Shown: positions 1 to 64,000 of the stretch, piece by piece | Layout of the letters: each line of letters starts with the position of its first letter | Numbering within the stretch: the first letter of the stretch is position 1 | Assembly: GCA_043801965.1 (NCBI GenBank) | Contig: JAZDLN010000022.1 | Span: forward strand, 9,989 to 73,988 | Reading direction: 5' to 3' | Length of the DNA stretch: 64,000 bases | Source: Candidatus Falkowbacteria bacterium | GTDB lineage: Bacteria; Patescibacteriota; Patescibacteriia; Patescibacteriales; UBA12075 | Notes under the pieces: model-generated | Databases searched by the model: none | Told to the model about the DNA's origin: nothing | What the model saw: the letters and a program-made list of their open reading frames with translations, nothing else | Program-made: the position numbers and the translations under genes

Positions 1-65
1 CATAATTATTTATTAATCCATTACTTATTTATTTTAACAAAATTTAGGAAAATATAAAACTTTAA

Positions 66-96
66 ATAAAAAACAATCCCGAAGTTTCGGGATTGT
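66..96 (-). terminator. Intrinsic terminator downstream of pnp
   Basis: Hairpin acaatcccgaag/tttcgggattgt (73-96) followed on the minus strand by a T-run (plus-strand A-run 67-72), just 3' of the pnp stop. Confidence 0.7.
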
Positions 97-114
97 TTTA
101 TGTAAAATTATTTT

Positions 115-2391
115 TTATCTTCGAAAGCCTCCCCGTCCGCCGCTATCGCGCCTGTCGCGTCCATTCCGATTTCCGCCGAAGCCTCCTCTGTCCCTTCCGC
201 CGCCGAAGCCTCCTCCGGATTGTTCGCCTTTGCGGTTGAGCCAAAGCGGATCGTTTTCTGAAAGCCCGACCATAGTCAGATTCAAACGTCCTTGATCGTC
301 TATTTCTTCCACCTTAACGTAAACTTCGTCGCCGACCGCGAAAAAGTCAGACGGTTTTGAAACACGGTAAGGTGCAAGTTTTGAAACGTGAACCATGCCG
401 TCTCGTCCGGGAGCGATTTCCACGAATGCGCCGAAATCCAGCATACGGACAACCTTGCCTTTAAAAATTTCACCCGGCTCGAATTCACGAGTGATATCTT
501 CTACCATCTTCAGAGCCTTTTTACTGCTTTCTTCGTCGGTGGAGCAGATAAAGACCGTACCATCATCTTCAATATCTATTGAAACGCCGGTTTCGGCGAT
601 AATGCCGTTAATTACCTTGCCGCCGGCGCCAATCACGTCGCGGATCTTATCCGGATGTATATGGATAGTGATGATGCGCGGCGCGTAAGGCGATAATTCC
701 GGACGCGGAGCCTCGATCGCTCCGGCCATAATATTAAGTATTTCCTTTCGGGCGGTTCGGCCGCGATCCAGCGCTTCTTTTATTATTTCATCAGTGAGGC
801 CGTTTGTTTTTGTGTCGAGTTGAATAGCGGTAACCCCGTCCAATGTTCCAGTGATCTTAAAATCCATACCCCCTTTACCGTCTTCAAGATCCTGGATGTC
901 GGTTAATACTTCCCAGCGGCTCATGTCGTCGTTAGAGGCCAGACCAATCGCTATACCGGCCACCGCCTTCTTTATCGGCACGCCGGCGTCCATTAAAGCC
1001 AGGGACATGGCGCAGGTTGAGCCCATAGAAGATGAGCCATTAGAACCTAACGTTTCCGACACCACCCGGATCGTGTAAGGAAAATCATCTTTAGGGGGGA
1101 TAAGGGGTAAAAGCGCCTTTTCAGCCAGTGCCCCGTGGCCGATCTCTCTGCGGCCCGGTCCACGCATAGGCTTTGCTTCGCCGACGGAAAAAGGAGGGAA
1201 GTTATAATGATGCATGAATCTTTTCTCGCCCACACCCTCGATTCCTTCAAGAGATTGCGCCAACCCGGGAGCGCCCAAAGTCACGATCGACATAATCTGG
1301 GTCTCTCCCCGGGAAAAAAGACCGGCGCCATGGTTTCTGGGAAGTATCTCGACATCAGCCGAAAGGGGTCTGATTTCATCAAGTTTCCGTCCGTCCACCC
1401 GCCGCTTATTTTCGATAATTTCCCGGGTTATAGCCGCGTCTACGGCCGCTTCGACGGTTTTTTTGATGGCGTACTCGCGTTTATCGCGGCTGATATTCTG
1501 GTCGAATAAATATTCATCCAAGCCGTCCTTTATAGCCTGAACCGCTAATTTACGCTCACCTTTGGTATAATAAGTCTTATCGAAAAGAATTTTATTTATG
1601 TTACCCTCAAGCCATTTCTCGGCGGTTTTAATCAATACTTCTTTTTCTTTTTGGGATTCCGTTTCTTCGGGGCTGACCCTCTTTATTTTACCGTCGATTT
1701 TTTTTACCCCGACCTCGGAAACCATTTTTTTAATCAGGTCGATAGCGCCCAAAAGTTCTTTTTGACCGGCTATTATCGCCGCGTACATATCATCCTCTTT
1801 TATCTCATTTCCTCCAGCTTCGATCATGATAACCTTTTTTTCTGTTCCCGCCACGATCAGGTCAAGGTCGCTTTTTGTCCGTTCTTCATAGGTGGGGTTA
1901 AAGATCATGTTTCCTTCAACACGGCCGACCCTAATGCCGCCGATCGGTCCGGACCAGGCGACGCCGGAAAGAGAAAGAGCGGCCGAAGCGGCCACAAGAG
2001 AAACAATATCATAATCGTTTTCATGGTCGGTCGAGAGGACGGTAATAACCACCTGCACGTCTTTGCGGGAACCTTCGGGAAACAGGGGGCGGATCGAACG
2101 ATCGATCATCCGTCCCGTGAGAATAGCCTCATCGGTTGGTCGCCCCTCCCGCTTTATCCAGCGGGAACCTTTTATTATGCCGGCGGCGTAAAGACGTTCT
2201 TCGAAATCCACCATTAAGGGAAAAAAATCAATCCCTTCCCGCTCTTCTTTCGACTCGACGACGCTAGCTAAAACCACCGTATCCCCGTATTGTACGGTTA
2301 CGGCGGCGTTGGCCTGGCGGGCCAACCTTCCGGTTTTAAGAGTAAGTGTGCGGCCAAGCCACTCGGTTGAGAACACTTTTTCGTTGTTCAT
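115..2391 (-). CDS. pnp: Polyribonucleotide nucleotidyltransferase (PNPase) with a C-terminal RGG-rich tail
   Basis: 758-aa ORF with two RNase PH-like halves, KH and S1 regions (GEIFKGKVVRMLDFGAFVEI). The last ~40 aa are G/R/D low complexity. Confidence 0.95.
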   Translation of the reverse strand: MNNEKVFSTEWLGRTLTLKTGRLARQANAAVTVQYGDTVVLASVVESKEEREGIDFFPLMVDFEERLYAAGIIKGSRWIKREGRPTDEAILTGRMIDRSIRPLFPEGSRKDVQVVITVLSTDHENDYDIVSLVAASAALSLSGVAWSGPIGGIRVGRVEGNMIFNPTYEERTKSDLDLIVAGTEKKVIMIEAGGNEIKEDDMYAAIIAGQKELLGAIDLIKKMVSEVGVKKIDGKIKRVSPEETESQKEKEVLIKTAEKWLEGNINKILFDKTYYTKGERKLAVQAIKDGLDEYLFDQNISRDKREYAIKKTVEAAVDAAITREIIENKRRVDGRKLDEIRPLSADVEILPRNHGAGLFSRGETQIMSIVTLGAPGLAQSLEGIEGVGEKRFMHHYNFPPFSVGEAKPMRGPGRREIGHGALAEKALLPLIPPKDDFPYTIRVVSETLGSNGSSSMGSTCAMSLALMDAGVPIKKAVAGIAIGLASNDDMSRWEVLTDIQDLEDGKGGMDFKITGTLDGVTAIQLDTKTNGLTDEIIKEALDRGRTARKEILNIMAGAIEAPRPELSPYAPRIITIHIHPDKIRDVIGAGGKVINGIIAETGVSIDIEDDGTVFICSTDEESSKKALKMVEDITREFEPGEIFKGKVVRMLDFGAFVEIAPGRDGMVHVSKLAPYRVSKPSDFFAVGDEVYVKVEEIDDQGRLNLTMVGLSENDPLWLNRKGEQSGGGFGGGRDRGGFGGNRNGRDRRDSGGRGGFRR

Positions 2392-2576
2392 GTTTTTTGT
2401 CTCGCGATCTCAATAATATACGCCCGGAAACACGTTGAATCGCCGCGAACGGAATTCAAATAAGTTATGTTTCGGATAACATAGGAATATTGGATCACAA
2501 TAGACTTGGCCACCAGATTAAAGGACTGGTGAATCACCACGCAGTACTATCTATCCGATGACCAAGTTTTTATTAT

Positions 2577-3080
2577 TTAACTCGTTTTTAAAAGGAATCT
2601 TTTATCCTCGCTTAAATTCAGAAAATCATCCGACTCTTCTATTAATCGCGATGAGGCGGTTTGCTTAAAGGCGGCTATTTCCACCAGGCAGCCCATAGTA
2701 TTTTGAAGATAACTTACCAAGGGAACATAATCGCCGTCGCCGGAAACAATCACTATCACGTCTAATTTTTTTCCAAGCTTGATCGCGTCCATGGCGATGC
2801 CAACGTCCCAATCGGCCTTTTTAGCTCCGCCAGCGAAGATCTGCAGTTCTTTCATTTTTACTTCGAATCCCTGCTGGCTTAACGCCTCGAAAAATGAAGT
2901 TTCTTCCTCTGACTCGGTTTTTATGACATAAGCGGTCGCCCGGATCAGTTTTCGCCCGGCAACCACCGACCTTAAAACCTCCTTATAATTAACTCGGGAT
3001 TTATATAAATTTTTAGCCGAGTGATACATATTGGATACGTCAACCAATATACCAACTCGTTGGTCTTTGTGTTTTATCAT
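2577..3080 (-). CDS. NYN-domain (LabA-like) protein, putative ribonuclease
   Basis: 167 aa. RVGILVDVSNMYH ... IVIVSGDGDYVPLV matches the NYN/LabA acidic-residue pattern. Lies between rpsO and pnp. Confidence 0.75.
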   Translation of the reverse strand: MIKHKDQRVGILVDVSNMYHSAKNLYKSRVNYKEVLRSVVAGRKLIRATAYVIKTESEEETSFFEALSQQGFEVKMKELQIFAGGAKKADWDVGIAMDAIKLGKKLDVIVIVSGDGDYVPLVSYLQNTMGCLVEIAAFKQTASSRLIEESDDFLNLSEDKRFLLKTS

Positions 3081-3144
3081 ACTTGAATATCAGTGAACTT
3101 TGGAACGCCAAGTAAGGGGTATCCAGAATCGCACGTTAATTGGT

Positions 3145-3531
3145 TTATTCTTTTTCAGAAGCGGTTTCTTCCGCGATTTCCTCTTCTTCTACTTTAATCT
3201 CGTCTTTGGCCATTAATTCCTGCTCCAACCTTAATCTTTCATCTTCTTCTTCAATAAGTTTTTTGGCTATTTTTAATTTTAACCGTTTAGCGAGATCGGC
3301 AAATGATTTTTCATCCTCCTTTTGGAGATATTTTAAGAGTTTTCTCCTCTCGCCGACCTTTTTTAAAAGACCGCGGCGGGAAGAATGGTCGTGTTTATGT
3401 TTTTTAAGGTGTTCGGATAATTCTTTGATCTCCTCGGTAAGGATAGCGATCTGCACCTGGGTTGAACCGGTGTCGTTATCATGCACCTTGAACTTGCTGA
3501 TGATCTTTTGCTTGATTTTTTTGTCTAACAT
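3145..3531 (-). CDS. rpsO: 30S ribosomal protein S15 with a ~40-aa acidic C-terminal extension
   Basis: Start chosen at MLDKKIKQK (internal Met of the track ORF). TGSTQVQIA...HLKKHKHDHSSRRGLL is the S15 signature. Tail is AKKLIEEEDERLRLEQEL...EKE. Confidence 0.9.
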   Translation of the reverse strand: MLDKKIKQKIISKFKVHDNDTGSTQVQIAILTEEIKELSEHLKKHKHDHSSRRGLLKKVGERRKLLKYLQKEDEKSFADLAKRLKLKIAKKLIEEEDERLRLEQELMAKDEIKVEEEEIAEETASEKE

Positions 3532-3668
3532 TGGTTTTTTCCTTATCCGAGAAATGGAAAAAATCATTAATCCCAAGAACCAAGATAAGGTAAATTTAGA
3601 ATAATTTCTTAATAATATTATTTACCCTTAAGATTAGCATATAGTTAAAAAAAAAGCAAGCATAACTC

Positions 3669-3697
3669 TTTGACAAAACCGTTCATTTTTGCTAAGG
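3669..3697 (+). promoter_or_regulatory. Sigma-70-like promoter candidate
   Basis: TTGACA (3669-3674), 17-nt spacer, TAAGGT (3692-3697), ~65 nt upstream of the 3761 ATG. Confidence 0.4.
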
Positions 3698-3760
3698 TAA
3701 AGTCAGTTTAAAGAACTTTAACAACGCGCGATTAATTTAATAACAAACGGCGAGGTTAAG

Positions 3761-4984
3761 ATGGAAACCAAAAGACACTTGTTAAAAAGGGAATCTTTAA
3801 TAGTTCATGGTCCGCATTTTGGAAAACGGGAAAACGGGCCGCTGGTTCATCCGATCTACGCGAGCGCCCCTTTTCAATTTAAAACCGCCCAGGAGATATC
3901 CGATGTGATGAGCGGAAAAACTGAAAATAGCTGTGTATATACTCGTTGCGGCGGGAATCCGAATATTACCGACCTCGAAGAAAGGCTGGCACTGCTCGAA
4001 AACGGGGCGGGAGCCATTGCCGCGTCTTCAGGTATGGCGGCGATCGCGGCCACGGTCATGACGTTCCTCCGGCCAGGCGATAATTTCGTGGCCTGTGCCA
4101 CGGCTTACGGCGGAACACACGCCTTGTTTAGTAATGACCTGAAAAAATATTTCATGAACGCGAAGTTTGTCGCCAGGAAAGATTACGGCAATTCCGCGGT
4201 CATCGAAAATATGATCGACCACGAAACCAGGTTTCTTTACGCGGAAACCGTCACGAACCCGGTATTGGACGTTATTGATATTTCTTTGTGGGCTGAAATC
4301 GCCAACAAACACAAAATTCCGTTGATCACGGATAACACTTTCGCGACGCCGTATTTATTGAGGCCGCTTGATCTGGGCGCTGACATCGTGGTCCACTCGG
4401 CCACTAAGTATATAAACGGCCATGGAGACGTGACCGCCGGCGCGATCGTGTGCAAGAATATTTCCGATCTGCGAAAGATCAGGAATGAATACATGAATCA
4501 CTTTGGTCCGATGCTAAGTCCACGGGACGCCCACGAAATAGTGCGCGGACTAAAATCCCTTCATCTGCGCATGGAGTGGTTCTGTAAAAGCGCCAAAGAA
4601 ATCGCCGGGTGGCTGCAGAAACAGGAAATGGTAAACCGGGTATATTATCCCGGCCTGCCCAGCCACCCAGGTTATCACACCGCCCTTAAACAGATGGGCG
4701 GAAAATTCGGCGGTATGGTGTCTTTCGAGCTTGAAGGAGGGCGAGAAAAGGCCTGGAGATTTATAGACAACGCGACCGCTTTCATTAATTCGGTCAGCTT
4801 GGGCGACCTTGAATCCCTGATCACCCACCCCTGGTCCACCACCCACGCCTCCTATAAAGACGATGACAAACTTGAAGCGGGTATTACCCCTGGTTTTATC
4901 CGCCTGTCTGTCGGCGCCGAACATCCGGACGATCTAATCGCTAATCTGGAAGAGGCTTTGAAAAAAACCTACTTCCGTCTTTAA
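3761..4984 (+). CDS. PLP-dependent Cys/Met-metabolism enzyme (O-acetylhomoserine sulfhydrylase / methionine gamma-lyase family)
   Basis: 407 aa. [11 protein letters not shown] contains the PLP-lysine motif of the transsulfuration family. GAGG SD precedes the ATG. Confidence 0.85.
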
Positions 4985-4990
4985 AAAAAT

Positions 4991-5018
4991 ATCGCCTCCA
5001 AGTCGAGGCGATTTTATT
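4991..5018 (+). terminator. Intrinsic terminator
   Basis: atcgcctc-caagt-cgaggcgat hairpin followed by a T-run, directly after the stop. Confidence 0.7.
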
Positions 5019-5101
5019 ATTTTAGAATTCGCGGTATTTATAGACAACAAACGAAAGAATTGGTAAAATTAAGACATATTAATTATTAAGCAAAGAAGAA
5101 T

Positions 5102-6175
5102 ATGAACCTAGACGATATTAAAATCTTTAAAAAACTGGACACCGGCCGGGTCAGCGAGGCGATGGAGGCCTTACCGGATCAGATGCGGCAGGTTTTAGAC
5201 GAGGCGCGGCTCATAAAAGTGCCCGCGGAATATAGTAAAGCAACCCAGGTAGTATTAAACGGCATGGGCGGATCCAATATCGGCGCGCATATCCTGCGTT
5301 CGGCCTTTGCCGACAAGATTAAGGTGCCGATCACGATCACTCCCGGATACAGCGTACCGGCCCACGTAAACGAGAATACTCTATATATCCTGTCCTCATA
5401 TTCCGGCACCACCGAGGAACCTTTAACCGTTTACCACGAAGTGAAAAAACGCCGCGCGAAAATCATGGCGATAAGCTCGGATGATCCGAAAAGCAAGCTA
5501 GTGAAACTGATGATGAAAGACGATATTCCTGGTTATATTTTTAAGCCGCAATTCAACCCGTCTCTCCAGCCGCGTCTCGGGCTCGGATATTCTATCTTCG
5601 GGATCGCCAGCATGATCGCCAAAGCCGGACTGTTTAAAATAAACGTGCGCGAGATCGAGGATATTATCGCTTCTTTGGAAATATGGACCCGGCGCCTGCG
5701 GCCGGAAGCGCCGACCCGGGTAAACGCCGCGAAACAGATCGCGCAAAAAATATTCGGGCGCGTACCGGTTTTGGTCGCGGCCGAACACCTAACCGGCAAT
5801 ACGCACGCGATGCGCAACCAGATAAACGAGTGCTCAAAATCGTTCGCTTCTTTTTTAGAGCTCCCCGATCTTAACCATTACACCATGGAAGGCCTCGTTA
5901 ATCCGGCCAGCAACCGGAAAAACCTGGCGTTCTTGTTTTTTGATTCCGCTTTTTATCATCCGCGGACCCAGAGGCGGAGCGGGCTAACCAAGCAGGTGGT
6001 TAAAAAAAATAAGGTCGCCGTTATATCTTATGAAATGAAGGGCGATAAGAAATTATTGCAGAATTTTGAACTTCTGCAGTTGGGGGCCTGGGTAAGCTAT
6101 TATCTAGGTATCGCCTATAAGGTTAATCCGGCTACCATCCCTTATGTAGACTGGTTCAAGAAGATGCTTAAATAG
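5102..6175 (+). CDS. SIS-domain sugar isomerase, bifunctional phosphoglucose/phosphomannose isomerase-like
   Basis: 357 aa. GMGGSNIG ... SYSGTTEE pattern typical of SIS/PGI-PMI proteins. Family call is from memory. Confidence 0.6.
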   Translation: MNLDDIKIFKKLDTGRVSEAMEALPDQMRQVLDEARLIKVPAEYSKATQVVLNGMGGSNIGAHILRSAFADKIKVPITITPGYSVPAHVNENTLYILSSYSGTTEEPLTVYHEVKKRRAKIMAISSDDPKSKLVKLMMKDDIPGYIFKPQFNPSLQPRLGLGYSIFGIASMIAKAGLFKINVREIEDIIASLEIWTRRLRPEAPTRVNAAKQIAQKIFGRVPVLVAAEHLTGNTHAMRNQINECSKSFASFLELPDLNHYTMEGLVNPASNRKNLAFLFFDSAFYHPRTQRRSGLTKQVVKKNKVAVISYEMKGDKKLLQNFELLQLGAWVSYYLGIAYKVNPATIPYVDWFKKMLK

Positions 6176-6202
6176 TGAATATAAATTTCTATAATAAAAA
6201 GA

Positions 6203-6236
6203 CGGACCGGGTTTTATAACCCGGTCCGGTTTTTTA
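6203..6236 (+). terminator. Intrinsic terminator
   Basis: cggaccggg-ttttata-acccggtccg hairpin plus T6. Confidence 0.75.
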
Positions 6237-6238
6237 AA

Positions 6239-6266
6239 TTGACTTTTTTATCAACCGTGCTAAAGT
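6239..6266 (+). promoter_or_regulatory. Sigma-70-like promoter candidate
   Basis: TTGACT (6239-6244), 16-nt spacer, TAAAGT (6261-6266). Confidence 0.4.
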
Positions 6267-6327
6267 AATAGCATTGAAAAAAACATAAAATATACTTTAT
6301 TTGCACATTTAAAAATGAGGCAGCGCG

Positions 6328-6783
6328 ATGGATTATGAACCGGCTAAAAAGAAAATAATCGCCCATTTAAAAAAATTCTCCGAAATTAATTATCCTGTTT
6401 TAAGAAAGGAGCTTAAAGTCGATCCGAGAACCCTTAAATTATATATTTTACGGATGATCAAGGAAGGGATTATTCTTTGTTTTATCGGCGGCCCGGTAAT
6501 GATCTGTAGATTAAATGAAGCCCATCCGCAAAGAATGGAGGAAGAAATGGATTACGAAATCGTAAAAAAACTGATCGTCGATGAATTGACAAAAAAACTT
6601 AAAACCAAAAGCAAATTTTATTTTAATGACCTGGCTAAGATACTTCAGGAAAATAACCCGAACATAAAAATGCGTGATGCGAAAAAAATCGTCAATAAGA
6701 TGGTGGCCGAAGGCATACTGGAATACTGGTCGAGCGGATCGACCACTATGTACGGCCTGGCCGGACAAGGCAAACAACAATAA
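6328..6783 (+). CDS. Tandem winged-helix protein; the C-terminal half is DsrD-like
   Basis: 151 aa. Two halves both start MDYE. The second half carries KSKFYFNDL...ILEYWSSGSTTMYGLAGQGKQ, which matches my memory of the DsrD signature. Confidence 0.6.
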   Translation: MDYEPAKKKIIAHLKKFSEINYPVLRKELKVDPRTLKLYILRMIKEGIILCFIGGPVMICRLNEAHPQRMEEEMDYEIVKKLIVDELTKKLKTKSKFYFNDLAKILQENNPNIKMRDAKKIVNKMVAEGILEYWSSGSTTMYGLAGQGKQQ

Positions 6784-6802
6784 AAAATAAAACCCACAGG
6801 AA

Positions 6803-6831
6803 ACCGCCAAAAAATACGGCGGTTTTTTTTC
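6803..6831 (+). terminator. Intrinsic terminator
   Basis: accgcc-N9-ggcggt hairpin followed by T8. Confidence 0.7.
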
Positions 6832-6836
6832 TTTAC

Positions 6837-6878
6837 GTAGAGACGCGATTAATCGCGTCTCTACATCGCGTCTTTACG
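6837..6878. repeat. GTAGAGACGC-family perfect palindrome plus an extra partial arm
   Basis: gtagagacgcgattaatcgcgtctctac (28 nt, perfect) followed by atcgcgtctttac, a third degenerate arm. Confidence 0.85.
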
Positions 6879-6928
6879 ATAAAAAATTAAATATTTATTT
6901 AAAATTGGCTAAAAAATGATTAAAGTAC

Positions 6929-6957
6929 TTGACTTTTTTATAGAATTATGCTATATT
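6929..6957 (+). promoter_or_regulatory. Sigma-70-like promoter candidate
   Basis: TTGACT (6929-6934), 17-nt spacer, TATATT (6952-6957). Confidence 0.5.
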
Positions 6958-7018
6958 AAAACAATACGATTTTGTACAAATAAAACCCAATAACCCAAAA
7001 CATAGAAAGAGGTGGTTT

Positions 7019-7843
7019 ATGACTGAAAAAGGACGTTATCTGCGTAAGCCCAATGTTCGGCCCGCGAGAGTGAAGTTTCCATGGGAAAAAGACGTGATAG
7101 AGGAGAAAGATTTCCGCGGCACCATCGGGGAAGAGGATGACTGCGGCTGCCGGTCCGGCTGCCACTTCGGTTACTACACCGGAGTTGTTCCGGAGCACAT
7201 GGCTCTGGGTAGCGTCGACAACTGGCCGGAAGAATGCCTTGATTCCGACGGTCGTCCCTACGGCTCGCCTTCGGAATATCGGGGGCCGTGGGTTCCGTTG
7301 GAGGAGCGGGTTGGTAGTTGCGGGGACGATGATGATTGGGATGATATTTATCCCACCGCCACCGACTACACCGCCAAGGAGCTCGGGCCCGACTGTATCC
7401 GCGAGGCCGCCCGCGAGCTTCTCTTGACTATCGGGTATGATCCTAAGCGTTTCGGCGAACCGGAAAAAGCGCGGCTAATGATACTCGCCGCCAAGGTATA
7501 TGTCGAGAAGTCGCTTGACCGTCGCACCAGCGGCTTTGATGCCCTTATCGCCCTTTATCATCAGACGGCCGACGATGACGGCACTGTTTTCCTACACTCC
7601 TTTATTCCGGCGCTTTGCCGCGGAATCCGGGACTGGATGGAAAGTCAGAAAGGGAAAAAAATTCCCCCTAAGGTTTCTGTTCAGGCTGAGCGCTTTCTAC
7701 TGTACCAAGCCAAGGCCGAGGAAGTGCGCGGCGACCCAGTAGACTTGATTCTTTTGGGACGCGCGATTTACGGCGATCGGGAATTTTACGATCTCCTCCG
7801 GCGCGTAAAAACTCCGGCCAAAAAACGGCTGGTTGCCGCCTAG
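7019..7843 (+). CDS. Hypothetical protein, compositionally GC-rich orphan
   Basis: 274-aa ORF with AGAGGTGG SD. Visibly richer in GC3 codons than its neighbours. Several long shadow ORFs in other frames are typical of a GC-rich insert. No motif recognised. Confidence 0.6.
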   Translation: MTEKGRYLRKPNVRPARVKFPWEKDVIEEKDFRGTIGEEDDCGCRSGCHFGYYTGVVPEHMALGSVDNWPEECLDSDGRPYGSPSEYRGPWVPLEERVGSCGDDDDWDDIYPTATDYTAKELGPDCIREAARELLLTIGYDPKRFGEPEKARLMILAAKVYVEKSLDRRTSGFDALIALYHQTADDDGTVFLHSFIPALCRGIRDWMESQKGKKIPPKVSVQAERFLLYQAKAEEVRGDPVDLILLGRAIYGDREFYDLLRRVKTPAKKRLVAA

Positions 7844-7930
7844 CCAATATCAACAATTTTCCCCCGCTTGTGAGAAAGCACAAAAAATCGTGCTGGCTCA
7901 TGAGTGGGGTGTTTTTTTACCCTTATCCAG

Positions 7931-8009
7931 TCCGCCTATTAGCGGATCACTTAATTGCCCTCACCCGGTCCGCCGGTTGGCGGACCACCCTCTCCGATTC
8001 CGGAGAGGG
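7931..8009. repeat. Cluster of three GC-rich hairpins
   Basis: tccgc-ctatta-gcgga (7931-7946), ggtccgcc-ggtt-ggcggacc (7967-7986) and ccctctccg-attc-cggagaggg (7988-8009). None has a T-run. Confidence 0.7.
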
Positions 8010-8037
8010 GCTTGTATGATGGTAATATTTTTTAATC

Positions 8038-8066
8038 TTGACTTTTTTTTAATTTTGGTTTATAGT
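8038..8066 (+). promoter_or_regulatory. Promoter candidate for tRNA-Glu
   Basis: TTGACT (8038-8043), 17-nt spacer, TATAGT (8061-8066), 38 nt before the tRNA 5' end. Confidence 0.5.
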
Positions 8067-8104
8067 AATCTTAGTCCTGTTTTAAGGGCTTATTTTTAAA
8101 TCAC

Positions 8105-8176
8105 GGCGCCATCGTCTAGTGGTTAGGACATGAGGTTTTCATCCTCACAACCGGGGTTCTATTCCCCGTGGCGTCA
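8105..8176 (+). tRNA. tRNA-Glu (anticodon TTC)
   Basis: Hand-folded cloverleaf: acceptor ggcgcca/tggcgtc, anticodon arm tgagg-ttTTCat-cctca, T arm cgggg-ttctatt-ccccg. 72 nt, no encoded CCA. Confidence 0.9.
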
Positions 8177-8255
8177 CAATAAACAAAAAGCGGCCGTGGC
8201 CGTTTTTTGTTTCTTATTTACAAAATAACAAATGAATGCTATTTTTTTAATTACT

Positions 8256-8306
8256 ATGATTATATTAGGAATAGAGACCCCGTAGAAACGCTTCGCGTTC
8301 ACGGGG
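8256..8306 (+). other. Displaced copy of the tsaD 5' end followed by a GC hairpin
   Basis: atgattatattaggaatagagac (8256-8278) matches the tsaD start atgttaatactgggaatagagac (8362-8384) at 19/23 nt. It encodes MIILGIETP-stop versus MLILGIETSC. Hairpin ccccgt...acgggg at 8278-8306. Confidence 0.6.
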
Positions 8307-8361
8307 CGAGACTCAAATTTTTTTTGTTTAGTGTTTATATTTAAGTCTATATTTTAAGACC

Positions 8362-9402
8362 ATGTTAATACTGGGAATAGAGACAAGTTGCGATGAAACC
8401 GCCGCGGCCGTGGCCAGCGGAAAAAACGGTAAAGTGGAAATTTTATCAGACGTGGTTTCCTCGCAGATAGAAATACATAAAAAATACGGCGGCGTCGTAC
8501 CGGAGGTGGCCGCGCGCGAGCATGTCTTAAATATTTTGCCGGTCATTGATAAGGCTTTAAAAAAATCCGGAATCCCCACCCTTGCAAAAGGCGGGGGGGT
8601 TGACGCCATCGCCGTAACTATCGGACCGGGTTTGATCACGTCCCTGGTTGTGGGAATAGAAACCGCTAAAGTTTTGTCGTGCGCCTGGGGCGTGCCCGTT
8701 ATCGGGATTAACCACATAGAGGGGCATGTATACGCGAATTTCATAAATCAGAAAAAGAAGCTTGAATTTCCGGCCATGATTTTAACCGTGTCTGGCGGAC
8801 ACACCATGCTTGTCCTTATGCGCGCGCACGGCAAGTATAAAACGATCGGCGAAACGCGCGATGACGCGGCCGGAGAGGCGTTCGATAAAGCGGCGAAGCT
8901 TATGGGAATCGGCTACCCCGGCGGACCCGCTATAGCCGTTCAAGCCGTTAAATGTCAAATGTCAAAGGTCAAAGGTCAAATTAAACTGCCCAGACCAATG
9001 ATAAATTCCGGGGATTTTGATTTTTCTTTTTCCGGATTAAAAACAGCGCTCTTGTATGATTTAAAGAAGGATAAAAACTGGGAGAAGCGGATTCCGGAAT
9101 ACTGTCATGAATTCCAGCGGGCGGTAGTTGATACGCTGGTCTTTAAAACCGTTAAGGCGGCAGAAAAATATAAAGCGAAAACCGTCATGCTCGCCGGCGG
9201 GGTGGCGGCTAATACGGAATTGCGGACACAGCTTGAAAAAGCGGTCGCGGAAAAACTAAAAACAGCTTTCGTTATGCCGGATTTAAAGTACACAACGGAT
9301 AACGCGGCTATGGTCGCTTCAGCCGGATATTTCCGCGCGCTGAAAAAAGACTTTACGCCTTGGGAAAAATTGCGGGTAGATTGTAATTTAGAATTAAAGT
9401 AA
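8362..9402 (+). CDS. tsaD: tRNA N6-adenosine threonylcarbamoyltransferase TsaD (Kae1/Gcp family)
   Basis: 346 aa. LGIETSCDETAAA, GINHIEGH, GYPGGP and SFSGLKTA motifs. Confidence 0.95.
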   Translation: MLILGIETSCDETAAAVASGKNGKVEILSDVVSSQIEIHKKYGGVVPEVAAREHVLNILPVIDKALKKSGIPTLAKGGGVDAIAVTIGPGLITSLVVGIETAKVLSCAWGVPVIGINHIEGHVYANFINQKKKLEFPAMILTVSGGHTMLVLMRAHGKYKTIGETRDDAAGEAFDKAAKLMGIGYPGGPAIAVQAVKCQMSKVKGQIKLPRPMINSGDFDFSFSGLKTALLYDLKKDKNWEKRIPEYCHEFQRAVVDTLVFKTVKAAEKYKAKTVMLAGGVAANTELRTQLEKAVAEKLKTAFVMPDLKYTTDNAAMVASAGYFRALKKDFTPWEKLRVDCNLELK

Positions 9403-9454
9403 CGGCGCCAAAAGCGTTAATTTTTTAAATAAGCGGTTGTGGAAAGGAGTTAAT

Positions 9455-9652
9455 ATGGGCTTTTGGAAAAACATCCTTTACGGCATGGCTTCCGTGGGCG
9501 CCGGCATGGCGAGTTTATACGGTTATCGCCACCCGCGGCCTAAATACAAACGATTCAAACATCGTACTTATGAAGAAATCATGGCGGAAGTACGCAGATT
9601 CCCTGAAGCCGGCAAGGGGGGGGCCAGTCGCGGCCAAAAAAATAAAAAATAG
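9455..9652 (+). CDS. Small basic hypothetical protein (65 aa)
   Basis: AAGGAG SD 6 nt upstream of ATG 9455, and its own terminator downstream. One hydrophobic N-terminal segment. Confidence 0.5.
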   Translation: MGFWKNILYGMASVGAGMASLYGYRHPRPKYKRFKHRTYEEIMAEVRRFPEAGKGGASRGQKNKK

Positions 9653-9660
9653 GAATTATA

Positions 9661-9692
9661 AAAAAGGACCATAGATGGTCCTTTGTTTTTTT
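9661..9692. terminator. Bidirectional intrinsic terminator
   Basis: aggacc-atagat-ggtcct hairpin flanked by an A-run and a T-run, between convergent genes. Confidence 0.7.
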
Positions 9693-10419
9693 ATTGAATT
9701 TTTGTGATAACCAGATCATTGATTCGCCCCGCGTAAAATAACGGGTTATTTCCGGAGACGAAGATTTGCGGATCGATCGATAAGCTTTTTTTAGAACCAT
9801 CAAGAAGAAGTTCCCGGGTAAAACGGTCTAAATTAAATTTATCCAGGATCTCATACATTTTTTTTACGGTTCTGATAACTAAGTGGGGGTCGGGGAAGTT
9901 GCTGTTCTTTAATTCGTAAACGCAGACCAGCTTGTAGTTTAAATTAAAATCACCATATTTACCCCGAAGAACGGACTTGCCTTCGTATTCACTGGTATAC
10001 TCGATTACTTTGTGATTCCCAGCTTCTTTTTTGGCGCGGCGGACGGAAGCGGCAGTGATTATTAAAGATATGAAAAACGCGACCGCGACCATCTTTAAAA
10101 TCGCTACGCCATTTTCAGGAGATACCCAGTTAAATAGAAGGCCGAAACACCAAAACCACAAAAGAAGCGCCGCCGTTGTAATAAACATAGAAATACAAAA
10201 AGACGCGCGCGACAAGGAGTTTTTTCCGTATTTTTTTTCAAAACGATTTTCAAGGAACATGTATAAAAAAACATAAGCGGCTATCAGACCCATAAAAACA
10301 ATCACGGCGATTGGTGTAACACGGGTCGAGGGAAAGAGAATTATACCGGAAACCGCCAGTATTAAAAAGCCGATAAAAGAGGATGCTTTTGCGGACCACC
10401 ACTGATCGTTTTTTGGCAT
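9691..10419 (-). CDS. Hypothetical membrane protein
   Basis: 242 aa with about 5 hydrophobic helices in the N-terminal two thirds and a soluble C-terminal domain. No motif recognised. Confidence 0.6.
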   Translation of the reverse strand: MPKNDQWWSAKASSFIGFLILAVSGIILFPSTRVTPIAVIVFMGLIAAYVFLYMFLENRFEKKYGKNSLSRASFCISMFITTAALLLWFWCFGLLFNWVSPENGVAILKMVAVAFFISLIITAASVRRAKKEAGNHKVIEYTSEYEGKSVLRGKYGDFNLNYKLVCVYELKNSNFPDPHLVIRTVKKMYEILDKFNLDRFTRELLLDGSKKSLSIDPQIFVSGNNPLFYAGRINDLVITKIQ

Positions 10420-10514
10420 TTTCTACTCCTTTGTTTTTGGCGACGAGATTTAAAAGGGCGTATTTTATTATTTAAGCATACTAGCAAAGCACAATTTAAA
10501 AGTCAAGGAGCTGG

Positions 10515-11060
10515 TTATAATTTTTTAAAACAACGCCGGCAGAGCGCCCAATAGGTATAAGTACCGTCATCCGGTATGGACGGCGGGAGACCTTCAAATA
10601 TCGGAACACTGTCTTTAAGGACTTGCGTATAAACGGCATCCGGCTGGCGGCAATGGTCGCAGACCGCCCGTTTATAGTTAACCGTATTTGGACCTAACTC
10701 CAGGAGCTCTTTGATTATCTTAAACATCCGACCCTGATAGTCGGTATCAAGGCCGGAAATAACGACCCGGGTGCCCCAACGCAGAAGTTCGGACACGTAT
10801 TTCGCGTCATCCTCCGGAAACATATGAATCTCGTCGATACCAACCGCCGCGTAGCCGCCGTTCACTATTTCCTTTATGCTTTTTATTTTTTTGGCCTCCG
10901 CCACGACGTTGTTGCGCGATTGTATCGCTTCGTCCCGGATATTATTTATCGAATGGAATAAGGCGAATTTTTCGTCGGTATATTTTAAGGGGGCGAAATA
11001 GTTTATAAGCTCGAATGATTTGCCGCTTTTCATCGGCCCCAGTATTAAAGTTAATTCCAT
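10515..11060 (-). CDS. tdk: Thymidine kinase
   Basis: 181 aa. GPMKSGKS P-loop, DEIHMF, and C-terminal zinc ribbon CDHC...CRRC. Confidence 0.9.
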   Translation of the reverse strand: MELTLILGPMKSGKSFELINYFAPLKYTDEKFALFHSINNIRDEAIQSRNNVVAEAKKIKSIKEIVNGGYAAVGIDEIHMFPEDDAKYVSELLRWGTRVVISGLDTDYQGRMFKIIKELLELGPNTVNYKRAVCDHCRQPDAVYTQVLKDSVPIFEGLPPSIPDDGTYTYWALCRRCFKKL

Positions 11061-11137
11061 AGTTTAAATTTATAAATAAAAACCGCTGTTTAAGTATTAT
11101 ACAGCGGCCTTTTTGTTTTGGCAAAATTTTTTTCAAA

Positions 11138-11932
11138 TCAATTGGCGTATTGAGCTTGAAACCAAAGGGTTTTAGCTTTTTCGAACATTTCGATCTTCTG
11201 GGCTTTTTCTTTGAGATCGTAATTATAGTGCTCAAAAACAGGGGTGGGCATGGCCGTAAAAATTTCCGTGATCACGTCCCGGTTGGCGGCAAAGAATTTC
11301 GGAACAAGCTCAAAATAACCGGCCCATTTTAAGGGTTTATGGATATACACGAAAACATTGACGGAAATCCATTGTAAGTAAGAAGCCTCGGCTGGATAGT
11401 TTTTGGCTTCTTGCCAGGCTCTGATAGCGGTAGTAAGGGCGGCCAGCTCCTCAACGACGTTTTTAAAAACAGAATGCAGGAAGCTGTCGCTGAATATGAC
11501 ATCTTCCACTGAATTCATGGTCGCGTAATATTCTTTTTCCTTATAAAGCGAAAGCGTTTCCGAGGCGACTTCGCGGAAGGCGATTAGTTCCTTTTTTTCC
11601 TGTTCGCCGGTTTTAAGGTCGGTAATAATATCGCCGACTACGGCCTCGCCCCAGTCGTGGGTAACGGCGGAAAGCAGTAAAATAGATTTTGTTTTTTCAG
11701 AAAACATTCCTTCCGCAGTTTCGACGAATTCTTTCGTGAACATCAGAATGTTCAGTAGGTGTCTGAGATTATTAACGTCAATTCCCAAAACCTCTTCCCA
11801 TTTTTCATTGGACCAGTGTTCCGGTTTATAGCGGCCGTAGCGGATGTTTTTTACCAAAGACTGGCCGTATTTGGTTTGCGCGAAAAAATTATGAAGTTCG
11901 ATGAGATCAGCGGTTTGTTTATCCAGATTCAT
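11138..11932 (-). CDS. HD-domain hydrolase-like protein (possible 5'-nucleotidase)
   Basis: 264 aa. AVTHDWGEAVVGD resembles the HD motif of YfbR-type hydrolases. Sits between tdk and cdd. Confidence 0.5.
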   Translation of the reverse strand: MNLDKQTADLIELHNFFAQTKYGQSLVKNIRYGRYKPEHWSNEKWEEVLGIDVNNLRHLLNILMFTKEFVETAEGMFSEKTKSILLLSAVTHDWGEAVVGDIITDLKTGEQEKKELIAFREVASETLSLYKEKEYYATMNSVEDVIFSDSFLHSVFKNVVEELAALTTAIRAWQEAKNYPAEASYLQWISVNVFVYIHKPLKWAGYFELVPKFFAANRDVITEIFTAMPTPVFEHYNYDLKEKAQKIEMFEKAKTLWFQAQYAN

Positions 11933-11955
11933 TTCTTCCCCCCTATTTCTGTTTA

Positions 11956-12612
11956 TTATTGATTGTGTCTGTCATATTCAAGCGGGCTTAAGCCTAAATT
12001 CGCCGGTCCGAAGCTTAAGGGCAATAGAAACTCCAATAAGGTTATAAATACCCCGCCGACATCGTTAGGAAGAATAACGGAACAACAGTCGTTGTTGAAT
12101 TCATTGGTAACCTGTCGGCAGGGACCGCAGGGCGCTACGTATTCTTTTTGGGCAATTTGCCGCAGTTTTTCCGGAACCGAACAATCAAAGCCGCCGACTA
12201 CGGCGTAAGAAAAGAATTTTCTATATCCTTCGCTGACCGCCTTTAAAGCGGCAACCCGTTCGGCGCAAACCGTTGAACCGTAAGCGGAATTTTCCACATT
12301 ACAACCATTAAATATTTTTCTTTTTCCTAATCTATTTTGAGACAAAATCGCCGCTCCGACATTGAAATGCGAATACGGCGCGTAAGAATATTCCCGGCTT
12401 TTTCTGGCTTTTTTTATCAAATTCATAACCTGGCGACAGGGCATCTGTAGAAAATCAGTTTTTAGGATTTCGTTCGATTTAGCCTCTAAACAGGATTCCT
12501 CGAGTATTATAGCCTTGCCGGAATTAAGCAGTAATTCGAAACCGTTTTTACAGCCGATAATGTCGGCTATGACCGAATTGGGGCCCTGTTGGTGCCTTAA
12601 GCTAAAATCCAT
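11956..12612 (-). CDS. cdd: Cytidine deaminase (possible N-terminal extension or a later start)
   Basis: YAPYSHFNVGAA, CAERVA and PCGPCRQ zinc-ligand motifs. The canonical domain starts near MNLIKKAR, so the true start may be internal. Confidence 0.85.
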   Translation of the reverse strand: MDFSLRHQQGPNSVIADIIGCKNGFELLLNSGKAIILEESCLEAKSNEILKTDFLQMPCRQVMNLIKKARKSREYSYAPYSHFNVGAAILSQNRLGKRKIFNGCNVENSAYGSTVCAERVAALKAVSEGYRKFFSYAVVGGFDCSVPEKLRQIAQKEYVAPCGPCRQVTNEFNNDCCSVILPNDVGGVFITLLEFLLPLSFGPANLGLSPLEYDRHNQ

Positions 12613-12760
12613 GGCGTTTCCCCTGTTATTTAGTTTTTAATGAGCCTGTTTTGTTTCTTATATTAAGTTATACACATCTAAAAAAGTCTTTCTGTCATTC
12701 TAACGCATTATTAATATATCGGCAACGCGGCTGTCAAAGGGCCTAAAAACGCGCAAACGC

Positions 12761-12789
12761 GTAGAGACGCCCCGACGGGGCGTCTCTAC
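12761..12789. repeat. GTAGAGACGC-family palindrome
   Basis: gtagagacgccccg-a-cggggcgtctctac. Flanked by a 12-bp direct repeat ATTAATATATCG at 12710-12721 and 12796-12807. Confidence 0.85.
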
Positions 12790-12812
12790 GGTGGAATTAA
12801 TATATCGCTGAA

Positions 12813-15197
12813 TTATTTTTTCTTCTTCATGGATTCCTCTTGTTTTAAAACCGCTAAAGTGGTTTTTACGACCGTGTCCGGGATAAGGGAGATAGAGTCT
12901 ATGCCGCACTCCACGAGCCAGGCGGCGAAATCGGGAAAATCCGAAGGCGCCTGGCCGCAGATGCCGACCTTGGTTTTAGTTTCCTTGCCGACCTGGATTA
13001 AATATTTAATCAAAGTCCTAACGGCCTCATTTTTTTCATTTGATACTCCCGCTACTTCCAGCGTGCCGCCGGCATCGCGATCAATGCCTAAGGTTAATTG
13101 CGTTAAATCATTTGAGCCAATAGAGAAGCCGTCGAATTCTTTGGCGAATTCATGCGCCAGGATGATATTGGAAGGAATTTCCGCCATTACGTAAATGTCA
13201 AGGCCGTTTTTACCGCGGACCAGACCATGTTTAGCCATAATTTCTTTCACGCGTTTGCCCTCTTCTACGGTACGGCAGAACGGGACCATGACTTTCAAGT
13301 TCGTCAGTCCCATGTCGTCGCGCACTTTTTTAAAGGCTTGGCATTCCAGTTCAAAGGCGGGCAGGAAGGCCGGACTATAATAACGGCTCGCTCCGCGCCA
13401 GCCGATCATCGGGTTGGATTCCGTCGGCTCATACTCGGTTCCGCCGATCAGGTTCGCGTATTCGTTCGATTTAAAATCGGACAGACGAATGATCACGTCC
13501 TTCGGATAAAACGCGGCCGCGATCATGGCCACGCCCTCGGCCATCTTATCTATAAAGAATTTCTTTTTGTCGCTATAACCGAAGGTGATTTTATCAATTT
13601 TGTTTTTTACGGTTTTGTCTTTTAATTTACCGTAATTAAGAAGCGCCAGGGGGTGGATCTTGATGGCGTTGTTGATTATGAATTCCAGACGGGCCAGACC
13701 GACGCCGTCATTCGGAATAAAAGAGTCCAGGAAGGCCTGATCCGGTTCGCCGACATTCATCATAATTTTCGTCCGCGGTTTTTTCAGATTTTTTATGTCG
13801 GTTTTATTGACCTTGAACGGCAGTACCCCCTCATAAACGAAACCCTCTTCGCCCTCGGCGCAGCTGACGGTAACGGCGCGGCCCGATTTTATTTTCCGGC
13901 TGCCGTTTTCCGTACCGACTACACAGGGAATCCCCATTTCCCGGGAGATAATGGCGGCGTGGCAGGTGCGGCCGCCCTTATCGGTAATGATAGCGGAGGC
14001 GATTTTCATGATCGGTTCCCAGTCCGGGTCGGTCATGTCGGTAACAAGCACCTCGCCCGGTTTGAATTTTTTAAGGTCTTTTATGCCCATGATCCGGTTA
14101 GCCTTACCGGCGCCGATCTTATTGCCCACGCTTTGTCCGCTGACCAAGAGTTTACCCTTTTTTTCTAGGCGGTAAGCTTCCAGCACATTGACGTTTCTTT
14201 GGCTCTGGACCGTTTCCGGGCGAGCCTGGATAATATATAATTTTCCGTCTTTACCGTCCAGGGCCCACTCCATGTCCATGGGGCGATTATAGTGCTTTTC
14301 TATGATCATGGCCCACTCGGCGAGTTTTTTTACCTGCTCATCCGAAATTGATTGTTTTTGCTGGTCCGCCGCCGACACTAAGACATCTTTGACCGGCTTA
14401 CCAGGTTTATTGTTATAGATCATCCGCAGGGCCTTGCGTCCGATCGAGCGGGAGATGATCGCTCCGGTCGGCTTAAAGACGTAGAATTCATCCGGATTTA
14501 CCTTGCCTTGCACGATATTTTCCCCTAAGCCGTAAATAGAGTTGATGATTACCGCGTTGGCAAAACCGGATTCGGTGTCAATCGAAAACATAACGCCGGA
14601 AGCGGCCAGATCGCTCCTGACCATTTTCTGGACACCGACCGACAGGGCGATTTTAAAATGATCAAAACCCTTATCCGTGCGGTAGGAAATAGCCCGATTA
14701 GTAAAGAGAGAGGCAATGCATTTGTGCACCGCCTGAATAAGGTTGTCGGTTCCGCGGATATTTAAAAAAGTTTCCTGCTGGCCGGCGAAAGAGGCGTCGG
14801 GAAGGTCTTCGGCCGTGGCAGACGACCGCACCGCTACGTCAATATTGGCGGTTTTACTTTCCTGGGATAGTTTTTTGTAAGCTATTATCACTTCTTTTTC
14901 CAATTCTTCCGGAAATTTAGCGGCCATTATGGTTTTGCGCACCTGGGCGCCTCTTTTTATGAGATCCGTGACATTGCGCGTATCCAGTCCTTTAAGAATT
15001 TTTTGCAATTCTTTTTTAAGCCCGGCTCTTTCCATAAAAAAATTATAAGCCGCTGATGTGGTGGCGAATCCGTTCGGCACGCGCACGCCATTTTTTGTTA
15101 ATTTACGGTACATCTCGCCCAGGGAAGCGTTTTTTCCGCCGACCAGAGGTACGTCTTTGATTCCGAGTTCATCGAAAAATTTAATGAAATTAGACAT
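12813..15197 (-). CDS. ppsA: Phosphoenolpyruvate synthase (pyruvate, water dikinase)
   Basis: 794 aa. N-terminal VGGKNASLGEM, phosphohistidine region GGRTCHAAIISRE, and a C-terminal PEP-utilising TIM barrel. Confidence 0.95.
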   Translation of the reverse strand: MSNFIKFFDELGIKDVPLVGGKNASLGEMYRKLTKNGVRVPNGFATTSAAYNFFMERAGLKKELQKILKGLDTRNVTDLIKRGAQVRKTIMAAKFPEELEKEVIIAYKKLSQESKTANIDVAVRSSATAEDLPDASFAGQQETFLNIRGTDNLIQAVHKCIASLFTNRAISYRTDKGFDHFKIALSVGVQKMVRSDLAASGVMFSIDTESGFANAVIINSIYGLGENIVQGKVNPDEFYVFKPTGAIISRSIGRKALRMIYNNKPGKPVKDVLVSAADQQKQSISDEQVKKLAEWAMIIEKHYNRPMDMEWALDGKDGKLYIIQARPETVQSQRNVNVLEAYRLEKKGKLLVSGQSVGNKIGAGKANRIMGIKDLKKFKPGEVLVTDMTDPDWEPIMKIASAIITDKGGRTCHAAIISREMGIPCVVGTENGSRKIKSGRAVTVSCAEGEEGFVYEGVLPFKVNKTDIKNLKKPRTKIMMNVGEPDQAFLDSFIPNDGVGLARLEFIINNAIKIHPLALLNYGKLKDKTVKNKIDKITFGYSDKKKFFIDKMAEGVAMIAAAFYPKDVIIRLSDFKSNEYANLIGGTEYEPTESNPMIGWRGASRYYSPAFLPAFELECQAFKKVRDDMGLTNLKVMVPFCRTVEEGKRVKEIMAKHGLVRGKNGLDIYVMAEIPSNIILAHEFAKEFDGFSIGSNDLTQLTLGIDRDAGGTLEVAGVSNEKNEAVRTLIKYLIQVGKETKTKVGICGQAPSDFPDFAAWLVECGIDSISLIPDTVVKTTLAVLKQEESMKKKK

Positions 15198-15234
15198 GGT
15201 ATTAAGATATTAGTTATTTGTATATTTTAATGCC

Positions 15235-15320
15235 CACAAATCTACAAATCTATTACAAATTTACAAATATTAAATTACGCGGTTGTGTGGAGTTTGTAAA
15301 CTTATATCAGATTTGTAAAT
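15235..15320. promoter_or_regulatory. ACAAAT / ATTTGT repeat array upstream of ppsA
   Basis: ACAAAT at 15236, 15244, 15255 and 15263. Inverted (G/A)TTTGT at 15292 and 15311. Paired aaattacgcgg / aaattcgcggg. Confidence 0.35.
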
Positions 15321-15348
15321 TCGCGGGTTAAATTGGATGAGATATGAT

Positions 15349-15678
15349 TTAGAGATTGAATTTTTTACTCCAATCGTAGATGTAGGGCATTTTCCACCAC
15401 TCGCCATTTAAGGTTTTTATAATTCCCATAACGGAAACCACCACCAGGGCGAGCATAAGAAGTTGCCCGAAGAACGGAAACCACATAAAAAGACCGGCCG
15501 CAAGCTCAATAATAAAAAGGACCAACCCTTGTTTGGCGTGGAATTGCGCGAATTTTGAATGGCGCTTGCTAAGTAGCGGAACCAAAAACAGTATCCAGGC
15601 GTAAGAAAGAGCGGCGACGGTTTTGTTTTTTTCGATATCATTGTCCGTCGGCGAGGAGGATTTTATTTCTTCTGACAT
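15349..15678 (-). CDS. Small membrane protein (DUF4870-like)
   Basis: 109 aa. AALSYAWILFLVPLL ... AKQGLVLFI pattern and 3 TM segments. Family call is from memory. Confidence 0.6.
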   Translation of the reverse strand: MSEEIKSSSPTDNDIEKNKTVAALSYAWILFLVPLLSKRHSKFAQFHAKQGLVLFIIELAAGLFMWFPFFGQLLMLALVVVSVMGIIKTLNGEWWKMPYIYDWSKKFNL

Positions 15679-15764
15679 AATTTTTTTTCTTAATTAATTA
15701 TTATGATTTTATTATACCATAAAACTTGTTATAATTGAATTATTATGATATTTTTAAGCTGACG

Positions 15765-15793
15765 TTGACTTTTTATCTGAAATATGGTAATGG
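15765..15793 (+). promoter_or_regulatory. Promoter candidate for tRNA-Leu(TAG)
   Basis: TTGACT (15765-15770), 17-nt spacer, TAATGG (weak -10). Confidence 0.35.
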
Positions 15794-15821
15794 TTATAAG
15801 AAATAGAATTTAAATTAAATC

Positions 15822-15903
15822 GCGGACGTGGTGAAACTGGTAGACACGCTAGCCTTAGGAGCTAGTGGAGAAATCCGTGTGGGTTCAAGTCCCTCCGTCC
15901 GCA
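15822..15903 (+). tRNA. tRNA-Leu (anticodon TAG)
   Basis: Class II cloverleaf: acceptor gcggacg/cgtccgc, anticodon arm ctagc-ctTAGga-gctag, long variable arm, T loop ttcaagt. Confidence 0.9.
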
Positions 15904-15925
15904 CTATTTTTTAAGTTGTGGGCTT

Positions 15926-15998
15926 CCGCTCAGCCCCGAGAATTCGGGATGAGCGGATCCGCTCGCGAAGCCGAGCGGACAAGTCCCTCCGTCCGCAC
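15926..15998 (+). repeat. Two GC hairpins followed by a 19-nt duplicate of the tRNA-Leu(TAG) 3' end
   Basis: ccgctca...tgagcgg (15926-15956), tccgctcg-cgaagc-cgagcgga (15958-15979), then caagtccctccgtccgcac (15980-15998), identical to 15886-15904. Confidence 0.8.
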
Positions 15999-16083
15999 AA
16001 ACAAGCTAAAAGTAAACATAAACCGCGCGTACCGCCGTATACGCGGGAATAAAGGCGATAACCGCGAAACCCTGGGGGGATGA

Positions 16084-16293
16084 ATGCCAATTTATGAATA
16101 TCAATGCGAGAAATGCGGCACCACCAAAGAGGTGATGCAAAAAACGGATGATCTGCCGCTAAAGACGTGTGAGGGGTGCGGCGGAAATTTTAAAAAAATT
16201 GTTTCCTTGAACAGTTTCCGCCTTAAGGGCGGAGGATGGTATACTGAGGGATATCAAAAAGGTAAAGAAAAAAAAGATAAACCGGCCGAATAG
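16084..16293 (+). CDS. FmdB-family zinc-ribbon protein
   Basis: MPIYEYQCEKCG ... CEGCGG, the classic CxxC-CxxC FmdB N-terminus. GGGGGGA SD. Confidence 0.8.
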   Translation: MPIYEYQCEKCGTTKEVMQKTDDLPLKTCEGCGGNFKKIVSLNSFRLKGGGWYTEGYQKGKEKKDKPAE

Positions 16294-16305
16294 CCGGTTT
16301 TTTTA
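16280..16305 (+). terminator. Intrinsic terminator
   Basis: accggc-cgaata-gccggt hairpin overlapping the stop codon, followed by T7. Confidence 0.6.
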
Positions 16306-16439
16306 GTTATAGTACATGTTTAAATTATTTTTGTGATTATTTATTATTAAAAAACGCTCGACTGTTTTTAATAATTAATTTTTTCTTAATCGTAAAATGA
16401 TATTTTTTAGAATATAACAGTGATTATGAATTAACACTT

Positions 16440-17324
16440 ATGAATACTCGGGCCGGTTTAAGTAATTTAAGCAAGATTTATTGGCCGGAAGAGGGTTATA
16501 CGAAGGGGGACGTAATAGACTACTATGATCGGATCGCGGATTATATCCTGCCGTATTTGCGTTGCCGTCCGCAGAACCTTAGCCGCCACCCTAACGGAAT
16601 AAAGAAAAAAAGTTTTTTTCAAAAAGATGTCGGAAATTTACCTCCGGACTGGGTAGAGATCGCTAAAATTTATTCAGTATCAAATGAAAAATATATAAAT
16701 TATATGGTCTGCCGGGATAGGCCCACCCTGCTTTATATGGTCAATCTCGGCTGTATTGAATTCCACCCCTGGAATGCCAGACAGGATAACATCGAAAAAC
16801 CGGACTATGCGGTTATAGATCTTGATCCGGAAAAAATTAATTTCAAAGAAACCGTAAAAACAGCACTGGTCGTTAAGGATCTGCTTGACAGCATAAAAAT
16901 CAAATCTTTCTGCAAGACTTCCGGCGGAAGGGGTTTACACATCTTTATTCCTCTCGGCGCGAAATATCACTATAAGAGCGTCACGCAGTTTACGAAGCTT
17001 GTCGGTCACATTACCCGCAACTTACTTCCGGATATCGTCAGTCTGGAGAGGGTACATGGGCAGGGGCGGATATATTTTGATTATCAGCAGAATAACAAGG
17101 GACAAACAGTCGTCTCCGCCTACTCGCTTCGTCCTAAGCCGGGAGCCACTGTTTCCACTCCTTTGGATTGGTCGGAGGTTAAGACAGGCCTTGATCCAAA
17201 AAAATTTAACATAAAAACCATCTTTAGCCGCCTTGATCACCGAGGCGACCCCTGGCAGGGGATATTTGATCATTATACCGATATAGAAGGCGCTTTTTAT
17301 AGACTAAGAGAAAAATATCTTTAA
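16440..17324 (+). CDS. Stand-alone LigD-type primase-polymerase domain (NHEJ PolDom)
   Basis: 294 aa. LSNLSKIYWPEEGYTKGD, IEFHPW, IDLDP and KTSGGRGLHIFIPL motifs of LigD PolDom. Confidence 0.85.
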   Translation: MNTRAGLSNLSKIYWPEEGYTKGDVIDYYDRIADYILPYLRCRPQNLSRHPNGIKKKSFFQKDVGNLPPDWVEIAKIYSVSNEKYINYMVCRDRPTLLYMVNLGCIEFHPWNARQDNIEKPDYAVIDLDPEKINFKETVKTALVVKDLLDSIKIKSFCKTSGGRGLHIFIPLGAKYHYKSVTQFTKLVGHITRNLLPDIVSLERVHGQGRIYFDYQQNNKGQTVVSAYSLRPKPGATVSTPLDWSEVKTGLDPKKFNIKTIFSRLDHRGDPWQGIFDHYTDIEGAFYRLREKYL

Positions 17325-17353
17325 ACCTACTTGAGAAAATTCACGATAAAAAT

Positions 17354-17381
17354 TCCCCGAATTGGTCGGGGAGTTTTTTTA
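17354..17381. terminator. Intrinsic terminator between convergent genes
   Basis: tccccga-attgg-tcgggga hairpin followed by T7, preceded by an A-run. Confidence 0.7.
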
Positions 17382-17421
17382 AATGAACGGTTGTTGGGAT
17401 AAAGATCGATGTATGAAGTGA

Positions 17422-17904
17422 TTACCTGTTTTGGTAATATTTTTGATCGTTATTATTGTCTTGGCCGCGTCCATCGTTATTCCGGCCGTAATTGCCATTT
17501 CGCATCTGCCAGTCCTGCCGTTGCTCGCGCCAGGTTTGGCGCTGCTCTTTCCAGTCTTGTCGTAGTTCACGCCAGTTTTGACGTTGGTTTTGCCAGTCCT
17601 GCCGTTGCTTGTGCTGGTTTTTATCTTGCTTATGCCAGCCATCTCCTCTGTAATCATTTTGATTGCGATTATTTTGGCGACCCTGATCACCGCCTTGCTG
17701 ATTACCGCGTTGATTGCGCCAATCACCAGGAGTATTTTGGTGATAATATCTGGGCCTGTTTTCCGTGTAAGAGTAATTCGTTTTTTCGCCATAACCGCTT
17801 TGATCGCGCCAATCATAATCTTGGCTATAATTGTCGGCAATAACCGGCGAGCTCATAACGACCGCGAACATCACTACAAACAGAAATGTAAATAATCTAT
17901 TCAT
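17422..17904 (-). CDS. Secreted low-complexity Q/R/N/D/W-rich protein with RQxW heptad repeats
   Basis: GGAGG SD. Signal peptide MNRLFTFLFVVMFAVVMSSPVIA. The mature part lacks aliphatic residues. RQDWQNQ RQNWREL RQDWKEQ RQTWREQ RQDWQMR. Confidence 0.6.
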   Translation of the reverse strand: MNRLFTFLFVVMFAVVMSSPVIADNYSQDYDWRDQSGYGEKTNYSYTENRPRYYHQNTPGDWRNQRGNQQGGDQGRQNNRNQNDYRGDGWHKQDKNQHKQRQDWQNQRQNWRELRQDWKEQRQTWREQRQDWQMRNGNYGRNNDGRGQDNNNDQKYYQNR

Positions 17905-18159
17905 GATAAGACCTCCGATATGTTTATTTTTCCGACTTATATAAGCCGGTTTCCCGGCTTAAGTAAAGCCGGAACTTCGCGAACTCTGAAAAAATTTTTT
18001 TGATCTTTGAAAAATAATATAACATCAGATAGTTATAATAAGATTAGCCGGCTGTTAAAAATCGAACAGTCGTTTAATTTTATTTTTAATTAAAACTGAT
18101 CGCGCTTTGCGTTTCTGTTTTAAAAATGATAAAGTAATAGCATAAACATAAAAATTTGT

Positions 18160-18864
18160 ATGGGAAAAAAAATTTACGTATTGTCTTTGGGGGGTTCATT
18201 AATTGTTCCGTCCGCGGGAATTGACTGGAAATTCTTAAGAAAATTCAGGGGACTTATTTTAAAGGAAATAAAAAAAGGAAACCGTTTTGTAATAATAACC
18301 GGCGGAGGCTCGACTGCCAGATCATACCAAAAAGCGGCTAACCGGGTCGTAAAATTTACGCGAGACGACAGTGATTGGCTAGGTATTCACGCCACTCGCC
18401 TTAACGCGCATTTGATTAAAACTATTTTCAGAAACGTGGCGCACCCGCGCGTAAATAAAAATCCCCGCACTAAGGAGGATTTAACTAAGCATTTTAAAAA
18501 CGATGAAAGCGTTTTAGTGGCGGCCGGATGGCGGCCGGGCTGGTCGACGGATTATGTCGCGGTCATTTTAGCTGAGCGCTTTTCCTCTAAAACGATAATA
18601 AACCTTTCTAATATTGATATGGCCTATGATAAAGATCCGGATAAACATAAAGACGCGGCGCCCATAAAAGAAATTTCCTGGCCGGCATTCCGGCGCATTG
18701 TCGGAGATAAATGGGATCCCGGCCTATCGGCTCCGTTTGATCCCGTAGCCTCGAAACAAGCCGAGAGATCAGGCTTAAAAGTTATTATATTAAACGGACG
18801 GAAAATAGATAATCTGAAAAAATGCCTTGATGGAAAAAGATTCCTCGGGACGACAATAAATTAA
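18160..18864 (+). CDS. pyrH: UMP kinase, archaeal-type
   Basis: 234 aa. LSLGGSLIVP, ITGGGSTARSY and GWRPGWSTDYVA are amino-acid-kinase fold motifs of the short archaeal PyrH type. Confidence 0.85.
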   Translation: MGKKIYVLSLGGSLIVPSAGIDWKFLRKFRGLILKEIKKGNRFVIITGGGSTARSYQKAANRVVKFTRDDSDWLGIHATRLNAHLIKTIFRNVAHPRVNKNPRTKEDLTKHFKNDESVLVAAGWRPGWSTDYVAVILAERFSSKTIINLSNIDMAYDKDPDKHKDAAPIKEISWPAFRRIVGDKWDPGLSAPFDPVASKQAERSGLKVIILNGRKIDNLKKCLDGKRFLGTTIN

Positions 18865-19136
18865 AACTTTTAATCAGTCAGCTTTTTCAAAATACTTTTT
18901 TCTTCATCAAAAATTTCCCGCCATTTTTAAATATCCATTCGTAATTTCGACAAAGCGTCTCCACCCATTCCGGATAAACGATCAAAAAATCGCGCAATTC
19001 ATCCAGTTCATCTTCTGGCAAACCAGCGAGTAAAAGCAAGGGTCGGCTAAAGGTGATTTTAGTTTATTTTTAAAATTTCAACCAATTTATTATAGTAATA
19101 AGATAGCCGTTTTGACAAACTTATCCAGAAAAAAAT

Positions 19137-20969
19137 ATGAAAAAATTACAGGATAATTTCGGCATAAAACCGGCTTATGCCGGATTATGGGCGAAGAAGA
19201 ACAAAATTTATATTAATTTTGAGATCGCTGGAGAATATCAAAAAGATATTATTATTAATTTAGATAATAATAAACCGAATACCCGGGCAGAAAAATGGCT
19301 CCGCGCTTTTTCCGCCGAAAAAAGGCTTAAATTTATAGCCGTGGGGCTGGAAGGTTTCGGGAACGCACAAGAGATCGGCGAAAGATTGTGGCTAAACCAG
19401 GATATCGTCCCCTTCGCCCATAAGACCATAGGGTGTTTAGGCGCGTCTGCCGCCAGGAGCCTTTGCCGATATGCCCGCCGCCAATTCAGCCCCGAACATC
19501 GCGCTAAAATAGCGATAACGGCAAATCGGGAGGTAAAAACAACCCCTCTGACAGGCTTGAATGTTTATAAAAAATTTGCGTCCAAAAGGGATTTTAACAT
19601 CCTTTTAGACTTGGCTGACCGTTGCCGAAAACAAAAACTTCGGATCGTGTTCGTTAACGCCACGGCAGCCGGCGGTGGAGTCGCCATTATGCGCCATGCT
19701 CTCATAAGATTTTACCGGCTTTTAGGCGTAGACGCTCATTGGTTGGTTTTAAAGCCGGACGCTGATGTTTTTAACGTAACTAAGAAAAAAATCCACAACA
19801 TACTTCAGGCGGTTTGTCCCGCCGATACGAGGTTGACGGCCGTTGACCGGCGATTGTATAATGAATGGTCGCGACTTAACGCGGCATTTTTTAAAAATAA
19901 TTTTAAAAAAACGGACGCGGTAATTATCGATGATCCGCAGCCAGCCGGCCTGATACCGTATATCAAGGAATATAACCGGTTTTCCAGGATCATATATCGG
20001 TCGCACATACAGATCGTGGCCGACCTGATCGATCGTTGCCGAATACAGCAACACGCGGTCTGGAAATTTATATGGAAGCGTATCCGGCAGGCCGATTTTT
20101 TCGTGGCGCATCCGATACCGGGTTTCGTTCCCCGGGAAGTGGACCGCAGCCGGCTGGTTTATATCCCAGCCAATACCGACCCCCTCGACGGCCTTAACAA
20201 AAAACTGACTCAGGAACAGAAGGCATATTATTGGCAGATTTTTTCAGAGCACCTGCGCCAGGAAGGCCAGGCGCCTCTTGATCCGGATCGGCCATACCTT
20301 ATTCAGGTTGCCCGTTTCGATCCCTCCAAGGGCATACCCGATGTTCTTGAGGCTTATCGCGTGCTACGGGAGAAGCTGGCGGTTCTTGGTTTTACCGGCC
20401 GGAGAATCCCGCAGCTGTTGATCGTCGGCAACGGTTCGATCGATGATCCGGAAGGAGCCCCTATTTACGAGGAGACGCGGCGTATGCTTAGCCTTAATGC
20501 TTACGCGCATTTAGCTCCGGACGTAAAGCTCGCCCGTTTGCCGCACAACGATCAGTTGCTTAACACGCTATTATCCGATTCTTATCTCGCTTTTCAGCTT
20601 TCTCACAAGGAGGGTTTTGAGATAAAAGTTACCGAATGCCTGATGAAAGGCAAGCCGGTCATCGCTTACCGGGCGGGCGGTATTCCCTTGCAGATAAGAC
20701 ACGGCAAAACCGGCTTCCTCGCGGCTATCAATAATACGGATGAAGTGGCGGATAAGGCGTTAAAATTGCTGCTAGACAGAAAGCTTTACCGGAAAATAAG
20801 CAATCTCGCCCGGACTACTATCGACACCCGTTATTTAACTCCGGCAAATGCCGCTCAATGGCTGTCTTTGGCCTTGGGGCAGGTTTCTCATAATCAGATA
20901 TTAAAATATAATATCAGGGATATGAAAGCCCGTATTATTTCGGAAAGGGTTTTAAATAGCTCGAAGTAA
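19137..20969 (+). CDS. GT-B glycosyltransferase (GT4, trehalose-synthase-like) with a ~170-aa N-terminal extension
   Basis: 610 aa. VNATAAGGGVAIM nucleotide-sugar-binding N-lobe and C-terminal E(G/x)F(E/G) ...ECLMKGKPVIA motif. The specific TreT-like call is from memory. Confidence 0.65.
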   Translation: MKKLQDNFGIKPAYAGLWAKKNKIYINFEIAGEYQKDIIINLDNNKPNTRAEKWLRAFSAEKRLKFIAVGLEGFGNAQEIGERLWLNQDIVPFAHKTIGCLGASAARSLCRYARRQFSPEHRAKIAITANREVKTTPLTGLNVYKKFASKRDFNILLDLADRCRKQKLRIVFVNATAAGGGVAIMRHALIRFYRLLGVDAHWLVLKPDADVFNVTKKKIHNILQAVCPADTRLTAVDRRLYNEWSRLNAAFFKNNFKKTDAVIIDDPQPAGLIPYIKEYNRFSRIIYRSHIQIVADLIDRCRIQQHAVWKFIWKRIRQADFFVAHPIPGFVPREVDRSRLVYIPANTDPLDGLNKKLTQEQKAYYWQIFSEHLRQEGQAPLDPDRPYLIQVARFDPSKGIPDVLEAYRVLREKLAVLGFTGRRIPQLLIVGNGSIDDPEGAPIYEETRRMLSLNAYAHLAPDVKLARLPHNDQLLNTLLSDSYLAFQLSHKEGFEIKVTECLMKGKPVIAYRAGGIPLQIRHGKTGFLAAINNTDEVADKALKLLLDRKLYRKISNLARTTIDTRYLTPANAAQWLSLALGQVSHNQILKYNIRDMKARIISERVLNSSK

Positions 20970-21031
20970 AAGAGATTAAAAGATCAAACAACGGGGACGG
21001 ATCGTAATGACCCGTTTTTTAAATTTTAAAA

Positions 21032-21436
21032 CTAACTTATAGCGTTCGTCGCGTTATATAGCGAGTTCAGGATGAATTGGGCGATCGCGAAAGCGGCGAG
21101 AATAAGAAGAATTCCTAAAATACCGGAAACAATCATTCGCCGGGATTCGTCGGCCCGTTCCGAGTCGCCTCCAGAGAGCATCCACCTAAAACCGCCCAGG
21201 ATAATGATCAGGACGGCGATTATCCCCAGGAAACCTAAAAGAATATTTATAACGCGAGCCACGATCTCCCGAGGATCTTCGTTTCCTAGCCCGGTAGTTT
21301 CCTGTACATTGGATTCAAATCCGCCCCAGAGAAGATTATCGGCATCGCTTTGCGCGAAAGCCGCCGCCCCGAAAAATAAGCCGGCCGTGTTTAGAATTAT
21401 AATAAATAAAAGCAGTATGATTTTTTTTATTTTCAT
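21032..21436 (-). CDS. VirB2/TrbC-like pilin paralogue (same subfamily as the first four array genes)
   Basis: 134 aa. Signal peptide, AQSDADNLLWGGFESNVQETTGLGNEDPRE, GGFRWM core, C-terminus LYNATNAIS. Confidence 0.75.
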   Translation of the reverse strand: MKIKKIILLLFIIILNTAGLFFGAAAFAQSDADNLLWGGFESNVQETTGLGNEDPREIVARVINILLGFLGIIAVLIIILGGFRWMLSGGDSERADESRRMIVSGILGILLILAAFAIAQFILNSLYNATNAIS

Positions 21437-21544
21437 ATATGGGTATTCATAATATGTTCATCTTGCTTTAATCATACAGCGGTAATTTTAATTTTATGTT
21501 ATAATATCATTAATTCTCTCCATATTTTAAATAAGGAATAGATT

Positions 21545-22993
21545 ATGAAGATCGTCAAAATATTACTATTAGCGATTATCTGGTTTACCGGCGTCGGATT
21601 ATTTCAGGCATTAAAAGATCTGCCTGCCGGCTTGGCGCATAAAGGCGAAGAAAGAAGCGTGCCGGTCGAAAGCATAGATTTTCTTTTTGACCTTACTTAT
21701 GAAGATCTTAACGGCGAGATTATACATGAACAGGAAATATTCGATTCGATCTTTAACTTGATCGATGGCGCGAAGCGATATATACTGATTGACGCGTTTC
21801 TCTTTAATTCCTATCTGACCGGCACCGAACCCGCCCATCGGCGGCTTTCTACGGAACTGGCGGATAAGCTCATTGAAAAGAAGCGATCCTTGCCGGACAT
21901 AAAGATCGACTTCCTTACGGACCCGATTAACACTGTTTACGGCGGCACCAGAAGCGAAGACATTGAAGAGTTGAAAAAAATCGGCGTAAACGTCATTGTA
22001 ACGGACTTAAAACCCTTGCGTGACAGCAATCCGTTTTATTCCCCGTTTTGGCGGACGTTCTTCCGCTGGTTCGGTAATTCTGAACGAGGCCTGCTTCCGC
22101 ACCCCTTCGCGCGTTCCGGCGACAAGGTGACCGTGAGAAGCTATCTCGAGATGTTTAATTTTAAAGCCAATCACCGGAAAGTATTCGCGGCCGATTCAGG
22201 CGAAGAAACGGCCGTGATCGTCGCTTCGGCCAATCCCCACGACGGCAGTTCCGCTCACTCGAACGTGGCCATAGCCATAAAAGACGGCATCTGGACGGAC
22301 GTATTCGCGACTGAAGCGGCCGTCGCGGATCTCTCGGGCGGAAAATTGTCCATCGACAAGCCGGAGGCGGAAGCCCGGACCGCGGACGGCGAAGAACGGG
22401 CCAAGGCGCTTTATTTAACTGAAAAAGCCATAAAGGAAGAGCTCCTTTGGCGCTTAAATGACGCCAGTGAAGGCGATCGGATTATGGCGGCCCAATTCTA
22501 TTTGGCGGACCGTAAGGTAGTTAAAGCTCTTATATCCGCGGCGAAAAGAAACGCCGATGTCCGCGTTATCCTGGATCACAACAAGGACGCTTTCGGATAT
22601 GAGAAGATCGGAGTTCCCAACCAGCCGGTAGCGGCCGAACTTATAAAAAAATCCGGTGGACTTATAAAAGTCCGTTGGTACGATACGCACGACGAACAAT
22701 TCCACGCGAAGATGACCCTGATCGAAAAAGCGAACGGACCTACAACCGTGATTCTGGGGTCGGCTAACCTTACGAGAAGAAATCTTGATAATTATAATCT
22801 GGAAGCGGATATTGAGGTAACGGCGAAAACAGATACCGAGCTTATGCGCGAAATAAAAGGTTATTTCGAAAAGATCTGGAATAACGACAACGGACTTTAC
22901 TATACGGTCGGTTATGACGCTTATAAAGACGAAAGCGGTTTAAAAAAAGCGGTTTATTTTATCCAGGAATATACGGGATTGGGAAGTTTCTAG
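21545..22993 (+). CDS. Phospholipase D / cardiolipin-synthase-family protein, membrane anchored
   Basis: 482 aa. N-terminal TM. Two HKD-type motifs (NHRKVFAAD and FHAKMTLIE...GSANLTRRN). Confidence 0.85.
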   Translation: MKIVKILLLAIIWFTGVGLFQALKDLPAGLAHKGEERSVPVESIDFLFDLTYEDLNGEIIHEQEIFDSIFNLIDGAKRYILIDAFLFNSYLTGTEPAHRRLSTELADKLIEKKRSLPDIKIDFLTDPINTVYGGTRSEDIEELKKIGVNVIVTDLKPLRDSNPFYSPFWRTFFRWFGNSERGLLPHPFARSGDKVTVRSYLEMFNFKANHRKVFAADSGEETAVIVASANPHDGSSAHSNVAIAIKDGIWTDVFATEAAVADLSGGKLSIDKPEAEARTADGEERAKALYLTEKAIKEELLWRLNDASEGDRIMAAQFYLADRKVVKALISAAKRNADVRVILDHNKDAFGYEKIGVPNQPVAAELIKKSGGLIKVRWYDTHDEQFHAKMTLIEKANGPTTVILGSANLTRRNLDNYNLEADIEVTAKTDTELMREIKGYFEKIWNNDNGLYYTVGYDAYKDESGLKKAVYFIQEYTGLGSF

Positions 22994-23080
22994 TAAAAGA
23001 CGAAAAGGCGTAAATTTACGCGAATTTCGCGAATCACTTAATATTTTTTATTTAAAATAAGCCCAAAGTGTCAAGTCTAC

Positions 23081-23109
23081 TTGACATTTTTTTATTTTTG
23101 TGCTATATT
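23081..23109 (+). promoter_or_regulatory. Sigma-70-like promoter candidate
   Basis: TTGACA (23081-23086), 17-nt spacer, TATATT (23104-23109). Leaves a ~110-nt leader. Confidence 0.5.
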
Positions 23110-23221
23110 ATTATGATGCCCGAATTGTAGAAACGCTTATAATATACGACCATGTGCTACGGCAATTGTTGGCACATTGAAAATATAATACACGAAACCA
23201 GCCATTATATAAGGGGGTAAT

Positions 23222-23902
23222 ATGAGGATTTTTGGATTAGACGTTCAGCAGTTCGTCCTTGGTGAAATCCTGGAAACAATCATGGAGACTGCCGGGGGGG
23301 TGGTCAAGGAAAAAACCCGCGAGAAAATCTCTAAAACCCTGGAAGCAAAATTTGGAGGTTTCGGACCCACTGATGAAATATTGTCATTGTCGGCGTGTCA
23401 AATCGCTCAAGCGCAATTTAACGTATCGACGGCCGACATAATCCGAATCGCAAATATCTTTAAGAATTTATCCAGGGAAGAGCGCAACAAGATCACGAGC
23501 ATCATCGGTCGTGATGAGCAGACCATCGACATCACAAGCTCGATGTATAAAAGGGGGGCCAATAAAAAAGAGGAGCAGGAAATTGCCCTGAAGATGAATC
23601 TACGGGGGGCATCTCTTATTAATGACATGTCCAAGATGACCGATGAGGAAATACTTATTTTTTTGGGCGGATTCGGCGCTCTTGACACGACATCCAAAAA
23701 CATCCTCGAGATGATTAGGGTTGTTTACGAACTTTGGAATGAATTTGACCTGGGAGATAAAATCCTGAAACCCCTGGATCAGTGGGCCGGTTCGAAGGAC
23801 GGCGGAAATCTTAAAGAAGTTTTGGCCGAAAGAAGGGCGAATAGAGACAAAACAAAAACCGGCGGGTTGTTCCGCTGGCTCAAGAATAAGGGGGTGCTGT
23901 AA
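23222..23902 (+). CDS. Hypothetical soluble protein
   Basis: 226 aa with GGGGG SD. The stop overlaps the next start (TAATG). No motif recognised. Confidence 0.6.
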   Translation: MRIFGLDVQQFVLGEILETIMETAGGVVKEKTREKISKTLEAKFGGFGPTDEILSLSACQIAQAQFNVSTADIIRIANIFKNLSREERNKITSIIGRDEQTIDITSSMYKRGANKKEEQEIALKMNLRGASLINDMSKMTDEEILIFLGGFGALDTTSKNILEMIRVVYELWNEFDLGDKILKPLDQWAGSKDGGNLKEVLAERRANRDKTKTGGLFRWLKNKGVL

Positions 23903-25050
23903 TGAGAAATATCTGGAATTTGATCGTATACTCGTTTTCCCCGAAAGGACTTTTCTCGGATATTCTGGAAGAGGCGGAATTCATCCACTTTAAAATCGCT
24001 CTGGCCCTACTCGCCTTCTTGCCGATACTGCTGGTAGAATTCTTTTTGAATGTCTTTAATTGCGGTCTTTGGATAGTTTTTTTAGCGGCGGCGGTAAGTT
24101 TTATCGTAGCATTTGCCGCTACCCGTCCTAAGATCCTGGCTGAAATAGCGGCAATCGGCGCGGCTTTACCGGAGGGCAAAAAAGCCACCCAGGGCATTAA
24201 GGATATTAGCGCCTTATACTTTAGCCTGGTGGTAAAGATACTGCTGTGGTTCAATCTAATCTCTGTTTTTATGGCCACAATACCCGTCCGATCATTTCCG
24301 ATGGGTTTTCCTCTGGTAATTTTCTCCCTCTTTATCATTGGGCTCATGACGATCTCTTGGGATCTCGAGATCAAGTACGCCAAAAAGATCGCTTACGCCT
24401 ACGTGGTCGGAACTATTATCGTGGGAATCACGCTTTGCGTCCCCCGGGCGACGTATCTTAACTGGATTGAATTCTATCCTTTCGAGCACATGATAACCTC
24501 GGAAACAGCAAAAGTTCTGTCTGACATCGACGAGGCTCTTGCCAAGAAAGCGGACGAGGACAATGCCGATGCGCTGGAAAAAATCGAAGATAAAATTAAA
24601 GATGGGAAGCCTCTGAATTCCAGCGATCAGGGGTTACTGGAAAAGTTAAGAAAAGAGCGGAGCGAGGGCACGATTCCCCACAAGGTAGCCGGTAGTATTG
24701 GAGGGGTAATAGACGGTGTAAAAGAAACCTTCAAGGGAACACCGCCCCCGCCGCAGCCTACACCCGAAGAACAATTGAGGGCGACTCTGAAAAATTCAAT
24801 AGCGAAATTGGGTCAGCCGCAGAAGGTTGAACCAGTGGAGGGATGGAAAATTATACTTCGGAGTCCGCGGGCGGGCCAAAAGGTAAGTTATCTATCCTTG
24901 TCTTCGGTAATGGTAAAGGACGACGGTGGAGAAGCGACTTGGCGCCCCGCCATAGACAAACCCTTCGGGTATACCTTTATGAACAAGGATGTTAATGGGC
25001 CGCTCAAGGTCAGGGCCCAGTCCACGGTTTACGTTTGGATAATCGGATAA
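23902..25050 (+). CDS. Hypothetical polytopic membrane protein with a coiled and beta-rich C-terminal domain
   Basis: 382 aa. About 5-6 TM helices, then a charged helical segment, a PPPPQP linker and a C-terminal domain. Translationally coupled to 23222. Confidence 0.65.
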   Translation: MRNIWNLIVYSFSPKGLFSDILEEAEFIHFKIALALLAFLPILLVEFFLNVFNCGLWIVFLAAAVSFIVAFAATRPKILAEIAAIGAALPEGKKATQGIKDISALYFSLVVKILLWFNLISVFMATIPVRSFPMGFPLVIFSLFIIGLMTISWDLEIKYAKKIAYAYVVGTIIVGITLCVPRATYLNWIEFYPFEHMITSETAKVLSDIDEALAKKADEDNADALEKIEDKIKDGKPLNSSDQGLLEKLRKERSEGTIPHKVAGSIGGVIDGVKETFKGTPPPPQPTPEEQLRATLKNSIAKLGQPQKVEPVEGWKIILRSPRAGQKVSYLSLSSVMVKDDGGEATWRPAIDKPFGYTFMNKDVNGPLKVRAQSTVYVWIIG

Positions 25051-25078
25051 TCAGATAGCGTTCTTTATAAATTTTAAC

Positions 25079-25108
25079 GGGCGGTGTAATTTTACACCGC
25101 CTTTTTTG
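25079..25108 (+). terminator. Intrinsic terminator
   Basis: ggcggtgta-atttt-acaccgcc hairpin plus T6. Confidence 0.75.
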
Positions 25109-25175
25109 TCTGTTTTAATTAAATAATTTATGCTATAATAAAATTAAATATATATTTGCTATAAAATTGTATATT

Positions 25176-25532
25176 ATGAATAAAATTATATTTATTGTTT
25201 TATTAGTAGTATTTTCTTTTTTATCCAGCTTTAATGTTTATGCTTTACCGACTTGCGCAGATGGTGATGTCTGCCTTGAATCCCCTATTGACGCTGAAAA
25301 TCCGCAGGAGTTGATCGGTATAGCCATAAGGGGTCTTTTGGGTATAGTCGGATCCCTCGCCCTGATCATGTTCATTTACGGCGGTTTTACCTGGATGCTG
25401 GCGGCCGGAAGCGCGGAAAAAGTCCAGAAAGGCAAGAATATTCTAATCTGGGCTACGATCGGATTGGTCGTGATATTTTCCGCCTACGCTTTAGTCAGGT
25501 TCGTTTTTGAGGGATTGGGGATCACGCAGTAA
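25176..25532 (+). CDS. VirB2/TrbC-like pilin paralogue (divergent, Cys-containing N-terminus)
   Basis: ATG 25176 (MNKIIF...) preferred over TTG 25167. GGFTWMLAAGSAEKVQKGK core between two TM helices. Confidence 0.7.
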   Translation: MNKIIFIVLLVVFSFLSSFNVYALPTCADGDVCLESPIDAENPQELIGIAIRGLLGIVGSLALIMFIYGGFTWMLAAGSAEKVQKGKNILIWATIGLVVIFSAYALVRFVFEGLGITQ

Positions 25533-25561
25533 TATTCGTTGGATATTCATTTCAATAACAA

Positions 25562-25591
25562 AAACCGTTCCAATATCCGAACGGTTTTTTA
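25562..25591 (+). terminator. Intrinsic terminator
   Basis: aaccgttc-caatatcc-gaacggtt hairpin plus T-run. Confidence 0.75.
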
Positions 25592-25622
25592 TTATAAAAG
25601 TGATAAAATTTTTTAGCTGTTA

Positions 25623-25671
25623 ATGCGTTATGCGTTATGCGTTATGCGTTATGCGTTATGCGTTATGCGTT
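25623..25671. repeat. Perfect heptanucleotide tandem repeat (ATGCGTT) x7
   Basis: Counted directly. Overlaps the last codons and stop of the ROK gene and extends into its 3' flank. Confidence 0.95.
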
Positions 25672-26522
25672 GTTAACAGGGCGGCGCCGATCGCGCCGGC
25701 CATCGGGCCTAATTTTGACTTCACAATTTTTATTTTTTTTCTGGCCTCGGCCGAATCAATATATTTCTGCATGGATTTTTTCGTGGCGGAGAGAAAAAGA
25801 TCGCTCGATTCGACGACGCCGCCGCCGATGATTATGACTTCCGGGTCGATCAGGTTGACGATATTGGCGAAAGCGATCCCTAAAAAGCTGCCCACTTCCG
25901 CGAACGTTTTTTCCGCCAGAATATCTCCCCGGTAAGCTTCCTCGGCTAATTGCGCCGGATTATTCTGGGTTAGTTTATGGTAAGCCTCTTCCAGCCTGAC
26001 GCCGTCGCCAAAATCGATGACCGTTTCGCCCGGTTCGCCGCCGCCGCCATGGGCCCCGTTATAAACGCCATTATTAAACCACCAGCCGCCGCCGATGCCG
26101 GTGCCGATGATTATGCCGTAAATATTCTTGAATTTTTTTCCCGCCCCCAAGGTCGCTTCGGCCCGAACGAAACAGCTCGAGTCATTATCCATGACAACCG
26201 GCAATTCCAGGATGCTTTCGAGCCGGGAAACGAGATCGACCCCGTCGATGATCGGGATATTAGGTGAGTGGAGGATTTTTTTTCTTGCCGAATCAGGCAC
26301 GCCGGCCGCGCCCAGCCCGATACTTTCGACTTTTACCTTGATTTCGCGGGCTTTATCCAGTAAAGGATCGACCAGGGCCTTTAACATGATCAGGAAGTGA
26401 TCGATGTTATCCTTGGGTGTGGCCAGGATGCTATCCGCGACGATTTTTTCGCCGTCGAAAAGTATGGCTGCCATTTTAGTGCCGCCGATATCGACGCCTA
26501 TGGAATATTTTTTGTTTGGCAT
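25656..26522 (-). CDS. ROK-family sugar kinase (glucokinase-like)
   Basis: 288 aa. IGVDIGGTKMAA ATP-binding start, GIIIGTGIGGG motif. Confidence 0.9.
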   Translation of the reverse strand: MPNKKYSIGVDIGGTKMAAILFDGEKIVADSILATPKDNIDHFLIMLKALVDPLLDKAREIKVKVESIGLGAAGVPDSARKKILHSPNIPIIDGVDLVSRLESILELPVVMDNDSSCFVRAEATLGAGKKFKNIYGIIIGTGIGGGWWFNNGVYNGAHGGGGEPGETVIDFGDGVRLEEAYHKLTQNNPAQLAEEAYRGDILAEKTFAEVGSFLGIAFANIVNLIDPEVIIIGGGVVESSDLFLSATKKSMQKYIDSAEARKKIKIVKSKLGPMAGAIGAALLTTHNA

Positions 26523-26552
26523 ACAGCGTTTATAAGCAGGATTAATAAATTA

Positions 26553-27551
26553 TCAACGCGATTTAAAAAGTCCGCGGGCCTCATTCCACAACCCCTCGTT
26601 ATTGTTAACAGCCTTCTCCCAATACCACCACTCCACGCCCCAAAGATAAAATTCCCTAAAACCGGCCTGGCGCGAGAATTCTAAGATTTCCCGGAATTTT
26701 TGCAAATTCATGGTCCGATCGCGCTCTTCTTGCGTAGCTAGATGGTACGGAACCGGCGTCCAGGGTTCGGCCTGTAATTCTATCACGATCCATTTTTTTG
26801 GATGGGCGAACAGGCTGGCCAGGTTTTTCTTCAGACGAAAGAAGCCCGGCGATATCGGATAATGGATATATCTTTTGAGGTGCTCCGAATAAGTATCGCG
26901 GTACATAGTGGTGCCGAAAATATCGGCCCGCCTCGCCGCCGGTATCCAGACGGATAATTCGCCTGAATCGCTTACGACTATCGGCCGGTCGTCATATTTT
27001 TTGACGAGCGTTAACTCTCTATCCAAAAAGGATTTGTCGAGTTTCGGACAGTCCCCGAAATGCGACAAGAAGGGTTCGTTTTCCACCTGCCAGGCGACGA
27101 TGATTTCGCGGTCAAGATACCGCAAGATGGTTTTTTCCAGGTAAGAAAGTATCCGCGCCTCGCGTTCGGTTTTCGGCAGGATTTTCGCCCAGGCGGGAAA
27201 ATGACACTCCGGCCACCGCGGTAACCGTCCTCCGACGGCCAAAATCACTTCGGCCCCGGCTTTTTCCGCTTCGTCTATTTGCCAGTCAAGATCGGACCAG
27301 TCATATTGCCCGTCTAAGTTTTCGATTTCGTCCCAATAAGCCGGCAGGCGCAGACGCCGCACTCCCAGATCTCCCAAGATATCACTATATAGTTTTCGCC
27401 AATCTAAACTTAAAGTTAGCGCCTGTTTTTTGGAAAAAGTCACCCCGTATTCTAATTCCGTCCGACCGTAAACGCGGCCCCGGCTTAAAATAAACACGAT
27501 GAACAAAAAAACGACAAGAAAGATAAACATTTTTTTCAATATTCTTAACAT
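26553..27551 (-). CDS. Membrane-anchored clan GH-A (TIM-barrel) glycoside hydrolase-like protein
   Basis: 332 aa. N-terminal TM. WQVENEP (acid/base NEP motif) and IELQAEPW (candidate nucleophile Glu). Confidence 0.55.
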   Translation of the reverse strand: MLRILKKMFIFLVVFLFIVFILSRGRVYGRTELEYGVTFSKKQALTLSLDWRKLYSDILGDLGVRRLRLPAYWDEIENLDGQYDWSDLDWQIDEAEKAGAEVILAVGGRLPRWPECHFPAWAKILPKTEREARILSYLEKTILRYLDREIIVAWQVENEPFLSHFGDCPKLDKSFLDRELTLVKKYDDRPIVVSDSGELSVWIPAARRADIFGTTMYRDTYSEHLKRYIHYPISPGFFRLKKNLASLFAHPKKWIVIELQAEPWTPVPYHLATQEERDRTMNLQKFREILEFSRQAGFREFYLWGVEWWYWEKAVNNNEGLWNEARGLFKSR

Positions 27552-27561
27552 GTTATTTTAT

Positions 27562-28005
27562 CTAAAAGACGCACATCCAGCTGCCTGAAGATCCGTTGCC
27601 GGTCGAGATATCAAAAAAGCATCTGGACACGAAAGAAGCGATCGCGTAAGACATAAGGATTATTATTAATCCGATAACGGCCGCGCCCATTTGTGACTTG
27701 GCTTCGTTGATAGTGCTTTCATTGCCCCGGGAACCCATCCACTTAAAACCGGCCCACAGCATCAAGCCGAAGAATATTATTCCTAAAAACCCAAGAAAGA
27801 CCTTTACGATCAGCGCGACCGTTGTCCAGATGTCGGTGGGAGTGCCGCTGGTTTGTCCGAAAGCGGCCCCGATTTCATCGGAAGTCGCCCCCATTCCCTG
27901 TTGGCTATCCCATAACGATCCGGCCATCGTTCCGGTGGCCGCCATGAAGCCGAGGAAAGATGATATTAAAACGAAAACCAGGATTTTTTTGTTAGCAATT
28001 TTCAT
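27562..28005 (-). CDS. VirB2/TrbC-like pilin paralogue (divergent, Cys-rich C-tail)
   Basis: 147 aa. Signal peptide, AGFKWMGSRGNESTINEAK core between two TM helices. Extended C-terminus ...SRCFFDISTGNGSSGSWMCVF. Confidence 0.65.
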   Translation of the reverse strand: MKIANKKILVFVLISSFLGFMAATGTMAGSLWDSQQGMGATSDEIGAAFGQTSGTPTDIWTTVALIVKVFLGFLGIIFFGLMLWAGFKWMGSRGNESTINEAKSQMGAAVIGLIIILMSYAIASFVSRCFFDISTGNGSSGSWMCVF

Positions 28006-28087
28006 AAAGGATATGTTATAATTGAATTATGAAAAAATACCGCTGATAATATTATTATACCAGAAATTATCCCCAGATTACAATTTT

Positions 28088-29533
28088 ATGCATTTAGCCA
28101 GAAAAATAGCCTACAATACCGTTATCCAGGCCGCCGGTAAAATCGCGGGCACTGTTTTGGGTTTGGTGGCGATCGCCATGATTACCCGTTATCTGGGTCA
28201 GTTCGGTTTCGGCCAATATACCACCATTATAACCCTTCTGTCTTTTTTCGCGATTCTGGCCGATTTGGGACTGACGCTCGTTACCGTGCAGATGATCAGC
28301 CGGCCCGGCATAGACGAGGGCAGGATGCTCGGCAATCTTTTATCCCTGCGGCTGGTATCGGCGGTCGTTCTTCTCGGTTTGGCGCCTCTAAGCGTATTCT
28401 TTTTTCCCTATGATCCGGGAATTAAGGCGGGAGTAGCCGTTACCTCTTTGTCTTTTTTGTTTATCGCCTTGAATCAGGTATTGGTCGGATTATTCCAAAA
28501 ACATCTGCGCATGGATAAAGTATCCATAGCCGAAGTGGCCAGCAGGATTGTTTTGCTTTTTGGAGTGATATTGGTCATACGGCACGATGGCGGGCTTTTC
28601 GGCATTATGCTGGTTACGGTGTTTTCAAGTTTCGTGAATTTCGGCCTGCACTACGTTTTTTCCCGTTCACTGGCCAGAATAAAGCTGGTTTTCGATTTTA
28701 CCGTCTGGAAAGATATAATTGTCCGGTCATGGCCCCTGGCGTTAACCATAGTATTTAACCTTATTTATCTTAAGGCCGATACTTTGCTTCTGTCGCTTAT
28801 TAAAAGGCCGTCTGAAATCGGCATTATCGCTGAAGTCGGTCTTTATGGCGCCGCTTATAAAGTTATCGATGTTCTTATAACATTTCCGTTCATGTTCGCC
28901 GGAATCGTTCTTCCTTTAATGACCGCCCGATGGATGGAAAAGAATTACGACGGATTTGCCGTTATCATGCAGAAATCTTTCGATTTGTTATCCGCTTTGA
29001 CCATCCCGTTCGTGGTTGGGGCGCAATTTTTAGCCCAGGACATAATGGTGTTCGTGGCCGGAAATGATTTCGCTCCTTCCGGCCCGATACTAAAAATACT
29101 TATCGGGGCGGCCGGTTTCATATTTTTAGGAAATATCTTCGCTCATGCCGTCATCGCCATAGACAAGCAAAAAAAAATAATCGGCGCTTACGCCTTTACG
29201 GCTGTTACGGCATTGGCGGGTTATTACCTCTTTATACCGCGTTTTTCTTATTTTGGCGCGGCCTGGATGACTATCTATTCGGAGGCCGCGATAGCCCTTG
29301 CTTCTTTGTACTTGGTACGAAAATATACTGGTTTTTTTCCGGCCTTAGGAAGAACGTTAAAGGCGATGATGGCCGCCGGAATCATGGCGCTTGTCTTGTT
29401 TGTTTTGCGCGTATCAGGATATGATAATTTATTTTTAGCCTTAAGCTTGTCGGTAGTGGTTTATTTCGGATCACTATATGTTTTTAAAGGAATTACCAGA
29501 GAGGAAATATCGGAGCTTTTACGTAAGCAATAA
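28088..29533 (+). CDS. Polysaccharide/oligosaccharide flippase (Wzx/MOP superfamily)
   Basis: About 14 TM helices. N-terminus ARKIAYNTVIQAAGKIAG is typical of Wzx-like flippases. ATG 28088 preferred over TTG 28022. Confidence 0.8.
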   Translation: MHLARKIAYNTVIQAAGKIAGTVLGLVAIAMITRYLGQFGFGQYTTIITLLSFFAILADLGLTLVTVQMISRPGIDEGRMLGNLLSLRLVSAVVLLGLAPLSVFFFPYDPGIKAGVAVTSLSFLFIALNQVLVGLFQKHLRMDKVSIAEVASRIVLLFGVILVIRHDGGLFGIMLVTVFSSFVNFGLHYVFSRSLARIKLVFDFTVWKDIIVRSWPLALTIVFNLIYLKADTLLLSLIKRPSEIGIIAEVGLYGAAYKVIDVLITFPFMFAGIVLPLMTARWMEKNYDGFAVIMQKSFDLLSALTIPFVVGAQFLAQDIMVFVAGNDFAPSGPILKILIGAAGFIFLGNIFAHAVIAIDKQKKIIGAYAFTAVTALAGYYLFIPRFSYFGAAWMTIYSEAAIALASLYLVRKYTGFFPALGRTLKAMMAAGIMALVLFVLRVSGYDNLFLALSLSVVVYFGSLYVFKGITREEISELLRKQ

Positions 29534-29555
29534 AGCATCACCTATTCAAAAGATT

Positions 29556-30698
29556 ATGACAACAAAGAATATCTTAATAATAAATTCCACCCCAGGCTTT
29601 CCGGAGCCGATGGATCTATTCAAAGAACTGGCGAGCGATAATTACGCTTTTAATTTTATGACCGGCAGCCGGCGATTCCTGCGGGCGGCAGGCGAAGAAG
29701 CCCGGATGAAGAAAAAATCCGTTATTTTTCCGCGCGCGGCCAATGGTTTTTTTTCATCCGTGGCGTTTTTGTTTTTTTGGCCATTTTATTTTTTTATTTT
29801 CCTGTTTTTTCTTTTTTTTCTCAAAAGACGAAATAATATACGGGCGGTCGCCTGCTACGGCTGGCCGGAAAAGATCATTGTAACTCCGGCAGCCGCGTTA
29901 TTGCGCCTGAAAATTTTTTGGATAGAACTTCCCGGGGAGTTGAATCTTAAGAGCCGGTTTTCGCGCTGGCTTTTCCGCGCTTGTTCCCGCTTTGCCCGCT
30001 TGGTAGTTTTTTCTGGTTTTACCAAAAACGAATTGGCAGCCGCCGGCGTTAAAGAATCATTGATTTTTTCCGTCGCGCCTGGCCTAAAGATAGAGGGCAC
30101 CGGGGAACAAGACAATATTTTCGACCAACTGGCGGAAACGGAACACAAAAAGACCAAGCGGAAGTTTTTTACGGTCGGCACCGTTTTGGATCTTAACGAA
30201 AAAAAACGACTGGAAACGCTTCTCCAGGCGGCCAGGAGATGCCTGACCGTTATCCCTAACCTGCAGCTTATCGTGATCGGAGACGGAAAAGAACGTAAGG
30301 CCTCCGGTTGGCTTGCTAAAAAAATGGGAATCGACGGTTTGGTCTGGTTCGTGGGGGAACAGAAGCGCTTGCAGAAATGGTTCGATAATTTCGATGTTTT
30401 CGTGAGCGCCAGCGATTATTTGAAATTTTCCGATATCAGGACGGTTCTTAAGGCTTCCGCCGCCGGTCTGCCGGTTATCGGACCATCAGGTATCGGCCTG
30501 GAGGATTTTATCGATTATCACTCCGGCACGTTGTTTAATGAAACCGATGACAGCGAACCGTTGGCGCAAGTCATAATCAGGCTTTATAAAGACAAGTCTC
30601 TGCGTTCTTGTCTAGGGCAGGCCGGACGGGAAAGGGTGATTAAAGATTTTTCCCTGAAAGCGATGGCGAAAAGTTTTGAAGAAGCGATAAATAAATAA
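29556..30698 (+). CDS. GT-B glycosyltransferase (group 1 / GT4)
   Basis: ATG 29556 (MTTKNILIINS) avoids overlap with the flippase. C-terminal lobe has the E..G.P motif region. Confidence 0.8.
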   Translation: MTTKNILIINSTPGFPEPMDLFKELASDNYAFNFMTGSRRFLRAAGEEARMKKKSVIFPRAANGFFSSVAFLFFWPFYFFIFLFFLFFLKRRNNIRAVACYGWPEKIIVTPAAALLRLKIFWIELPGELNLKSRFSRWLFRACSRFARLVVFSGFTKNELAAAGVKESLIFSVAPGLKIEGTGEQDNIFDQLAETEHKKTKRKFFTVGTVLDLNEKKRLETLLQAARRCLTVIPNLQLIVIGDGKERKASGWLAKKMGIDGLVWFVGEQKRLQKWFDNFDVFVSASDYLKFSDIRTVLKASAAGLPVIGPSGIGLEDFIDYHSGTLFNETDDSEPLAQVIIRLYKDKSLRSCLGQAGRERVIKDFSLKAMAKSFEEAINK

Positions 30699-30730
30699 TT
30701 TCCGGCCGAGGCCGGCACAAATTTAATCCT

Positions 30731-31450
30731 ATGTTGAAATATGAATTAATCGACGAAACCGAAGACTATATCGTGGTCAATAAGCCCGCCGGGCTCTTGG
30801 TTCATGGCGCGCCGCATCTTAAGGGGCCGACCCTGGCGGATCAGCTTCTCGCTCTCCGGCCCGAGTTAAAGGAAGTCGGCGAAGACCCGACGCGGCCGGG
30901 AATAATGCATCGTTTGGACAGGTCGGTATCGGGACTATTGGTCGTAGCCCGGACGCAGGAAAGTTTTGCGGATCTGAAAAAACAATTTCAGGAAAGAAGC
31001 GTCAGGAAATATTATACCGCGCTTGTCCATGGGCGCATCGAGAAAGACGGAGACGAGATAAATTTTCCCATAGAAAGAAGCGTCCGCGGACATAAGATGG
31101 CCGCCAAGCCAACCACGGTCAAGGGGGAGAAGAATTCAGCGGGGCGCGAAGCGATTACGGTATTTAAGGTAGTGAAGCCTTATATAAACTATACCCTTCT
31201 TGAGGTCCGGATAAAAACCGGCCGTACTCACCAGATCCGGGCGCATCTGGCGGCTTATGGGCATCCTCTGGTTGGCGACGATCTATACGGAACCAGAAAA
31301 ACCAAGACCAAAAACGCGAAGCTTTCGCTGGACCGGATATTTTTAGTCGCCCATCAGCTTGAATTCACCGACTTGCGCGGAGAGAAAAAATCTTATAAAA
31401 TCGATATACCGGAGGATTTAAAAAATTTCCTCAAAAAGGAGGTAAAATAA
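30731..31450 (+). CDS. RluA-family pseudouridine synthase
   Basis: 239 aa. HRLDRSVSGLLVVA catalytic-Asp motif, GRTHQIRAHL. Confidence 0.9.
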   Translation: MLKYELIDETEDYIVVNKPAGLLVHGAPHLKGPTLADQLLALRPELKEVGEDPTRPGIMHRLDRSVSGLLVVARTQESFADLKKQFQERSVRKYYTALVHGRIEKDGDEINFPIERSVRGHKMAAKPTTVKGEKNSAGREAITVFKVVKPYINYTLLEVRIKTGRTHQIRAHLAAYGHPLVGDDLYGTRKTKTKNAKLSLDRIFLVAHQLEFTDLRGEKKSYKIDIPEDLKNFLKKEVK

Positions 31451-31454
31451 AAAC

Positions 31455-32015
31455 ATGATTATTTCCATTAACGGCCCGGAAGGTTCCGGAAAATCCACTT
31501 TGGCTAAAAAGATAGCGGAAACCTTGGGCTGGCCAAGGTATTATATGGGCGGATTAAGGCGGACGATGGCCAAAGAACGCGGTCTTACCCTGGAAGAATA
31601 CAATAAACTCGGCGAAACCGATCCGACCACTGATAAAGAAGTTGACGATTATCAAAAAGAATTAGGAGAAACGGAAGATAATTTCATTATCGAGGGTCGG
31701 ACTTCCTGGTTTTTTATTCCGAGCTCCCTTAAGCTATATGTCGATGTCAAAGACTCGATCGCGGCCGCCAGAATCTGGAAAGATCTTAAAAAGAACGCTG
31801 ACAAAAGGAATGAGGGTAAAAATCTTAATTCGGTCGCGGACGTTTTAAAAAGCATACGCCGCAGGCAAAAAAGCGACATAGTCCGTTATAAAAAATATTA
31901 CGGAATCGACGTACACGACAAGTCTCATTATGATTTCATAATCGACACCAGTAAATTGAGCGTCGACGAGGCTTTCGCGGAAATATTAAGCTTTATTAAA
32001 AAGACAGAGTATTAA
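31455..32015 (+). CDS. cmk: Cytidylate kinase, short archaeal-type
   Basis: 186 aa. INGPEGSGKST P-loop, EGR, YGID. Its length and layout match the archaeal Cmk type. Confidence 0.8.
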   Translation: MIISINGPEGSGKSTLAKKIAETLGWPRYYMGGLRRTMAKERGLTLEEYNKLGETDPTTDKEVDDYQKELGETEDNFIIEGRTSWFFIPSSLKLYVDVKDSIAAARIWKDLKKNADKRNEGKNLNSVADVLKSIRRRQKSDIVRYKKYYGIDVHDKSHYDFIIDTSKLSVDEAFAEILSFIKKTEY

Positions 32016-32023
32016 AAAAGCAC

Positions 32024-32049
32024 ACAGGATAAATCTATCCTGTTTTTTG
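32024..32049 (+). terminator. Intrinsic terminator
   Basis: acaggat-aaatct-atcctgt hairpin plus T6. Confidence 0.7.
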
Positions 32050-32083
32050 TATAAAAAAAACGGTCCCTGACGGACGCATTGGT

Positions 32084-32251
32084 TTAATTCGGACTGCCCG
32101 ATTTTTTAAAGAAATACGGGCATGTTTTTTTAAATTCATTTATATTTTTAAACATCTCAAAACATCTGTGACAATAAAAATAACCATTGCCCTTCTTAAG
32201 AAAAACACAATAAAAGCAGATTTTTTCTTCCTGATCGTTTTCTTTTCCCAT
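32084..32251 (-). CDS. Candidate small Cys-rich (zinc-ribbon-like) protein, 55 aa, below the ORF-track cutoff
   Basis: Hand translation: MGKENDQEEKICFYCVFLKKGNGYFYCHRCFEMFKNINEFKKTCPYFFKKSGSPN. CxxC...CxxC spacing. No clear SD. Confidence 0.3.
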   Translation of the reverse strand: MGKENDQEEKICFYCVFLKKGNGYFYCHRCFEMFKNINEFKKTCPYFFKKSGSPN

Positions 32252-32334
32252 ACATAAGCTTATCAGGATATAATTAGATTGAGATAAGAAAACGATAAAA
32301 TAAATATAAAAAAAATATAGAGAATCGGTTAATT

Positions 32335-33018
32335 TTAATCGATTTTATGTAATTCGACCTGATCGCCGGTAATTGTTATGTAGGCCGAAGGTTTTTCCAC
32401 CCATGATCCGGTGTTATAGTATTTTATGCCCCGCCTTTCCTCTGAATGTATCTTGTGGGTGTGGCCGCAAAAAACATAATCGGCCATAAGCAGGCGCCCC
32501 AGACGCAGGGCGCCTTTCGCCACCTCTAAAGAACCTCTTTCCCAAACCGTGCTCCTGTTCCTGATAAGGTTAGCCAGAATGCCGTTATAATCGATATTCT
32601 TTATAAAATTATAAAAAACATAAGCGATCTGGCTCGCTATGTAGTTATTATTAAGATAACGGTCGTATTGGTGCCCGTGGATAGCCAGGAATCTTTTGTG
32701 TCCGCATTTCCAAACGTAACGGTTGCGCACCCTCAAACCCAGAAGCCTGGATAAGATATAGTTACTGGCGTCGTGGTTGCCGTGTATCCAGACAACCTCG
32801 CACTTCTTTGATAATCTTTTCAGTTTGGAAAAAATCCCCCAATGCTCCGGCGTCCACCGTTCCAGACGCAAACCGTCCACGATATCACCGTTTAGTATCA
32901 GCTTGCCGTATTCATATTTTCTGAGAACCTCTAATATTTCCCGGCAACGAGCGGTATTGTCCCCCAGGTGAATATCGGAAATGATCAGGCAATCAATTTT
33001 TATTTTAGCTGTATCCAT
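32335..33018 (-). CDS. Calcineurin-like metallophosphoesterase (LpxH-like fold)
   Basis: 227 aa. ISDIHLG, NGDIVD, GNHD and GHTH metal-ligand motifs. Confidence 0.8.
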   Translation of the reverse strand: MDTAKIKIDCLIISDIHLGDNTARCREILEVLRKYEYGKLILNGDIVDGLRLERWTPEHWGIFSKLKRLSKKCEVVWIHGNHDASNYILSRLLGLRVRNRYVWKCGHKRFLAIHGHQYDRYLNNNYIASQIAYVFYNFIKNIDYNGILANLIRNRSTVWERGSLEVAKGALRLGRLLMADYVFCGHTHKIHSEERRGIKYYNTGSWVEKPSAYITITGDQVELHKID

Positions 33019-33019
33019 A

Positions 33020-33700
33020 TTATTTCCACCCTAAAAGCCCGAGATTGCTCTTAAGGATCTTTTTGTTGTTTCTGGCTTCGTGTTCCAGGCGACTGGCACG
33101 CCTATGGGCGGCTAGGTACTTGAGTCCTTCCACCATTAAAGAGCGTTCGTAAAGCTCATGAAGGATTATCGGCAGCCGCTCTTCGCTATAAATATCATTA
33201 TCTATCCAAACCTCGTTTTTTGGAACGAAGCCGTAAACCAGATCGTGGCCGCCTTCGCTGAACTCGATGTTTATGGCATTTCTTACGAGCCTCCCCCTAA
33301 CCACCCACACAGATACGTTATTAGCGGTCTTTTGGAGCAGGCGGACGTGGATCTTTTCAACCGCGGGCTGGCCGTTTTTTTTCAGGGCCGCGGCGTAATC
33401 TTTGGCCTTTCTTCTTTCCGCCGCCTCTTTCTTCTCCGCGATCACTCCCGCGTTCCAATGATTATAGCCCTTTTTCATAAGCTCCCAGTCCGCCAGCAGA
33501 TGGGTAATATAGAATTCTTCTTCATTGAAGTCGGCCTCCCGGTCAAGCCAAAATTCATATTTTGGAATATATGGATAACGGTAGTGGTGGCCGAAGTTAG
33601 TAAATTCGATGTCGATCTTATCCCGGATAGCCGAACCGTCGACCTGCCAAACCGTGATCGAACCGCGAGTGTCAAGTTTTTTCAAATAGAATTTTTTCAT
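33020..33700 (-). CDS. Hypothetical protein with an internal domain duplication
   Basis: Start at MKKFYLKK. Two ~65-aa repeats (ITVWQVDGSAIRDKIDIEFTNFGHH... and VSVWVVRGRLVRNAINIEFSEGGHD...). The second ends in ILHELYER. Confidence 0.6.
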   Translation of the reverse strand: MKKFYLKKLDTRGSITVWQVDGSAIRDKIDIEFTNFGHHYRYPYIPKYEFWLDREADFNEEEFYITHLLADWELMKKGYNHWNAGVIAEKKEAAERRKAKDYAAALKKNGQPAVEKIHVRLLQKTANNVSVWVVRGRLVRNAINIEFSEGGHDLVYGFVPKNEVWIDNDIYSEERLPIILHELYERSLMVEGLKYLAAHRRASRLEHEARNNKKILKSNLGLLGWK

Positions 33701-33778
33701 AATAATATATACACAATATAAATTATATCGCAAAAATAAAAAAATAAAAAGAAGCCATAGGCTTCTTAGCGGTTGTTA

Positions 33779-34084
33779 TTAAGATATGATCTCCTTGACC
33801 ACGAAATATTCAATATCGCTTAAAGCGACAAAGGCGTGTTCGGTGCGTTTGGGGATATGGATCGTAAAAATATGCGACCCGGCGTCGAGGTCGTATTCCG
33901 TGTTTCCGATCATGACCGAGCATGTGCCCCTGTCGATTATTATCCATTCGTCGGCGTCGTGCCTATCGACGGGGACCTCCTCGCCTCTTTTCAGAAAATG
34001 GGCGACGATCACGCGGTTATGTTCTTTTCCCGTGGCGGCTTTAAGTGCGTTTCGGAATTTCCGGTGCCTGGAAAACATAATCAT
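33779..34084 (-). CDS. Cupin-domain protein
   Basis: 101 aa. H..DEW.I...G and H....E.AF beta-barrel pattern. Confidence 0.6.
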   Translation of the reverse strand: MIMFSRHRKFRNALKAATGKEHNRVIVAHFLKRGEEVPVDRHDADEWIIIDRGTCSVMIGNTEYDLDAGSHIFTIHIPKRTEHAFVALSDIEYFVVKEIIS

Positions 34085-34122
34085 CCTCCTTCACGATTCG
34101 AGGGTTGGTTCGGTTTTTTATT

Positions 34123-34740
34123 TTATTTTGAAATTATCTTATCTATGATACCGTATTTTTGCGCCTCTTCCGGGGTCATAAAACGATCACGATCAGTGTC
34201 TTTTTCGATTTGGGATATTTTTTGGCCGGTGTGCTTGGCCAGTAACTTATTCAGACGGTCTTTGACCTGAAGGATGTGCTCGGCGCGGATCTTTATGTCG
34301 GTCGCCTGACCCTCGGCTCCGCCCATTACCTGATGGATCATGACCTCTGAGTTCGGCAAAGCGAATCTTTTTCCTTTGGCGCCGGATGCAAGCAAAGTCG
34401 CTCCCATCGAAGCGGCCATGCCGACGCAGATGGTTGAAACGTCGCTTTTAACGTACTGCATCGTATCATAAATAGCCATCCCGGCCGTAACCGATCCGCC
34501 CGGGCTGTTTATGTAAAATTTTATGTCTTTTTCCTTGTTTTCCGCGTCCAAAAAGAGGAATTGGGCTATAATTATGTTGGCGACATGATCCGATATCTGT
34601 TCGCCTAAAAAAATTATCCGGTCTTTTAAAAGACGAGAGTAGATGTCATACGCCCGTTCGATCTGGCCGGATTTTTCGATGACTGTAGGTATTAAAGGCA
34701 TTTGGTTTAAGTGATCGGATGTTGGGGGCCGTATAAGCAT
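34123..34740 (-). CDS. clpP: ATP-dependent Clp protease proteolytic subunit
   Basis: IPTVIE...[17 protein letters not shown] and GMAASMGA (catalytic Ser). Start is ambiguous between GTG 34755, ATG 34740 and ATG 34701. Confidence 0.9.
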
Positions 34741-34816
34741 ACTTTCCCCAAACACCGATCGGCTAGATGATTAATTTTTTATATAGTATTAAATAAAAGT
34801 TAAAAAGGCATTAATT

Positions 34817-35779
34817 TTAAACCACCCGCCACCCCTGTCCGGCGTTTTCTATCCGACCCTCCATTACGAAGCCGGAGGCTTTGGCGTGTCCGCCACCGCC
34901 TAAGATTTTAGCTAATTTTGAAATATCTACCGTCGGATGGGTGGTGCGCAAACTACCCTTGATCCGTCCGTCCGCCTCTTCCCGTAGCACCAAGAGTCCG
35001 TTCACGCCGCATAAGTTGCTTAAAAAACCGGCAATGCCGTCAAACTCTTCTTCGGTGGCGCCGGATCGCGCGATGTCCTCGTGGGTAAGTACCGTATAAG
35101 CGAAATTGTATTTTTTGTTGACGCTAAGGTTGTCGATCGCCTTGCCCCAGAATTTCATGCCGGGCAGATTCTTGTTGCGCCAGGTATTTTCGATAATGGT
35201 CGGAAGCCGGGCGCCGGCAGAAAGCATGGCCGCGCCGATCTTTACCGTTTTGTCCGAGGTCGAGGGATAGAGGAAATTGCCGGTATCGATCAGAATTCCG
35301 GCCAGAAGGCAGTTAGCCACGTTCTTGTTCGGTTTTATGCCGTTTGTTTTTAAAAAATCATGCAGTACTTCCGCGGTTGATGAACTTTTCGGCAGCCGGA
35401 TCTCGAGATCGGCGTAATCGTCCATTTTCGGGTGATGGTCGAATTCGATCACGTATTGTCCGCTCCGGCGGTTAAGTATCTCTTTTTCCAGTCCGGTCCG
35501 ACTGATTCCGCCGCAATCCAAGACGACAATAAGGTTGTAAGAGAAAAAATCCAGAGAATTCCTGTCCGACCGGATCTTTTCAATATGGGGAAGAAAATCA
35601 AATTGCGCTGAAGGGGCATCGCCGCAAAAAGCGTCATAATTTTTTTTCGATTCCAGTATTTCGCTCAGGGCGCAAATCGAACCAAGCGCGTCCCCGTCCG
35701 GTTTTTTGTGGGTTACCAGGAGTATTTTATTCGCCGCTTGTATTTTATTCCAGGCGAGCTTAAATTTTTCTTCCGGCAT
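34817..35779 (-). CDS. DHH/DHHA1 phosphoesterase (NrnA-like oligoribonuclease / pAp phosphatase)
   Basis: 320 aa. HKKPDGDALGS, DHH (EFDHHP) and GGGHAKASG (DHHA1) motifs. Confidence 0.85.
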   Translation of the reverse strand: MPEEKFKLAWNKIQAANKILLVTHKKPDGDALGSICALSEILESKKNYDAFCGDAPSAQFDFLPHIEKIRSDRNSLDFFSYNLIVVLDCGGISRTGLEKEILNRRSGQYVIEFDHHPKMDDYADLEIRLPKSSSTAEVLHDFLKTNGIKPNKNVANCLLAGILIDTGNFLYPSTSDKTVKIGAAMLSAGARLPTIIENTWRNKNLPGMKFWGKAIDNLSVNKKYNFAYTVLTHEDIARSGATEEEFDGIAGFLSNLCGVNGLLVLREEADGRIKGSLRTTHPTVDISKLAKILGGGGHAKASGFVMEGRIENAGQGWRVV

Positions 35780-35788
35780 AAATAATCA

Positions 35789-36124
35789 TTAGGCGTTTTT
35801 CATTTCGTCTATGGCCCGGTTTATTTCGGCCGCGTACCGTTCGTTAGCGTCGATCACCCAGTCGAATTTAGGGATCAGTTTAAGGTTAAGCTTCTTTTTC
35901 AGCACGCGGCTGAAGAGGGAATTATTTTTTCTGACCGCTTGGAGGGCCGTGCCGGTCAGATGTTCCGGCAACACGGAAACGCTGACGCGGGCGTGCCGGA
36001 GATCAGGCGAGGTTTTAACGGAAATTACCGTTACAAGACAGCCGTCAACCTCAAGGTTGCCGGCGATAAGGTTCGCGAGCTCGCTCCTTAATATCTCATT
36101 GACTTGTTCTATTCGTCTGGACAT
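35789..36124 (-). CDS. rbfA: Ribosome-binding factor A
   Basis: 111 aa. RIEQVNEILRSELANLI ... VTVISVKTSPDLRHARVSVS pattern. Confidence 0.9.
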   Translation of the reverse strand: MSRRIEQVNEILRSELANLIAGNLEVDGCLVTVISVKTSPDLRHARVSVSVLPEHLTGTALQAVRKNNSLFSRVLKKKLNLKLIPKFDWVIDANERYAAEINRAIDEMKNA

Positions 36125-36152
36125 ATTATCGCGTTACTTTTCGTGTTCGCGG

Positions 36153-38147
36153 TTATAATTTTCCGGTCGTTTCTTGCGTTTTATAAAAACGCAGAATATC
36201 GCCGACCTCTATGATCGGACTACCCTCGTATTCGATACCGCATTCCTGCCCCGTTTCACAGTCGGTAACGTCTTCTTTCGCGGATTGCAATTTTTTAAGT
36301 ATGCCCAAGGTTAAAAACTCCTTATTCCGCCAAACCTCGATCATCGATCCTTTTTCCACCCGTCCTTCTTCGACCCGGCCGCCGACAATCTGGCTCGTTT
36401 TTTCATTTTTAAAAACCGCCATGACCTTGAGTCTGCCCAGATCCTTTCTTTCGGTAACCGGACCAAGCGCGGACAGCATCATGGCTCTGACATCGTTTAT
36501 CAGGTTGTAGATGATGTTGTAAAGCTCTATTTCGATATTTTTTTCCCGGGCCATGTTTTCGATAACCGCCGGTATTTTTACGTTAAAACCGATAACCAGG
36601 CCGTTAGCGGCCTCGGCTCTTTTAAGATCGCCTTCCGTAATATTTCCTAGGCCGCGGCTTATTACCCTTACCCTTACTTTGTCGGTATTGATCTTCTCGA
36701 GCGATTCCTCGATCGCTTCGCCCGAGCCAAGCACGTCGCTTTTGATTATAATATTTATCTTTTTCGCCCTATCGTCTTCCCGGATCGCATTTTCCGGCAT
36801 TTGCGAACCGGCCGACCGGACGATGGTTTTGGTTTTTTTCGATTTCATTTTTTCTCCAAATCCCACTCCGATAATATCGCCGACCCGAGGCAAGGCTTTT
36901 AAGCCCAGGATCTGGATCGGGGTGGCCGGAAGGGCGGATTCTATTTTCTCCCCCTGATAATTATTAAGTCCCCTTACCCGGCCGATATCGATTCCGTCGA
37001 AAACGAGATGATCGCCTACTTTAAGCGTGCCGTTCTGTATAAGGATCGTCGCCACCGGACCGGCGCCTTTATCGACGTGCGATTCTATGATAGTGCCGAG
37101 CGCCGACGCCGCCGGATTAGCCTTTAAGCTTTTCGCCTCCATTTCGGCGGCCAACAGTACCATATCCAGAAGCTCGGTAATACCCCGGCCCTCTTTAGCT
37201 GATACGGGGGCGCAAATCGTCTTGCCGCCCCAGTCTTCCGGGATTATATTAAGCTGCGAGGATAACTCCTGTTTCGTTTTATCAAGATTAGCGCCAGGTT
37301 TGTCTATCTTATTTATCGCCACCACGAAAGGGATCTTCGCTTTTTCAATAATGCGGAAAGCCTCGATCGTCTGCGGTTTGACGCCGTCGTCAGCGGCGAC
37401 CACCAAAATCGCGATATCCGCGATGCGCGCGCCGCGGCTGCGCATGGCGGTAAAAGCCTCATGCCCCGGCGTATCGATAAAAGTGATGAGTTTATGGCGG
37501 CGCATTACCTGATAAGCGCCGATATGCTGGGTTATGCCGCCGGCCTCCCCGTCTACGACGTGAGTCCGTCGGATAGCGTCTAAAAGCTTCGTTTTTCCGT
37601 GATCGACATGGCCCATAACGACAATTACCGGCGGACGCGGTAAAAGATCCTTTTCCTCTTCTTTCGCGAAGGCGCTCTTTATCTTATCTTCCTCTTCCTC
37701 TTCCCTGTTTTCATCCTCTTTTTTCGTTTCAGCCGGTTTTATCTCAAGTCCCAGTTCAGTGCCCACGAGCCAGGCGGTATCGAAATCTATTTTTTCGTTC
37801 AAAGAGGCGAATATTCCGTTTTTCATAAGCTCCGCCAGAATTTTATTAAGCGGCGCGCCGGATAAAGCGGCTAATTCCCTGACTGTGACCAGTCGCGGAA
37901 TACTGATCGTTTTTTTCTCAGCGGCTGTTTCTTTTTCCGGAATATTTATTTTTTCTTTTTGTAATTCAAGCTCTTTTTGTCTGGCTATTTTGCGTCTGAT
38001 ATCCGGCCATTCTTTCATGATTTTGTTCGCGACGTGGCCGTCGATTTTGATGGCTTTTTGGCCAATATCAAAACCGTATTGCGGCAAATAGTCGCGCAAT
38101 TCCTGCGGATTAACTCTTAAAATTCTGGCTAATTCGGTTACATTCAT
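36153..38147 (-). CDS. infB: Translation initiation factor IF-2
   Basis: 664 aa. GHVDHGKT, DTPGH and NKID GTPase motifs plus C-terminal IF2 domains. Confidence 0.95.
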   Translation of the reverse strand: MNVTELARILRVNPQELRDYLPQYGFDIGQKAIKIDGHVANKIMKEWPDIRRKIARQKELELQKEKINIPEKETAAEKKTISIPRLVTVRELAALSGAPLNKILAELMKNGIFASLNEKIDFDTAWLVGTELGLEIKPAETKKEDENREEEEEDKIKSAFAKEEEKDLLPRPPVIVVMGHVDHGKTKLLDAIRRTHVVDGEAGGITQHIGAYQVMRRHKLITFIDTPGHEAFTAMRSRGARIADIAILVVAADDGVKPQTIEAFRIIEKAKIPFVVAINKIDKPGANLDKTKQELSSQLNIIPEDWGGKTICAPVSAKEGRGITELLDMVLLAAEMEAKSLKANPAASALGTIIESHVDKGAGPVATILIQNGTLKVGDHLVFDGIDIGRVRGLNNYQGEKIESALPATPIQILGLKALPRVGDIIGVGFGEKMKSKKTKTIVRSAGSQMPENAIREDDRAKKINIIIKSDVLGSGEAIEESLEKINTDKVRVRVISRGLGNITEGDLKRAEAANGLVIGFNVKIPAVIENMAREKNIEIELYNIIYNLINDVRAMMLSALGPVTERKDLGRLKVMAVFKNEKTSQIVGGRVEEGRVEKGSMIEVWRNKEFLTLGILKKLQSAKEDVTDCETGQECGIEYEGSPIIEVGDILRFYKTQETTGKL

Positions 38148-38302
38148 GGATTATTTTTTTAATATTAGTAAATTTAAAATTCAAGGGCAATCTACCCTGA
38201 ATTTTATTTAATTTTACAATATTTTTTTGTAAAAGTCAACCAAAGATTTGGATTTTTCAATAAAACCGTGTTATGGTATAAACATGTTAGTTTTATCGTC
38301 TT

Positions 38303-38989
38303 ATGGAAGATAAAAGCGGATTTTTAATAATAAATAAACCGGCAGGGCCGACTTCGCACGATATGATCGATAAATTGCGCCGGCTTACCGGAATAAAGAA
38401 GATCGGCCACGCCGGCACGCTCGATCCGTTCGCCCGGGGTGTTTTGATCGTGGCCGTAGGCCGGAGGGCAACAAGAGAAATAAGCCGGTTCGTAAAATCA
38501 GACAAAGAGTATATCGCCACGCTGCGCCTGGGCGCGACCACGGACACTTATGATCTCACGGGCCGCGTGGAAGTGGCGCCGGAGCCGATCTCCGGACACC
38601 CGGAGTCCGGCTCCGTGGCGGCGGTTTTGCGGAAATTCACGGGCCGGCAGAAGCAGATTCCTCCGATGTACAGCGCGAAAAAGATCAACGGCCAAAAATT
38701 ATATAATCTGGCCCGCAAAGGAATCGAGATTGAACGCGCGCCAACGGAAATAAATATTTACGAGATCGAATTATTGTCATATGAATGGCCGTTTTTAAAA
38801 GTTAAAATAAGGTGCTCTTCCGGCACCTATATCCGTTCGCTCGCGCACGACATCGGAGCGGCTCTCGGCTGCGGCGCCTATCTCGAAGAACTTACCCGCT
38901 CGGCCGTGGGCGATTTCCGAATCGCGGAAGCGAAGACGCTTGAAGAATTAGAAATAGAGGGATGGGAGGAATGTCTTTTGCGGGCATGA
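38303..38989 (+). CDS. truB: tRNA pseudouridine(55) synthase
   Basis: 228 aa. GFLIINKPAGPTSHD and GHAGTLDPFARG catalytic-Asp motif. Confidence 0.95.
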   Translation: MEDKSGFLIINKPAGPTSHDMIDKLRRLTGIKKIGHAGTLDPFARGVLIVAVGRRATREISRFVKSDKEYIATLRLGATTDTYDLTGRVEVAPEPISGHPESGSVAAVLRKFTGRQKQIPPMYSAKKINGQKLYNLARKGIEIERAPTEINIYEIELLSYEWPFLKVKIRCSSGTYIRSLAHDIGAALGCGAYLEELTRSAVGDFRIAEAKTLEELEIEGWEECLLRA

Positions 38990-39020
38990 TGTTCCTCATG
39001 AATCTCTTTCCTTGCCAGCA

Positions 39021-39228
39021 TCGCCCCGGGGTAAACCCCTGGGCTATTTTAATATTTTTAAGCCCGCTCAAGCGGGCTAACGATTTAAATGTTTTAACAA
39101 AAATCCAGCTTTAGTTGTGTCTATTGTGACCGTAAATATATCAAAAATATTCTCTAAATATTTTTAACTCTTAGCGCCATTTATGGCGCTTTTAAATTGT
39201 TAGCCCTGGGGGTTTACCCCCGGGGCGA
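39021..39228. repeat. 208-bp cassette bounded by 26/28-bp imperfect inverted repeats
   Basis: tcgccccggggtaaacccctgggcta (39021-39046) versus the reverse complement of tagccctgggggtttacccccggggcga (39201-39228); differences are two 1-nt indels and one substitution. Two internal hairpins (agcccgct-caa-gcgggct and agcgcc-attt-atggcgct). Confidence 0.75.
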
Positions 39229-39349
39229 TAAAGAACTGAGCGTGCCGATTCACTTCCGAGACGGCCGGAAAACAATAACACGCAAAAATAATTTTTTAAC
39301 AACTTTAAAAGCCTTATCTTCCGATAAGGCTTTGTTGAATATCTTTGGG

Positions 39350-40204
39350 TTAGACTTCGTCCTCCGTGGCCGCTCGTTCCAGGCGGCGACGGATCAGCTC
39401 AAGTTTATCGCTGAAACGGCTTTTTCGCCAGAAAGGAGGCTTTTCCGCTTCTCCGGCAACCCGGCGAATATCCCCGAGAATAGCCCTGTAGACATTCAAA
39501 TCGCTCATTAATTCTTCGTTAGTTGCCAGCATGTTACGGAGCGCGAAAGCGCTAGATTTTAATTCGGCTTCCTGGGTTCTTATGATTTCCGGGAAATTTT
39601 CAATTAAAGTCTGAAAATGTTTAACCATTTTATGGGCCTCTTCCCGAGACCTTCTGAGGCTCTTATTATCCCGCCGCAATTGTTCAAGCTCTTTTTTATC
39701 AGCGCCGCGGGCAATCATGCCGAGATCGGCCAAAGTGATCCTGCCGAGAATATGCTTGATTATGGCTTCGGCCGGAACATAGCGAAATTTGCGCGCCCTG
39801 GATATAGCCTCGTTAGAGCAGAAAAATGAATTTCTGACCCGCAGATATATATCGCCCTCAATGATCGAATACATTATTTTTTTACCTGGCCTTATGTCTT
39901 TCGGCGGATCAATAAAAGCGAACGGTATCATCTCGTACTCAGTCGCATTTTTGGCGTCTTCATCCGGCCATCTTTGTATCCACTCAAGTATAATTATTTG
40001 AGCGTCTTCGCAATCCCCCCGAACAAACACAAACTCCCGTTTGGATTTGCGCGGCAAATCTATCAAAATTTCTTTTATCGGTAATATTCCCGGTGGGACG
40101 TTGGTTCCGCTAAACGAGGCCGCGAGCAAATAAAAACTATTACCATTTTTTGTCAGCCTTATGAGCCCCACCTCCTCCGTCACTTCCGCTTTAAACTTTG
40201 ACAT
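39350..40204 (-). CDS. Hypothetical protein with a coiled-coil C-terminal half
   Basis: Start at MSKFKAEV with a strong AAGGAGG SD. No motif recognised. Confidence 0.6.
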   Translation of the reverse strand: MSKFKAEVTEEVGLIRLTKNGNSFYLLAASFSGTNVPPGILPIKEILIDLPRKSKREFVFVRGDCEDAQIIILEWIQRWPDEDAKNATEYEMIPFAFIDPPKDIRPGKKIMYSIIEGDIYLRVRNSFFCSNEAISRARKFRYVPAEAIIKHILGRITLADLGMIARGADKKELEQLRRDNKSLRRSREEAHKMVKHFQTLIENFPEIIRTQEAELKSSAFALRNMLATNEELMSDLNVYRAILGDIRRVAGEAEKPPFWRKSRFSDKLELIRRRLERAATEDEV

Positions 40205-40444
40205 AAAATCCTCCTTTTTCCAGCCGGATATCACCGGCTAAAGAGTCGGCGCGGATATCACCGCGCCTGGGGCGAATTTTTCCCCGCCCGTAGGGGGAAT
40301 GTAAAGAACGTGGAGCTTGAACATAAATTAGCATATTCATAATAATCTGTCAAGAGGAATTTATTTATTTTTAGCTGTTTTTAGCCTTTTAACTGTAATA
40401 TTTTTCCTTTTTTAACGTATTATTAATATAGTGAGACGAATTTT

Positions 40445-40600
40445 ATGAATTTACTTTTAAACCATAACTTAAGCCAAATCATGAAAACTAGGGCGGATCT
40501 CGCCGGAGCGGCTTTTGCCTATGTTCCGGAATATTGCCTTCTTGGTCTGGCTTCAGGCGGTTTAATTATAAATTCCATCGTATTGCCGAATAAAAATTAA
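40445..40600 (+). CDS. Candidate small hydrophobic protein, 51 aa, below the ORF-track cutoff
   Basis: Hand translation: MNLLLNHNLSQIMKTRADLAGAAFAYVPEYCLLGLASGGLIINSIVLPNKN. Followed by its own terminator. No clear SD. Confidence 0.3.
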   Translation: MNLLLNHNLSQIMKTRADLAGAAFAYVPEYCLLGLASGGLIINSIVLPNKN

Positions 40601-40628
40601 ATCGCTTCGTATATATTAAATCCCCTAA

Positions 40629-40655
40629 AGCCAGGCCGAGACGCCTGGCTTTTTA
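40629..40655 (+). terminator. Intrinsic terminator
   Basis: agccaggc-cgagac-gcctggct hairpin plus T-run. Confidence 0.7.
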
Positions 40656-40688
40656 TTATCGCTCTTTAAAATCAGAAAGGGGGAGGAC

Positions 40689-41879
40689 ATGACCAAAAAG
40701 AAAATCTTATCGCTTTATTACGGCCTGGAATTCCTGATTAATCTTGGGACGTCGTTTTTTTTCGCCACCTACGCGATCTTTCTTCTTTCAAAGGGGCTTA
40801 ACCTGTGGCAGATAAACCTGATTAACGCCTGCTTTATGCTCGCCGGCGCCCTTTTTGAAATACCGACCGGATCAGTCGCGGATAATTACGGCCGAAAGCT
40901 TTCGTTCGTGCTTTCCTGCTTTATCACGGGAGCGTCTATGCTCGTCTATTATTTTTCCTCGACTTTCACGTGGTTCGTCGTGGCGGAAATAATCGCGGCC
41001 TTGGGCGTTACCTTCGCTTCGGGCGCGTTTGACGCCTGGGCGGTTGACTCCCTTGATTTCTCGGGCGAAGCCTTCTGTCTAAACAAAATCATGGGCGGCA
41101 AGGCGAAAAGCGCGAACATCGGTCGCGTTATCGGCTCAGTCGCTGGCGCCTACGCCGGCGCGGTAGATATCGCTCTGCCCTGGCTCGTGGCCGGAACCGT
41201 GCTTATATTATCCGGCGTGTTGGCCGCCTTTCTTATGGACGAGCCATATTTCCGGGACCGGAAAAAAACCGGGACAGAGCGGACGGGGATGAAAAAAATC
41301 ATCGCGGACAGTTGCCGCTTCGGGATAAAAAACCGGTCGGTCTTCTTCCTTTGCCTTACGGCTATGTCTTTCTGTTTCGCCTGCATGCCGTTAAATATGT
41401 TCTGGCAGCCGTTTTTTCGCGACGGCTTAGGCGTGCCGGTCGTGGCCTTAGGCTGGATCTACGGCGGTATCGTCTTAATGGCCTACCTCGGAAACGAACT
41501 TTTCGGGCGCCTGGGGCATAAATTCAAAAAGGAAAAATACGCCCTGCTTCTGAGCCTGGCCGTATTCGCCATCGCCGCGATATTCGCCGCCTTAAGCCCA
41601 GTCTTATTTCTGGCCCTCGCCGGTTTTTACGCCCACGAGCTCGCGCGCGGCTTCTACTCTCCGGCGCAAGGCGTTTATCTTAACCGCCGCATCCCGGGCC
41701 GGATGCGCGCCACGATTCAATCCTTCGTTTCGGCCTTAGACGGCCTCGGCGCTTTCGCCGGCCTTTTAGCAAGCGGCTGGATCGCCCAAAAATACGGCGT
41801 CAACGCCGCCTGGATAAGCGCCGGCTCCTTCCTGATCTGCGCGACCCTGGCTTTAAGCCTAATGAAAAACGGAGAGTAA
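40689..41879 (+). CDS. MFS transporter
   Basis: 396 aa, about 12 TM. GSVADNYGRK loop 2-3 motif. GGGGGA SD. Confidence 0.85.
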   Translation: MTKKKILSLYYGLEFLINLGTSFFFATYAIFLLSKGLNLWQINLINACFMLAGALFEIPTGSVADNYGRKLSFVLSCFITGASMLVYYFSSTFTWFVVAEIIAALGVTFASGAFDAWAVDSLDFSGEAFCLNKIMGGKAKSANIGRVIGSVAGAYAGAVDIALPWLVAGTVLILSGVLAAFLMDEPYFRDRKKTGTERTGMKKIIADSCRFGIKNRSVFFLCLTAMSFCFACMPLNMFWQPFFRDGLGVPVVALGWIYGGIVLMAYLGNELFGRLGHKFKKEKYALLLSLAVFAIAAIFAALSPVLFLALAGFYAHELARGFYSPAQGVYLNRRIPGRMRATIQSFVSALDGLGAFAGLLASGWIAQKYGVNAAWISAGSFLICATLALSLMKNGE

Positions 41880-41887
41880 AAAGCCAA

Positions 41888-41915
41888 ACGGCTTCGAATA
41901 TTCGAAGCCGTTTTA
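41888..41915 (+). terminator. Intrinsic terminator
   Basis: Perfect palindrome cggcttcgaatattcgaagccg plus T-run. Confidence 0.8.
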
Positions 41916-42007
41916 TTATTCTTGCGCGAATAATATTTTTAAGACCACCATTTTTGTGTTATTATTAAAATATCACTAATTTTAAAAGTAATTATTATTA
42001 ATAATTT

Positions 42008-43405
42008 ATGAAATATAAAATTTTATTTATTTTGGTTTTTGGTTTTATTCTTTCTTTTCAAGCAAGCGCCGATTCCGCTCCCAGCGTAAAACCCGGGGCG
42101 GATATAAAATCTTTAAAAGACAGCAATATACAAATGAAAGAAGAGATGGTTACTATTGATATAAAGGAAAACAAAGAACTTGAAAAGAATAATGGTTCTT
42201 TGAACAGATATTACGCGCACGTTAAAGCAGAATTTATTTTTATTAATGAAGGGGATAAAAAAACAATAGATGTCGGGTTTCCATTGGACGATTTAGATAC
42301 TTTACACTTGGGAGACTTAATGTCACCCGACAATTTCAGAGTTTATATTGATGGTCAGGAGGCCACAACAACTGCCGTCAAACTGAACGAAAACAGCCAC
42401 GGAGATGACTGGATAGCTTGGAAAAACCCATTTAACAAGGGAGAAAATAAAACCATTGTTGAGTACGATATTGAAGCCCATTATCCGGGCGGGTACACAG
42501 GGTCGACTTACGATCATGCGCTTTTTTACGTACTTGAAACCGGTGCGGGCTGGAATGGATTGATAGAAAAGGCCGATATAACAATAAATTTTCCCGATGA
42601 TTTTAATTTGGAGAAATATGCCGAATACGGTTTTTTCCCCTCCGAACAACCTGCTTACGCAATAATTGATATTTTTCCCAGGAATTATAAAATTGTCAGT
42701 AAAAACCAAATAAAAATATCATTTAATGATTTTGATCCTGTGCATAACGATAATATAAGAATATATTTTAGTGGCGCTGAAAAATACAATAATCTGATTT
42801 CCGCCCTGGATGATTACAATAAAAATTATAACCAATTAGATTCTGATCAATATATTAATTTGGGCAAGGCTTACCTGGCGTTTTCATCTTGCAAGATGAA
42901 GGGTGGCAACGAGTATGCTGGACAGTTTAGTGAAATCGCCTTCAATTATTTAAGTAGATTTTATGGTATAAGTGATTTTGAAAAAAAGATAAATACGGGA
43001 CTGGAGATTATTTCTCTTATGACGAACAAAGGGAATTGTATTGATGAAGATAGGGCAGTAAATTATTTAAAATATATACTTAATAACAAATTAGACGATT
43101 TGCCGGAGGAAACGAAAATAAAAATTGATGAACTGAGAAAAAAATATTTAATAGAAGAAATCGACAATGAGGAATTTACCGCAAATAGTATCACGGAAGA
43201 GATTGGCGTTGGAACGAATAATTCGAAAGACGCAACGGCTTCTGAAAATTCGCTTTTTCCAAATGAAGCGGGGCGTGATAATCAATGTGCTAAAACTAAA
43301 ATTTCAGTCTTTGCGGGTTTTAGTTATTTATTAAATGGTTTATTAATAATCATATTTACGGTATTTTTGCTGAGGAGCAAGAAAAAAATTAAAACAACTC
43401 TTTGA
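42008..43405 (+). CDS. Hypothetical secreted protein with a C-terminal membrane anchor (AT-rich island)
   Basis: 465 aa. Signal peptide ...SFQASA/DS. C-terminal hydrophobic helix plus a basic tail (LLRSKKKIKTTL). N/K/I/Y-rich. Confidence 0.65.
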   Translation: MKYKILFILVFGFILSFQASADSAPSVKPGADIKSLKDSNIQMKEEMVTIDIKENKELEKNNGSLNRYYAHVKAEFIFINEGDKKTIDVGFPLDDLDTLHLGDLMSPDNFRVYIDGQEATTTAVKLNENSHGDDWIAWKNPFNKGENKTIVEYDIEAHYPGGYTGSTYDHALFYVLETGAGWNGLIEKADITINFPDDFNLEKYAEYGFFPSEQPAYAIIDIFPRNYKIVSKNQIKISFNDFDPVHNDNIRIYFSGAEKYNNLISALDDYNKNYNQLDSDQYINLGKAYLAFSSCKMKGGNEYAGQFSEIAFNYLSRFYGISDFEKKINTGLEIISLMTNKGNCIDEDRAVNYLKYILNNKLDDLPEETKIKIDELRKKYLIEEIDNEEFTANSITEEIGVGTNNSKDATASENSLFPNEAGRDNQCAKTKISVFAGFSYLLNGLLIIIFTVFLLRSKKKIKTTL

Positions 43406-43453
43406 TTTTGTGAAATTTTTAACGATTAATATAGGTCATTTTTTAAAAACTCT

Positions 43454-45475
43454 ATGGTAAAAAATTTAAAAATCATTTTTATCATCACGTTTGCGGTTTT
43501 TTTAATATTCATTTCCGCTATAGGTTTGTTATCTAGCCCAAAGGAAGAACTCGTAAGACCCGCGTCGGTTGAAACTTTTGACGATAAATACAAAGGGATT
43601 ATATACCGAAGATATACCAATGATTATTTTAAAATCCAGTTTGATTTTTATGACGAAAAAAACGCTTTAAAATTTTACGAGTCAGAATTCGGCATAAGCA
43701 TTTGGAATAAATCCTCTCTCGCTTACCCATTGGCAACAAAGCCCGAAGCTGAAATAAAATTTTATGATTATCCTAAAAAAAAGTCATTATACGAATTCAT
43801 ACATTCAAAATATGGTCATCCCGATCAGACTGCGAAACTAATAGATATCAACGATGAGTTGCGTGATGACATGCCGACGTTCAAGGTGTGGTACCAAGAA
43901 GGAGGGAGAGCGGACAGGCTCGCTTTTTATGTTGATTTAGATTGGTCTGACACCAAGGTTAACAGGCAAATTATGGAAATCTATTGTAATAATAACGAAT
44001 TTTGCCACGAATTAGTAGTATCGTTGAAATATTTAAATATCAATTCAAGCGCCGCCAATTACCTTCAGGTCAACCAAAAGGTGGAAAGCGCGAAAGAGTG
44101 CGATGAAAAATATTTAAAAATAACCAGTGATACTATTAATAATATAGCTTCAGGCAGTAAGAACGTGATGACGGAAGGAGTGTTTAAAGATTATTTATCC
44201 TGTTTTTATGGAAATTTGCCGACCCGGACCGAGGTAAAAGATTTTAACAACGATGGACAGAAAGAAATAATCGTTTTTTTCGGAAGCGACAAAAGAGGCG
44301 TGTATCTTATGTCCGCGCTATCTTACTATAATGATTATTTTCGCCCTGTAAAATTTATCGATATACAAAACAAAAAAGGGGCATCAAAGGAAATATTGCC
44401 GGTGCCTTCATCAATCGTGGCGAAAGAGGTTGTTTATGATTTCGATGATGACGGTATTTTTGAGGTCATCGGGGCAGGAGGCAATGTCTATTCGTTCCAG
44501 GATAATGAGTTTATCCGGTTCAATAACATTGATTTTTCACCCGTAAATAGCAGAGAGGGCAAAAAATACGGATGGTACTGGGATAATAGTTCCCACGCTT
44601 CGTCCCCGGACAAAAAGCATGTTGCCTGGACGGTGCATGATGACGGCAATGGCGGCGGACCGGCTATAATCATATACACCGTTGAAACGGGAAAATTCCA
44701 AAGCCTCTATCCCGGAATCATGGAGTTAAAAGATTCTGGGCTGGAATCATATTTAATCGATTTTTTAAGATGGATAGACAACGACAGTTTTATTTTTATA
44801 AAAAAAGCATGCGGTCACCCAGGATGCGATTATGAAATACGCAAACTTTCCGTATCGAGCGGCGATGTTGAAAATTTAAGAATGGTTTACGACGGTTCCT
44901 TTGAGAATAATGACGATACTGACGATGATATTATCAGGTATTCGGCTGATTGTATCGTATCAGAGGAAATCAGAAGGATGAAAAAGGAATGCCCGGAGTA
45001 CGGCGATACGGATTGCTGGAAAATTTACAGGGACGAGGCATATGGTTTTTACGGAAAAAAATTTGGGATCGAAATTAAATATCCGCCGGACTGGAAAATA
45101 AATGCCGATTACGAAACATCTTTTTTTCCGCCGAAAGAAAAAAATAATACCTATGACGCAGCCATCGTCAACCCGGGTTTCACCTTGTATCAACTGCCGA
45201 TCGATACGTCGCTGGCTGATTATTTTCTTAAGCAAAAACAAGTTGTTAATTTTAATCATGTGAATATCAGGGATTACGAAGTATATGAATCTTTTGAGAA
45301 TGGGAGCTCTGGGCAGGCGTATGTTTTGACCTTCGGTAAAAATGAAAATATTATCAGGCTTGCTTTCAGGGGGAAAACCAAATTCGACGATCTTAGCCCG
45401 GTGGAGAAAAAAATCGTTGATAGTTTTGATTTTATTGAAATGGGTCAGGAAAGAGTCTGTGATGAAAAATTTTAG
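43454..45475 (+). CDS. Hypothetical large N-terminally anchored protein with FG-GAP-like DxDxDG segments (AT-rich island)
   Basis: 673 aa. N-terminal TM. DFNNDGQKEIIVF and YDFDDDGIFEVIG resemble FG-GAP/VCBS calcium-binding repeats. Confidence 0.65.
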   Translation: MVKNLKIIFIITFAVFLIFISAIGLLSSPKEELVRPASVETFDDKYKGIIYRRYTNDYFKIQFDFYDEKNALKFYESEFGISIWNKSSLAYPLATKPEAEIKFYDYPKKKSLYEFIHSKYGHPDQTAKLIDINDELRDDMPTFKVWYQEGGRADRLAFYVDLDWSDTKVNRQIMEIYCNNNEFCHELVVSLKYLNINSSAANYLQVNQKVESAKECDEKYLKITSDTINNIASGSKNVMTEGVFKDYLSCFYGNLPTRTEVKDFNNDGQKEIIVFFGSDKRGVYLMSALSYYNDYFRPVKFIDIQNKKGASKEILPVPSSIVAKEVVYDFDDDGIFEVIGAGGNVYSFQDNEFIRFNNIDFSPVNSREGKKYGWYWDNSSHASSPDKKHVAWTVHDDGNGGGPAIIIYTVETGKFQSLYPGIMELKDSGLESYLIDFLRWIDNDSFIFIKKACGHPGCDYEIRKLSVSSGDVENLRMVYDGSFENNDDTDDDIIRYSADCIVSEEIRRMKKECPEYGDTDCWKIYRDEAYGFYGKKFGIEIKYPPDWKINADYETSFFPPKEKNNTYDAAIVNPGFTLYQLPIDTSLADYFLKQKQVVNFNHVNIRDYEVYESFENGSSGQAYVLTFGKNENIIRLAFRGKTKFDDLSPVEKKIVDSFDFIEMGQERVCDEKF

Positions 45476-45517
45476 AGCCAGCACGGGTAAAAGCCAGATT
45501 ATTCCTAAAACAAAAAA

Positions 45518-45550
45518 GCCCGCAATCGTTCGGCGATTGGGGGCTTTTTC
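45518..45550 (+). terminator. Intrinsic terminator
   Basis: gcccgcaatcg-ttcgg-cgattgggggc hairpin plus T-run. Confidence 0.7.
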
Positions 45551-45689
45551 GCGTTCTTCGTGTCCGCTAATTACGGCGAAAACCTGATTTTTTTTCAGTT
45601 TTTCCGCGAATGGGCGGACACTTCAGAAACAGGCGCGGGCAAGAGCCGGCGCGTTTTAAAGGATCAATAATTATATATATTTTTTTGAA

Positions 45690-45935
45690 AAACAAAAAAT
45701 GGGGGGTACCCATTTCATAATATTTATTCCTTAAATTATCCGCAGTTTTTTTAAAGGAAAACCCGCCGACTGTTTTAACGAACAAATGGGATTACCGCCC
45801 TGGTATTTTATATTTTTAAAAAAACAAAAAGAATGGGACCGGCCCATTCTACTTTACTCATTAATTTATCCGCGGGTTTTCATAAAACCCCGCCGACCGA
45901 TCAAGGAGTAAATGGGCGTTCCAAATTATATTTTT
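45690..45935. repeat. Two diverged ~125-bp direct repeats in an ORF-free spacer
   Basis: Each unit has an A-rich lead, an ATGGG/CCCAT hairpin (atggg-gggta-cccat; gaatggg-accgg-cccattc), ttatccgc.g.tttt...aaaacccgccgac, and aaatggg...tatattttt. Confidence 0.5.
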
Positions 45936-46000
45936 ACAAATATTTTTTTTAATATTATAATTATACACTTTTAAAAAAATTACTCAAGTGGATAAATAAA

Positions 46001-46027
46001 AACCCGCCGATTTTTGGCGGGGCTTGG
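46001..46027 (-). terminator. Intrinsic terminator for 46044 gene
   Basis: On the minus strand, a cccgcc-aaaaatc-ggcggg hairpin followed by T5. Confidence 0.7.
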
Positions 46028-46043
46028 TGTTTCATAAGTGTCT

Positions 46044-46544
46044 TCAGTTTTTCATGGAAAATGACAAATCGTGGTATTTTTTGGCGAGAGCGATGGCAAG
46101 GTCGCCTATTCCTTTAAGACTATTCCGGAGGATAAAAAATATTCCGTCAACCACTTCCTCGGGATTATCGCTGTTCACTTTAAAATAACGATCAACGCCA
46201 CTATTGACTACGAGATGATCATAGTCACAACGAACAAACCCGCTACCCCTGTAGAAAAAAATCGAACAACTGTATTCATCCGCTTTTACGGACAATACCT
46301 TATTGCCCTTCAAAATAATTTTAAATGACATACAGGGCAATATTTCCTCAGAGTATCTTTCGGATATAAAATACTCTATGCGGATTACTTCTATATTGGC
46401 GGCTATGCCGGTATTGTTGTGTAGCCTTTTTTTCAACGAACTAACGATTCGCGCGTCCTTTTCTTCGGTGTCTAAATATACTCCGACACCACTACCCTGT
46501 TTACGTAATCTGTGGTCAAAGACAATCTTGGGAAACTCGTACAT
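46044..46544 (-). CDS. Hypothetical protein
   Basis: 166-aa ORF with GGAGGG SD. No motif recognised. Confidence 0.55.
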   Translation of the reverse strand: MYEFPKIVFDHRLRKQGSGVGVYLDTEEKDARIVSSLKKRLHNNTGIAANIEVIRIEYFISERYSEEILPCMSFKIILKGNKVLSVKADEYSCSIFFYRGSGFVRCDYDHLVVNSGVDRYFKVNSDNPEEVVDGIFFILRNSLKGIGDLAIALAKKYHDLSFSMKN

Positions 46545-46735
46545 AAACCCTCCTTGTGTTTAGCGGTCGCGCCGCTTTTCCTTACCGACGCCTGCCCGGC
46601 ATTCGGTTAGCTCGACCTTAGCGCAAAAAATGGTTTTTGTCAATCCGGCTATATTTTTAAAAATAAAAAAGCAGGGTTCAGGCCTGCATGTGTTAATTCA
46701 GGAATTTTTTATTTTTTGTTCTTTGGCGGCATCTC

Positions 46736-46987
46736 TCAGATAGGATATTTTTGGCCGCTATATCTCGGAACCTTTACGGCCTGGCTAGCCGATTTAATGA
46801 TCGCGTTGAAATCTTCTTCTTGCATGCCTATGGATTTTGCCATGCCTTGCAGGGCAGCGCTGCCGGCGGCGGCAATCGATACCAGCTGTTCCATCGTGCG
46901 GATAGCGTATAGCTTATTTAGCTTTTCCGCCGCTTCATCCGTAAAGTAATCCTTAGTTGGCGTTGTCGCGATCAGCCGCTTTGTCAT
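46736..46987 (-). CDS. Hypothetical small protein (83 aa)
   Basis: Start at MTKRLIATT with GGGGAGGA SD. No motif recognised. Confidence 0.55.
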   Translation of the reverse strand: MTKRLIATTPTKDYFTDEAAEKLNKLYAIRTMEQLVSIAAAGSAALQGMAKSIGMQEEDFNAIIKSASQAVKVPRYSGQKYPI

Positions 46988-47099
46988 TATTATCCTCCCC
47001 GGATTTTTTGTATTCAACCACTAATTAAGCTTCTTCCTAAATTAATTTATATAAATCTAGCATAAATATCAAATAAAAACAAGGCCGGAGAAGAAAAAT

Positions 47100-47867
47100 T
47101 CAATATTTAACGCAAGTTTTTTTATCGTTTATGTTAAGGCTGTTTTTTAAACCGGTCAGGCGGAACCTAAGCTTGATAAGATTAAAAAGCGCGTTTAAGC
47201 TGTCGGTAGTCAGATTTACTTTGCTTTTTCTTTTATCATACCGGTTTTCCGACCAGATAACCGGAATTTCCGCGATCCGGTAGTTGAACAGCTTGGCGAG
47301 AAGTATGGCCTCGGTGTCGAACCACCAGCCCTTGTTCGCGATATAGGGAGCAAGCGCCGCGAAGGCGGTCCGCCTGACCGCTTTAAAGCCGCACTGCAGA
47401 TCGGAAAAATTATGCCGATGGATCAGGCGCGAAATTATAAGATGGCTCTGGGAAACGAGTTCGCGGATAAAAGATCTTTCGATGCTCGCGTTAGATAAGA
47501 GGCGGGAGCCGATGACTAAATCGGCCCGGTCAACCAGGATCGGCTCCACCAGATCATTTATATTCTTAAGATCGACCGCCAGATCGACATCCATGTAAGA
47601 AACTATATCCGCCCGGCTTTTGAGCCAGGAACTCCTGATCGCTCCGCCCCGGCCGGCCGCCGGATAATATTCCGCCCTGATCCTCTCCGGATACCGGGCC
47701 GCCAGGCGTTCGCTTATGACCCGGGAGCCGTCGGTGGAACCGTTCACGACGATAGCGATCGTCCAGTCGAAACCGAAATTTTTCCGGCAATAATCGTGGA
47801 GGAAGGTAATATTTTTTTCGAGGATCCTTTCCTCGTTATATACCGGAATGTGGAATTCGATGTTCAT
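47100..47867 (-). CDS. GT2 glycosyltransferase, polyprenyl-phosphate sugar synthase-like (Dpm1/GtrB-type)
   Basis: 255 aa. IPVYNEE, VNGSTDGS and DVDLAVD (DxD) motifs. 4-nt overlap with the upstream methyltransferase. Confidence 0.85.
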   Translation of the reverse strand: MNIEFHIPVYNEERILEKNITFLHDYCRKNFGFDWTIAIVVNGSTDGSRVISERLAARYPERIRAEYYPAAGRGGAIRSSWLKSRADIVSYMDVDLAVDLKNINDLVEPILVDRADLVIGSRLLSNASIERSFIRELVSQSHLIISRLIHRHNFSDLQCGFKAVRRTAFAALAPYIANKGWWFDTEAILLAKLFNYRIAEIPVIWSENRYDKRKSKVNLTTDSLNALFNLIKLRFRLTGLKNSLNINDKKTCVKY

Positions 47868-48589
47868 ATTTTTTTTCTGGCCGCCCCGTAAATACTTAAT
47901 CCGAAAGGGATATTTCGGCCGATAAAATTATTCTCTAAATTCAAAACAAAGAATAATAAGCGGTTAAGCGTCCGGGGCAGGGGCCGCGCGTCCGTTTTCG
48001 GAGCGAAGCCGGAGGCCTTTTTCGCCAACCGGTAAACTATGACCGGCGGCAGAAGCAGGGAGTTCCAATAACTTATGAGCGGTATTTCAAAACCGGCCTC
48101 ACTAAGCATTTTTTTTACCCCGCCTCGGGCGTATCTTCTTTTGTGTCCGGTAACAAGGTCGTGTCCGCTCCATAAAAAGCCGTAAGCCGGGACTGTAAAA
48201 AATAAATAGCCGCCGGGCGGCAAGGCGCGATAAATTTTTTTCAGGGCGGCGCGGTCATCGCGCAAATGCTCTAGGATATCGAAACAGCAGACGTAGTCGT
48301 AAATATTTTTTTCCGGTTCGATCTCTTCTATGTCGCCGAGCACGGTTCTTATTCCCGATCGACCCGAAAGAGCGACCGTTTCCGGGTCTTTGTCCAGGGC
48401 GGTTAACCGTCCGTATTTTTTTAAAATTACGGCTTCAGTGCCAAGTCCCGCCCCGATATTTAGTATTTCGCGCCCGCCACCCTCTTTAAGGTAAAGCCCT
48501 AAAAGCCGATCGATCATGATCTTTCTGGCTTGATACCAAAAGTGCTGCTCGTCGGAATTTTTAAGCGAATTATAATCTGATATATTCAT
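47864..48589 (-). CDS. Class I SAM-dependent methyltransferase
   Basis: 241 aa. ILNIGAGLG motif I, DYVCCFDILEH, PGGYLFF. Confidence 0.85.
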   Translation of the reverse strand: MNISDYNSLKNSDEQHFWYQARKIMIDRLLGLYLKEGGGREILNIGAGLGTEAVILKKYGRLTALDKDPETVALSGRSGIRTVLGDIEEIEPEKNIYDYVCCFDILEHLRDDRAALKKIYRALPPGGYLFFTVPAYGFLWSGHDLVTGHKRRYARGGVKKMLSEAGFEIPLISYWNSLLLPPVIVYRLAKKASGFAPKTDARPLPRTLNRLLFFVLNLENNFIGRNIPFGLSIYGAARKKI

Positions 48590-48604
48590 AAAAACAATGG
48601 ATTT

Positions 48605-50224
48605 TTATTTTTCCGCGAATACCTCGCTGACGTTATCGCGGTAAACCAATTCCCAGTTGGCCGAGCCTCTAAGGTATTCGCGCAGATATCTTTTTTGGTT
48701 GTTGATCTCGTCCTCGTCCAACCCCAGGAATTTTTTTTCGAACCAGTTGAGATCGATATCGGGATAGAGTTTGAGCAAGACCAGGCTTATGTCGTGCTTA
48801 TCAAGTTCGTCCTTGGCTTTTCCCGCGAGGAAAAAATCCGTGTATTCCTCAAGAAGACTGTGCCCGTCGAACTCGTAAAAAGGCAATCGTCCATCTATGA
48901 AAAGTTTTTTTCCGGGCCAGGTCCAGATCATGTACCCGCCCCAGCCGTAATCGTTTAAGATCTTCCTGTCTCTAAGATCAGGATTGTTTTTCATGTACTG
49001 CACCGCTTTGCAAGGATAGTAGCGGCAGAAATAAGGGGAGAAAAAGGGGTCGGGGGCGTATTGGGCCCTGGTCAGGAAATTCGCGGCGGCGAGAAGAAAA
49101 ATCGGCAGAACGAATATTTTTAAGACCGTATTTTCCGAAATATATTTCGCGAAATTCTCCGGCAGACGCAGGTCGCGGACCAGGGAAAAAATAAGCCAGG
49201 GGAAAGAAACCGTGAAAAACAACGGAAAGTGGCGCTTTGATTGCGCGGCCATAAACAAAAGGACGAGAATCATGCCCAGGTGCCAGCCGTCAACGGTTGC
49301 AACTTCTTTTTTTCTTAAACTCCGCGCCAGATCGGCCGTAAACACGGTTAACATGGCCACGACCAGGGCCGCGTAAATTAATTGTTTATACTGGATCGGC
49401 ATGGAGTATGAGGGCAGCCATTCCGCGATTACCCGCAGATAGTAATTGTTGGAATAATCCAAAAGGAAGGAATATAGTTTTAATCCATACGGATTTATGA
49501 GGGTGGCCCCGATCGCTCCCAGGGCAAAGAGCAGGAATTTAGCTAATTCCCCGCTTTTCCGCTCGTTTACGAAGTTTATCCGGGCAAAAGCCCGGAATTT
49601 TTTAAGAATAATTTCCAGCGATTTTATCCCCAGCCACAGGGCTAGCATAAAAATACCGATTAAAAATCCGGCATGAACGTTTGCCCAAAAACAGAAAAGC
49701 GGCCATAACCAGAAAAGAACCCTGGTGTTTTTAGTTATTTCATAATTCCGAATTATAAAAAGCAAAAGCGATAAATTAAGCAAAGTTACGGTCTGCATCC
49801 TAACCCCCAGGTGCGGCGCCATGGCTAAAACTCCGAAAAATTGTATAGTTCCTATTAAAATCTGACCGCCGGGTCCGCGGATAAAATATTTTCTGGTATA
49901 AATGTTAAGGATTATCAGAGCTAAAACCACGATCAGGGCAAAAAATATATTTACGCTAAAATAACCATAATTATCATATAGCCAATAAGTTACGACGTTA
50001 AGCAGCCATTCATGATCAACCCAGGTCCTATCCGCGAGTGTGTAATCATAAAGTTCCTCAACGGGGACGGATCTTTCTTCTAATACGCGTTTTCCCACGT
50101 CCAGGTGCCAGCCCAGATCAGCGTCAAGATAATTATAGGAATTAAATATCAAATAGGAAAAAATAACCAGATAAAACAATAACCAAAGCAGGTGGGAGTA
50201 ATTTATTTTTTTTATGGTAAGCAT
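48605..50224 (-). CDS. Large polytopic membrane protein, GT-C-like glycosyltransferase candidate
   Basis: 539 aa, at least 12 TM. Acidic DAD motif (YLDADLGWH) in the first predicted external loop and a C-terminal soluble domain. Fold assignment is an inference. Confidence 0.45.
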   Translation of the reverse strand: MLTIKKINYSHLLWLLFYLVIFSYLIFNSYNYLDADLGWHLDVGKRVLEERSVPVEELYDYTLADRTWVDHEWLLNVVTYWLYDNYGYFSVNIFFALIVVLALIILNIYTRKYFIRGPGGQILIGTIQFFGVLAMAPHLGVRMQTVTLLNLSLLLFIIRNYEITKNTRVLFWLWPLFCFWANVHAGFLIGIFMLALWLGIKSLEIILKKFRAFARINFVNERKSGELAKFLLFALGAIGATLINPYGLKLYSFLLDYSNNYYLRVIAEWLPSYSMPIQYKQLIYAALVVAMLTVFTADLARSLRKKEVATVDGWHLGMILVLLFMAAQSKRHFPLFFTVSFPWLIFSLVRDLRLPENFAKYISENTVLKIFVLPIFLLAAANFLTRAQYAPDPFFSPYFCRYYPCKAVQYMKNNPDLRDRKILNDYGWGGYMIWTWPGKKLFIDGRLPFYEFDGHSLLEEYTDFFLAGKAKDELDKHDISLVLLKLYPDIDLNWFEKKFLGLDEDEINNQKRYLREYLRGSANWELVYRDNVSEVFAEK

Positions 50225-50312
50225 TAAAATATTGTTATAGTGGGTTTATATTTACAATTTTAGCATAATTTATAAAAATTTTCCTTATTTATTTATATTA
50301 TTAAATAATAAG

Positions 50313-50342
50313 TTGCAAAAGCATGATAAAATATGTTAAAAT
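50313..50342 (+). promoter_or_regulatory. Promoter candidate for the pilin array
   Basis: TTGCAA (50313-50318), 18-nt spacer, TAAAAT (50337-50342). A perfect TATAAT also occurs at 50355-50360. Confidence 0.3.
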
Positions 50343-50391
50343 AAAGTTAAGGTTTATAATATATTTTTAAAGGAAAGGGGGTGGGAAATAT

Positions 50392-50793
50392 ATGAAAAAA
50401 ATATTATTCGTCTTAATTCCGATGATATTGGTTTTGTTGCCGGTTTTTTCTTTTGTCTTGACCGCCCACGCTCAATCCGAGGCTGACGTTATGCTTTGGG
50501 GCGGATTAGAGGGAGACGTCCAGGCCACTACCGGTTTAGGCAATACCGATCCGCGGGAAATGGCGGCCCGGGTGGTCAATATCATGTTGGGCTTTATCGG
50601 CATTATCGCCGTTATTATTATTTTATTGGGCGGATTCAAATGGATGACGGCCGCCGGCAACGAGGAGAAGGTGGATGAGGCTAAAAAACTCATCGGCTCC
50701 GGGGTGATCGGTTTGATAATATTATTGGCCGCTTTTGCGCTGGCCCAATTTATCCTGAACGCTCTTTACGGAGCTACCGGAGCTATCGGATAA
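50392..50793 (+). CDS. VirB2/TrbC-like pilin paralogue 1 (major-type)
   Basis: 133 aa. Signal peptide ...LTAHA/QS, GLGNTDPRE, GGFKWMTAAGNEEKVDEAKK between two TM helices. GGGGGTG SD. Confidence 0.8.
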   Translation: MKKILFVLIPMILVLLPVFSFVLTAHAQSEADVMLWGGLEGDVQATTGLGNTDPREMAARVVNIMLGFIGIIAVIIILLGGFKWMTAAGNEEKVDEAKKLIGSGVIGLIILLAAFALAQFILNALYGATGAIG

Positions 50794-50885
50794 TTTTAAA
50801 AGTGATATATATTTGACGAGGGAAAACCGGAAAAAAGCACCAGAAATCGGATATTTTTCCCAAGTCCATAGAAAGGGGGTGAAAT

Positions 50886-51287
50886 ATGAAAAAAATAATG
50901 TTCGTTTTAGCGATTTTTACTTTAACGGTATTACCGATCTTTTCTTTTTGTTTGACCGCTCACGCCCAGTCGGACGCCGACAATATGCTTTGGGGCAATT
51001 ATGAAACCAACGTCCAGGCAGCGACCGGATTAGGAAACACCGACCCCCGGCAGATGGCCGCTCAAGTCGTTAATATCATGTTGGGATTTTTGGGCATAAT
51101 AGCCGTAGTGATCATATTGTTGGGCGGATTCAAATGGATGACGGCCGCCGGAGACGAGGCGAAAGTTGATGAAGCCAAGAAATTGATCGGTGCCGGCGTT
51201 ATCGGCTTGGTCGTGATCTTAGCCGCGTTCGGAGTCGCCCAATTTGTTATCAACGCCTTATACGGAGCCACTGGCGCTACCGGTTAG
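50886..51287 (+). CDS. VirB2/TrbC-like pilin paralogue 2 (major-type)
   Basis: 133 aa, near-identical architecture to paralogue 1. GGGGGTG SD. Confidence 0.8.
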   Translation: MKKIMFVLAIFTLTVLPIFSFCLTAHAQSDADNMLWGNYETNVQAATGLGNTDPRQMAAQVVNIMLGFLGIIAVVIILLGGFKWMTAAGDEAKVDEAKKLIGAGVIGLVVILAAFGVAQFVINALYGATGATG

Positions 51288-51330
51288 TATTATATAATTA
51301 CCTGCTACAGCCTTTGATAAATCAGCGGAT

Positions 51331-51395
51331 GTCCGATTTAAAAAGCGGACTCCGCCGCCATAAACACGAAAGATGCATCGCGTTTATGGCGGCGG
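51331..51395 (+). promoter_or_regulatory. Conserved double RNA hairpin between pilin genes 2 and 3
   Basis: gtccg...cggac (51331-51350) and ccgccgccataaacacg-N10-cgcgtttatggcggcgg (51352-51395). No T-run. Confidence 0.55.
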
Positions 51396-51481
51396 AAACA
51401 AAAAGGAATTAGCGGTTTCTGTTTAAGGTTATAGTTAGCATTGATTTTATTTTTTATTATTCAATAGATTGGGGGTGAAAT

Positions 51482-51883
51482 ATGAAAAAAACTTTTTTCG
51501 TTTTAGCTTTATCCGTTTTGGTGATTTTGCCGGTTTTCGCTTTCGGTCTGACCGCTCACGCGCAAACAGCCGCCGACAACATGCTTTGGGGGGGCTTTGA
51601 GGGTAACGTACAGACCGCTACCGGTTTGGGTAATACCGACCCCAGAGAGATGGCTGGACAGGTGGTCAATATACTCTTAGGATTTTTAGGTATTATAGCG
51701 GTTGTGATCATACTTTTAGGCGGATTCAAGTGGATGACCGCGGCGGGAGACGAGGGCAAGGTTGATGAGGCCAAGAAGCTTATCGGCGCCGGTATTATCG
51801 GCCTGGTCGTTATTTTAGCGGCCTTCGCTATCGCCCAGTTCGTGATCAGCGCTTTGTACAACGCCACGAACGCCACCGGTTAA
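51482..51883 (+). CDS. VirB2/TrbC-like pilin paralogue 3 (major-type)
   Basis: 133 aa. C-terminus ALYNATNATG. GGGGGTG SD. Confidence 0.8.
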   Translation: MKKTFFVLALSVLVILPVFAFGLTAHAQTAADNMLWGGFEGNVQTATGLGNTDPREMAGQVVNILLGFLGIIAVVIILLGGFKWMTAAGDEGKVDEAKKLIGAGIIGLVVILAAFAIAQFVISALYNATNATG

Positions 51884-51909
51884 ATATTTATGTTATTCGA
51901 TCAGCGGGC

Positions 51910-51968
51910 GTCCGCTTTAAAGCGGACTCCGCCGCCATGAACACGATAATTCGCGTTTATGGCCGCAG
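51910..51968 (+). promoter_or_regulatory. Conserved double RNA hairpin between pilin genes 3 and 4
   Basis: Perfect palindrome gtccgctttaaagcggac (51910-51927) and ccgccgccatgaacacg...cgcgtttatggccgcag (51929-51968). Confidence 0.55.
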
Positions 51969-52031
51969 AAAGACCGTTAATCGGAGAGGTTAGTTTCTAA
52001 TTAATTGTTAATAAATAGATAGGGGGTGAAT

Positions 52032-52433
52032 ATGAAAAAAACATTTTTCGTTTTAGCGCTTTCAGCTCTGGTTATATTGCCGGTTTTCGCTTTCGGTCTG
52101 ACCGCTAACGCGCAATCAGCCGCCGACAACATGCTTTGGGGCGGTTTTGAATCTAACGTTCAGACGGCAACGGGTTTGGGGAATACCGACCCTAGGGAAA
52201 TGGCCGGTTCGGTAATTAATATATTTTTGGGATTCTTGGGTATCATTGCCGTATTATTGATCCTGTTCGGCGGTTTTAAATGGATGACGGCCGCCGGAGA
52301 CGAGGGCAAGGTTGACGAGGCTAAAAAGCTGATTGCCGCCGGTATTATCGGTTTGGTCGTTATTTTAGCGGCCTTCGCTATCGCCCAGTTCGTGATCAAC
52401 GCTTTGTACAACGCTACGAACGCCACGGGTTAA
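52032..52433 (+). CDS. VirB2/TrbC-like pilin paralogue 4 (major-type)
   Basis: ATG 52032 (MKKTFF) chosen by analogy with the paralogues and the GGGGGTG SD. Shares a 44-nt identical 3' stretch with paralogue 3. Confidence 0.8.
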   Translation: MKKTFFVLALSALVILPVFAFGLTANAQSAADNMLWGGFESNVQTATGLGNTDPREMAGSVINIFLGFLGIIAVLLILFGGFKWMTAAGDEGKVDEAKKLIAAGIIGLVVILAAFAIAQFVINALYNATNATG

Positions 52434-52475
52434 TCGTCTTTAGCAAAGATCTTTTACGTTTTTTTATACGTGGAT

Positions 52476-52545
52476 ACCCGGTTTTTCTAATCGGGTTCCA
52501 CTGTTATGGGCGTGAAGCAGATTCGCGTTCATGCCCGTAACAGTG
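52476..52545 (+). promoter_or_regulatory. Conserved double RNA hairpin between pilin genes 4 and 5
   Basis: acccg...cgggt (52476-52496) and cactgttatgggcgtgaa...ttcgcgttcatgcccgtaacagtg (52499-52545). The two imperfect positions are G-U wobbles only on the plus-strand RNA. Confidence 0.55.
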
Positions 52546-52566
52546 TTCTAATCATATAGATAATTT

Positions 52567-52953
52567 ATGTTTTCCGTTAAATCCCATTTTGTCGTATTTA
52601 TACTCTTAAGCCTGGTTTTCCTGGCGTTTATCCAGACGGTTTCCGCGGACGGAGGGAAAGAAGCCTTGGATGGCCTTAATATAACCGCCAAAGAAGGCTA
52701 CGGCACAGTACCGCGCGGTACGGTTTCGGCTACCATAGGCAAAATCGTCGGTTCGATACTTGCATTTACCGGTATTATCTTTTTTCTTTTAGTGATTTAC
52801 GGCGGTTTTACCTGGATGATGGCCAGGGGCAACGAGCAGGAAGTCGCAAAAGCGAAGAGTCTGATCGAACAGGCGGCCATTGGTCTTATTATAGTTTTAG
52901 CGGCTTACGCGCTTACCGCTTTTATAGGCCGGGCGCTAACCTCCCCGACCTAA
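52567..52953 (+). CDS. VirB2/TrbC-like pilin paralogue 5 (divergent)
   Basis: 128 aa. GGFTWMMARGNEQEVAKAK core. Unrelated mature N-terminus. No SD. Confidence 0.7.
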   Translation: MFSVKSHFVVFILLSLVFLAFIQTVSADGGKEALDGLNITAKEGYGTVPRGTVSATIGKIVGSILAFTGIIFFLLVIYGGFTWMMARGNEQEVAKAKSLIEQAAIGLIIVLAAYALTAFIGRALTSPT

Positions 52954-52987
52954 AAACGATCCGGATTTTGTCCGGCGGCAGTTTATT

Positions 52988-53392
52988 ATGAAATACGGCC
53001 AAATATTTTTTACAATATTTTTTTTCTTGTGGCTGCTGTCAGCGATTCCGGCGGTTAACGATTGTTCGGCGTATAGTTTTATGGATGAGAGCGGCATCAA
53101 GGAAACCGGACAGGCTACCGGCCATGCTTCCATAAGTCTGACCCAAAGATCCCCGGCACAGATGGTCGGAATGATAATCAAGGTTCTCTTGTCCTTTCTT
53201 GGGGTCGTTTTCCTTATAATAATGATCTACGCCGGTTATTCCTGGATGATAGCCCGGGGCAACGAGCAGGTCGCGGAAAAAGCTAAGGGCACGATCGTTA
53301 ACGCCACGATCGGCCTTATAATAATAATGCTCGCCTATGCCATAACCGTTTTTATCGGCGGGCAATTAGCCGGAAGCACCGCGGTCGGTTAG
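52988..53392 (+). CDS. VirB2/TrbC-like pilin paralogue 6 (divergent)
   Basis: 134 aa. AGYSWMIARGNEQVAEKAK core. No SD. Confidence 0.7.
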   Translation: MKYGQIFFTIFFFLWLLSAIPAVNDCSAYSFMDESGIKETGQATGHASISLTQRSPAQMVGMIIKVLLSFLGVVFLIIMIYAGYSWMIARGNEQVAEKAKGTIVNATIGLIIIMLAYAITVFIGGQLAGSTAVG

Positions 53393-53437
53393 TGATTTTT
53401 TAAAAAACCGGATATATAAAAAGCGAACGAATCACGT

Positions 53438-53845
53438 ATGATTAATCTTTTGAATATCAATAAGTTCATGATTACCGCGGTAATTTTGCTGGCGGTTTTT
53501 ATAGTTCCGTCCGCCGAAGCCGCAAATTTAGGCGATGCGTTTAAGCAACCCTTAAACGACGTGGCCGGATCAACGGGCGCCGGCTACAGAAGCGACGCGG
53601 ATCCGGCCGTACTTATAGGAAAGGTGGTCCAAGCCGCCTTATCTTTCGTGGGCGTAGTATTCCTAATATTGATGATCTATGCCGGATATACGTGGATGCT
53701 CGCCCGGGGCAACGAGCAGCAGGTGGATAAAGCCAAGAATCTGATCACGGCCGCTGTTATCGGCTTGATCATTGTCCTGGCCGCATACGCCATAAGTTAT
53801 TTCGTGTTAAGCCAGATCGGCGCGGAAACCATGCAGGAGGTTTGA
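53438..53845 (+). CDS. VirB2/TrbC-like pilin paralogue 7 (divergent)
   Basis: 135 aa. AGYTWMLARGNEQQVDKAK core. No SD. Confidence 0.7.
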   Translation: MINLLNINKFMITAVILLAVFIVPSAEAANLGDAFKQPLNDVAGSTGAGYRSDADPAVLIGKVVQAALSFVGVVFLILMIYAGYTWMLARGNEQQVDKAKNLITAAVIGLIIVLAAYAISYFVLSQIGAETMQEV

Positions 53846-53873
53846 TGTCCGAATAATATTTATACTTTGATCT

Positions 53874-54275
53874 ATGATGAATAAAATAAAAAAATATCGT
53901 CATTTGTTTTTTCTTTTTTTCTTATTGGCGGTATTGATCGTCCCCTATTTTGTTTTCGCCGCTACGCCGTTGGATAATCTTGAAAAAGTAGGAACCGAAG
54001 GCGCCGGTTACGCCCCCTATGAGGATGGAGAATATAATAATACCTTCATAACCGTGGTGGGCGTTATAATTAAGGCCTTTTTGGGCTTATTGGGCGTAAT
54101 ATTCATCGTATTGATCTTGTACGGCGGTTATAACTGGATGACCGCCGCCGGCGAAGAACAAAAAGTAACGAAAGCGAAAGACACTATCAGCCGGGCCCTT
54201 ATCGGCCTTTTGATAGTAGTCGGTTCATTCGCCATCTGGCAATTCATTTCCAACGCTATCATTTTAGAAATATGA
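53874..54275 (+). CDS. VirB2/TrbC-like pilin paralogue 8 (divergent)
   Basis: 133 aa. GGYNWMTAAGEEQKVTKAK core. No SD. Confidence 0.7.
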   Translation: MMNKIKKYRHLFFLFFLLAVLIVPYFVFAATPLDNLEKVGTEGAGYAPYEDGEYNNTFITVVGVIIKAFLGLLGVIFIVLILYGGYNWMTAAGEEQKVTKAKDTISRALIGLLIVVGSFAIWQFISNAIILEI

Positions 54276-54682
54276 TAATTAAGACCATAAAAAAAATATT
54301 CAGGTATGGATTAGGCGCCCTTTTCCTAATCCCCTTTTTCGGAGCTAGGGCCGCGCTGCTTACAGGAGATACCGCGGACAGGATAATAGGTGCCGGCGAT
54401 AGTCTGGGTACGGCGGCCGGTTTCGCTTCCGGCCAGAACCCGGGGAGCATTGTGGCCACGATAATTACAGGTTTTTTAAGCCTACTAGGCATTATATTTA
54501 TCGTGCTTATAATATACGGCGGCTATAGCTGGATGACGGCCGCCGGTGAGGAGCAAAAAGTAGAAAAAGCCAAAGACACGATCAAGCGCGCCGTAATAGG
54601 CCTGATCATAATAGTGGCCGCTTATTCGATCACTTACTTTGTTTTTACCGCCCTGGACGCCGCGATGAGCGGAAATCCCTAG
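54272..54682 (+). CDS. VirB2/TrbC-like pilin paralogue 9 (divergent)
   Basis: 136 aa. GGYSWMTAAGEEQKVEKAK core. 4-nt ATGA overlap with paralogue 8. Confidence 0.7.
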   Translation: MIIKTIKKIFRYGLGALFLIPFFGARAALLTGDTADRIIGAGDSLGTAAGFASGQNPGSIVATIITGFLSLLGIIFIVLIIYGGYSWMTAAGEEQKVEKAKDTIKRAVIGLIIIVAAYSITYFVFTALDAAMSGNP

Positions 54683-54760
54683 CGCCTTCAGCAGTTAATA
54701 TAAATAGTTTAGAAATTAATGAAAATTTCGCTAATATATAATATAGTTTTGAATTTGACC

Positions 54761-54789
54761 TTGACTTAATCTTTCCGGTATGATAAGAT
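54761..54789 (+). promoter_or_regulatory. Promoter candidate upstream of the 3D-domain gene
   Basis: TTGACT (54761-54766), 17-nt spacer, TAAGAT (54784-54789). Confidence 0.4.
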
Positions 54790-54808
54790 TAAATTAGATG
54801 AAGAAAAT

Positions 54809-54846
54809 CCCTATCTTTATACGTTTACGTATGATAGGGTTTTTTA
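54809..54846 (+). terminator. Strong hairpin plus T-run, either ending the pilin array or acting as a leader attenuator for the 3D gene
   Basis: ccctatc-ttt-atacgt-tt-acgtat-gataggg followed by tttttt, only 15 nt before ATG 54861. Confidence 0.6.
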
Positions 54847-54860
54847 TTTGACCACCACAC

Positions 54861-55391
54861 ATGAAACAGCTACTAAAAGAAAAAAATATTCCTTTAAAGC
54901 TAGCTAAAAAGATAATTTTTTCTTTAATTATTATCATAGTTTTTGATTTTTTCCTTTTTCCTGCCCCTGTTTTAGCTATCGAGCTAAATAGTATTGACGA
55001 GGAAATGATCGAACCAGTGGTTGAAGAGCCGGTAATAGTTAAAGAATTTATAAATAATTTACCCCTAAACGAAAACAGAAAAGCTTTAAAAGTAACATAC
55101 CGCACGATTACGGCTTATAATTCCGAAAAAAACCAATGCGATGATTCCCCCTGCGTAACAGCTAACGGCTTTAATGTTTGCGAACATGGGACCGAAGACA
55201 CAATTGCCGCTAATTGGTTAAAATTCGGTACGCAGGTGCGAATTCCTGATTTATTCGGAGATCGTATCTTTACTGTCAGGGACCGCATGAACGAGCGTTA
55301 TGATGATCGGGTGGATATTTGGATGGTCGACAAAACCGACGCGAAAAAATTTGGCGTCAGGCACGCCAAGATAGAAATATTGGAGCCCTAG
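54861..55391 (+). CDS. 3D-domain (MltA/YuiC-like) cell-wall lytic protein, N-terminally anchored
   Basis: 176 aa. TM anchor. ITAYNSEKNQCDDSPCVTANG ... DRMNERYDDRVDIWM carries the three conserved Asp of the 3D domain. Confidence 0.85.
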   Translation: MKQLLKEKNIPLKLAKKIIFSLIIIIVFDFFLFPAPVLAIELNSIDEEMIEPVVEEPVIVKEFINNLPLNENRKALKVTYRTITAYNSEKNQCDDSPCVTANGFNVCEHGTEDTIAANWLKFGTQVRIPDLFGDRIFTVRDRMNERYDDRVDIWMVDKTDAKKFGVRHAKIEILEP

Positions 55392-55535
55392 AAAACAAAG
55401 CGATTTCTTTAACATAAGCTTATTTATCCCCGGATGGGGATTTTTGTTTACTTGTGTTATTCGATATTTTTTGATATATTACATTTATATTGATATAAAA
55501 AACCCACAAACAACTAAGGCTAGTATTGTCGAATC

Positions 55536-55701
55536 GGCCTGGTAGCCAAGCGGTAAGGCAATCCCGACGCTTCGGGACAAAACTGCCGCATATATAAGCT
55601 GATTTTAAGCACAATCATGGCCTGGTAGCCAAGCGGTAAGGCAATCCCGACGCTTCGGGACAAAACTGCCGCATATATAAGCTGATTTTAAGCACAATCA
55701 T
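55536..55701 (+). repeat. Two perfect 83-bp tandem units, each holding a tRNA-Cys 5' fragment, a 16-nt palindrome and an AT-rich spacer
   Basis: Units 55536-55618 and 55619-55701 are identical. Each has 26 nt matching the tRNA-Cys 5' end, TCCCGACGCTTCGGGA replacing cagtttg, then caaaactg matching the tRNA, then 33 nt of unrelated sequence. Confidence 0.95.
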
Positions 55702-55773
55702 GGCCTGGTAGCCAAGCGGTAAGGCAACAGTTTGCAAAACTGTCATGCACCGGTTCAAATCCGGTCCAGGCCT
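55702..55773 (+). tRNA. tRNA-Cys (anticodon GCA)
   Basis: Acceptor ggcctgg/ccaggcc, anticodon arm acagt-ttGCAaa-actgt, T arm accgg-ttcaaat-ccggt. 72 nt. Confidence 0.9.
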
Positions 55774-55784
55774 CAAATTAAATT

Positions 55785-55806
55785 CCACCTCTTAGGGTGG
55801 TTTTTG
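55785..55806 (+). terminator. Intrinsic terminator after tRNA-Cys
   Basis: ccacc-tcttag-ggtgg hairpin plus T5. Confidence 0.7.
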
Positions 55807-56001
55807 TTTTAAGTAATTTGAGCTGGTACTCGAATATGTCGGGTATGCAAAATAAAAAAGGGCAGTATAAGGGTATGTATAATGAACCCTTAAGACTAAA
55901 GATGATTTACTGTAGAGTCCAAGTATACATAGACAAACAGTAAACAGTCATAGGTTATGATTTTATGGTAAGTCTATAGATATTTGGACTAAAAAAAGGA
56001 G

Positions 56002-56033
56002 TTATCCACATGATTTTCCACAACTGTGCATAA
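56002..56033. promoter_or_regulatory. Cluster of three DnaA-box-like 9-mers
   Basis: TTATCCACA (56002-56010, perfect consensus), TTTTCCACA (56014-56022) and the reverse TTATGCACA (56025-56033). Flanked by TAAGTCTA-N7-TTGGACT units at 55969-55991 and 56044-56068. Confidence 0.45.
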
Positions 56034-56697
56034 ATATCTTTCTTTAAGTCTAAATGCTTTTGGACTTAAATGTGGATTGTCAATAACGATGTGTATGCCT
56101 CTAATATTTTATCTAATAATAAATGATAAATATTCTAAGACCTAGGATTGACTGAAGCTGTTTTGTGTGTTATATTAATAATAGGTTAATAAACAAAAAA
56201 GTTATTTACAATTTAAGAAAAATTTACCTAAATATCTGCTTTAAAAGTACGGGCGGATAAAATTGGTTAAATTTTCCTGTTTTCTACTTATCATTTCGGC
56301 CAGATCCGACATGGTCAGACAAAAACAAAAACAAAAAAAAGGTAGTGCTGATTATAATATTATAAATAATCGGTATTTACCGCTTGATTGGTAGAAAACA
56401 TGCTTTTAAGTCGGAAAAAAGCTCCAAAAACTCCGTGATCAGGGATTTTCTTGCTCATATCTCGTATATGGACAATTAATAAGATCCGGGGCTTGTGGCT
56501 CAACATTAGTGACCTCATCTATTTACATAAGAAGGGGGCCCAGTTGGGCCACTTTTTAATTTGTATTTATACTTCAGATGATAAATTTTACGGATAGCAT
56601 ACATTTATCGAAAGCTTGCCAAAATTGTCGCGGCATTATATAATAATAATAGATTTTCCTGTGAATAAGGAATTTTTTTAACAGCTAATAATTGTTT

Positions 56698-57066
56698 ATG
56701 ACAACAGAAGACAATAAATTAGATTCAGAATCTTTAGAAAAAATAAAAAAGGAGTTAACGGAGAAAAGGGAGCAAATACTCAAAGACCTGGAAGAGGTTT
56801 CGACCGGAGACAGGGTAAAATTTCCGGATTATGGCGATAAGCTTGATGAAAACGCCCAGGAAATCGATGAATATACGACCAATCTGGCCACCGACAAGGT
56901 GCTGGAAGAGTCTCTTCGTGACATAGAGAACGCCCTGGATCGGATAGAAAAGGGTGTTTACGGAGTATGCAAATACTGCCATCAGCCGATCGGAAAAAAG
57001 CGCCTCCTGGCCAGACCGGTCGCTTCAGCCTGCGTGCCCTGCAAAACGAAATTGCAGAATGGTTAA
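56698..57066 (+). CDS. DksA/TraR-family C4 zinc-finger protein
   Basis: CKYCHQPIGKKRLLARPVASACVPC four-Cys finger preceded by a coiled-coil region. ATG 56698 preferred over TTG 56692. Confidence 0.8.
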   Translation: MTTEDNKLDSESLEKIKKELTEKREQILKDLEEVSTGDRVKFPDYGDKLDENAQEIDEYTTNLATDKVLEESLRDIENALDRIEKGVYGVCKYCHQPIGKKRLLARPVASACVPCKTKLQNG

Positions 57067-57084
57067 AGTACGAATTTTTCCGCT

Positions 57085-57534
57085 ATGTTTTTATCGAATT
57101 TACATAAAATAGACCGGTATTTTTTACCGGCTGTTTTTTTTGCCGCTCTGGACAGGTTTTTAAAGAGTGTGGCCGTAAGACAGACAGAATTCAGCCTGAT
57201 CGGTGATTTTTTTAAGTTCAGTTTCGCGGAAAATCGTTATATCGCTTTTTCCTTACCCCTGTACGGAAATTTTCTGAATATATTAATTCTGGCGATACTT
57301 TTAGGTTTAGCGTACTATTTCTTAAATTTAATAAGAAAAGACCAGCCTCGGGAGGCCGGTCTGATCCTTATTTTAATCTTCGGTGCCGCCAGTAATTTAT
57401 TTGATCGTCTGAAATTCGGTTTTGTCGTTGATTATTTAGATCTCCGTTATTTTACGGTTTTTAATATAGCCGATATCATGATAGTGGCCAGTGTCGGGTT
57501 ATTGATTTATTACAGTTTCAAAAAGGACGTTTAA
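57085..57534 (+). CDS. lspA: Lipoprotein signal peptidase (signal peptidase II)
   Basis: 149 aa, 4 TM. GAASNLFDR and FNIADIMI catalytic-Asp motifs. Confidence 0.85.
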   Translation: MFLSNLHKIDRYFLPAVFFAALDRFLKSVAVRQTEFSLIGDFFKFSFAENRYIAFSLPLYGNFLNILILAILLGLAYYFLNLIRKDQPREAGLILILIFGAASNLFDRLKFGFVVDYLDLRYFTVFNIADIMIVASVGLLIYYSFKKDV

Positions 57535-58169
57535 GCGGCCTTTTTCTCTAGGTCTCCAGCGCTAACTTTTTTTATCTGAAAAATTTTAGGGTAATACGGT
57601 TTTCCAGGCTCCTTGCCGTGTAATCGCAGGGCGACCGCCTTGATATCGCCCATATTTATATCTCCGTTAACTACTCTGTAATATTGAGCGTCATTAGTAT
57701 ATCCGTCTTTGGGGTTTACTATATTAATATTATCTTTCCAAAATCCAATAGCCATATTAAACGGCAACGCCGAAACCATATTTTTCGTATCGCCAGCGTA
57801 TGCGATTGACGTCTCCCAACGAGTGGCCACATTCGGTTTCTTTGATTCAATTTTCAAAATATTATTTTTGTCTGCCAACAAAGATAATAATTCAACCGGA
57901 TTGCTACCACGCCACAGTAGCCCATCTGTGCCGACTTCAACCTCTTCCAAGCGATAATCAACAGGCAATAATTCATTTATTGCTTTTTTTATTTCCAGGT
58001 AACATTCGTCAATTTCCTCCTGATCATCGCTTCCCTCGATCTCCTGATAGCTTTTATTTTTTATTTCGTTGATTCTGTTTAATAAATTATTTATTTTTCG
58101 CTGGCCACGTTTAGTCTCGTCCAGGGACGCGCCAGAAAAAAGGTCGGTAAATTTTTCTTTTTTATTCAT
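57531..58169 (-). CDS. Hypothetical protein
   Basis: 212-aa ORF. No motif recognised. Confidence 0.55.
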   Translation of the reverse strand: MNKKEKFTDLFSGASLDETKRGQRKINNLLNRINEIKNKSYQEIEGSDDQEEIDECYLEIKKAINELLPVDYRLEEVEVGTDGLLWRGSNPVELLSLLADKNNILKIESKKPNVATRWETSIAYAGDTKNMVSALPFNMAIGFWKDNINIVNPKDGYTNDAQYYRVVNGDINMGDIKAVALRLHGKEPGKPYYPKIFQIKKVSAGDLEKKAA

Positions 58170-58172
58170 ATA

Positions 58173-58598
58173 TTAATATTTTATTATTCTTTGATTGTTT
58201 TTATCGTGCTTTATTTTTATGAATTTGGTTTTTTTCGGCAGAACCTTTTTTATTTTATCGGCCCATTCGATAACAGTAAGCGTGTCCGGGCGATTTATGT
58301 ACTCGTCCGCTCCGATATCGGAAATTTCCCGGGTGCTTTTTATACGATAAGCATCGATATGCGCGATATTCCTGATCGTTTCGGTATTACGTGTCTTATA
58401 GATCTTCATCAGAACGAAAGTCGGGCTGTTGACCGTGCGTTTTACGCCAAGCGTTTTTCCCAGCACTCCGGTAAAAAAGGTTTTCCCCGCGCCCAGGTCT
58501 CCGATAAGCCCCAGGACATCCCCGCCCCGTAAATCCCGGGCGTATTTTCGGGCGAAAGCCGACATCTCTTTTTCTGATTTTATGATAATTTCCGGCAT
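58173..58598 (-). CDS. tsaE: tRNA t6A biosynthesis ATPase TsaE
   Basis: 141 aa. GDLGAGKTFFTG P-loop, SPTF, HIDAYR. Confidence 0.9.
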   Translation of the reverse strand: MPEIIIKSEKEMSAFARKYARDLRGGDVLGLIGDLGAGKTFFTGVLGKTLGVKRTVNSPTFVLMKIYKTRNTETIRNIAHIDAYRIKSTREISDIGADEYINRPDTLTVIEWADKIKKVLPKKTKFIKIKHDKNNQRIIKY

Positions 58599-58805
58599 AT
58601 TGCTATTCTAGCTTATTTTTTCGGAAAAATAAAGAGAAATTAAAAACCCTACCAAAAATAAAAAAGAGGCTAAAGCATTAACCTCTTGCTAAGTTCCTTA
58701 TAACGCTGTTTCCATGGATAGAAGTTTACACGGTGAGCTGTTTTTTTCGTAAGTTATCCAGCCTCGCTTTCTAAGCGGATCGCATAGCAATATGGGGGAA
58801 AATAA

Positions 58806-59558
58806 CTATTTGTTTTGCGGTAAAGATGCCCACATTAGTTCAAAAAATTCCCGGAACATTTTTATGATATGTTTGTTCTCAATGGTAAGGGCCATGATGG
58901 GCGTGCCGACCAAGTGTATGAAAATTCGATCGGGTACGATACGGAGAACGGTCGAAAGCTGGGTGGTGGCCGGCAGAATTTTTATGTTCATACCCATGGC
59001 GCTTTGAATTTGTTTGTACTTTCCTGCTTCTTCACTTTGGGTGAGCAAAAGTCTTTTTTTAACACCCATCTTAGCTTCTCGTTCAAAAATCTTGGTAAAA
59101 AATACTTCATCAAGGTCCAAAGTTTTTTTAGTATCACCCACAACCAGGATTTCGTCGCGCAGGCTCATTTTTTGTGAAAATTCGGTATAGATATTTTTGA
59201 TCGCTTCCAGACCTTCGTAATAGCGGATCACGCTGTCTTTGGCATCTTCGCGGAAAAGCGACATAAAATCAGGCAGGGTTTCTTTGAAACGCTGTCTTTT
59301 TCGTTCCAAGATTTTGTCCAATTGTTCCGGGCTCTCGGCCACGTACTGTTTTTTCCAGCCTTTCATATCAATACGCATCAACCCCAGGTTTTTCAGGGGA
59401 TCAATCAGGGAGTGTACAGTAGTTCGTTTCATATTGGCTTCGCCGGCAATCTTGGTTATTGAGCTGGGGCCCAAAGATAAAGCGCTCAGGTACACCTGAG
59501 CCTCATTTTCAGACAAACCCAAATCTATCAAAACCTTTTTTAAGTCCTTATTTTTCAT
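58806..59558 (-). CDS. TrmB-family transcriptional regulator
   Basis: 250 aa. N-terminal LGLSENEAQVYLALSLGPSSITKIA winged-helix motif typical of TrmB. Confidence 0.8.
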   Translation of the reverse strand: MKNKDLKKVLIDLGLSENEAQVYLSALSLGPSSITKIAGEANMKRTTVHSLIDPLKNLGLMRIDMKGWKKQYVAESPEQLDKILERKRQRFKETLPDFMSLFREDAKDSVIRYYEGLEAIKNIYTEFSQKMSLRDEILVVGDTKKTLDLDEVFFTKIFEREAKMGVKKRLLLTQSEEAGKYKQIQSAMGMNIKILPATTQLSTVLRIVPDRIFIHLVGTPIMALTIENKHIIKMFREFFELMWASLPQNK

Positions 59559-59786
59559 AATAATTGAAAAAATTTACAATTTTGACGAAATTTTTGTCGA
59601 CATAATTTATTCTAACATAAAACAAAAAATAATACAAATATATAGTATTGCCGACAAATATGACAAATATTCAGTATTATGACATAATGTAGTTATAAAG
59701 TCAAAAGAACATTGAAAACTAAAACCACCTTAATAAAATCCATCGGGGATTTTGGATGGGCGGTTACATTTAAAAGGAGAATAGTC

Positions 59787-60326
59787 ATGAATAACAGAGA
59801 GGAAGCAAAAAAATTCTTAGAGGAAGTTCTTGAAGTGATTAGGAAAAAGGATCGAGGAATTTTTTTCGAAAACAACGAAGTCAACCCAGAAAAAAGCATA
59901 TATCTTTTGGATAATGGTGAAGTTTGTGGGATGATTTATGGCCTTTCCGTCAGAAAGGGAGAGGAATGGATGGATTGGGGGTATGAAAAGCGGCCCCTAA
60001 ACCACATGCTGGTTCTGAACGCTATTGCGATAGTTCTTAAAAAGCGTGGAGTGAAAGTGTTCAAAGACGGGAGCAAGATAGTAATAGTACAAAAACATGA
60101 TACCGAGACAAAGCACCCAAACATTCACATGCTGTATGCCAGGTCGGGTTTTATGGGGGGAGTGCATGGAAGCCGGGCTTCCATATTCGCAGACGCGCTT
60201 GCCAATGAATACAGATATGATAGTGAGGCAGATACTTTGATTTGCCGCCCGAGGGTTTGGCCAGGTGACCCGAAAGAACCGGAATATATTGTTCCTTTCT
60301 TCTCTTTAACGGAAGAAGAAATTTAA
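59787..60326 (+). CDS. Hypothetical protein
   Basis: Start at MNNREEAKK with AAGGAG SD. No motif recognised. Confidence 0.55.
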   Translation: MNNREEAKKFLEEVLEVIRKKDRGIFFENNEVNPEKSIYLLDNGEVCGMIYGLSVRKGEEWMDWGYEKRPLNHMLVLNAIAIVLKKRGVKVFKDGSKIVIVQKHDTETKHPNIHMLYARSGFMGGVHGSRASIFADALANEYRYDSEADTLICRPRVWPGDPKEPEYIVPFFSLTEEEI

Positions 60327-60333
60327 TTTCATA

Positions 60334-60367
60334 GAGTCAAGCGCTGTACAACGCTTGGCTCTTTTTC
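60334..60367 (+). terminator. Intrinsic terminator
   Basis: gagtcaagcg-N8-cgcttggctc hairpin plus T5. Confidence 0.7.
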
Positions 60368-60380
60368 TTTTATGTGAAGT

Positions 60381-60412
60381 AAAACAAAAGACTGTTCTTT
60401 CTGGAAACAGTC
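60381..60412 (-). terminator. Intrinsic terminator closing the rplS-tRNA-GIY-YIG transcription unit
   Basis: On the minus strand, a gactgtt-tccagaaag-aacagtc hairpin followed by ttttgtttt. Confidence 0.65.
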
Positions 60413-60420
60413 CCCGTATG

Positions 60421-60499
60421 TGGACGCGCAATCCCGAAGCGTCGGGAGAACCTAGGACCCCCTCGGTGTAAATCCCGAAGCGTCGGGACTCTAACCAGC
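60421..60499 (-). pseudogene. Partial tRNA-Val copy (3' ~60 nt) with two 16-nt palindromes substituted
   Basis: Sense strand: gctggttagag[TCCCGACGCTTCGGGA]tttacaccgagggggtcctaggttc[TCCCGACGCTTCGGGA]ttgcgcgtcca. The palindromes replace cacctcg and gaatcc of the intact tRNA. Confidence 0.85.
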
Positions 60500-60751
60500 C
60501 GCTTTTGATCCGCACAATTTTTTATAAAATTTTTTGCTTTTCTGATTTTTTAAAAATTTTTCCTGAATCATGGCCTCTGACCTGGTGTCATATTTTTCTT
60601 GATAAACAAGATGCCATCCGCCGTTATATTTAGAAGTATAAACAGAAAGCCGGTTTTGGTGTTCAAAAATTCTTCTTCTTAAATTATCGGTTTGTCCAAT
60701 ATAAAATTTATCGTATTTTTTGTTGTACAAAATATAAACAAAAAATTTCAT
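60491..60751 (-). CDS. Small GIY-YIG nuclease-family protein (YhbQ/UPF0213-like)
   Basis: 86 aa. FVYILYN...KFYIGQTDNLRRRIFEH ... E (GIY-YIG, Arg, Glu pattern). The ATG lies 2 nt after the tRNA-Val 3' end. The last codons and stop lie inside the tRNA-Val remnant. Confidence 0.85.
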   Translation of the reverse strand: MKFFVYILYNKKYDKFYIGQTDNLRRRIFEHQNRLSVYTSKYNGGWHLVYQEKYDTRSEAMIQEKFLKNQKSKKFYKKLCGSKAAG

Positions 60752-60752
60752 G

Positions 60753-60826
60753 TGGACGCGCAAGGATTCGAACCTAGGACCCCCTCGGTGTAAACGAGGT
60801 GCTCTAACCAGCTGAGCTACGCGTCC
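60753..60826 (-). tRNA. tRNA-Val (anticodon TAC)
   Basis: Sense strand: ggacgcg ta gctc agctggtta gagc a cctcg ttTACac cgagg gggtc ctagg ttcgaat ccttg cgcgtcc a. One U-U mismatch in the T stem. Confidence 0.9.
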
Positions 60827-60859
60827 CCCAACAACTAATATATAACATTAGTTGTTGCA

Positions 60860-60946
<87 letters not shown>

Positions 60947-60992
60947 TTTGTTTGTGATCAATGTTTATAATTAGTTTGGATATTCTCTCCCC

Positions 60993-61098
60993 GGACTTGC
61001 CCCGTCATCCGACGGGGTCCGCCTCGGGCGGAAACCTTCACGAGGTTGCCCCATCCCGCCCTCCGGCGGGACGTGTTCAATTATTCCACCACGTCCGC
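60993..61098 (-). pseudogene. Degenerate tRNA-Leu(GAG) copy with GC hairpins replacing the anticodon arm and inserted in the T arm
   Basis: Sense strand: gcggacgtggtggaa..gaacacg [tcccgcc-ggag-ggcggga] tggggcaacctcgtgaaggtt [tccgcc-cga-ggcgga][ccccgtc-ggat-gacgggg] caagtcc. The 3' acceptor strand is missing. Confidence 0.75.
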
Positions 61099-61108
61099 TT
61101 TGTTTCGC

Positions 61109-61492
61109 TTAGGCAATCTTTTTTTCTTTCAACCGTTTTTTGTAATCTCCCCGGAGGAAGGTAAGTTTAGCCCGCCGTACCCGCGCCTGCTTTTTGATCT
61201 CTATCTTCTCGATCGTCGGCAAAGCCAGAGGATATATTTTTTCCACGCCTACGCCGTCGGAAACCTTGCGGACCGTTATGGTCGCGCCGTTTTCCCGGCC
61301 GTGTTTGCGGGCGATGATCATGCCCTCGAAATACTGCACCCTTTCCTTTTCCTCTCCTTTCGCGTTCAATTCCTTGATCTTCTGGTAAATACGCACGGTC
61401 ATGCCGGGCTTTAGGTCCTGGGTCGCTTTGACGGCCCCTTCTTTTTTATCGGTTGCCGCCGGGGATTTTTCCTCTTTTTTATCGTTGGTCAT
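61109..61492 (-). CDS. rplS: 50S ribosomal protein L19 with a ~25-aa charged N-terminal extension
   Basis: 127 aa. PGMTVRIYQKIKE...ERVQYFEGMIIARKH...TITVRK ... IEKIEI pattern of L19. Confidence 0.9.
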   Translation of the reverse strand: MTNDKKEEKSPAATDKKEGAVKATQDLKPGMTVRIYQKIKELNAKGEEKERVQYFEGMIIARKHGRENGATITVRKVSDGVGVEKIYPLALPTIEKIEIKKQARVRRAKLTFLRGDYKKRLKEKKIA

Positions 61493-61561
61493 ATAAAGTA
61501 ATATAAAAATAGAACAATCGGGTTCTATTAGACGATGTTTTTATTTAATTATTCTTCTCTA

Positions 61562-61590
61562 ATACTATGATAAAAACCGTTAATTGTCAA
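61562..61590 (-). promoter_or_regulatory. Promoter candidate for rplS
   Basis: On the minus strand, TTGACA (61590-61585), 17-nt spacer, TAGTAT (61567-61562). Confidence 0.5.
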
Positions 61591-61615
61591 GAGTTTGCCG
61601 CCAAGTTCCTTTTAA

Positions 61616-61642
61616 TCGTAAAAACAGCCGTTTTCAACGGTT
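61616..61642 (-). terminator. Intrinsic terminator for the small ORF at 61668
   Basis: On the minus strand, an accgtt-gaaa-acggct-like hairpin followed by gttttt. Confidence 0.5.
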
Positions 61643-61667
61643 TAAACTCTTTTTTCGGGAAATCTTT

Positions 61668-61835
61668 TTAATCAACCGATTGGAAAAAATCACAATGAGC
61701 CGTTTTCGGCACCCTCTGCCCGAGTTCCCGGCAAAAAATTTCTTCACCTTGGATATCACAGCTGCTGCAACGCGGACACTGTTTTTCGTCGTTCCAATAA
61801 TCCTCGGTATAGTTTGATTCGATATCGTGAGACAT
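61668..61835 (-). CDS. Candidate small Cys-rich protein (55 aa from MSHDIES)
   Basis: CPRCSSC...C...C pattern and its own terminator. The start is uncertain (the track ORF extends to 61874). Confidence 0.35.
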   Translation of the reverse strand: MSHDIESNYTEDYWNDEKQCPRCSSCDIQGEEIFCRELGQRVPKTAHCDFFQSVD

Positions 61836-61934
61836 AGAAAATATTATGATTCCAATATAACATATTTCAGGCAATACTCAAAGACGGGATTCGCCATCCC
61901 GTCTTTATGCCGGATTTTTTGAGCGCGCGGGAAA

Positions 61935-62312
61935 TCAGCCGTCAACGAGAACCTTGAATCCTCCGTAAACCATGCGCTTCACGTCGAAGGGCATCGGTTT
62001 GTCTTTGTATTCCGCGTCGTTCATGAACGGATCCTTCATTACCAGAGCGTTAACGCGATCGCGATGCGCGCGCGAACGATATGTTACATAAGAAAAAACC
62101 ACGAGCTCATTATTTTTTAGCCTGACCAGTTTCGGGAACGGGACGCCCCACTCCGTCTTCAGGTCATCGCCGACGCACTCCTTATAATCCAGGGCGCCGT
62201 ATTTGCGCCATATCTTTCCCGCTTTTTGCGCCATTTTTTTGTAGGCGGGCAGATTTTTTTTCGGCACCACCAATACGAATCCGTCGACGTACGCGCTTTT
62301 TTGTTTTGCCAT
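61935..62312 (-). CDS. DUF1428 (YbaA-like) protein
   Basis: 125 aa. AYVDGFVLVVPKKNLPAYKKMA...WRKYGALDYKEC matches my memory of the DUF1428 family. Confidence 0.7.
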   Translation of the reverse strand: MAKQKSAYVDGFVLVVPKKNLPAYKKMAQKAGKIWRKYGALDYKECVGDDLKTEWGVPFPKLVRLKNNELVVFSYVTYRSRAHRDRVNALVMKDPFMNDAEYKDKPMPFDVKRMVYGGFKVLVDG

Positions 62313-62328
62313 AAATTTGATTTAATAG

Positions 62329-62733
62329 TTATTTTGCGTTTTTATCCGGCGCGTGCACGCCGAAAGTATTGCCTTCGGTGTCTATAAAATATCCTTGCCA
62401 GGCCATCCCGGGAAGGGCGAATTTAGGCATCGCTTCCCGGCCGCCGGCTTTTTTTATCTTTTCGGCGGTTATGTCGAAATTTTCCACCACTACGCTGCAG
62501 ACATACGCGTTAGTGCCGCATTCCGGCGGCGGCGTTCCGGCGGGGCGTTTAAGGAGGCCGCCGTTAATACCCGGTTCCCGGCTATCCTCCTCGGCGGTCA
62601 TGACCATCCAGTATTCAAAACCGAGATCTCCTCCTTTGTATTTTTCGATATTCCAGCCGAATACCTGGCGGTAAAATTCCGCGGCCTGTTCGGGATTGTC
62701 CGCCTGTATTTCGAAATGTATTATTCTGTTCAT
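62329..62733 (-). CDS. VOC-family (glyoxalase/bleomycin-resistance fold) protein
   Basis: 134 aa. IIHFEIQADNPEQAAEFYRQVFGW ... GYFIDTEGNTFGVH. Confidence 0.85.
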   Translation of the reverse strand: MNRIIHFEIQADNPEQAAEFYRQVFGWNIEKYKGGDLGFEYWMVMTAEEDSREPGINGGLLKRPAGTPPPECGTNAYVCSVVVENFDITAEKIKKAGGREAMPKFALPGMAWQGYFIDTEGNTFGVHAPDKNAK

Positions 62734-62794
62734 ATTATTAATTTATAGATTTAATTATATTGAAATTTTATATTAATATGATTAACGGATAATT

Positions 62795-62822
62795 AAAAAA
62801 GCGGGGCAATTCCCCGCTTTTA
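62795..62822. terminator. Bidirectional hairpin terminator
   Basis: gcgggg-caatt-ccccgc flanked by an A-run and a T-run. Confidence 0.7.
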
Positions 62823-62863
62823 AAATTTTATTTAAGATTTTCTGTACCAAATTTTTATTAAAA

Positions 62864-63262
62864 TTATTCGGTGGTTCGTCCGTCGAATTCCGCTTCGTTA
62901 GCGAGCGCTTCTTTTTTCGTGGCGCGCACGATACCGTCCTCGTGATGCGCCGGAGAATAGATCGTATAAAGCTTCAAATCTTCGGAATCGGACGCGTTTA
63001 TGACGTTGTGTTCCGCGCCGGCGGGCACGACTATGGCCGTGCCGTCGACGACCTCGTATTCATTCCCGTCAATAACGCACTTCCCTTTGCCCTTTTCGAA
63101 GCGGAAGAACTGATCATTGTCAAAGTGGGTTTCAGAGCCGATCTCTTCGCCCGGCTTAAGGCTCATAAGCACCAGCTGGCTATTTTTTCCGGTGTAAAGG
63201 ACTTTCCGGAAGTTTTCGTTTTCCAGGGTGTCTTTTTCGATGTTGGAATTAAATCCCTTCAT
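62864..63262 (-). CDS. Cupin-domain protein
   Basis: 132 aa. G.E.G.E.H and VPAGAEHNV cupin motifs. Confidence 0.75.
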   Translation of the reverse strand: MKGFNSNIEKDTLENENFRKVLYTGKNSQLVLMSLKPGEEIGSETHFDNDQFFRFEKGKGKCVIDGNEYEVVDGTAIVVPAGAEHNVINASDSEDLKLYTIYSPAHHEDGIVRATKKEALANEAEFDGRTTE

Positions 63263-63332
63263 AAATTTGGATTCAATTAATTATTTATTAATATAATTTA
63301 AAAATATCATTAATACATTAAAAATAAATTAA

Positions 63333-63353
63333 AAGACTCCTTTTTTGGAGTCT
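63333..63353 (-). terminator. Hairpin terminator
   Basis: agactcc-tttttt-ggagtct. On the minus strand it is followed by a T-run. Confidence 0.6.
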
Positions 63354-63383
63354 CTGTTGATAAAAACCGCCGGAAGCTAGGAT

Positions 63384-63767
63384 TTATTCGGATATTATCC
63401 GGCAATCGTTTTCAGTTTTTTGGATATATTTGTGATAATGAGGGCAGTCTGCGGCTAATTTTTCCATCCATTCTTCGAGGGTAATATTTACGTCCATCGC
63501 GTAACCTTTTTGATAAAAAAGGTAGCGGGTTTTAATTGAAGGATCGTTGGCCGTCGTGATAACCCGGTATATATTGCCTGAACCGGCCCTGATCATGAAC
63601 GTTATTCCGTTTTCATCGATTATCCGGATTATATCCGTATTTCCTCCGTCGCATTCTATCTTGGCGACAAGAGCGGATTTTTTTTCTTCTGAAATTCCGT
63701 CAGAGGCGATTATGCCGACGGCGGCGACAGCGATTGCTAAAGAAACGAATAATTTGCCTCTTTTCAT
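63384..63767 (-). CDS. Hypothetical secreted protein
   Basis: 127 aa. Signal/anchor MKRGKLFVSLAIAVAAVGIIA. No motif recognised. Confidence 0.55.
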   Translation of the reverse strand: MKRGKLFVSLAIAVAAVGIIASDGISEEKKSALVAKIECDGGNTDIIRIIDENGITFMIRAGSGNIYRVITTANDPSIKTRYLFYQKGYAMDVNITLEEWMEKLAADCPHYHKYIQKTENDCRIISE

Positions 63768-63867
63768 TTACATACCCCCGTTTTCCGCGTTAGAAATTTT
63801 TTTAAAAAGCTAAGTTCCAATATAGTCTATATTCGCACAGTATCGGCTATTTGTCCAATCCCCGGGG

Positions 63868-64000
63868 TCAATCGGTGTCGGTCCGGTGTATTTCCTTTAA
63901 GGCGTCGGAGAGCATGGCGGCCGCGCTCCAAGCCTGCTGGCGGCAGGCGGTTTGTCCCTGGCGGGACACGTATTCCTGGCGGAGGTCGTTATCGAAAGCG
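63868..64000 (-). CDS. 3' end of a GC-rich ORF truncated by the window edge
   Basis: Hand translation ends ...LRQEYVSRQGQTACRQQAWSAAAMLSDALKEIHRTDTD-stop (tga at 63868-63870). Not identifiable. Confidence 0.3.
   Translation of the reverse strand, partial: AFDNDLRQEYVSRQGQTACRQQAWSAAAMLSDALKEIHRTDTD

Follow-up and report, generated by a model that had tools for sequence, protein, structure and literature searches.

Why should a gene be preceded by a second copy of its own first codons? The question is raised by tsaD in a 64,000-nucleotide stretch of Candidatus Falkowbacteria DNA (hereafter the window, by which we mean the whole stretch). TsaD makes the universal t6A modification of tRNA and is essential in small genomes, and the window is otherwise an ordinary chromosome stretch of a Falkowbacteria-like member of the Patescibacteria, encoding PNPase, PGI, TsaD, thymidine kinase, PPDK, TsaE, and others. 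A sequence-only reading of this DNA had described a displaced tsaD start that runs into a stop, a compound GC hairpin, and an AT-rich stretch with TATATT boxes, followed by the intact gene, and had suggested that such a cassette inserts at gene 5′ ends. The parts are all present as described (Table 1). The upstream copy (copy A) consists of the codons ATG ATT ATA TTA GGA ATA GAG ACC CCG TAG; the hairpin has an outer stem CCCCGT/ACGGGG and an inner stem AAACGC/GCGTT, and the end of codon 8 (its last two bases) supplies the first two C's of the structure. From the hairpin to the tsaD ATG there are 55 AT-rich nucleotides (8307-8361), with TATATT at 8336-8341 and again at 8348-8353, and the 83 nt that separate copy A from the start of the intact gene (copy B) contain no ORF. 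The ATG at 8362 indeed lacks a Shine-Dalgarno (SD) motif, although this is usual here, an SD-like motif being found in just 17 of the 53 window genes.

Table 1. Parts of the tsaD start region of the window, with the basis of each assignment
Feature	Position	Strand	Basis or remark
tRNA-Glu(UUC), upstream neighbour, same direction as tsaD	8105..8177	+	ARAGORN, Rfam
Canonical intrinsic terminator of tRNA-Glu, AAAAAGCGGCCGTGGCCGTTTTTTG	8181..8212	+	Terminator scan
Native tsaD promoter-like site, TTTACA-17-TATTTT with TG	8217..8245	+	Promoter scan
Displaced start (copy A): eight tsaD codons, Pro, and stop (MIILGIETP*)	8256..8285	+	
GC hairpin CCCCGT-AG-AAACGC-TTC-GCGTT-C-ACGGGG	8278..8306	+	Sole structure retained in the centroid fold
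Conserved single-stranded motif CGAGACTCAAA	8307..8317	+	Contains GACTCAAA at 8310-8317
AT-rich spacer, 44 nt	8318..8361	+	Sequence not conserved
Intact tsaD, 346 aa, NCBI MFH0891764.1; copy B start at 8362-8384	8362..9402	+	TsaD Pfam domains

Copy A (ATGATTATATTAGGAATAGAGAC, 8256-8278) and copy B (ATGTTAATACTGGGAATAGAGAC, 8362-8384) are identical at 19 of 23 positions, as had been claimed, and the four mismatches lie in just two codons, two in each: ATT of copy A is TTA in copy B, an Ile/Leu difference, and TTA of copy A is CTG in copy B, both Leu. The likeness ends at the ATG, and the 40 nt 5′ of the two copies are unrelated. Conservative differences of this kind, with two changes in each of two codons, fit two functional alleles and not a decaying fresh duplicate. 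The chance frequency of such matches, which the sequence-only reading had singled out for checking, was estimated from 909 ORFs, the opening 23 nt of each being set against 300 nt of non-cognate upstream sequence; 19/23 was never reached in 4,481 comparisons, the maximum of 18/23 occurring three times, and the match is therefore far above chance. When the same ORFs were compared with their own upstream sequence, 19/23 was reached only by tsaD carriers and one GC-repeat element (L027). A peptide-level scan of 1.1 Mb found the start repeated upstream only at tsaD of the window and of loci L106/L108 and L112, together with one internal repeat (L018), and its out-of-frame control gave no start repeats.

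No relative of the window at strain level came up in an exact-protein lookup, the nearest DNA being 82-84% identical at the amino acid level; the closest relatives by TsaD are L001 (82%) and L161 (84%), each of which has a single tsaD start. L001 is syntenic with the window on both sides of tsaD. Window positions 8217-8279 correspond to L001 3962-4024 at 84% identity, a segment covering the TTTACA-17-TATTTT site and the single L001 start, and positions 8359-11985 correspond to L001 3998-7610 at about 84% (84.5%). Because both window flanks align to one L001 start region, the window has about 106 extra bases. The promoter-like site at 8217..8245 is orthologous to the L001 sequence immediately 5′ of its single start, and the 5′ flank of copy A is homologous to the native upstream region in both L001 and L161; in L161, the upstream sequence TTTAATTACT matches the copy A flank, and the start matches copy B at 23 of 24 positions. 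Next to this segment, the tRNA-Glu gene and its promoter are inverted relative to L001 (window 8038-8186 corresponds to L001 3954-3796 on the opposite strand, 84%). Aligning the region in relatives, as had been proposed, shows that L001 and L161 lack the extra copy, and by these alignments about 106 nt have been inserted as a discrete block at the start of tsaD in the window, relative to its closest relatives.

BLAST-short searches for the source of the 83-nt insert in the window and 160 loci gave just AT-rich 10-17-mers. We considered whether the motif derives from the 3′ end of tsaD, by tandem duplication and then internal deletion, and rejected this origin, as the 3′ ends read AATTTAGAATTAAAGTAA and not GACTCAAA. 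A source in viral contigs was likewise rejected; the one match to the hairpin-motif pattern there lies in GC-rich coding DNA in an unrelated context.

The same cassette is found at the same tsaD codon in three lineages besides the window: L106 with its strains (L108), L112, and L167. The TsaD proteins of L106/L108 and L112, which are metagenome contigs, are ~62% identical to that of the window. All four lineages have the 8-codon decoy start, the AC-CCCG junction (the hyphen marking the insertion point), the GC hairpin, the invariant GACTCAAA, an AT-rich spacer of 42-44 nt, and then the real ATG, which bears out the layout as first described. The peptide encoded by copy A is MIILGIETP except in L167, where it is MKILGIETP; the junction reads GA(G/A)AC-CCCG, the hairpin stem CCCCG(Y)/(R)CGGGG, and the linker and motif C(G/A)(A/G)GACTCAAA, with GACTCAAA matching at 8/8 in all four. 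The stem base CCCCG/CGGGG is invariant, and one pair of the stem has changed on both sides, from U-A to C-G; between the window and L106, 25/32 hairpin positions agree. The insert core has the same tiny size, 83 nt, in all four lineages, and the spacer is 44 nt in the window and 42, 42, and 42 nt in the others. Between the three deep cassette lineages the spacers are about as alike as shuffled sequence (identity 0.51-0.67, shuffles 0.52-0.60), and L112 and L167 match at 36/42.

A scan of 161 sequences on both strands with the regular expression CCC[CG]..[CG]GGG..GACTCAA matched only window 8278, L106/L108 2920, and L112 130, and L167 was found afterwards; the module of hairpin plus GACTCAAA occurs nowhere else in the window or the ~170 loci, and the GACTCAAA motif is unique in the window. 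No Rfam family matched at its gathering threshold, the best match scoring 20 bits versus a gathering score of 54. Covariation in the hairpin is weak, with one covarying pair at a score reached by 127 of 500 shuffles (MAFFT misaligns the short L112 hairpin), and the hairpin is therefore supported by invariance and not by covariation. Six contigs, each from a different sample, carry the L106-type cassette without a single difference over 400 nt, which excludes an assembly artefact. Since the same insert lies at this codon in three or more other related uncultured bacteria, it is a genuine genetic module that recurs, not a repeat produced by chance; these comparisons show that homologous cassettes form a family, whose position is exactly the same in at least four Falkowbacteria-like lineages. 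AT-rich starts do yield many partial matches, 17/23 arises by chance, and MAG assemblies may hold collapsed or chimeric repeats; however, a functionless accident, be it a chance match, a one-off duplication, or an assembly error, is hard to credit when none of the 4,481 controls reaches 19/23, when the same architecture and motif recur in four lineages from independent projects and are identical in six samples of one species, and when invariant parts survive despite a saturated spacer. We consider it very improbable and, for practical purposes, refuted by these results.

Which of the two starts is native can be seen in L167. In its non-carrier relatives L170 and L034, tsaD starts 1 nt after the parE stop (...ttataaataatATGACAATA...). 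Copy A of L167 lies at exactly that place, 1 nt after the parE stop, and matches the L170 start at 21/24 positions, whereas copy B (ATGCTAGTT...) matches it at 16/24 and matches copy B of L112 at 21/24. Because copy A occupies the native start position of the relatives, the native start has been displaced and the new start arrived with the insert; in at least this one lineage, the comparison with relatives identifies the upstream copy as the native start and the downstream copy as having come with the insert. The native-like promoter attached to copy A in the window agrees with this assignment. The description of a displaced native 5′ fragment with a replacement start was thus the right one, and the cassette idea holds for the displaced start, the replacement start, and their recurrence. 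It does not extend to gene 5′ ends in general, as only tsaD shows the layout among the ~900 ORF starts scanned.

The cassette is present in 4 of ~140 distinct tsaD lineages, and every carrier has nearer relatives without it; the nearest non-carriers fall into three sets, which are L001 and L161 for the window; L005, L037, and L100; and L034 and L170 for L167. Such a patchy distribution implies either several gains or many losses. Loss is easy via the 23-nt start repeats, and the near-identity of the L161 start to copy B possibly reflects cassette loss in L161 by recombination between copies A and B. Over the first 70 tsaD codons there is no excess similarity among carriers (z of -1.7 to +0.5), and hence no visible trace of co-transferred flanks. 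In a test for a foreign 5′ tsaD tract, the sliding identity of the window versus L161 and L001 is a mosaic; in a regression over 9,453 gene pairs the outlier is L001, not the window, and carriers are unclustered in the 5′ 70 codons. Gain, and ancient presence with many losses, would both accommodate the present distribution. L106 has 97 further bases 5′ of copy A by comparison with L005, L037, and L100, which a simple insertion model does not predict. Those three share the boundary 'tagtcaa', and L100 has a different hairpin cassette there, without a copy A; together with the extra bases of L106, this marks the tsaD start as an insertion hot spot.

As a separate observation, an older, relic-like start, ATGGTAATACTAAGAATAG, precedes tsaD by ~48 nt in the clade formed by L005, L037, L100, L106, L163, and L165. 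It resembles MLIL-type starts, yet sits in the promoter region, and either chance or a promoter function is possible.

What, then, might the cassette do? We favour, tentatively and with somewhat less than even confidence, a compact cassette that replaces the tsaD 5′ end, works as a self-contained expression module, and is both spread and lost through recombination. About 106 bases would have been inserted after tsaD codon 8, leaving behind the native promoter and eight native codons, now a dead-end ORF of 9 codons running into the GC hairpin, and the insert would supply the invariant GACTCAAA, the AT-rich spacer of 42-44 nt, and its own first eight codons in frame with the gene. The hairpin and the dead-end ORF would uncouple tsaD from what lies upstream, be it tRNA-Glu read-through (the window and L112) or a parE toxin operon (L167), and the spacer would serve as a promoter placed for a leaderless or near-leaderless tsaD mRNA. 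The cassette would move between lineages by recombination, with the gene body as one homology arm and the 23-nt start repeat as the other and with no enzyme of its own, and it would be lost by recombination between copies A and B. We found no transposase, integrase, or nuclease linked to it.

Features of the cassette and of its setting favour such a module. The spacer sequence is saturated, yet the hairpin base, GACTCAAA, and the spacer length survive, which argues that those three are under selection; and a co-directional unit lies directly upstream in three of the four carriers, this being parE in L167 and, in both the window and L112, tRNA-Glu followed by its terminator. The best promoter-like reading of the window spacer, made by eye, is TTGTTT (8324-8329), 18 nt, TATATT (8348-8353), and 8 nt to the ATG, which at 8/12 is below the scan threshold. 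A -10-like hexamer can also be picked out by eye in every spacer, its end 4-9 nt from the ATG, a leaderless geometry that is weak evidence in AT-rich sequence, and the promoter scan found no plus-strand promoter reaching 9/12 in any spacer of the four lineages. In none of the four lineages does the hairpin give a plus-strand terminator call, and no U-tract follows the hairpin, which is therefore not a canonical (Rho-independent) terminator; in the window a T-run begins 11 nt past the hairpin stem, and a terminator-like call occurs only on the minus strand of L167. With neither a canonical terminator nor an above-threshold promoter, the roles of insulator and promoter are ones that we infer for the cassette.

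Of three other roles considered, two were rejected. A palindromic operator for a dimeric regulator does not fit the arm spacing, which varies (17, 14, 9, and 9 nt), and an anticodon-arm mimic for TsaD autoregulation does not fit the loops, which have 3-9 nt and by eye lack the U33...U36A37A38 pattern. An antisense RNA running from the spacer through copy A is not supported: there is a minus-strand promoter-like site (10/12) in L112 alone and a minus-strand terminator-like call in L167 alone, and copy A does not co-vary with copy B within genomes.

The retention of the invariant parts while the spacer became saturated implies purifying selection, and it could also serve a cis-regulatory leader, in which a translated uORF (MIILGIETP...), the hairpin, and the GACUCAAA motif tune tsaD expression, the whole being ancient, vertically inherited, and lost many times by A/B recombination. 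We think this unlikely. Copy A is, between deep lineages, at least as conserved (17-21/23) as the functional copy B (16-20/24), all six of its variable positions in the window, L106, and L112 are synonymous, the native promoter 5′ of it is still 84% identical to L001, and the distance from motif to ATG is fixed at 42-44 nt, all of which count in favour of a leader. The position of the uORF stop nevertheless varies, from codon 10 in the window to codons 12 in L112, 29 in L106, and 35 in L167; the folds show one conserved hairpin and no alternative terminator/antiterminator pairing or U-tract; copy A of L112 begins 12 nt past the tRNA-Glu terminator, leaving no room for a promoter; and a leader would have to be reconciled with its presence in only 4 of ~140 lineages, each with close relatives lacking it, and with the lack of an Rfam match. 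Leader-peptide attenuators of the trp and his type likewise have a short ORF directly 5′ of the gene and running into a hairpin, but the tsaD cassette differs from them in showing no alternative pairing in its folds and no U-tract or conserved stop, and in that its ORF copies the gene's own start. One may speculate further that, as five of the nine uORF codons are ANN, their decoding would depend on the t6A made by TsaD.

The exactness of the junction brings in a further alternative, which we regard as doubtful: an enzyme-less miniature or scar of a site-specific element targeting tsaD codon 8, either a dusA-type tyrosine-integrase island or a GIY-YIG homing element. The start copies would be attL/attR cores or homology arms, the hairpin and GACTCAAA a protein-binding end, and the element would be mobilised in trans or be no longer mobile. 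In keeping with this, the insertion point AC-CCCG is identical in four lineages, each with its lineage-specific native copy A, and one end of the insert is conserved while the interior varies, as in a transposon or att arms. The equal tiny size of the 83-nt core in four lineages, however, argues against random deletion remnants, no full-length version is present at tsaD in the ~170 loci, and none of the window ORFs tested has an integrase or recombinase domain. The cassette also does not fit an IS200/IS605-type element or a PATE, which would have subterminal hairpins at both ends and no target duplication, as it has a single GC hairpin and a 23-nt flanking repeat; its hairpin followed by 10 nt ending in TCAA may nevertheless resemble the right end of IS608.

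The closest known analogue is the group of islands replacing the dusA 5′ end, and by that analogy the tsaD cassette may be seen as an end-replacing insertion in a conserved gene. Genomic islands and prophages at the dusA 5′ end carry DusA-associated tyrosine integrases, are tens of kb long with the integrase beside the att site, and replace the 5′ end of a tRNA-modification gene while supplying new sequence and a promoter (PMC4482086). Both strike a conserved tRNA-modification gene in its first codons and leave behind a remnant of the native 5′ end; in both, the insert brings a replacement 5′ end with promoter-like sequence, and short direct target repeats flank it. At tsaD these last features are seen in the 19/23 repeat and in the comparison of L167 with L170. 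Unlike the islands, the tsaD insert is only ~106 nt, has no gene, and carries its conserved hairpin and GACTCAAA on the remnant side; there is no integrase within the 83 nt between the copies, and the neighbouring window ORFs are without a recombinase domain. Displacement of gene ends is also described for homology-facilitated illegitimate recombination (PMC3240628) and for T6SS effector genes, where incoming alleles displace resident ends (PMC5361080). In such events an incoming allele recombines via one-sided homology and a resident remnant comes to adjoin the new copy, much as at tsaD, but the junctions are one-off and arbitrary in position, whereas the tsaD junction is nucleotide-identical in four lineages and is followed by conserved sequence.

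Hairpin-capped fragments are not confined to tsaD in this group. Integrative elements reportedly leave att duplications at tRNA genes, and tRNA gene fragments are said to occur in prokaryotic genomes. Here, 15 of the 81 tRNA genes examined have a partial duplication within 600 nt, so that, as with att duplications, a partial target copy lies beside an intact one; the fragment-gene distance is just 70-350 nt, however, and the fragment ends are capped or interrupted by GC hairpins, and tsaD is protein-coding. Upstream of tRNA-Cys are two identical 83-nt units, each consisting of tRNA positions 1-26 and then the hairpin TCCCGACGCTTCGGGA, which replaces the 5′ anticodon stem, followed by a decayed continuation and ~27 nt of AT-rich sequence. 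At tRNA-Val, a GIY-YIG gene (Pfam E value of 1.3e-13) lies 3′ of the tRNA and is followed by a 3′ tRNA-Val fragment in which the same hairpin as in the tRNA-Cys units replaces two segments. tRNA-Leu(GAG) has a pseudo-copy upstream with three hairpins, tRNA-Leu(TAG) has a 3′ fragment capped by a hairpin, and in L008 a GIY-YIG gene lies between a hairpin-capped tRNA-Glu fragment and tRNA-Glu. Besides the four tRNA genes of the window, 11 in relatives are duplicated in this way. The claim that tRNA-Cys and tRNA-Leu(GAG) share the layout of tsaD was therefore right in form, and it applies to tRNA-Leu(TAG) and tRNA-Val as well.

Free-standing GIY-YIG homing endonuclease genes near tRNA genes are exemplified by SegB of phage T4 (PMC2330249). 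The two GIY-YIG genes here sit comparably within tRNA duplications, and copies A and B at tsaD differ in the manner of a silent recoding that would shield a target site; both points would suit a homing element, but no nuclease gene lies within any tsaD cassette. A phmmer search with both proteins against all ORFs of the ~170 loci found only these two, at 60491-60751 in the window and 3475-3735 in L008, both at tRNA genes and neither at tsaD. The tsaD and tRNA hairpins share, by eye, the 8-mer ACGCTTCG; apart from this they differ, and the tRNA hairpins lack GACTCAAA, so that we offer a common mechanism as a hypothesis and not as a result. In its widest form, to which we give a low probability, Falkowbacteria-type Patescibacteria would harbour tiny 'end-replacement' elements, made of one or more GC hairpins, a regulatory spacer, and a recoded target end, that hit tRNA genes and tsaD; the GIY-YIG-bearing versions (tRNA-Val in the window and tRNA-Glu in L008) would be autonomous, and the gene-less ones, including the tsaD cassette with an end of its own in GACTCAAA, non-autonomous derivatives. 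The target gene would stay intact, its native end would be left behind with a hairpin cap, and the spacer would be a promoter or terminator.

An insert within the first codons of tsaD that keeps the gene intact and lies at the same nucleotide in distant lineages would amount to a compact rewiring or invasion of an essential gene without splicing. End-replacement elements, if they are real, would be a way into essential genes that needs neither intron nor intein. If the cassette is indeed tied to the hairpin-capped duplications of tRNA genes and to their GIY-YIG genes, this would represent a new mobile-element strategy in the Candidate Phyla Radiation and would account for the abundance of tRNA fragments in these genomes; should it prove to be a regulatory leader instead, tsaD would gain its first proposed cis-regulator. 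Under either reading, annotators of these MAGs should expect decoy starts and fragment-plus-hairpin structures.

Downstream of tRNA-Glu, six of the related loci compared with the window (L005, L037, L041, L042, L044 and L050) carry a GC-rich element, roughly 170 nt long, which had no Rfam match. Compensatory changes occur at 15 of its 32 predicted pairs; its closing stem is GGGGAAU/AUUCCCC, the 3′ strand of which is part of a repeated 17-nt tRNA 3′ end. Either a structured RNA or a miniature integrative element could account for it. In the window, tRNA-Glu and its promoter are inverted relative to L001, a syntenic close relative, and to most other relatives, and three GC hairpins lie to the left of the tRNA gene where L001 has a 106-aa ORF.

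Fragments with GC hairpins accompany other tRNA genes in the window (see table). Upstream of tRNA-Cys are two tandem, 100% identical 83-nt units, each composed of tRNA positions 1-26, the hairpin TCCCGACGCTTCGGGA in place of the 5′ strand of the anticodon stem, a decayed continuation of the anticodon loop, and an AT-rich spacer of ~27 nt. The intact tRNA-Leu(GAG) is preceded by a pseudo-copy that keeps the acceptor/D region and variable arm, the remainder being replaced or interrupted by three GC hairpins, one of which is CCCCGTC-GGAT-GACGGGG. A second copy of the final 19 nt of tRNA-Leu(TAG) follows 94 nt downstream, preceded by two GC hairpins. The gene after it codes for a protein with a LigD primase-polymerase domain (Pfam E 7.6e-86), an end-joining enzyme of possible relevance to illegitimate junctions. 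Directly after tRNA-Val is a GIY-YIG nuclease gene (Pfam E 1.3e-13) followed by a tRNA-Val 3′ fragment, in which two copies of TCCCGACGCTTCGGGA stand in for the 5′ strand of the anticodon stem and a portion of the T-loop; at tRNA-Glu, L008 has a mirror of this arrangement.

At tsaD, relatives have GC-rich palindromic insertions at or just past the 3′ end, some of which lengthen the reading frame (…NLELSARG*, …PPLPPRRDWRGRGN*). Six of the loci also have, some 48 nt before the gene, a conserved ATG(G/T)TAATACTAA(G/A)A(A/T)TA(G/T). This motif resembles a tsaD start of the MLIL type, and certain gene callers begin TsaD there (P0022 and P0072); it may be a displaced start of older date, or simply the promoter.

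Elsewhere in the window, nine paralogous genes of ~133 aa each form a tandem array, the first matching a type IV secretion pilin family (PF18895, E 1e-9). Five overlapping copies of a 21-nt periodic repeat lie within overlapping ORFs lacking Pfam matches, and there is a separate, perfect (ATGCGTT)n tandem array.

Coordinates of repeats, hairpins and associated genes in the window and in related loci (L handles)
Feature	Locus	Position	Strand
GC-rich tRNA-Glu element	L005	95-290	minus
	L037	3600-3800	minus
	L041	3515-3715	minus
	L042	3318-3625	minus
	L044	3560-3755	minus
	L050	3565-3765	minus
Inverted tRNA-Glu region	window	7940-8215	
Corresponding region	L001	3796-3954	
Three GC hairpins	window	~7940-8009	
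tRNA-Cys upstream units	window	55536-55774	
tRNA-Leu(GAG) pseudo-copy	window	60995-61105	minus
tRNA-Leu(TAG) repeat	window	15886-15998	
LigD-domain gene	window	16440-17324	
tRNA-Val/GIY-YIG arrangement	window	60420-60826	minus
GIY-YIG gene	window	60491-60751	minus
Hairpins in tRNA-Val fragment	window	60430-60447, 60471-60488	minus
Mirror arrangement	L008	3420-3830	
tsaD 3′-end insertions	L106	4150-4263	
	L112	1303-1400	
	L037, L100, L108		
Conserved ATG motif	L106	~2808-2826	
	L005, L037, L100, L163, L165		
Paralogue array	window	50392-54682	
21-nt repeat and (ATGCGTT)n array	window	17507-17645, 25623-25671	
Dispersed GC hairpin	L027	4690-4870	
	L161	1-30	
	L018	upstream of tsaD	

The GC hairpin GGATTCCCGC..GCGGGAATGACA recurs between genes on different Patescibacteria contigs, and may represent a dispersed palindromic repeat family.

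Follow-up and report, generated by a model that had tools for sequence, protein, structure and literature searches.

Tandem palindrome-interrupted tRNA-Cys fragments in a Candidatus Falkowbacteria bacterium and their probable link to minimal GIY-YIG nuclease genes at tRNA loci

Introduction

SegB is a free-standing GIY-YIG homing endonuclease encoded among the tRNA genes of T-even phages (PMC13096335, PMC2330249), and in phage T6 the tandem amplification of a unit consisting of tRNA plus segB is SegB-dependent (PMC13096335). This amplification proceeds via short homology between the 3' end of the nuclease gene and the 5' end of the tRNA (PMC13096335, PMC2330249). GIY-YIG restriction enzymes cut short palindromes as oligomers, and the sites are CCGCGG for Eco29kI and Cfr42I and TCNGA for Hpy188I (PMC2241918, PMC3045582, PMC1952068). 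The minimal form of the superfamily is represented by standalone Slx1-like/UPF0213 proteins, which were listed with an unknown role in a survey of 2006, and no association of minimal GIY-YIG proteins with tRNAs or palindromes was reported in that survey (PMC1564403). Fragments of tRNA genes in prokaryotes are usually ascribed to integrases or to CRISPR spacers (PMC9897764). No description of palindrome-substituted tRNA copies accompanying minimal GIY-YIG genes was found in the literature searched, which took in few of the subscription journals.

In this study a stretch of 64,000 nucleotides from a Candidatus Falkowbacteria bacterium (the window) was analysed, together with related loci from other genomes. 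The analysis is centred on two tandem units that lie beside the tRNA-Cys gene of the window.

Results

Tandem units at the tRNA-Cys gene

Reading of the sequence and a repeat search identified two identical 83-nt units directly 5' of tRNA-Cys(GCA), as claimed in the initial annotation. TRF reported the same array at 55536-55727 with a period of 83, 2.3 copies, 100% matches and a score of 384. The features of this locus are as follows.

55426..55441, plus strand: terminator-like hairpin belonging to the 3D-domain gene, which bounds the tRNA-Cys transcription unit on its upstream side
55536..55618, plus strand: unit 1, made up of tRNA-Cys nt 1-26, palindrome, 8 tRNA nt and spacer
55536-55561, plus strand: tRNA-Cys nt 1-26 of unit 1, 100% identical to the gene
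55562-55577, plus strand: palindrome TCCCGACGCTTCGGGA of unit 1, standing in for CAGTTTG
55578-55585, plus strand: tRNA nt CAAAACTG (nt 34-41) of unit 1
55586-55618, plus strand: spacer of unit 1, 33 nt
55619..55701, plus strand: unit 2, 100% identical to unit 1, with its palindrome at 55645-55660
55702..55774 (end 55773/4), plus strand: intact tRNA-Cys(GCA), found by ARAGORN and by Rfam (tRNA, 68.2 bits)
55785..55800, plus strand: terminator-like hairpin after tRNA-Cys

The array is enclosed by the two terminator-like hairpins (55426-55441 and 55785-55800). The genes near it are the 3D-domain gene, a dksA-like gene, lspA and tsaE, and no integrase is present among them. In the cloverleaf of tRNA-Cys the anticodon stem is ACAGT/ACTGT and the loop is TTGCAAA. 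The seven nucleotides lost from each unit are U32, U33 and G34 plus four bases from the stem's 5' strand. The unit anatomy described in the initial annotation holds overall, except that the replaced bases had been assigned to the 5' strand of the stem alone. The two identical units look recent in origin.

Neither the T arm nor the 3' acceptor strand is present in the units, and they were detected as tRNA neither by ARAGORN nor by Rfam, even at E<=1. The earlier statement that they cannot fold as tRNA is correct. A functional or intron-containing tRNA was rejected on the same grounds. Rfam searches of the window at gathering and permissive thresholds returned five tRNAs and nothing else. The 33-nt spacer has no other relative in the window, and its likeness to the native upstream flank is not significant. 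A CRISPR or guide-RNA array was rejected since the units repeat in full, the 'spacer' being copied identically or nearly so along with the rest. Terminators were likewise ruled out, as no T-run follows the palindromes.

The 16-mer at the tRNA-Val locus and at other tRNA genes of the window

The initial annotation proposed a search for further copies of the 16-mer, and these were found at two sites of a partial tRNA-Val copy beside a GIY-YIG gene. The exact 16-mer TCCCGACGCTTCGGGA occurs there on the minus strand at 60473-60488 and 60432-60447; the partial copy lies 4.8 kb from the Cys array, just downstream of the GIY-YIG gene. At <=3 mismatches the 16-mer has 10 matches in the window against 0.57 expected by chance. 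Every exact copy in the window falls within tRNA-derived sequence, and the orientation relative to the tRNA is the same at both Cys units and at both sites of the tRNA-Val fragment. The features of this locus and of the two tRNA-Leu loci are as follows.

60752..60826, minus strand: intact tRNA-Val(TAC), its 3' end overlapping the start of the GIY-YIG ORF
60491..60763, minus strand: GIY-YIG nuclease ORF (PF01541, E=1.5e-13)
60420..60499, minus strand: partial tRNA-Val copy, nt 15-25, 33-57 and 64-75 with two 16-mers
60499-60489, minus strand: tRNA-Val fragment, block nt 15-25
60488-60473, minus strand: 16-mer 1 of the fragment, replacing CACCTCG (5' strand of the anticodon stem)
60472-60448, minus strand: tRNA-Val fragment, block nt 33-57
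60447-60432, minus strand: 16-mer 2 of the fragment, replacing GAATCC (T loop/stem)
60431-60420, minus strand: tRNA-Val fragment, block nt 64-75
60860..60946, minus strand: intact tRNA-Leu(GAG) (ARAGORN/Rfam)
60993..61098, minus strand: partial tRNA-Leu(GAG) copy upstream of the gene, 3' acceptor strand lost
61071-61054, minus strand: TCCCGCCGGAGGGCGGGA in the partial tRNA-Leu(GAG) copy, in place of the whole anticodon stem-loop
61032-61018 and 61017-61000, minus strand: two T-loop hairpins of the same copy, between GGTT and CAAGTCC
15822..15904, plus strand: intact tRNA-Leu(TAG) (ARAGORN/Rfam)
15918..15998, plus strand: partial 3' copy of tRNA-Leu(TAG), downstream of the gene
15925-15957 and 15958-15979, plus strand: TCC...GGA hairpins of that copy, at the same T-loop site as in Leu(GAG)
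15980-15998, plus strand: nt 65-83 of the tRNA-Leu(TAG) copy

On the minus strand the order is intact tRNA-Val(TAC), ORF and partial tRNA-Val copy. The ORF encodes 90 amino acids from the TTG at 60763, or 86 from the ATG at 60751 (NCBI annotation). The D-loop motif GGTTAGAG in the tRNA-Val fragment supplies the stop codon of this ORF with its TAG. The 11-, 25- and 12-nt blocks of this fragment are identical to the intact gene. The hairpins in both tRNA-Leu partial copies are GC-rich and perfect, and in total 4 of the 5 tRNA genes in the window have hairpin-bearing companions. There is one GIY-YIG gene in the window, the tRNA-Val-linked one; tblastn and a six-frame HMM search of the window, the surroundings of tRNA-Cys included, found no decayed remnant of such a gene. 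Separate GTAG-headed palindromes also occur elsewhere in the window, none of them at the Cys array.

The nuclease family

The window nuclease consists of the catalytic domain only, with the PF01541 match spanning residues 7-78. In an alignment with 17 relatives Y6, Y17, I18, G19, R27, H31 and E64 are invariant, and the conserved Tyr, Tyr, Arg, His and Glu, which we take to correspond to the catalytic residues of I-TevI, together with the domain place the protein in the GIY-YIG superfamily. The family comprises 27,175 clusters at 50% identity, mostly of 80-125 amino acids, and the nucleases are 40-65% identical across the surveyed phyla. The sole PDB match is the UPF0213 protein EF2693 (1ywl), to which no function is assigned. 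A viral collection contained no relative of the nuclease, and PADLOC and PHROGs gave marginal partial matches only, with no clear known defence or phage family among them. No methyltransferase ORF was found beside the nuclease gene, either in the window or in those loci of relatives that were read.

Nuclease loci in other genomes

When GTDB species genomes were scanned with an alignment built from the six closest proteins, 54 loci were obtained, 53 of them distinct. According to record titles, the hosts belong to Patescibacteria, Saccharibacteria, many Bacteroidota, Ignavibacteriae/Chlorobiota, Aminicenantia, Nitrospiria and Calditrichaceae. Among the Bacteroidota are isolates of Eudoraea, Aquimarina, Algoriphagus and Maribellus, one of them with a complete chromosome. 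For counts that depend on flanks, the 35 loci with >300 nt on both sides were used: a tRNA on the same strand lies <=150 nt from the ORF at 28 of these, and chained partial tRNA copies with an insert are present at 27. At least one perfect TCC/CCC...GGA/GGG palindrome was found at 48 of the 53 loci and none at the remaining five. In total the loci contain 201 palindrome matches (nested ones counted), compared with 4.65 in shuffles. The next palindrome follows the ORF stop by 1-46 nt in 39 of 48 cases; in the other layout a palindrome precedes the start codon by 5-37 nt (19 of 46).

The tRNA types at the surveyed loci are Val, Asp, Asn, Ala, Ile, Thr, Tyr, Gly and Leu, to which the window adds Cys. 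Two layouts were observed: intact tRNA, ORF and 3' fragment (layout A), and 5' fragment, ORF and intact tRNA (layout B). Both are sometimes found at the same tRNA in related genomes, and in related Patescibacteria the ORF stands on either side of tRNA-Val (L001, L006 and L008 versus L011 and L014). The closest homologues have intact tRNA-Val, ORF and a tRNA-Val copy in which TCCCGA-N4-TCGGGA replaces the same seven bases. The general layout of the window's nuclease locus recurs in the relatives L001, L002, L003 and L005 (Chlorobi). L003 contains the exact window 16-mer; its upstream module consists of tRNA-Val 1-25, the 16-mer, tRNA 33-46 and a 33-nt spacer followed by the intact gene, which is the layout of the Cys unit. 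At L005 a tRNA-Asn is followed by two tandem units, each made up of the ORF, a 3' tRNA-Asn fragment with TCC...GGA palindromes and a terminator copy. At L002 a diverged full-length tRNA-Val copy with two palindromes lies beside a different intact tRNA-Val, and at L039 two intact tRNA copies are kept.

Properties of the palindrome

The palindrome is 14-18 bp long, dyad-symmetric and of the form TCC...GGA, with the consensus TCCCGAGT followed by ACTCGGGA. Among single inserts, 39 of 46 begin with TCC and end with GGA. The exact 16-mer TCCCGAGTACTCGGGA is present in Patescibacteria, Bacteroidota, Aminicenantia and Saccharibacteria. Symmetry is perfect through the centre in at least eight distinct variants of the palindrome. 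The insert takes the place of 3-17 nt of the tRNA copy; the lost bases come from the D loop, the T loop, the complete anticodon arm or one or other strand of its stem. Distant genomes often share the junction used in a particular tRNA type (q25/q33 for Val, q38/q51 for Asp). Several palindrome variants occur in one locus with one ORF at L053, L051 and L005.

Neither target duplication nor junction microhomology was seen at the palindrome inserts. Neither a transposon model with the palindrome as abutted terminal inverted repeats nor a fold-back or P-nucleotide origin is supported: target duplications are absent, the arms of the palindrome do not derive from the flanks, and the ORF is not bracketed by half-sites.

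Arrays free of the ORF and the tRNA-Cys locus of relatives

Arrays of units that do not contain the ORF were found at several tRNA genes.

Window: Cys, 2 x 83 nt
L010: Val, 3 x 81 nt
L026: Asp, 3 x 139 nt
L051 (complete genome): Asp, 5 x 151 nt, two palindromes per unit
L053: Asn, about 3 units of ~104 nt
L070: Cys, 4 x ~110 nt

The arrays of L010, L026, L051 and L053 lie upstream of the intact tRNA; downstream of the L010 array come the intact tRNA-Val and, after it, ORF-plus-fragment units in tandem. In Bacteroidota each array unit carries an apparent copy of the native upstream region. L070 was obtained from a DNA-pattern scan of metagenomes, in which a stricter pattern (GCGGTAAGGCAATCCCGA...) had no match and a looser pattern gave 27 loci, mostly unrelated palindromes, with L070 and L073 as the informative ones. 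The tRNA-Cys of L070 is quite different in sequence and its junction is the same, ...GGCAA, TCCCGAGGACTCGGGA, CAAAAC..., with 7 nt replaced. The further an L070 unit lies from the intact gene, the more it has diverged, and the distal palindrome is no longer perfect. Arrays therefore last over evolutionary time, and new units seem to arise beside the intact gene. No nuclease gene was found on the L070 contig. A variable unit copy number, as proposed in the initial annotation, is indirectly suggested by arrays of 2, 3, 3, 5 and 4 units in different genomes and by the decay gradient of one array.

Orthologues of the upstream 3D-domain gene reach at best 64% identity, and synteny around tRNA-Cys is conserved in the order T4SS pilin paralogues, 3D gene, tRNA-Cys, ~1 kb of non-coding DNA, dksA-like gene, lspA and tsaE. 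Within this frame the presence of fragments is sporadic: in L087/L088 (1.27-Mb contig) tRNA-Cys stands plain, free of any fragment; in L089 and L090/L091 a 3' tRNA-Cys fragment (T loop to 3' end) lies downstream of the gene; and the window has upstream units. The fragment in L089 and L090/L091 is preceded by a GGGGCTT(TC)GCCCC hairpin, not by TCC...GGA, and in L090 a duplicated terminator follows it. Differing fragment types at one tRNA gene are as expected of an element that may have been recurrently active. The promoter-like motif TTTGATATATTA stands directly 5' of the tRNA in L090 and upstream of unit 1 in the window; judged from this position, the units are therefore probably transcribed within the pre-tRNA leader. 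Such placement would be a consequence of position, not evidence for a leader function.

Discussion

A GIY-YIG-linked family at tRNA genes

A tight association of nuclease, palindrome and tRNA copy recurs with the same anatomy across phyla, and both the 16-mer and the architecture of the Cys units are found at other tRNA loci and in other genomes. The initial annotation did not choose between a structured leader of the tRNA precursor and the scar of a mobile or repair process; of these, a mobile element is the origin better supported by the evidence, in the form of a specific family linked to GIY-YIG genes. We consider it probable, although well short of assured, that the 83-nt Cys units are ORF-less modules of a selfish GIY-YIG element that colonises tRNA genes, and that they belong to an element family which is apparently widespread and undescribed.

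Such a family would be built around a minimal GIY-YIG nuclease of about 86-90 amino acids with the catalytic domain only. At a colonised locus one tRNA gene is present in several copies, complete or partial, in a short tandem row; one stays intact, presumably under selection, and the others carry a palindrome whose replacement of 3-17 nt abolishes tRNA function. The nuclease ORF stands between the copies, and its distance from a palindrome ranges from a few to about 45 nt. In the window genome the ORF-bearing copy is at tRNA-Val, with the identical 16-mer, and the tRNA-Cys locus contains only the module of fragment, palindrome and spacer, probably doubled recently. Since no nuclease ORF or remnant was found at Cys or on the L070 contig, it is the shared palindrome and the pattern of the family that tie the Cys array to the element.

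The palindrome is the likely cis-site of the family, bound and probably cut by a nuclease dimer, because it is the sole feature conserved over more than ten tRNA species, several phyla and proteins that are 40-65% identical. An 86-aa catalytic domain could not plausibly read many different tRNA sequences on its own, and symmetry through the centre would point to a double-stranded DNA site for a dimer, the arrangement seen with GIY-YIG restriction enzymes (PMC2241918, PMC3045582), over a selected RNA hairpin. Breaks made by the nuclease at or near the palindrome would fall inside tRNA homology, and the template for repair would be another tRNA copy on the sister chromosome, in a neighbouring unit or in a homologous gene on incoming DNA. 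Repair in register would spread the palindrome-linked ORF, and repair out of register would expand or contract arrays; the SegB-dependent amplification in phage T6 offers a precedent (PMC13096335). The Cys units may have been duplicated by unequal or nuclease-stimulated recombination, and the Cys array could be a relic that has lost its ORF, or else a satellite on which the tRNA-Val-linked nuclease acts in trans.

Several observations run against the selfish-element reading. Occupied loci keep the palindrome, so that a cutting nuclease would keep cutting its own locus; a classical homing site is destroyed by insertion, and the palindrome is not. Palindrome variants that share a locus fit a rule of structure plus TCC/GGA better than a strict sequence site. 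The reading leaves the first entry of the palindrome into a new tRNA type without explanation. The hairpins of L089/L090 are of the form GGGGC...GCCCC, 5 of the 53 loci are palindrome-free and L039 has two intact copies.

Comparison with known systems

The window family resembles SegB in that a GIY-YIG gene lies among tRNA genes and the 3' end of the ORF is tRNA D-arm sequence. SegB is a two-domain protein of about 220 amino acids that recognises tRNA gene DNA, whereas the window protein is a bare catalytic domain. The family also differs from SegB in residing in bacterial chromosomes and in the conserved palindrome in its tRNA copies, which is unreported for SegB loci. Sporadic presence at a conserved locus is shared with free-standing homing endonuclease genes in general; occupied loci keep the intact tRNA and the palindrome. 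Unlike free-standing homing endonucleases, the 86-90-aa protein has no separate DNA-binding domain. GIY-YIG type II restriction enzymes may be the closest model for an 86-aa domain using a 16-bp palindrome, although in contrast to type II restriction systems no methyltransferase adjoins and the sites are few, local and within tRNA copies instead of being scattered genome-wide. The minimal architecture is the same as that of the Slx1-like/UPF0213 proteins.

Similarity was also observed to REP/RAYT systems (REPtrons), in which a small nuclease-type gene is flanked by GC-rich palindromes that are also found gene-free elsewhere. RAYTs belong to the HUH/Y1 enzymes; the REPs carry a GTAG head and are found in ordinary intergenic DNA. 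In the family described here, by contrast, the enzyme is GIY-YIG, the palindrome has a TCC head and it replaces bases inside tRNA gene copies.

Alternative explanations

One alternative keeps the same components and gives them a different logic; we regard it as possible but improbable. The palindrome and the minimal nuclease would form a homology-programmed conversion drive, in which the palindrome, when paired with a palindrome-free copy, would extrude as a hairpin with TCC/GGA at its base. A nuclease of structure-specific, Slx1-like type would cut the partner, and repair would copy in the palindrome with the linked ORF. The choice of target would come from flanking tRNA homology and not from the protein, which would explain how one 86-aa enzyme serves more than 10 tRNA species. 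Redundant tRNA copies would be progressively crippled until only the selected one survives; the sole surviving copy would be carried by the element, so that the element becomes indispensable (a natural 'cleave-and-rescue' logic). Arrays of the Cys type would be the fossil record of this process, or else a working set of targeting arms.

It is also unlikely that the palindromes are scars of immunity, that is, that the nuclease targets the arms of intact tRNAs and that palindrome copies, including the Cys units, are resistant alleles left after cleavage and repair. Such an origin would accord with the confinement of palindromes to the D, anticodon or T arm of non-functional copies, with the diverged tRNA-Val copy with its two palindromes beside a different intact tRNA-Val at L002, and with cleavage by phage SegB within tRNA genes (PMC2330249). 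However, this origin would require an 86-aa domain that lacks a DNA-binding domain to recognise more than 10 tRNA species, and these at differing positions, and an intact, presumably cleavable tRNA always stays beside the gene. A mere scar would not stay TCCCGAGTACTCGGGA across phyla in which the proteins are 40-65% identical.

A role at the RNA level, with hairpins in the leader of pre-tRNA-Cys serving processing, stability, regulation or protein binding and the link to the nuclease being secondary, is in our estimate quite improbable. The units do lie between the promoter-like motif shared with L090 and the tRNA, in one terminator-bounded unit, and Bacteroidota array units carry the apparent copies of the native upstream region. 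The array also folds as RNA more stably than shuffles (z = -4.4); its minimum-energy fold consists of the two palindromes paired together and is uninformative. Dyad symmetry through the centre and the many zero-loop perfect palindromes are, however, unexpected of a selected RNA hairpin. Fragments are found upstream or downstream, as 5' or 3' pieces in no fixed relation to the mature tRNA, the syntenic relative L087 manages without any unit, and the units have no Rfam match.

That the array is an assembly artefact, or neutral slippage unrelated to any element, is very unlikely, even though the source is a metagenome-assembled genome and the units are 100% identical. Even a single unit of fragment plus palindrome needs explaining and matches the family pattern, and homologous arrays are present in isolate and complete genomes and, with diverged units, at an independent tRNA-Cys locus. 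Faulty assembly is an unlikely explanation of the architecture in general, since an isolate genome (L018, Eudoraea adriatica DSM 19308) and a complete chromosome (L051, Algoriphagus halophilus CP146486) show it too. At most, an artefact could touch the copy number at the Cys array.

Integrase att-site remnants at tRNA-Cys, later duplicated in tandem, are scarcely credible: they are the usual explanation of prokaryotic tRNA gene fragments (PMC9897764) and would share with the present units the occurrence of partial tRNA copies near an intact tRNA gene, but what is expected of them is a 3' tRNA part flanking kilobases of foreign DNA with an integrase, whereas the Cys units are a 5' part 33 nt from the gene with no integrase near, their palindrome is common to the GIY-YIG locus, and the fragments of the family as a whole are 5' or 3' pieces, tens of nucleotides away, tandem and palindrome-interrupted.

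Significance

Selfish nuclease genes at tRNA loci are known, and there is a modest chance that the targeting principle itself is new. If the selfish-element reading is true, thousands of small genes annotated as 'GIY-YIG nuclease family protein' in Bacteroidota, Patescibacteria and further phyla would form a coherent class of selfish elements with a defined cis-site and a defined target, tRNA genes. Recurrent tRNA pseudogenes and tandem repeats, which finders report without context, would be explained. The question would be raised of how a catalytic domain that has no DNA-binding module attains locus specificity, and cultivable hosts exist in Eudoraea adriatica DSM 19308, Algoriphagus halophilus, Aquimarina and Maribellus. 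A function would also be given to the 'minimal' GIY-YIG proteins, which were catalogued with no role assigned to them.

Sequences flanking the tRNA-Cys gene

Two features flank the tRNA-Cys locus.
50392-54682 (+): 10 tandem genes encoding T4SS pilin family paralogues (PF18895; ~130-136 aa each), upstream of the locus
55800-56690: AT-rich gap of ~900 nt between tRNA-Cys and a dksA-like gene

Analysis of the gap revealed no convincing ORF along its length, and an Rfam search of the same positions gave nothing above noise. A comparable gap between tRNA-Cys and the dksA-like gene was found in L087, the relative with a plain tRNA-Cys locus. Since the ~45 nt just past the tRNA-Cys terminator (AATTTGAGCTGGTACTCGAAT...) align to the lead-in of the hairpin-bearing 3' tRNA-Cys fragment in the relatives L089 and L090, they may represent a decayed downstream tRNA-Cys fragment. 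The pilin paralogue run is also present in L087, L089 and L090, ahead of the 3D-domain gene.

Palindromes and hairpins at other loci

Palindromes and hairpins were also identified elsewhere in the window.
6837-6864 and 12760-12790: two long palindromes, both perfect and headed GTAG...CTAC, GTAGAGACGCGAttaaTCGCGTCTCTAC and CGTAGAGACGCCCCgacGGGGCGTCTCTACG
7931-8009: three adjoining hairpins 5' of tRNA-Glu, TCCGCCTATTAGCGGA, TCCGCCGGTTGGCGGA and CCCTCTCCGATTCCGGAGAGGG

The GTAG...CTAC palindromes are REP-like and separate from the TCC...GGA class that interrupts partial tRNA copies. Two of the three hairpins upstream of tRNA-Glu are of the TCC...GGA type, and tRNA-Glu origin is not recognisable in the flanks of the three. 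At 25623-25671 the heptamer ATGCGTT is repeated in tandem, with seven perfect copies (TRF score 98).

Outside the window, the 86-nt 'tRNA-Asp' called by ARAGORN at locus L056 (1054-1139) is a full-length copy whose T loop carries the palindrome CCCCGAGGGCTCGGGG; such copies can thus be mis-annotated as tRNA genes. On the metagenome contig L081 (~6141-6453), TCCCGA...TCGGGA palindromes adjoin a minus-strand tRNA-Arg, Arg, Pro, Ser cluster, and no GIY-YIG gene lies within ~800 nt.

Start of the nuclease gene at tRNA-Val

The ATG of the minimal GIY-YIG nuclease overlaps the 3' end of tRNA-Val (60748-60765, minus strand; ..GTCCACATGAAA..), whereas in Bacteroidota relatives the nuclease ORF is placed after the tRNA terminator. 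If tRNA-Val and the nuclease are co-transcribed, tRNA 3' processing would yield a leaderless or near-leaderless mRNA.

Follow-up and report, generated by a model that had tools for sequence, protein, structure and literature searches.

Partial tRNA copies and hairpins in the window

The window, i.e. the whole 64,000-nucleotide stretch of a “Candidatus Falkowbacteria” genome analysed here, carries five tRNA genes (ARAGORN, Rfam). One of them, tRNA-Val(TAC) (60752-60826, minus strand), is followed on the same strand by an ORF of 86 aa (60491-60751) whose translation matches the GIY-YIG nucleases (Pfam PF01541, E = 1.5e-13). Its ATG lies 2 nt past the discriminator base of the tRNA, the protein is identical to one deposited at NCBI for “Candidatus Falkowbacteria”, and its profile hits are UPF0213 structures and SLX1. 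Next comes a 5'-truncated pseudo-copy of tRNA-Val (60419-60499, minus strand), collinear with the intact gene from the D-loop to the 3' end and 100% identical to it in the retained segments; its D-loop fragment supplies the TAG stop of the nuclease ORF and the three codons before it. Aligned to the intact gene, the pseudo-copy has hairpins in place of ‘cacctcg’ (nt 25-31, the junction of D-arm and anticodon stem; hairpin at 60473-60488, minus strand) and of ‘gaatcc’ (nt 57-62, reaching from the T-loop's 3' half into the first bases of the T-stem 3' strand; hairpin at 60432-60447, minus strand). The intrinsic terminator (60387-60415, minus strand) comes after this pseudo-copy and not after the intact tRNA-Val, which makes pseudo-copy and hairpins part of the transcription unit, downstream of the ORF and ahead of the true terminator.

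Upstream of tRNA-Cys(GCA) (55702-55774, plus strand; 68.2 bits), positions 55536-55701 are filled by two tandem units of 83 bp with 100% identity, unit 1 at 55536-55618 and unit 2 at 55619-55701 (plus strand; repeat families D1 and D3), the latter abutting the intact gene. Read from the sequence, each is a 3'-truncated pseudo-copy with, in order, nt 1-27 of tRNA-Cys, a hairpin, ‘caaaactg’ (nt 35-42), and a 33-nt spacer. The hairpin substitutes for ‘cagtttg’ (5' strand of the anticodon stem plus three loop nucleotides), confirming that a stem strand is replaced, as had been proposed. The other loci are more varied. A degenerate copy of tRNA-Leu(GAG) (60985-61098, minus strand) lies upstream of the intact gene (60860-60946, minus strand), with tcccgccggagggcggga in place of the anticodon arm (61054-61071) and two hairpins in the T-loop after GGTT (61018-61032 and 61000-61017). 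Downstream of tRNA-Leu(TAG) (15822-15904, plus strand), an ORF-less module (15905-15999, plus strand) contains an 11-nt spacer and a fragment of the T-stem, followed by two hairpins (15925-15957 and 15958-15979) and then by a duplicate of the tRNA from T-loop to 3' end (15980-15999). Related hairpins had been reported at both Leu loci and are present there. The extension of this family to all five tRNA loci held in part: hairpins do exist upstream of tRNA-Glu (8105-8177), but no tRNA-Glu fragment was detected beside them, alignment scores being at the level of shuffled sequence.

The hairpins of the Cys and Val loci are one exact 16-mer, TCCCGACGCTTCGGGA, whose fold as DNA (-5.3 kcal/mol) has six stem pairs and a loop of 4 nt. 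It occurs four times in the window, once in each Cys unit (55562-55577 and 55645-55660, plus strand) and twice in the Val pseudo-copy. The preliminary description placed every copy inside a partial tRNA and in tRNA sense, which was borne out at all four coordinates, and no exact copy was found in the other intergenic DNA of the window. Because only three of the contexts are independent, the shared orientation would by itself arise by chance with a probability of about 0.25. Moreover, the tRNA pseudo-copies, with 459 nt or 0.72% of the window, hold 8 of its 74 GC-rich perfect hairpins (binomial p = 7e-8). Short GC-rich hairpins in redundant partial tRNA copies form a family of modules, of which the 16-nt palindrome is the variant in this genome. 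The tRNA copies are the primary structure, with the hairpins occupying two structural hot spots in them, an aspect missed in the preliminary description.

A recurrent arrangement of tRNA genes and a GIY-YIG nuclease

The window represents one instance of a stereotyped architecture, which recurs across several bacterial phyla in dozens of genomes: an intact tRNA, a GIY-YIG gene of the YhbQ/Slx1 type coding for ~85 aa, and a partial copy of the same tRNA that GC-rich hairpins interrupt past the D-arm, within the T-loop, or at both sites, in some loci with additional tandem hairpin-bearing 5' tRNA fragments upstream. We compared 78 loci (designated by L numbers) from Patescibacteria, Bacteroidota, Ignavibacteria, Acidobacteriota, and Chloroflexota with 72 called nuclease ORFs, and the proposed tie between hairpins, partial tRNA copies, and a GIY-YIG gene proved general among them. 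A same-strand tRNA ends within 150 nt upstream of 56 of the 72 ORFs (13 isotypes; median gap 33 nt, at most 5 nt in 13 loci), and 48 ORFs are followed by a collinear pseudo-copy. Hairpins interrupt 38 of these 48; the T-loop is affected in at least 15 and the anticodon stem or the site past the D-arm in 20, while the remaining ten mostly have a hairpin at the boundary between ORF and pseudo-copy. Of 65 loci, 21 have extra tRNA 5' ends upstream and one has them downstream; extra 3' ends are downstream in 40 of the 65 and upstream in one. Tandem ORF copies occur in at least nine loci. The positions of the hairpins vary, as do the deletions at their sites (0, 6-7, 17, or 37 nt).

An origin by chance or misassembly has a negligible probability. 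The source is a metagenome-assembled genome, and short tandem repeats can be mis-assembled, but shuffling predicts only 0.02 matches to the 16-mer with up to two mismatches, and recurrence of the architecture in independent ENA, JGI, and NCBI assemblies of different phyla refutes an artefact.

The encoded protein is, by sequence, a predicted single-domain GIY-YIG nuclease of ~85 aa from the YhbQ/UPF0213-Slx1 branch. Y6, Y17, H31, and E64 are invariant in the alignment and R27 nearly so; the nearest solved structures are UPF0213 proteins, then SLX1, and phage homing-endonuclease families gave weak matches only. At E <= 1e-10, 3778 clusters (50% identity) match.

Empty, occupied, and split sites

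L281 is a syntenic empty site with L19, tRNA-Leu, tRNA-Val, terminator, and TsaE without an insert, while L001 is occupied in the same way as the window. In L004, tRNA-Val(CAC) is occupied and tRNA-Val(TAC) empty; L283, likewise a syntenic relative, possesses an ORF-less hairpin remnant at tRNA-Val and a bare tRNA-Cys. Further, the outer 5' and 3' fragments in L001, L004, and L015 have mutually complementary acceptor strands, and 2-4 of the base pairs are different in the intact tRNA that they enclose. The outer fragments of these three loci pair together and not with the inner tRNA; therefore an incoming tRNA plus nuclease split the resident gene.

The tRNA duplications could be attachment-site scars of a tyrosine integrase acting in trans, with the palindrome as core site and the GIY-YIG gene as cargo. 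Classically, tRNA fragments arise when an integrase inserts DNA into the anticodon loop or the T-loop and duplicates the 3' part of the gene (bioRxiv 10.1101/2022.07.05.498093), and the hairpin hot spots fall in the same tRNA regions. We consider this very improbable: no integrase was found in or beside the cassettes of the window, cassettes measure only 0.1-0.4 kb, known core sites are far longer than two 6-bp arms around a 4-bp spacer, and neither the upstream accumulation of 5' fragments, which is not a product of integrase chemistry, nor the variable hairpin positions and deletion sizes fit.

Hairpins as discrete modules

The hairpins behave as discrete modules that are copy-pasted between non-homologous sites. 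One variant is shared by unrelated remnants of the same genome in the window (Cys, the anticodon site of Val, and the T-loop of Val), in L004 (Val and Leu), and in L125, and the exact 18-mer CCCCGTCGGATGACGGGG is common to the Leu remnant of the window (61000-61017) and the Val remnant of L283. Stems co-vary (GAG/CTC, GGT/ACC, GAT/ATC, GCC/GGC, GAC/GTC). Genome-wide exclusivity to tRNA remnants did not withstand a metagenome scan for TCCCGAGNNCTCGGGA, in which only ~10% of the hits (~13 of 139) were in tRNA remnants, two of these ~13 within 300 nt of a GIY-YIG gene. Most occurrences of the core TCCCGAG-NN-CTCGGGA lie outside remnants, at the tip of other hairpins, of MITE-like repeats, and of terminators, and many TCCCGAGNNCTCGGGA hits cap other palindromic repeats or terminators. 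The core is not specific to the cassette system.

These observations would suit hairpins that are independent small palindromic invaders, akin to mitochondrial GC clusters, double-hairpin elements, or REPs, with their own mobilising activity, preferring loops and junctions of stem-loop-forming DNA, for which the GIY-YIG cassette only supplies neutral pseudo-copies as permissive landing pads. Remnants with hairpins but no GIY-YIG gene in cis are indeed common (Cys and Leu(TAG) of the window, Leu of L004, Val of L283), up to four hairpins, several of them different, accumulate in a single remnant (L044), roughly one in two of the 139 hits has NN = TA, the perfect palindrome, and mobile hairpin elements are established in mitochondria (PMC2800124, PMC4478555). 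However, in GIY-YIG loci the ORF is almost always separated from the 3' part of the tRNA by a hairpin, and the same two positions recur even where the nucleases share only 40-66% identity. All exact copies of the window are confined to remnants, and the ORFs beside the Cys and Val loci included no transposase candidate. We thus regard independent invaders as rather unlikely, although the analogy is reasonable at a “works like” level because the hairpins are tied to partial tRNA copies and copied between non-homologous sites.

Alternatively, the hairpins might act in RNA, by stabilising, processing, or terminating the tRNA-nuclease transcript or by blocking harmful tRNA-like folding. The co-varying stems, the location of the remnant before the real terminator, and the replacement of the 17-nt anticodon arm by a hairpin arm of 16-18 nt (L026, L037, L039, L040) are in line with such a role, which we nevertheless judge improbable. 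The hairpins receive no terminator score because no T-run follows them, and no tRNA-like fold needs disabling because the remnants are devoid of one acceptor strand. Conservation of the seventh base pair and over-representation of a fully palindromic, unpairable centre point to the DNA level, and identical variants at unrelated sites require a copying mechanism whatever their function.

A putative selfish cassette

The explanation that we favour, at about an even chance of being correct, is a homing-type selfish cassette combined with hairpin “plugs”. The partial tRNA copies would be by-products of a widespread minimal cassette built on the GIY-YIG nuclease that settles immediately 3' of a tRNA gene, with which it is probably co-transcribed. 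The cassette would retain one intact tRNA copy, in some loci bringing its own, while the displaced part of the resident gene would remain as pseudo-copy. The nuclease might break tRNA-gene DNA at the D-arm/anticodon-stem junction and in the T-loop, possibly reading tRNA-shaped DNA instead of sequence. Recombinational repair from an occupied locus, with tRNA sequence as homology arms, would then copy the cassette into empty alleles (homing), and renewed cutting of the intact copy could create tandem or nested arrays. Break sites in dispensable copies may be filled by a hairpin copied from an existing one, a plug that would remove the cut site and mark a homology boundary.

Classical immunity of the occupied allele is not evident because the ORF is always accompanied by an intact tRNA that should still be cleavable. 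Nor do hairpins efficiently prevent recombinational deletion, since uninterrupted matches of 40-68 nt between intact gene and pseudo-copy persist in many loci. Further points speak against the cassette: the same 5'/3' polarity would result from any tandem duplication that has one of its breakpoints within the gene, the remnants without a nuclease gene in cis are common, and the model does not account for the writing of a fixed 16-nt sequence into a break without flanking homology.

Comparison with known systems

The literature searched contained no prior description of hairpin-plugged tRNA copies beside a GIY-YIG gene. Membership in the REP/RAYT or RPE families, to which the preliminary description drew an analogy, was not supported: the hairpins are short palindromic repeats, seemingly copied strand-specifically as in REP/REPIN, but they have no GTAG head, form no inverted doublets, and are not dispersed over the intergenic regions of the window; no RAYT gene was seen, and no Y1 transposase was found among the ten ORFs neighbouring the Cys and Val loci or among the window's listed Pfam matches. 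Phages and ICEs that target tRNA genes by tyrosine integrases likewise use the anticodon/T-loop region and leave a complete and a partial tRNA flanking the insert, whereas the cassettes have upstream 5' fragments and hairpins inside the partial copy in addition to their small size and missing integrase.

Resemblances also exist in mitochondria. In Allomyces, the atp6-ORF360 of Paquin et al. 1994 is reportedly a mobile endonuclease ORF that brings a substitute 3' end for the host gene and displaces the resident one. Such fungal ORFs share with the cassettes the gene-end duplication around a free-standing endonuclease ORF and a host gene functional via a foreign or hybrid end, the resident end being left as downstream remnant; however, their targets are organellar and protein-coding, their endonuclease families are different, and as a rule no hairpin marks the junction. 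Mitochondrial GC clusters, the double-hairpin elements of Allomyces, and the repetitive hairpin-forming elements of sponges are polymorphic in insertion between relatives (PMC2800124, PMC4478555, PMC3787672). They too are short GC-rich modules in AT-rich genomes with near-identical copies at non-homologous sites, but are organellar and mainly located in spacers, while the modules described here concentrate at two structural positions in tRNA pseudo-copies, in association with a nuclease cassette.

The GIY-YIG enzyme SegB of T-even phages is encoded beside tRNA genes, cuts in the tRNA region, and is inherited together with the flanking tRNA genes (PMC2330249). It also drives tandem amplification of a tRNA+segB unit with the segB 3' end joined to the tRNA 5' part (PMC13096335). 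As an experimental analogue, it speaks for the cassette. Both the position next to or between tRNA genes and this junction resemble the cassettes, with their ORF/D-arm junctions and tandem ORF copies. Unlike the ~85-aa cassette protein, a bare catalytic domain, SegB has ~220 aa including a DNA-binding part and belongs to a phage setting, while the cassettes reside in cellular chromosomes and possess stable, hairpin-interrupted pseudo-copies.

Hairpin-interrupted tRNA copies in the window

The gene content of the window is typical of a Patescibacteria (CPR) bacterium and includes five tRNA genes, the only RNA family members found in an Rfam scan. The exact 16-mer TCCCGACGCTTCGGGA lies on the plus strand at 55562 and 55645 and on the minus strand at 60432 and 60473, each time within a partial tRNA copy, as the preliminary description had stated, and shuffles of the window predict 0.02 occurrences by chance with up to two mismatches allowed. 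The plus-strand copies belong to two perfect 83-bp tandem units upstream of tRNA-Cys, each composed of tRNA nt 1-27, the hairpin replacing 'cagtttg', the sequence 'caaaactg' and a 33-nt spacer, whose alignment to the native flanks was not above the null, i.e. an origin there was not found. The minus-strand copies are part of a unit in which the intact tRNA-Val(TAC) is followed, after at most 2 nt, by the ATG of an 86-aa GIY-YIG ORF (60491-60751). The last codons and the TAG stop of this ORF are encoded by the D-loop fragment 'gctggttagag' of a tRNA-Val remnant, which continues with a hairpin for nt 25-31, unchanged nt 32-56, a hairpin for nt 57-62 and an unchanged 3' end. Both 16-mers of the remnant are direct, not inverted, repeats, and the sole terminator-like site of the unit is located 3' of the remnant. 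The remnant is identical to the intact tRNA-Val of the window, which at the sequence level indicates a recent duplication or gene conversion.

The minus-strand tRNA-Leu(GAG) is preceded by a degenerate copy; its anticodon arm is replaced by a different hairpin, and its T-loop has gained two hairpins as insertions after GGTT. Downstream of tRNA-Leu(TAG) we found a short spacer, a T-stem fragment, two hairpins and a duplicate of the region from the T-loop to the 3' end. Three GC-rich hairpins without similarity to tRNA are clustered at 7931-8009, ~100 nt upstream of tRNA-Glu, and alignment did not reveal a partial tRNA-Glu copy near them. Thus, hairpins do accompany all five tRNA loci as initially proposed, but the tRNA-Glu locus has no tRNA fragment. 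tRNA pseudo-copies account for 0.72% of the window and hold 8 of its 74 GC-rich perfect hairpins (p = 7e-8).

Other features of the window include two long palindromes (6837-6864 and 12760-12790) with a common stem, GTAGAGACGC/GCGTCTCTAC, and different centres; the 5' GTAG of this stem recalls REP elements. A bidirectional terminator-like hairpin with a 13-bp stem (AAAACAA-TCCCGAAGTTTCGGGA-TTGTTTT) is located at 70-99; its core is 2 nt off the 16-mer and recurs in L051, one of the loci from other genomes and metagenomes. Imperfect palindromic repeats (AGTCYA...TRGACT) follow tRNA-Cys both in the window (55900-56080) and in the syntenic locus L283 (7780-8010). Nine tandem paralogous ORFs of about 133 aa occupy 50392-54682, and PF18895 (T4SS_pilin) is matched by 12 window ORFs in all, including further ones, e.g. 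at 62329-63767. The LigD primase-polymerase domain of one window ORF (E = 7.6e-86) suggests a predicted capacity for end-joining repair in this small genome.

The nuclease

The ORF matches the GIY-YIG domain PF01541 with 51.3 bits (cut-off 22.6, E = 1.5e-13). Among 17 homologues, Y6, Y17, H31 and E64 never vary and R27 is conserved in at least 90%, i.e. the catalytic Tyr, Tyr, Arg, His and Glu are kept, which we take to be Y6, Y17, R27, H31 and E75 in I-TevI. Nuclease ORFs are 75-110 aa long and consist of a single domain without an added DNA-binding domain. The nearest solved structures by profile are the UPF0213 proteins 1zg2 (2.3e-10) and 1ywl (3.5e-10), then SLX1 (4xlg, 1.7e-4), a structure-specific endonuclease whose nuclease domain is the matched region. 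The protein is placed by its sequence in the UPF0213/YhbQ-Slx1 branch of the GIY-YIG superfamily, with predicted nuclease activity. Membership in curated phage homing-endonuclease, NCBIfam or defence families was rejected, the matches being weak and motif-limited. Relatives are numerous, with 3778 clusters (50% identity) matching at E <= 1e-10. Exact-protein look-ups of window proteins returned no match; the nuclease is identical to an NCBI 'Candidatus Falkowbacteria' protein. We know of no established role for UPF0213/YhbQ proteins, for which structures have been solved.

The same architecture in other genomes

Homologues of the ORF at 59-69% identity, inspected in their contigs, show the layout of the window: the ATG is abutted by tRNA-Val(TAC), Val(CAC) or Ala(TGC), and the stop codon is followed by a D-arm fragment, a TCCCGAG-NN-CTCGGGA hairpin and the remainder of the tRNA, often with a hairpin-bearing 5' tRNA fragment upstream. 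In the CPR clade, the nuclease mRNA would seem to arise only from the tRNA transcript. A wider scan with one genome per species yielded 78 loci at 39-66% identity from Patescibacteria, Bacteroidota, Ignavibacteria, Acidobacteriota, Chloroflexota and others; 72 ORFs were callable. A tRNA of the same strand ends at most 150 nt upstream of the ORF in 56 of these 72, representing 13 isotypes, and 48 ORFs are followed by a collinear tRNA pseudo-copy. Of the 48 pseudo-copies, 38 are interrupted by hairpins: in 20 these follow the D-arm or occupy the anticodon stem, and in at least 15 they sit in the T-loop. Most of the other ten have hairpins at the boundary between ORF and pseudo-copy. The proposed tie between the hairpin family, partial tRNA copies and a GIY-YIG gene is therefore borne out. 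Interruptions take several forms, i.e. replacement of 6-7 nt, of the whole 17-nt anticodon arm by a 16-18-nt hairpin, or of longer stretches, as well as pure insertion, as in Chitinophagaceae, where a double hairpin sits exactly between G53 and T54.

Additional tRNA ends are polarised: of 65 loci, 21 have extra 5' ends upstream and one has them downstream, while 40 have extra 3' ends downstream and one has them upstream. The same polarity is expected whenever a tandem duplication has one of its breakpoints within the gene. Tandem ORFs in two or three copies were found in at least nine loci, and locus L016 has the plugged copy 5' and the intact copy 3' of the ORF. Hairpin-plugged remnants were labelled tRNA-Ser(TGA) and tRNA-??? 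by ARAGORN (about 4190-4275 in locus L055 and 3255-3340 in L017), an annotation pitfall; if our reading is true, such hairpin-laden fragments that confuse tRNA finders are explained.

The hairpin family

The inner stem pairs of the TCCCG...CGGGA family co-vary between lineages. Within one genome, variants are common to unrelated remnants, e.g. in the window (Cys, Val anticodon, Val T-loop), in locus L004 (Val and Leu) and likewise between remnants of L125. The exact window 16-mer was found in none of the other 283 loci, and 17 viral matches to it were discarded as relatives, being located in coding sequence (e.g. terminase-like genes) and consistent with chance. The exact 18-mer CCCCGTCGGATGACGGGG occurs in the T-loops of both the window Leu(GAG) copy and the L283 Val remnant, in tRNA sense in both. 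Since there is no flanking homology between these sites, the hairpins appear to be copied as discrete modules.

An association exclusive to tRNA had to be abandoned: among the metagenome matches listed, about 13 of 139 core-motif matches (~10%) lie in tRNA remnants and two are next to a GIY-YIG gene. Many of the remaining matches form the tips of other palindromic repeats or of terminators, and none of 68 viral core-motif matches was near a tRNA or in a tRNA remnant. Hairpin enrichment at partial tRNA copies thus holds for the window but is not exclusive in metagenomes. It is here that our main rival explanation belongs, in which the hairpins invade stem-loop-forming DNA independently and find in the remnants no more than permissive sites; the diverse positions of these matches would suit it, and the concentration of hairpins in the pseudo-copies of the window has to be set against it. 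About half of the listed TCCCGAGNNCTCGGGA matches (metagenome loci L086-L205) are the perfect palindrome TCCCGAGTACTCGGGA, which forms the apex of several unrelated repeat families (e.g. L088/L163, L090/L102/L134/L160 and a 'cgcaatgac' group). An array in L210 (9950-10520), a GC-rich 135-kb viral or plasmid-like contig, holds about 17 copies of GGTCCCG(A/G)G-NN-C(T/C)CGGGACC at 30-60-nt spacing and counted as 10 motifs in the core-motif scan; we rejected it as part of the tRNA system because it is an iteron-like, unrelated repeat.

The fully palindromic centre TA is strongly over-represented among the metagenome matches listed. A palindromic centre and a conserved seventh pair cannot both serve in a folded hairpin, which would favour a process at the DNA level, so that roles of the hairpins at the RNA level, conceivable for elements that sit within transcribed units, seem less likely. 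As terminators, they do not satisfy terminator criteria, and the real terminator lies 3' of the remnant. Split tRNAs with trans-splicing were dismissed, since the anticodon stem lacks its 5' strand and an intact gene accompanies the fragments in every case. A function as homology breakers against deletion is weak because uninterrupted matches of 40-68 nt persist.

Probable mobility and split resident genes

The relatives compared at the site keep the L19-tRNALeu(GAG)-tRNAVal(TAC)-TsaE-LspA-DksA neighbourhood. In this context, the window and locus L001 are occupied, L281 is empty (bare tRNAs, then a terminator) and L283 has an ORF-less module after tRNA-Val, composed of a spacer, two hairpins and a duplicate of the T-loop-to-3'-end region. 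The tRNA-Cys of L283 is bare, as is the tRNA-Val(TAC) of L004, where Val(CAC) is occupied. In three loci, L001, L004 and L015, the 5' fragment upstream and the 3' fragment downstream have complementary acceptor strands (GGACGCA/TGCGTCC, GGATGTA/TATATCC and GGGCGGC/GCCGCCC, respectively), while the inner intact tRNA has a different, self-complementary acceptor stem and, in L004, also a different, perfect T-stem. These sequences are most simply explained if an incoming segment with its own tRNA and ORF split a resident tRNA gene.

In L015, a 282-aa ORF (3283-4131) with the GIY-YIG gene on one side and the displaced 3' fragment of the resident tRNA-Val on the other is a possible cargo gene of the insert. 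ORF204 was rejected as conserved cargo, as the window and L004 have unrelated 204-aa ORFs beside the cassette. L004 also contains a second kind of mini-insert with the same habit, an ORF-less 80-nt repeat (gaaaaggggtYgggaaaacgggag...gcgaagcgac) after tRNA-Pro and after a tRNA-Leu remnant (6020-6105 and 8330-8415), with a duplicate of the tRNA T-loop-to-3'-end region after each copy.

Possible mechanism and significance

Our preferred explanation is a homing-type selfish cassette based on a minimal nuclease of the structure-specific type, its function being presumed. The tRNA sequence would provide portable homology arms, and hairpin modules would occupy presumed break sites in copies that are not needed. 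Such a cassette accounts for the ORF position, split resident genes, empty alleles, arrays, isotype range and the two hot spots. It does not cover the writing of a fixed short sequence into the break, nor the persistence of an intact target beside the nuclease gene, for which weak expression of the enzyme, or nicking by it, might account. A second reading, rather improbable but far more novel, is that the ~85-aa Slx1/YhbQ-type nuclease recognises tRNA genes by the DNA shape they can adopt, not by sequence, and that no smaller templated mobile DNA modules are known than the 15-22-nt hairpins. A displaced or single strand would take on this shape, a cloverleaf or cruciform; one tiny enzyme family could then colonise at least 13 tRNA isotypes across phyla, and redundant tRNA copies would receive strand-specific copies of the hairpins at those helix junctions where the enzyme cuts.

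If the homing cassette is real, it represents a very common, overlooked class of minimal selfish elements in bacterial chromosomes that inhabit tRNA genes, in some cases displace the resident tRNA, and give rise to arrays of disabled copies. It would give the orphan UPF0213/YhbQ proteins a testable function, offer enzymology a candidate shape-guided nuclease and provide a tractable bacterial model for the spread of short hairpin modules, a question shared with mitochondrial GC clusters.

Comparison with known systems

The analogies first drawn with REP/RAYT and Rickettsia palindromic elements did not extend to membership of either group. REP elements are scattered between genes in large numbers, frequently paired as inverted doublets, and carry a conserved GTAG head, whereas all four exact 16-mers are in tRNA remnants, the Val pair is direct and GTAG is missing. 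No RAYT (Y1/HUH transposase) was found among 10 ORFs flanking the loci or among the 25 listed of 64 Pfam families for 74 window ORFs. Rickettsia palindromic elements are 100-150 bp long and inserted in frame in protein-coding genes, while the modules described here measure 15-22 nt and lie in non-coding tRNA remnants. tRNA-targeting integrative elements likewise have the 3' part of the tRNA directly repeated around the insert, which would suit integrase scars as the source of the tRNA fragments; this is less likely, and the insert holds only the 86-aa GIY-YIG ORF or no ORF, with no tyrosine or serine integrase.

A full-text literature search found no description of the combined tRNA, GIY-YIG and hairpin-plugged copy architecture, in line with the preliminary description, which was aware of none. 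Its components do have precedents in SegB, mitochondrial gene-end duplication, mitochondrial hairpin elements and integrase-made tRNA fragments. Gene-end duplication is known from mobile endonuclease ORFs of mitochondria, and the hairpins resemble mobile hairpin elements (GC cluster, DHE, RHE) in being short, GC-rich, near-identical at non-homologous sites and polymorphic for insertion among relatives. With free-standing homing endonuclease genes, the ORF shares its position outside an intron or intein and adjoining a conserved target, as well as presence/absence polymorphism at an orthologous site. An intact tRNA persists beside every ORF, so resistance of the occupied allele is not evident from the sequence. 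Regarding co-conversion, the outer fragments differ from the inner tRNA in L001, L004 and L015, while the window remnant equals the intact gene. Finally, amplification of a tRNA+segB unit has been observed experimentally for SegB in phage T6 (PMC13096335), and both the cassette arrays and their 5'/3' polarity match this SegB-driven amplification (PMC13096335).
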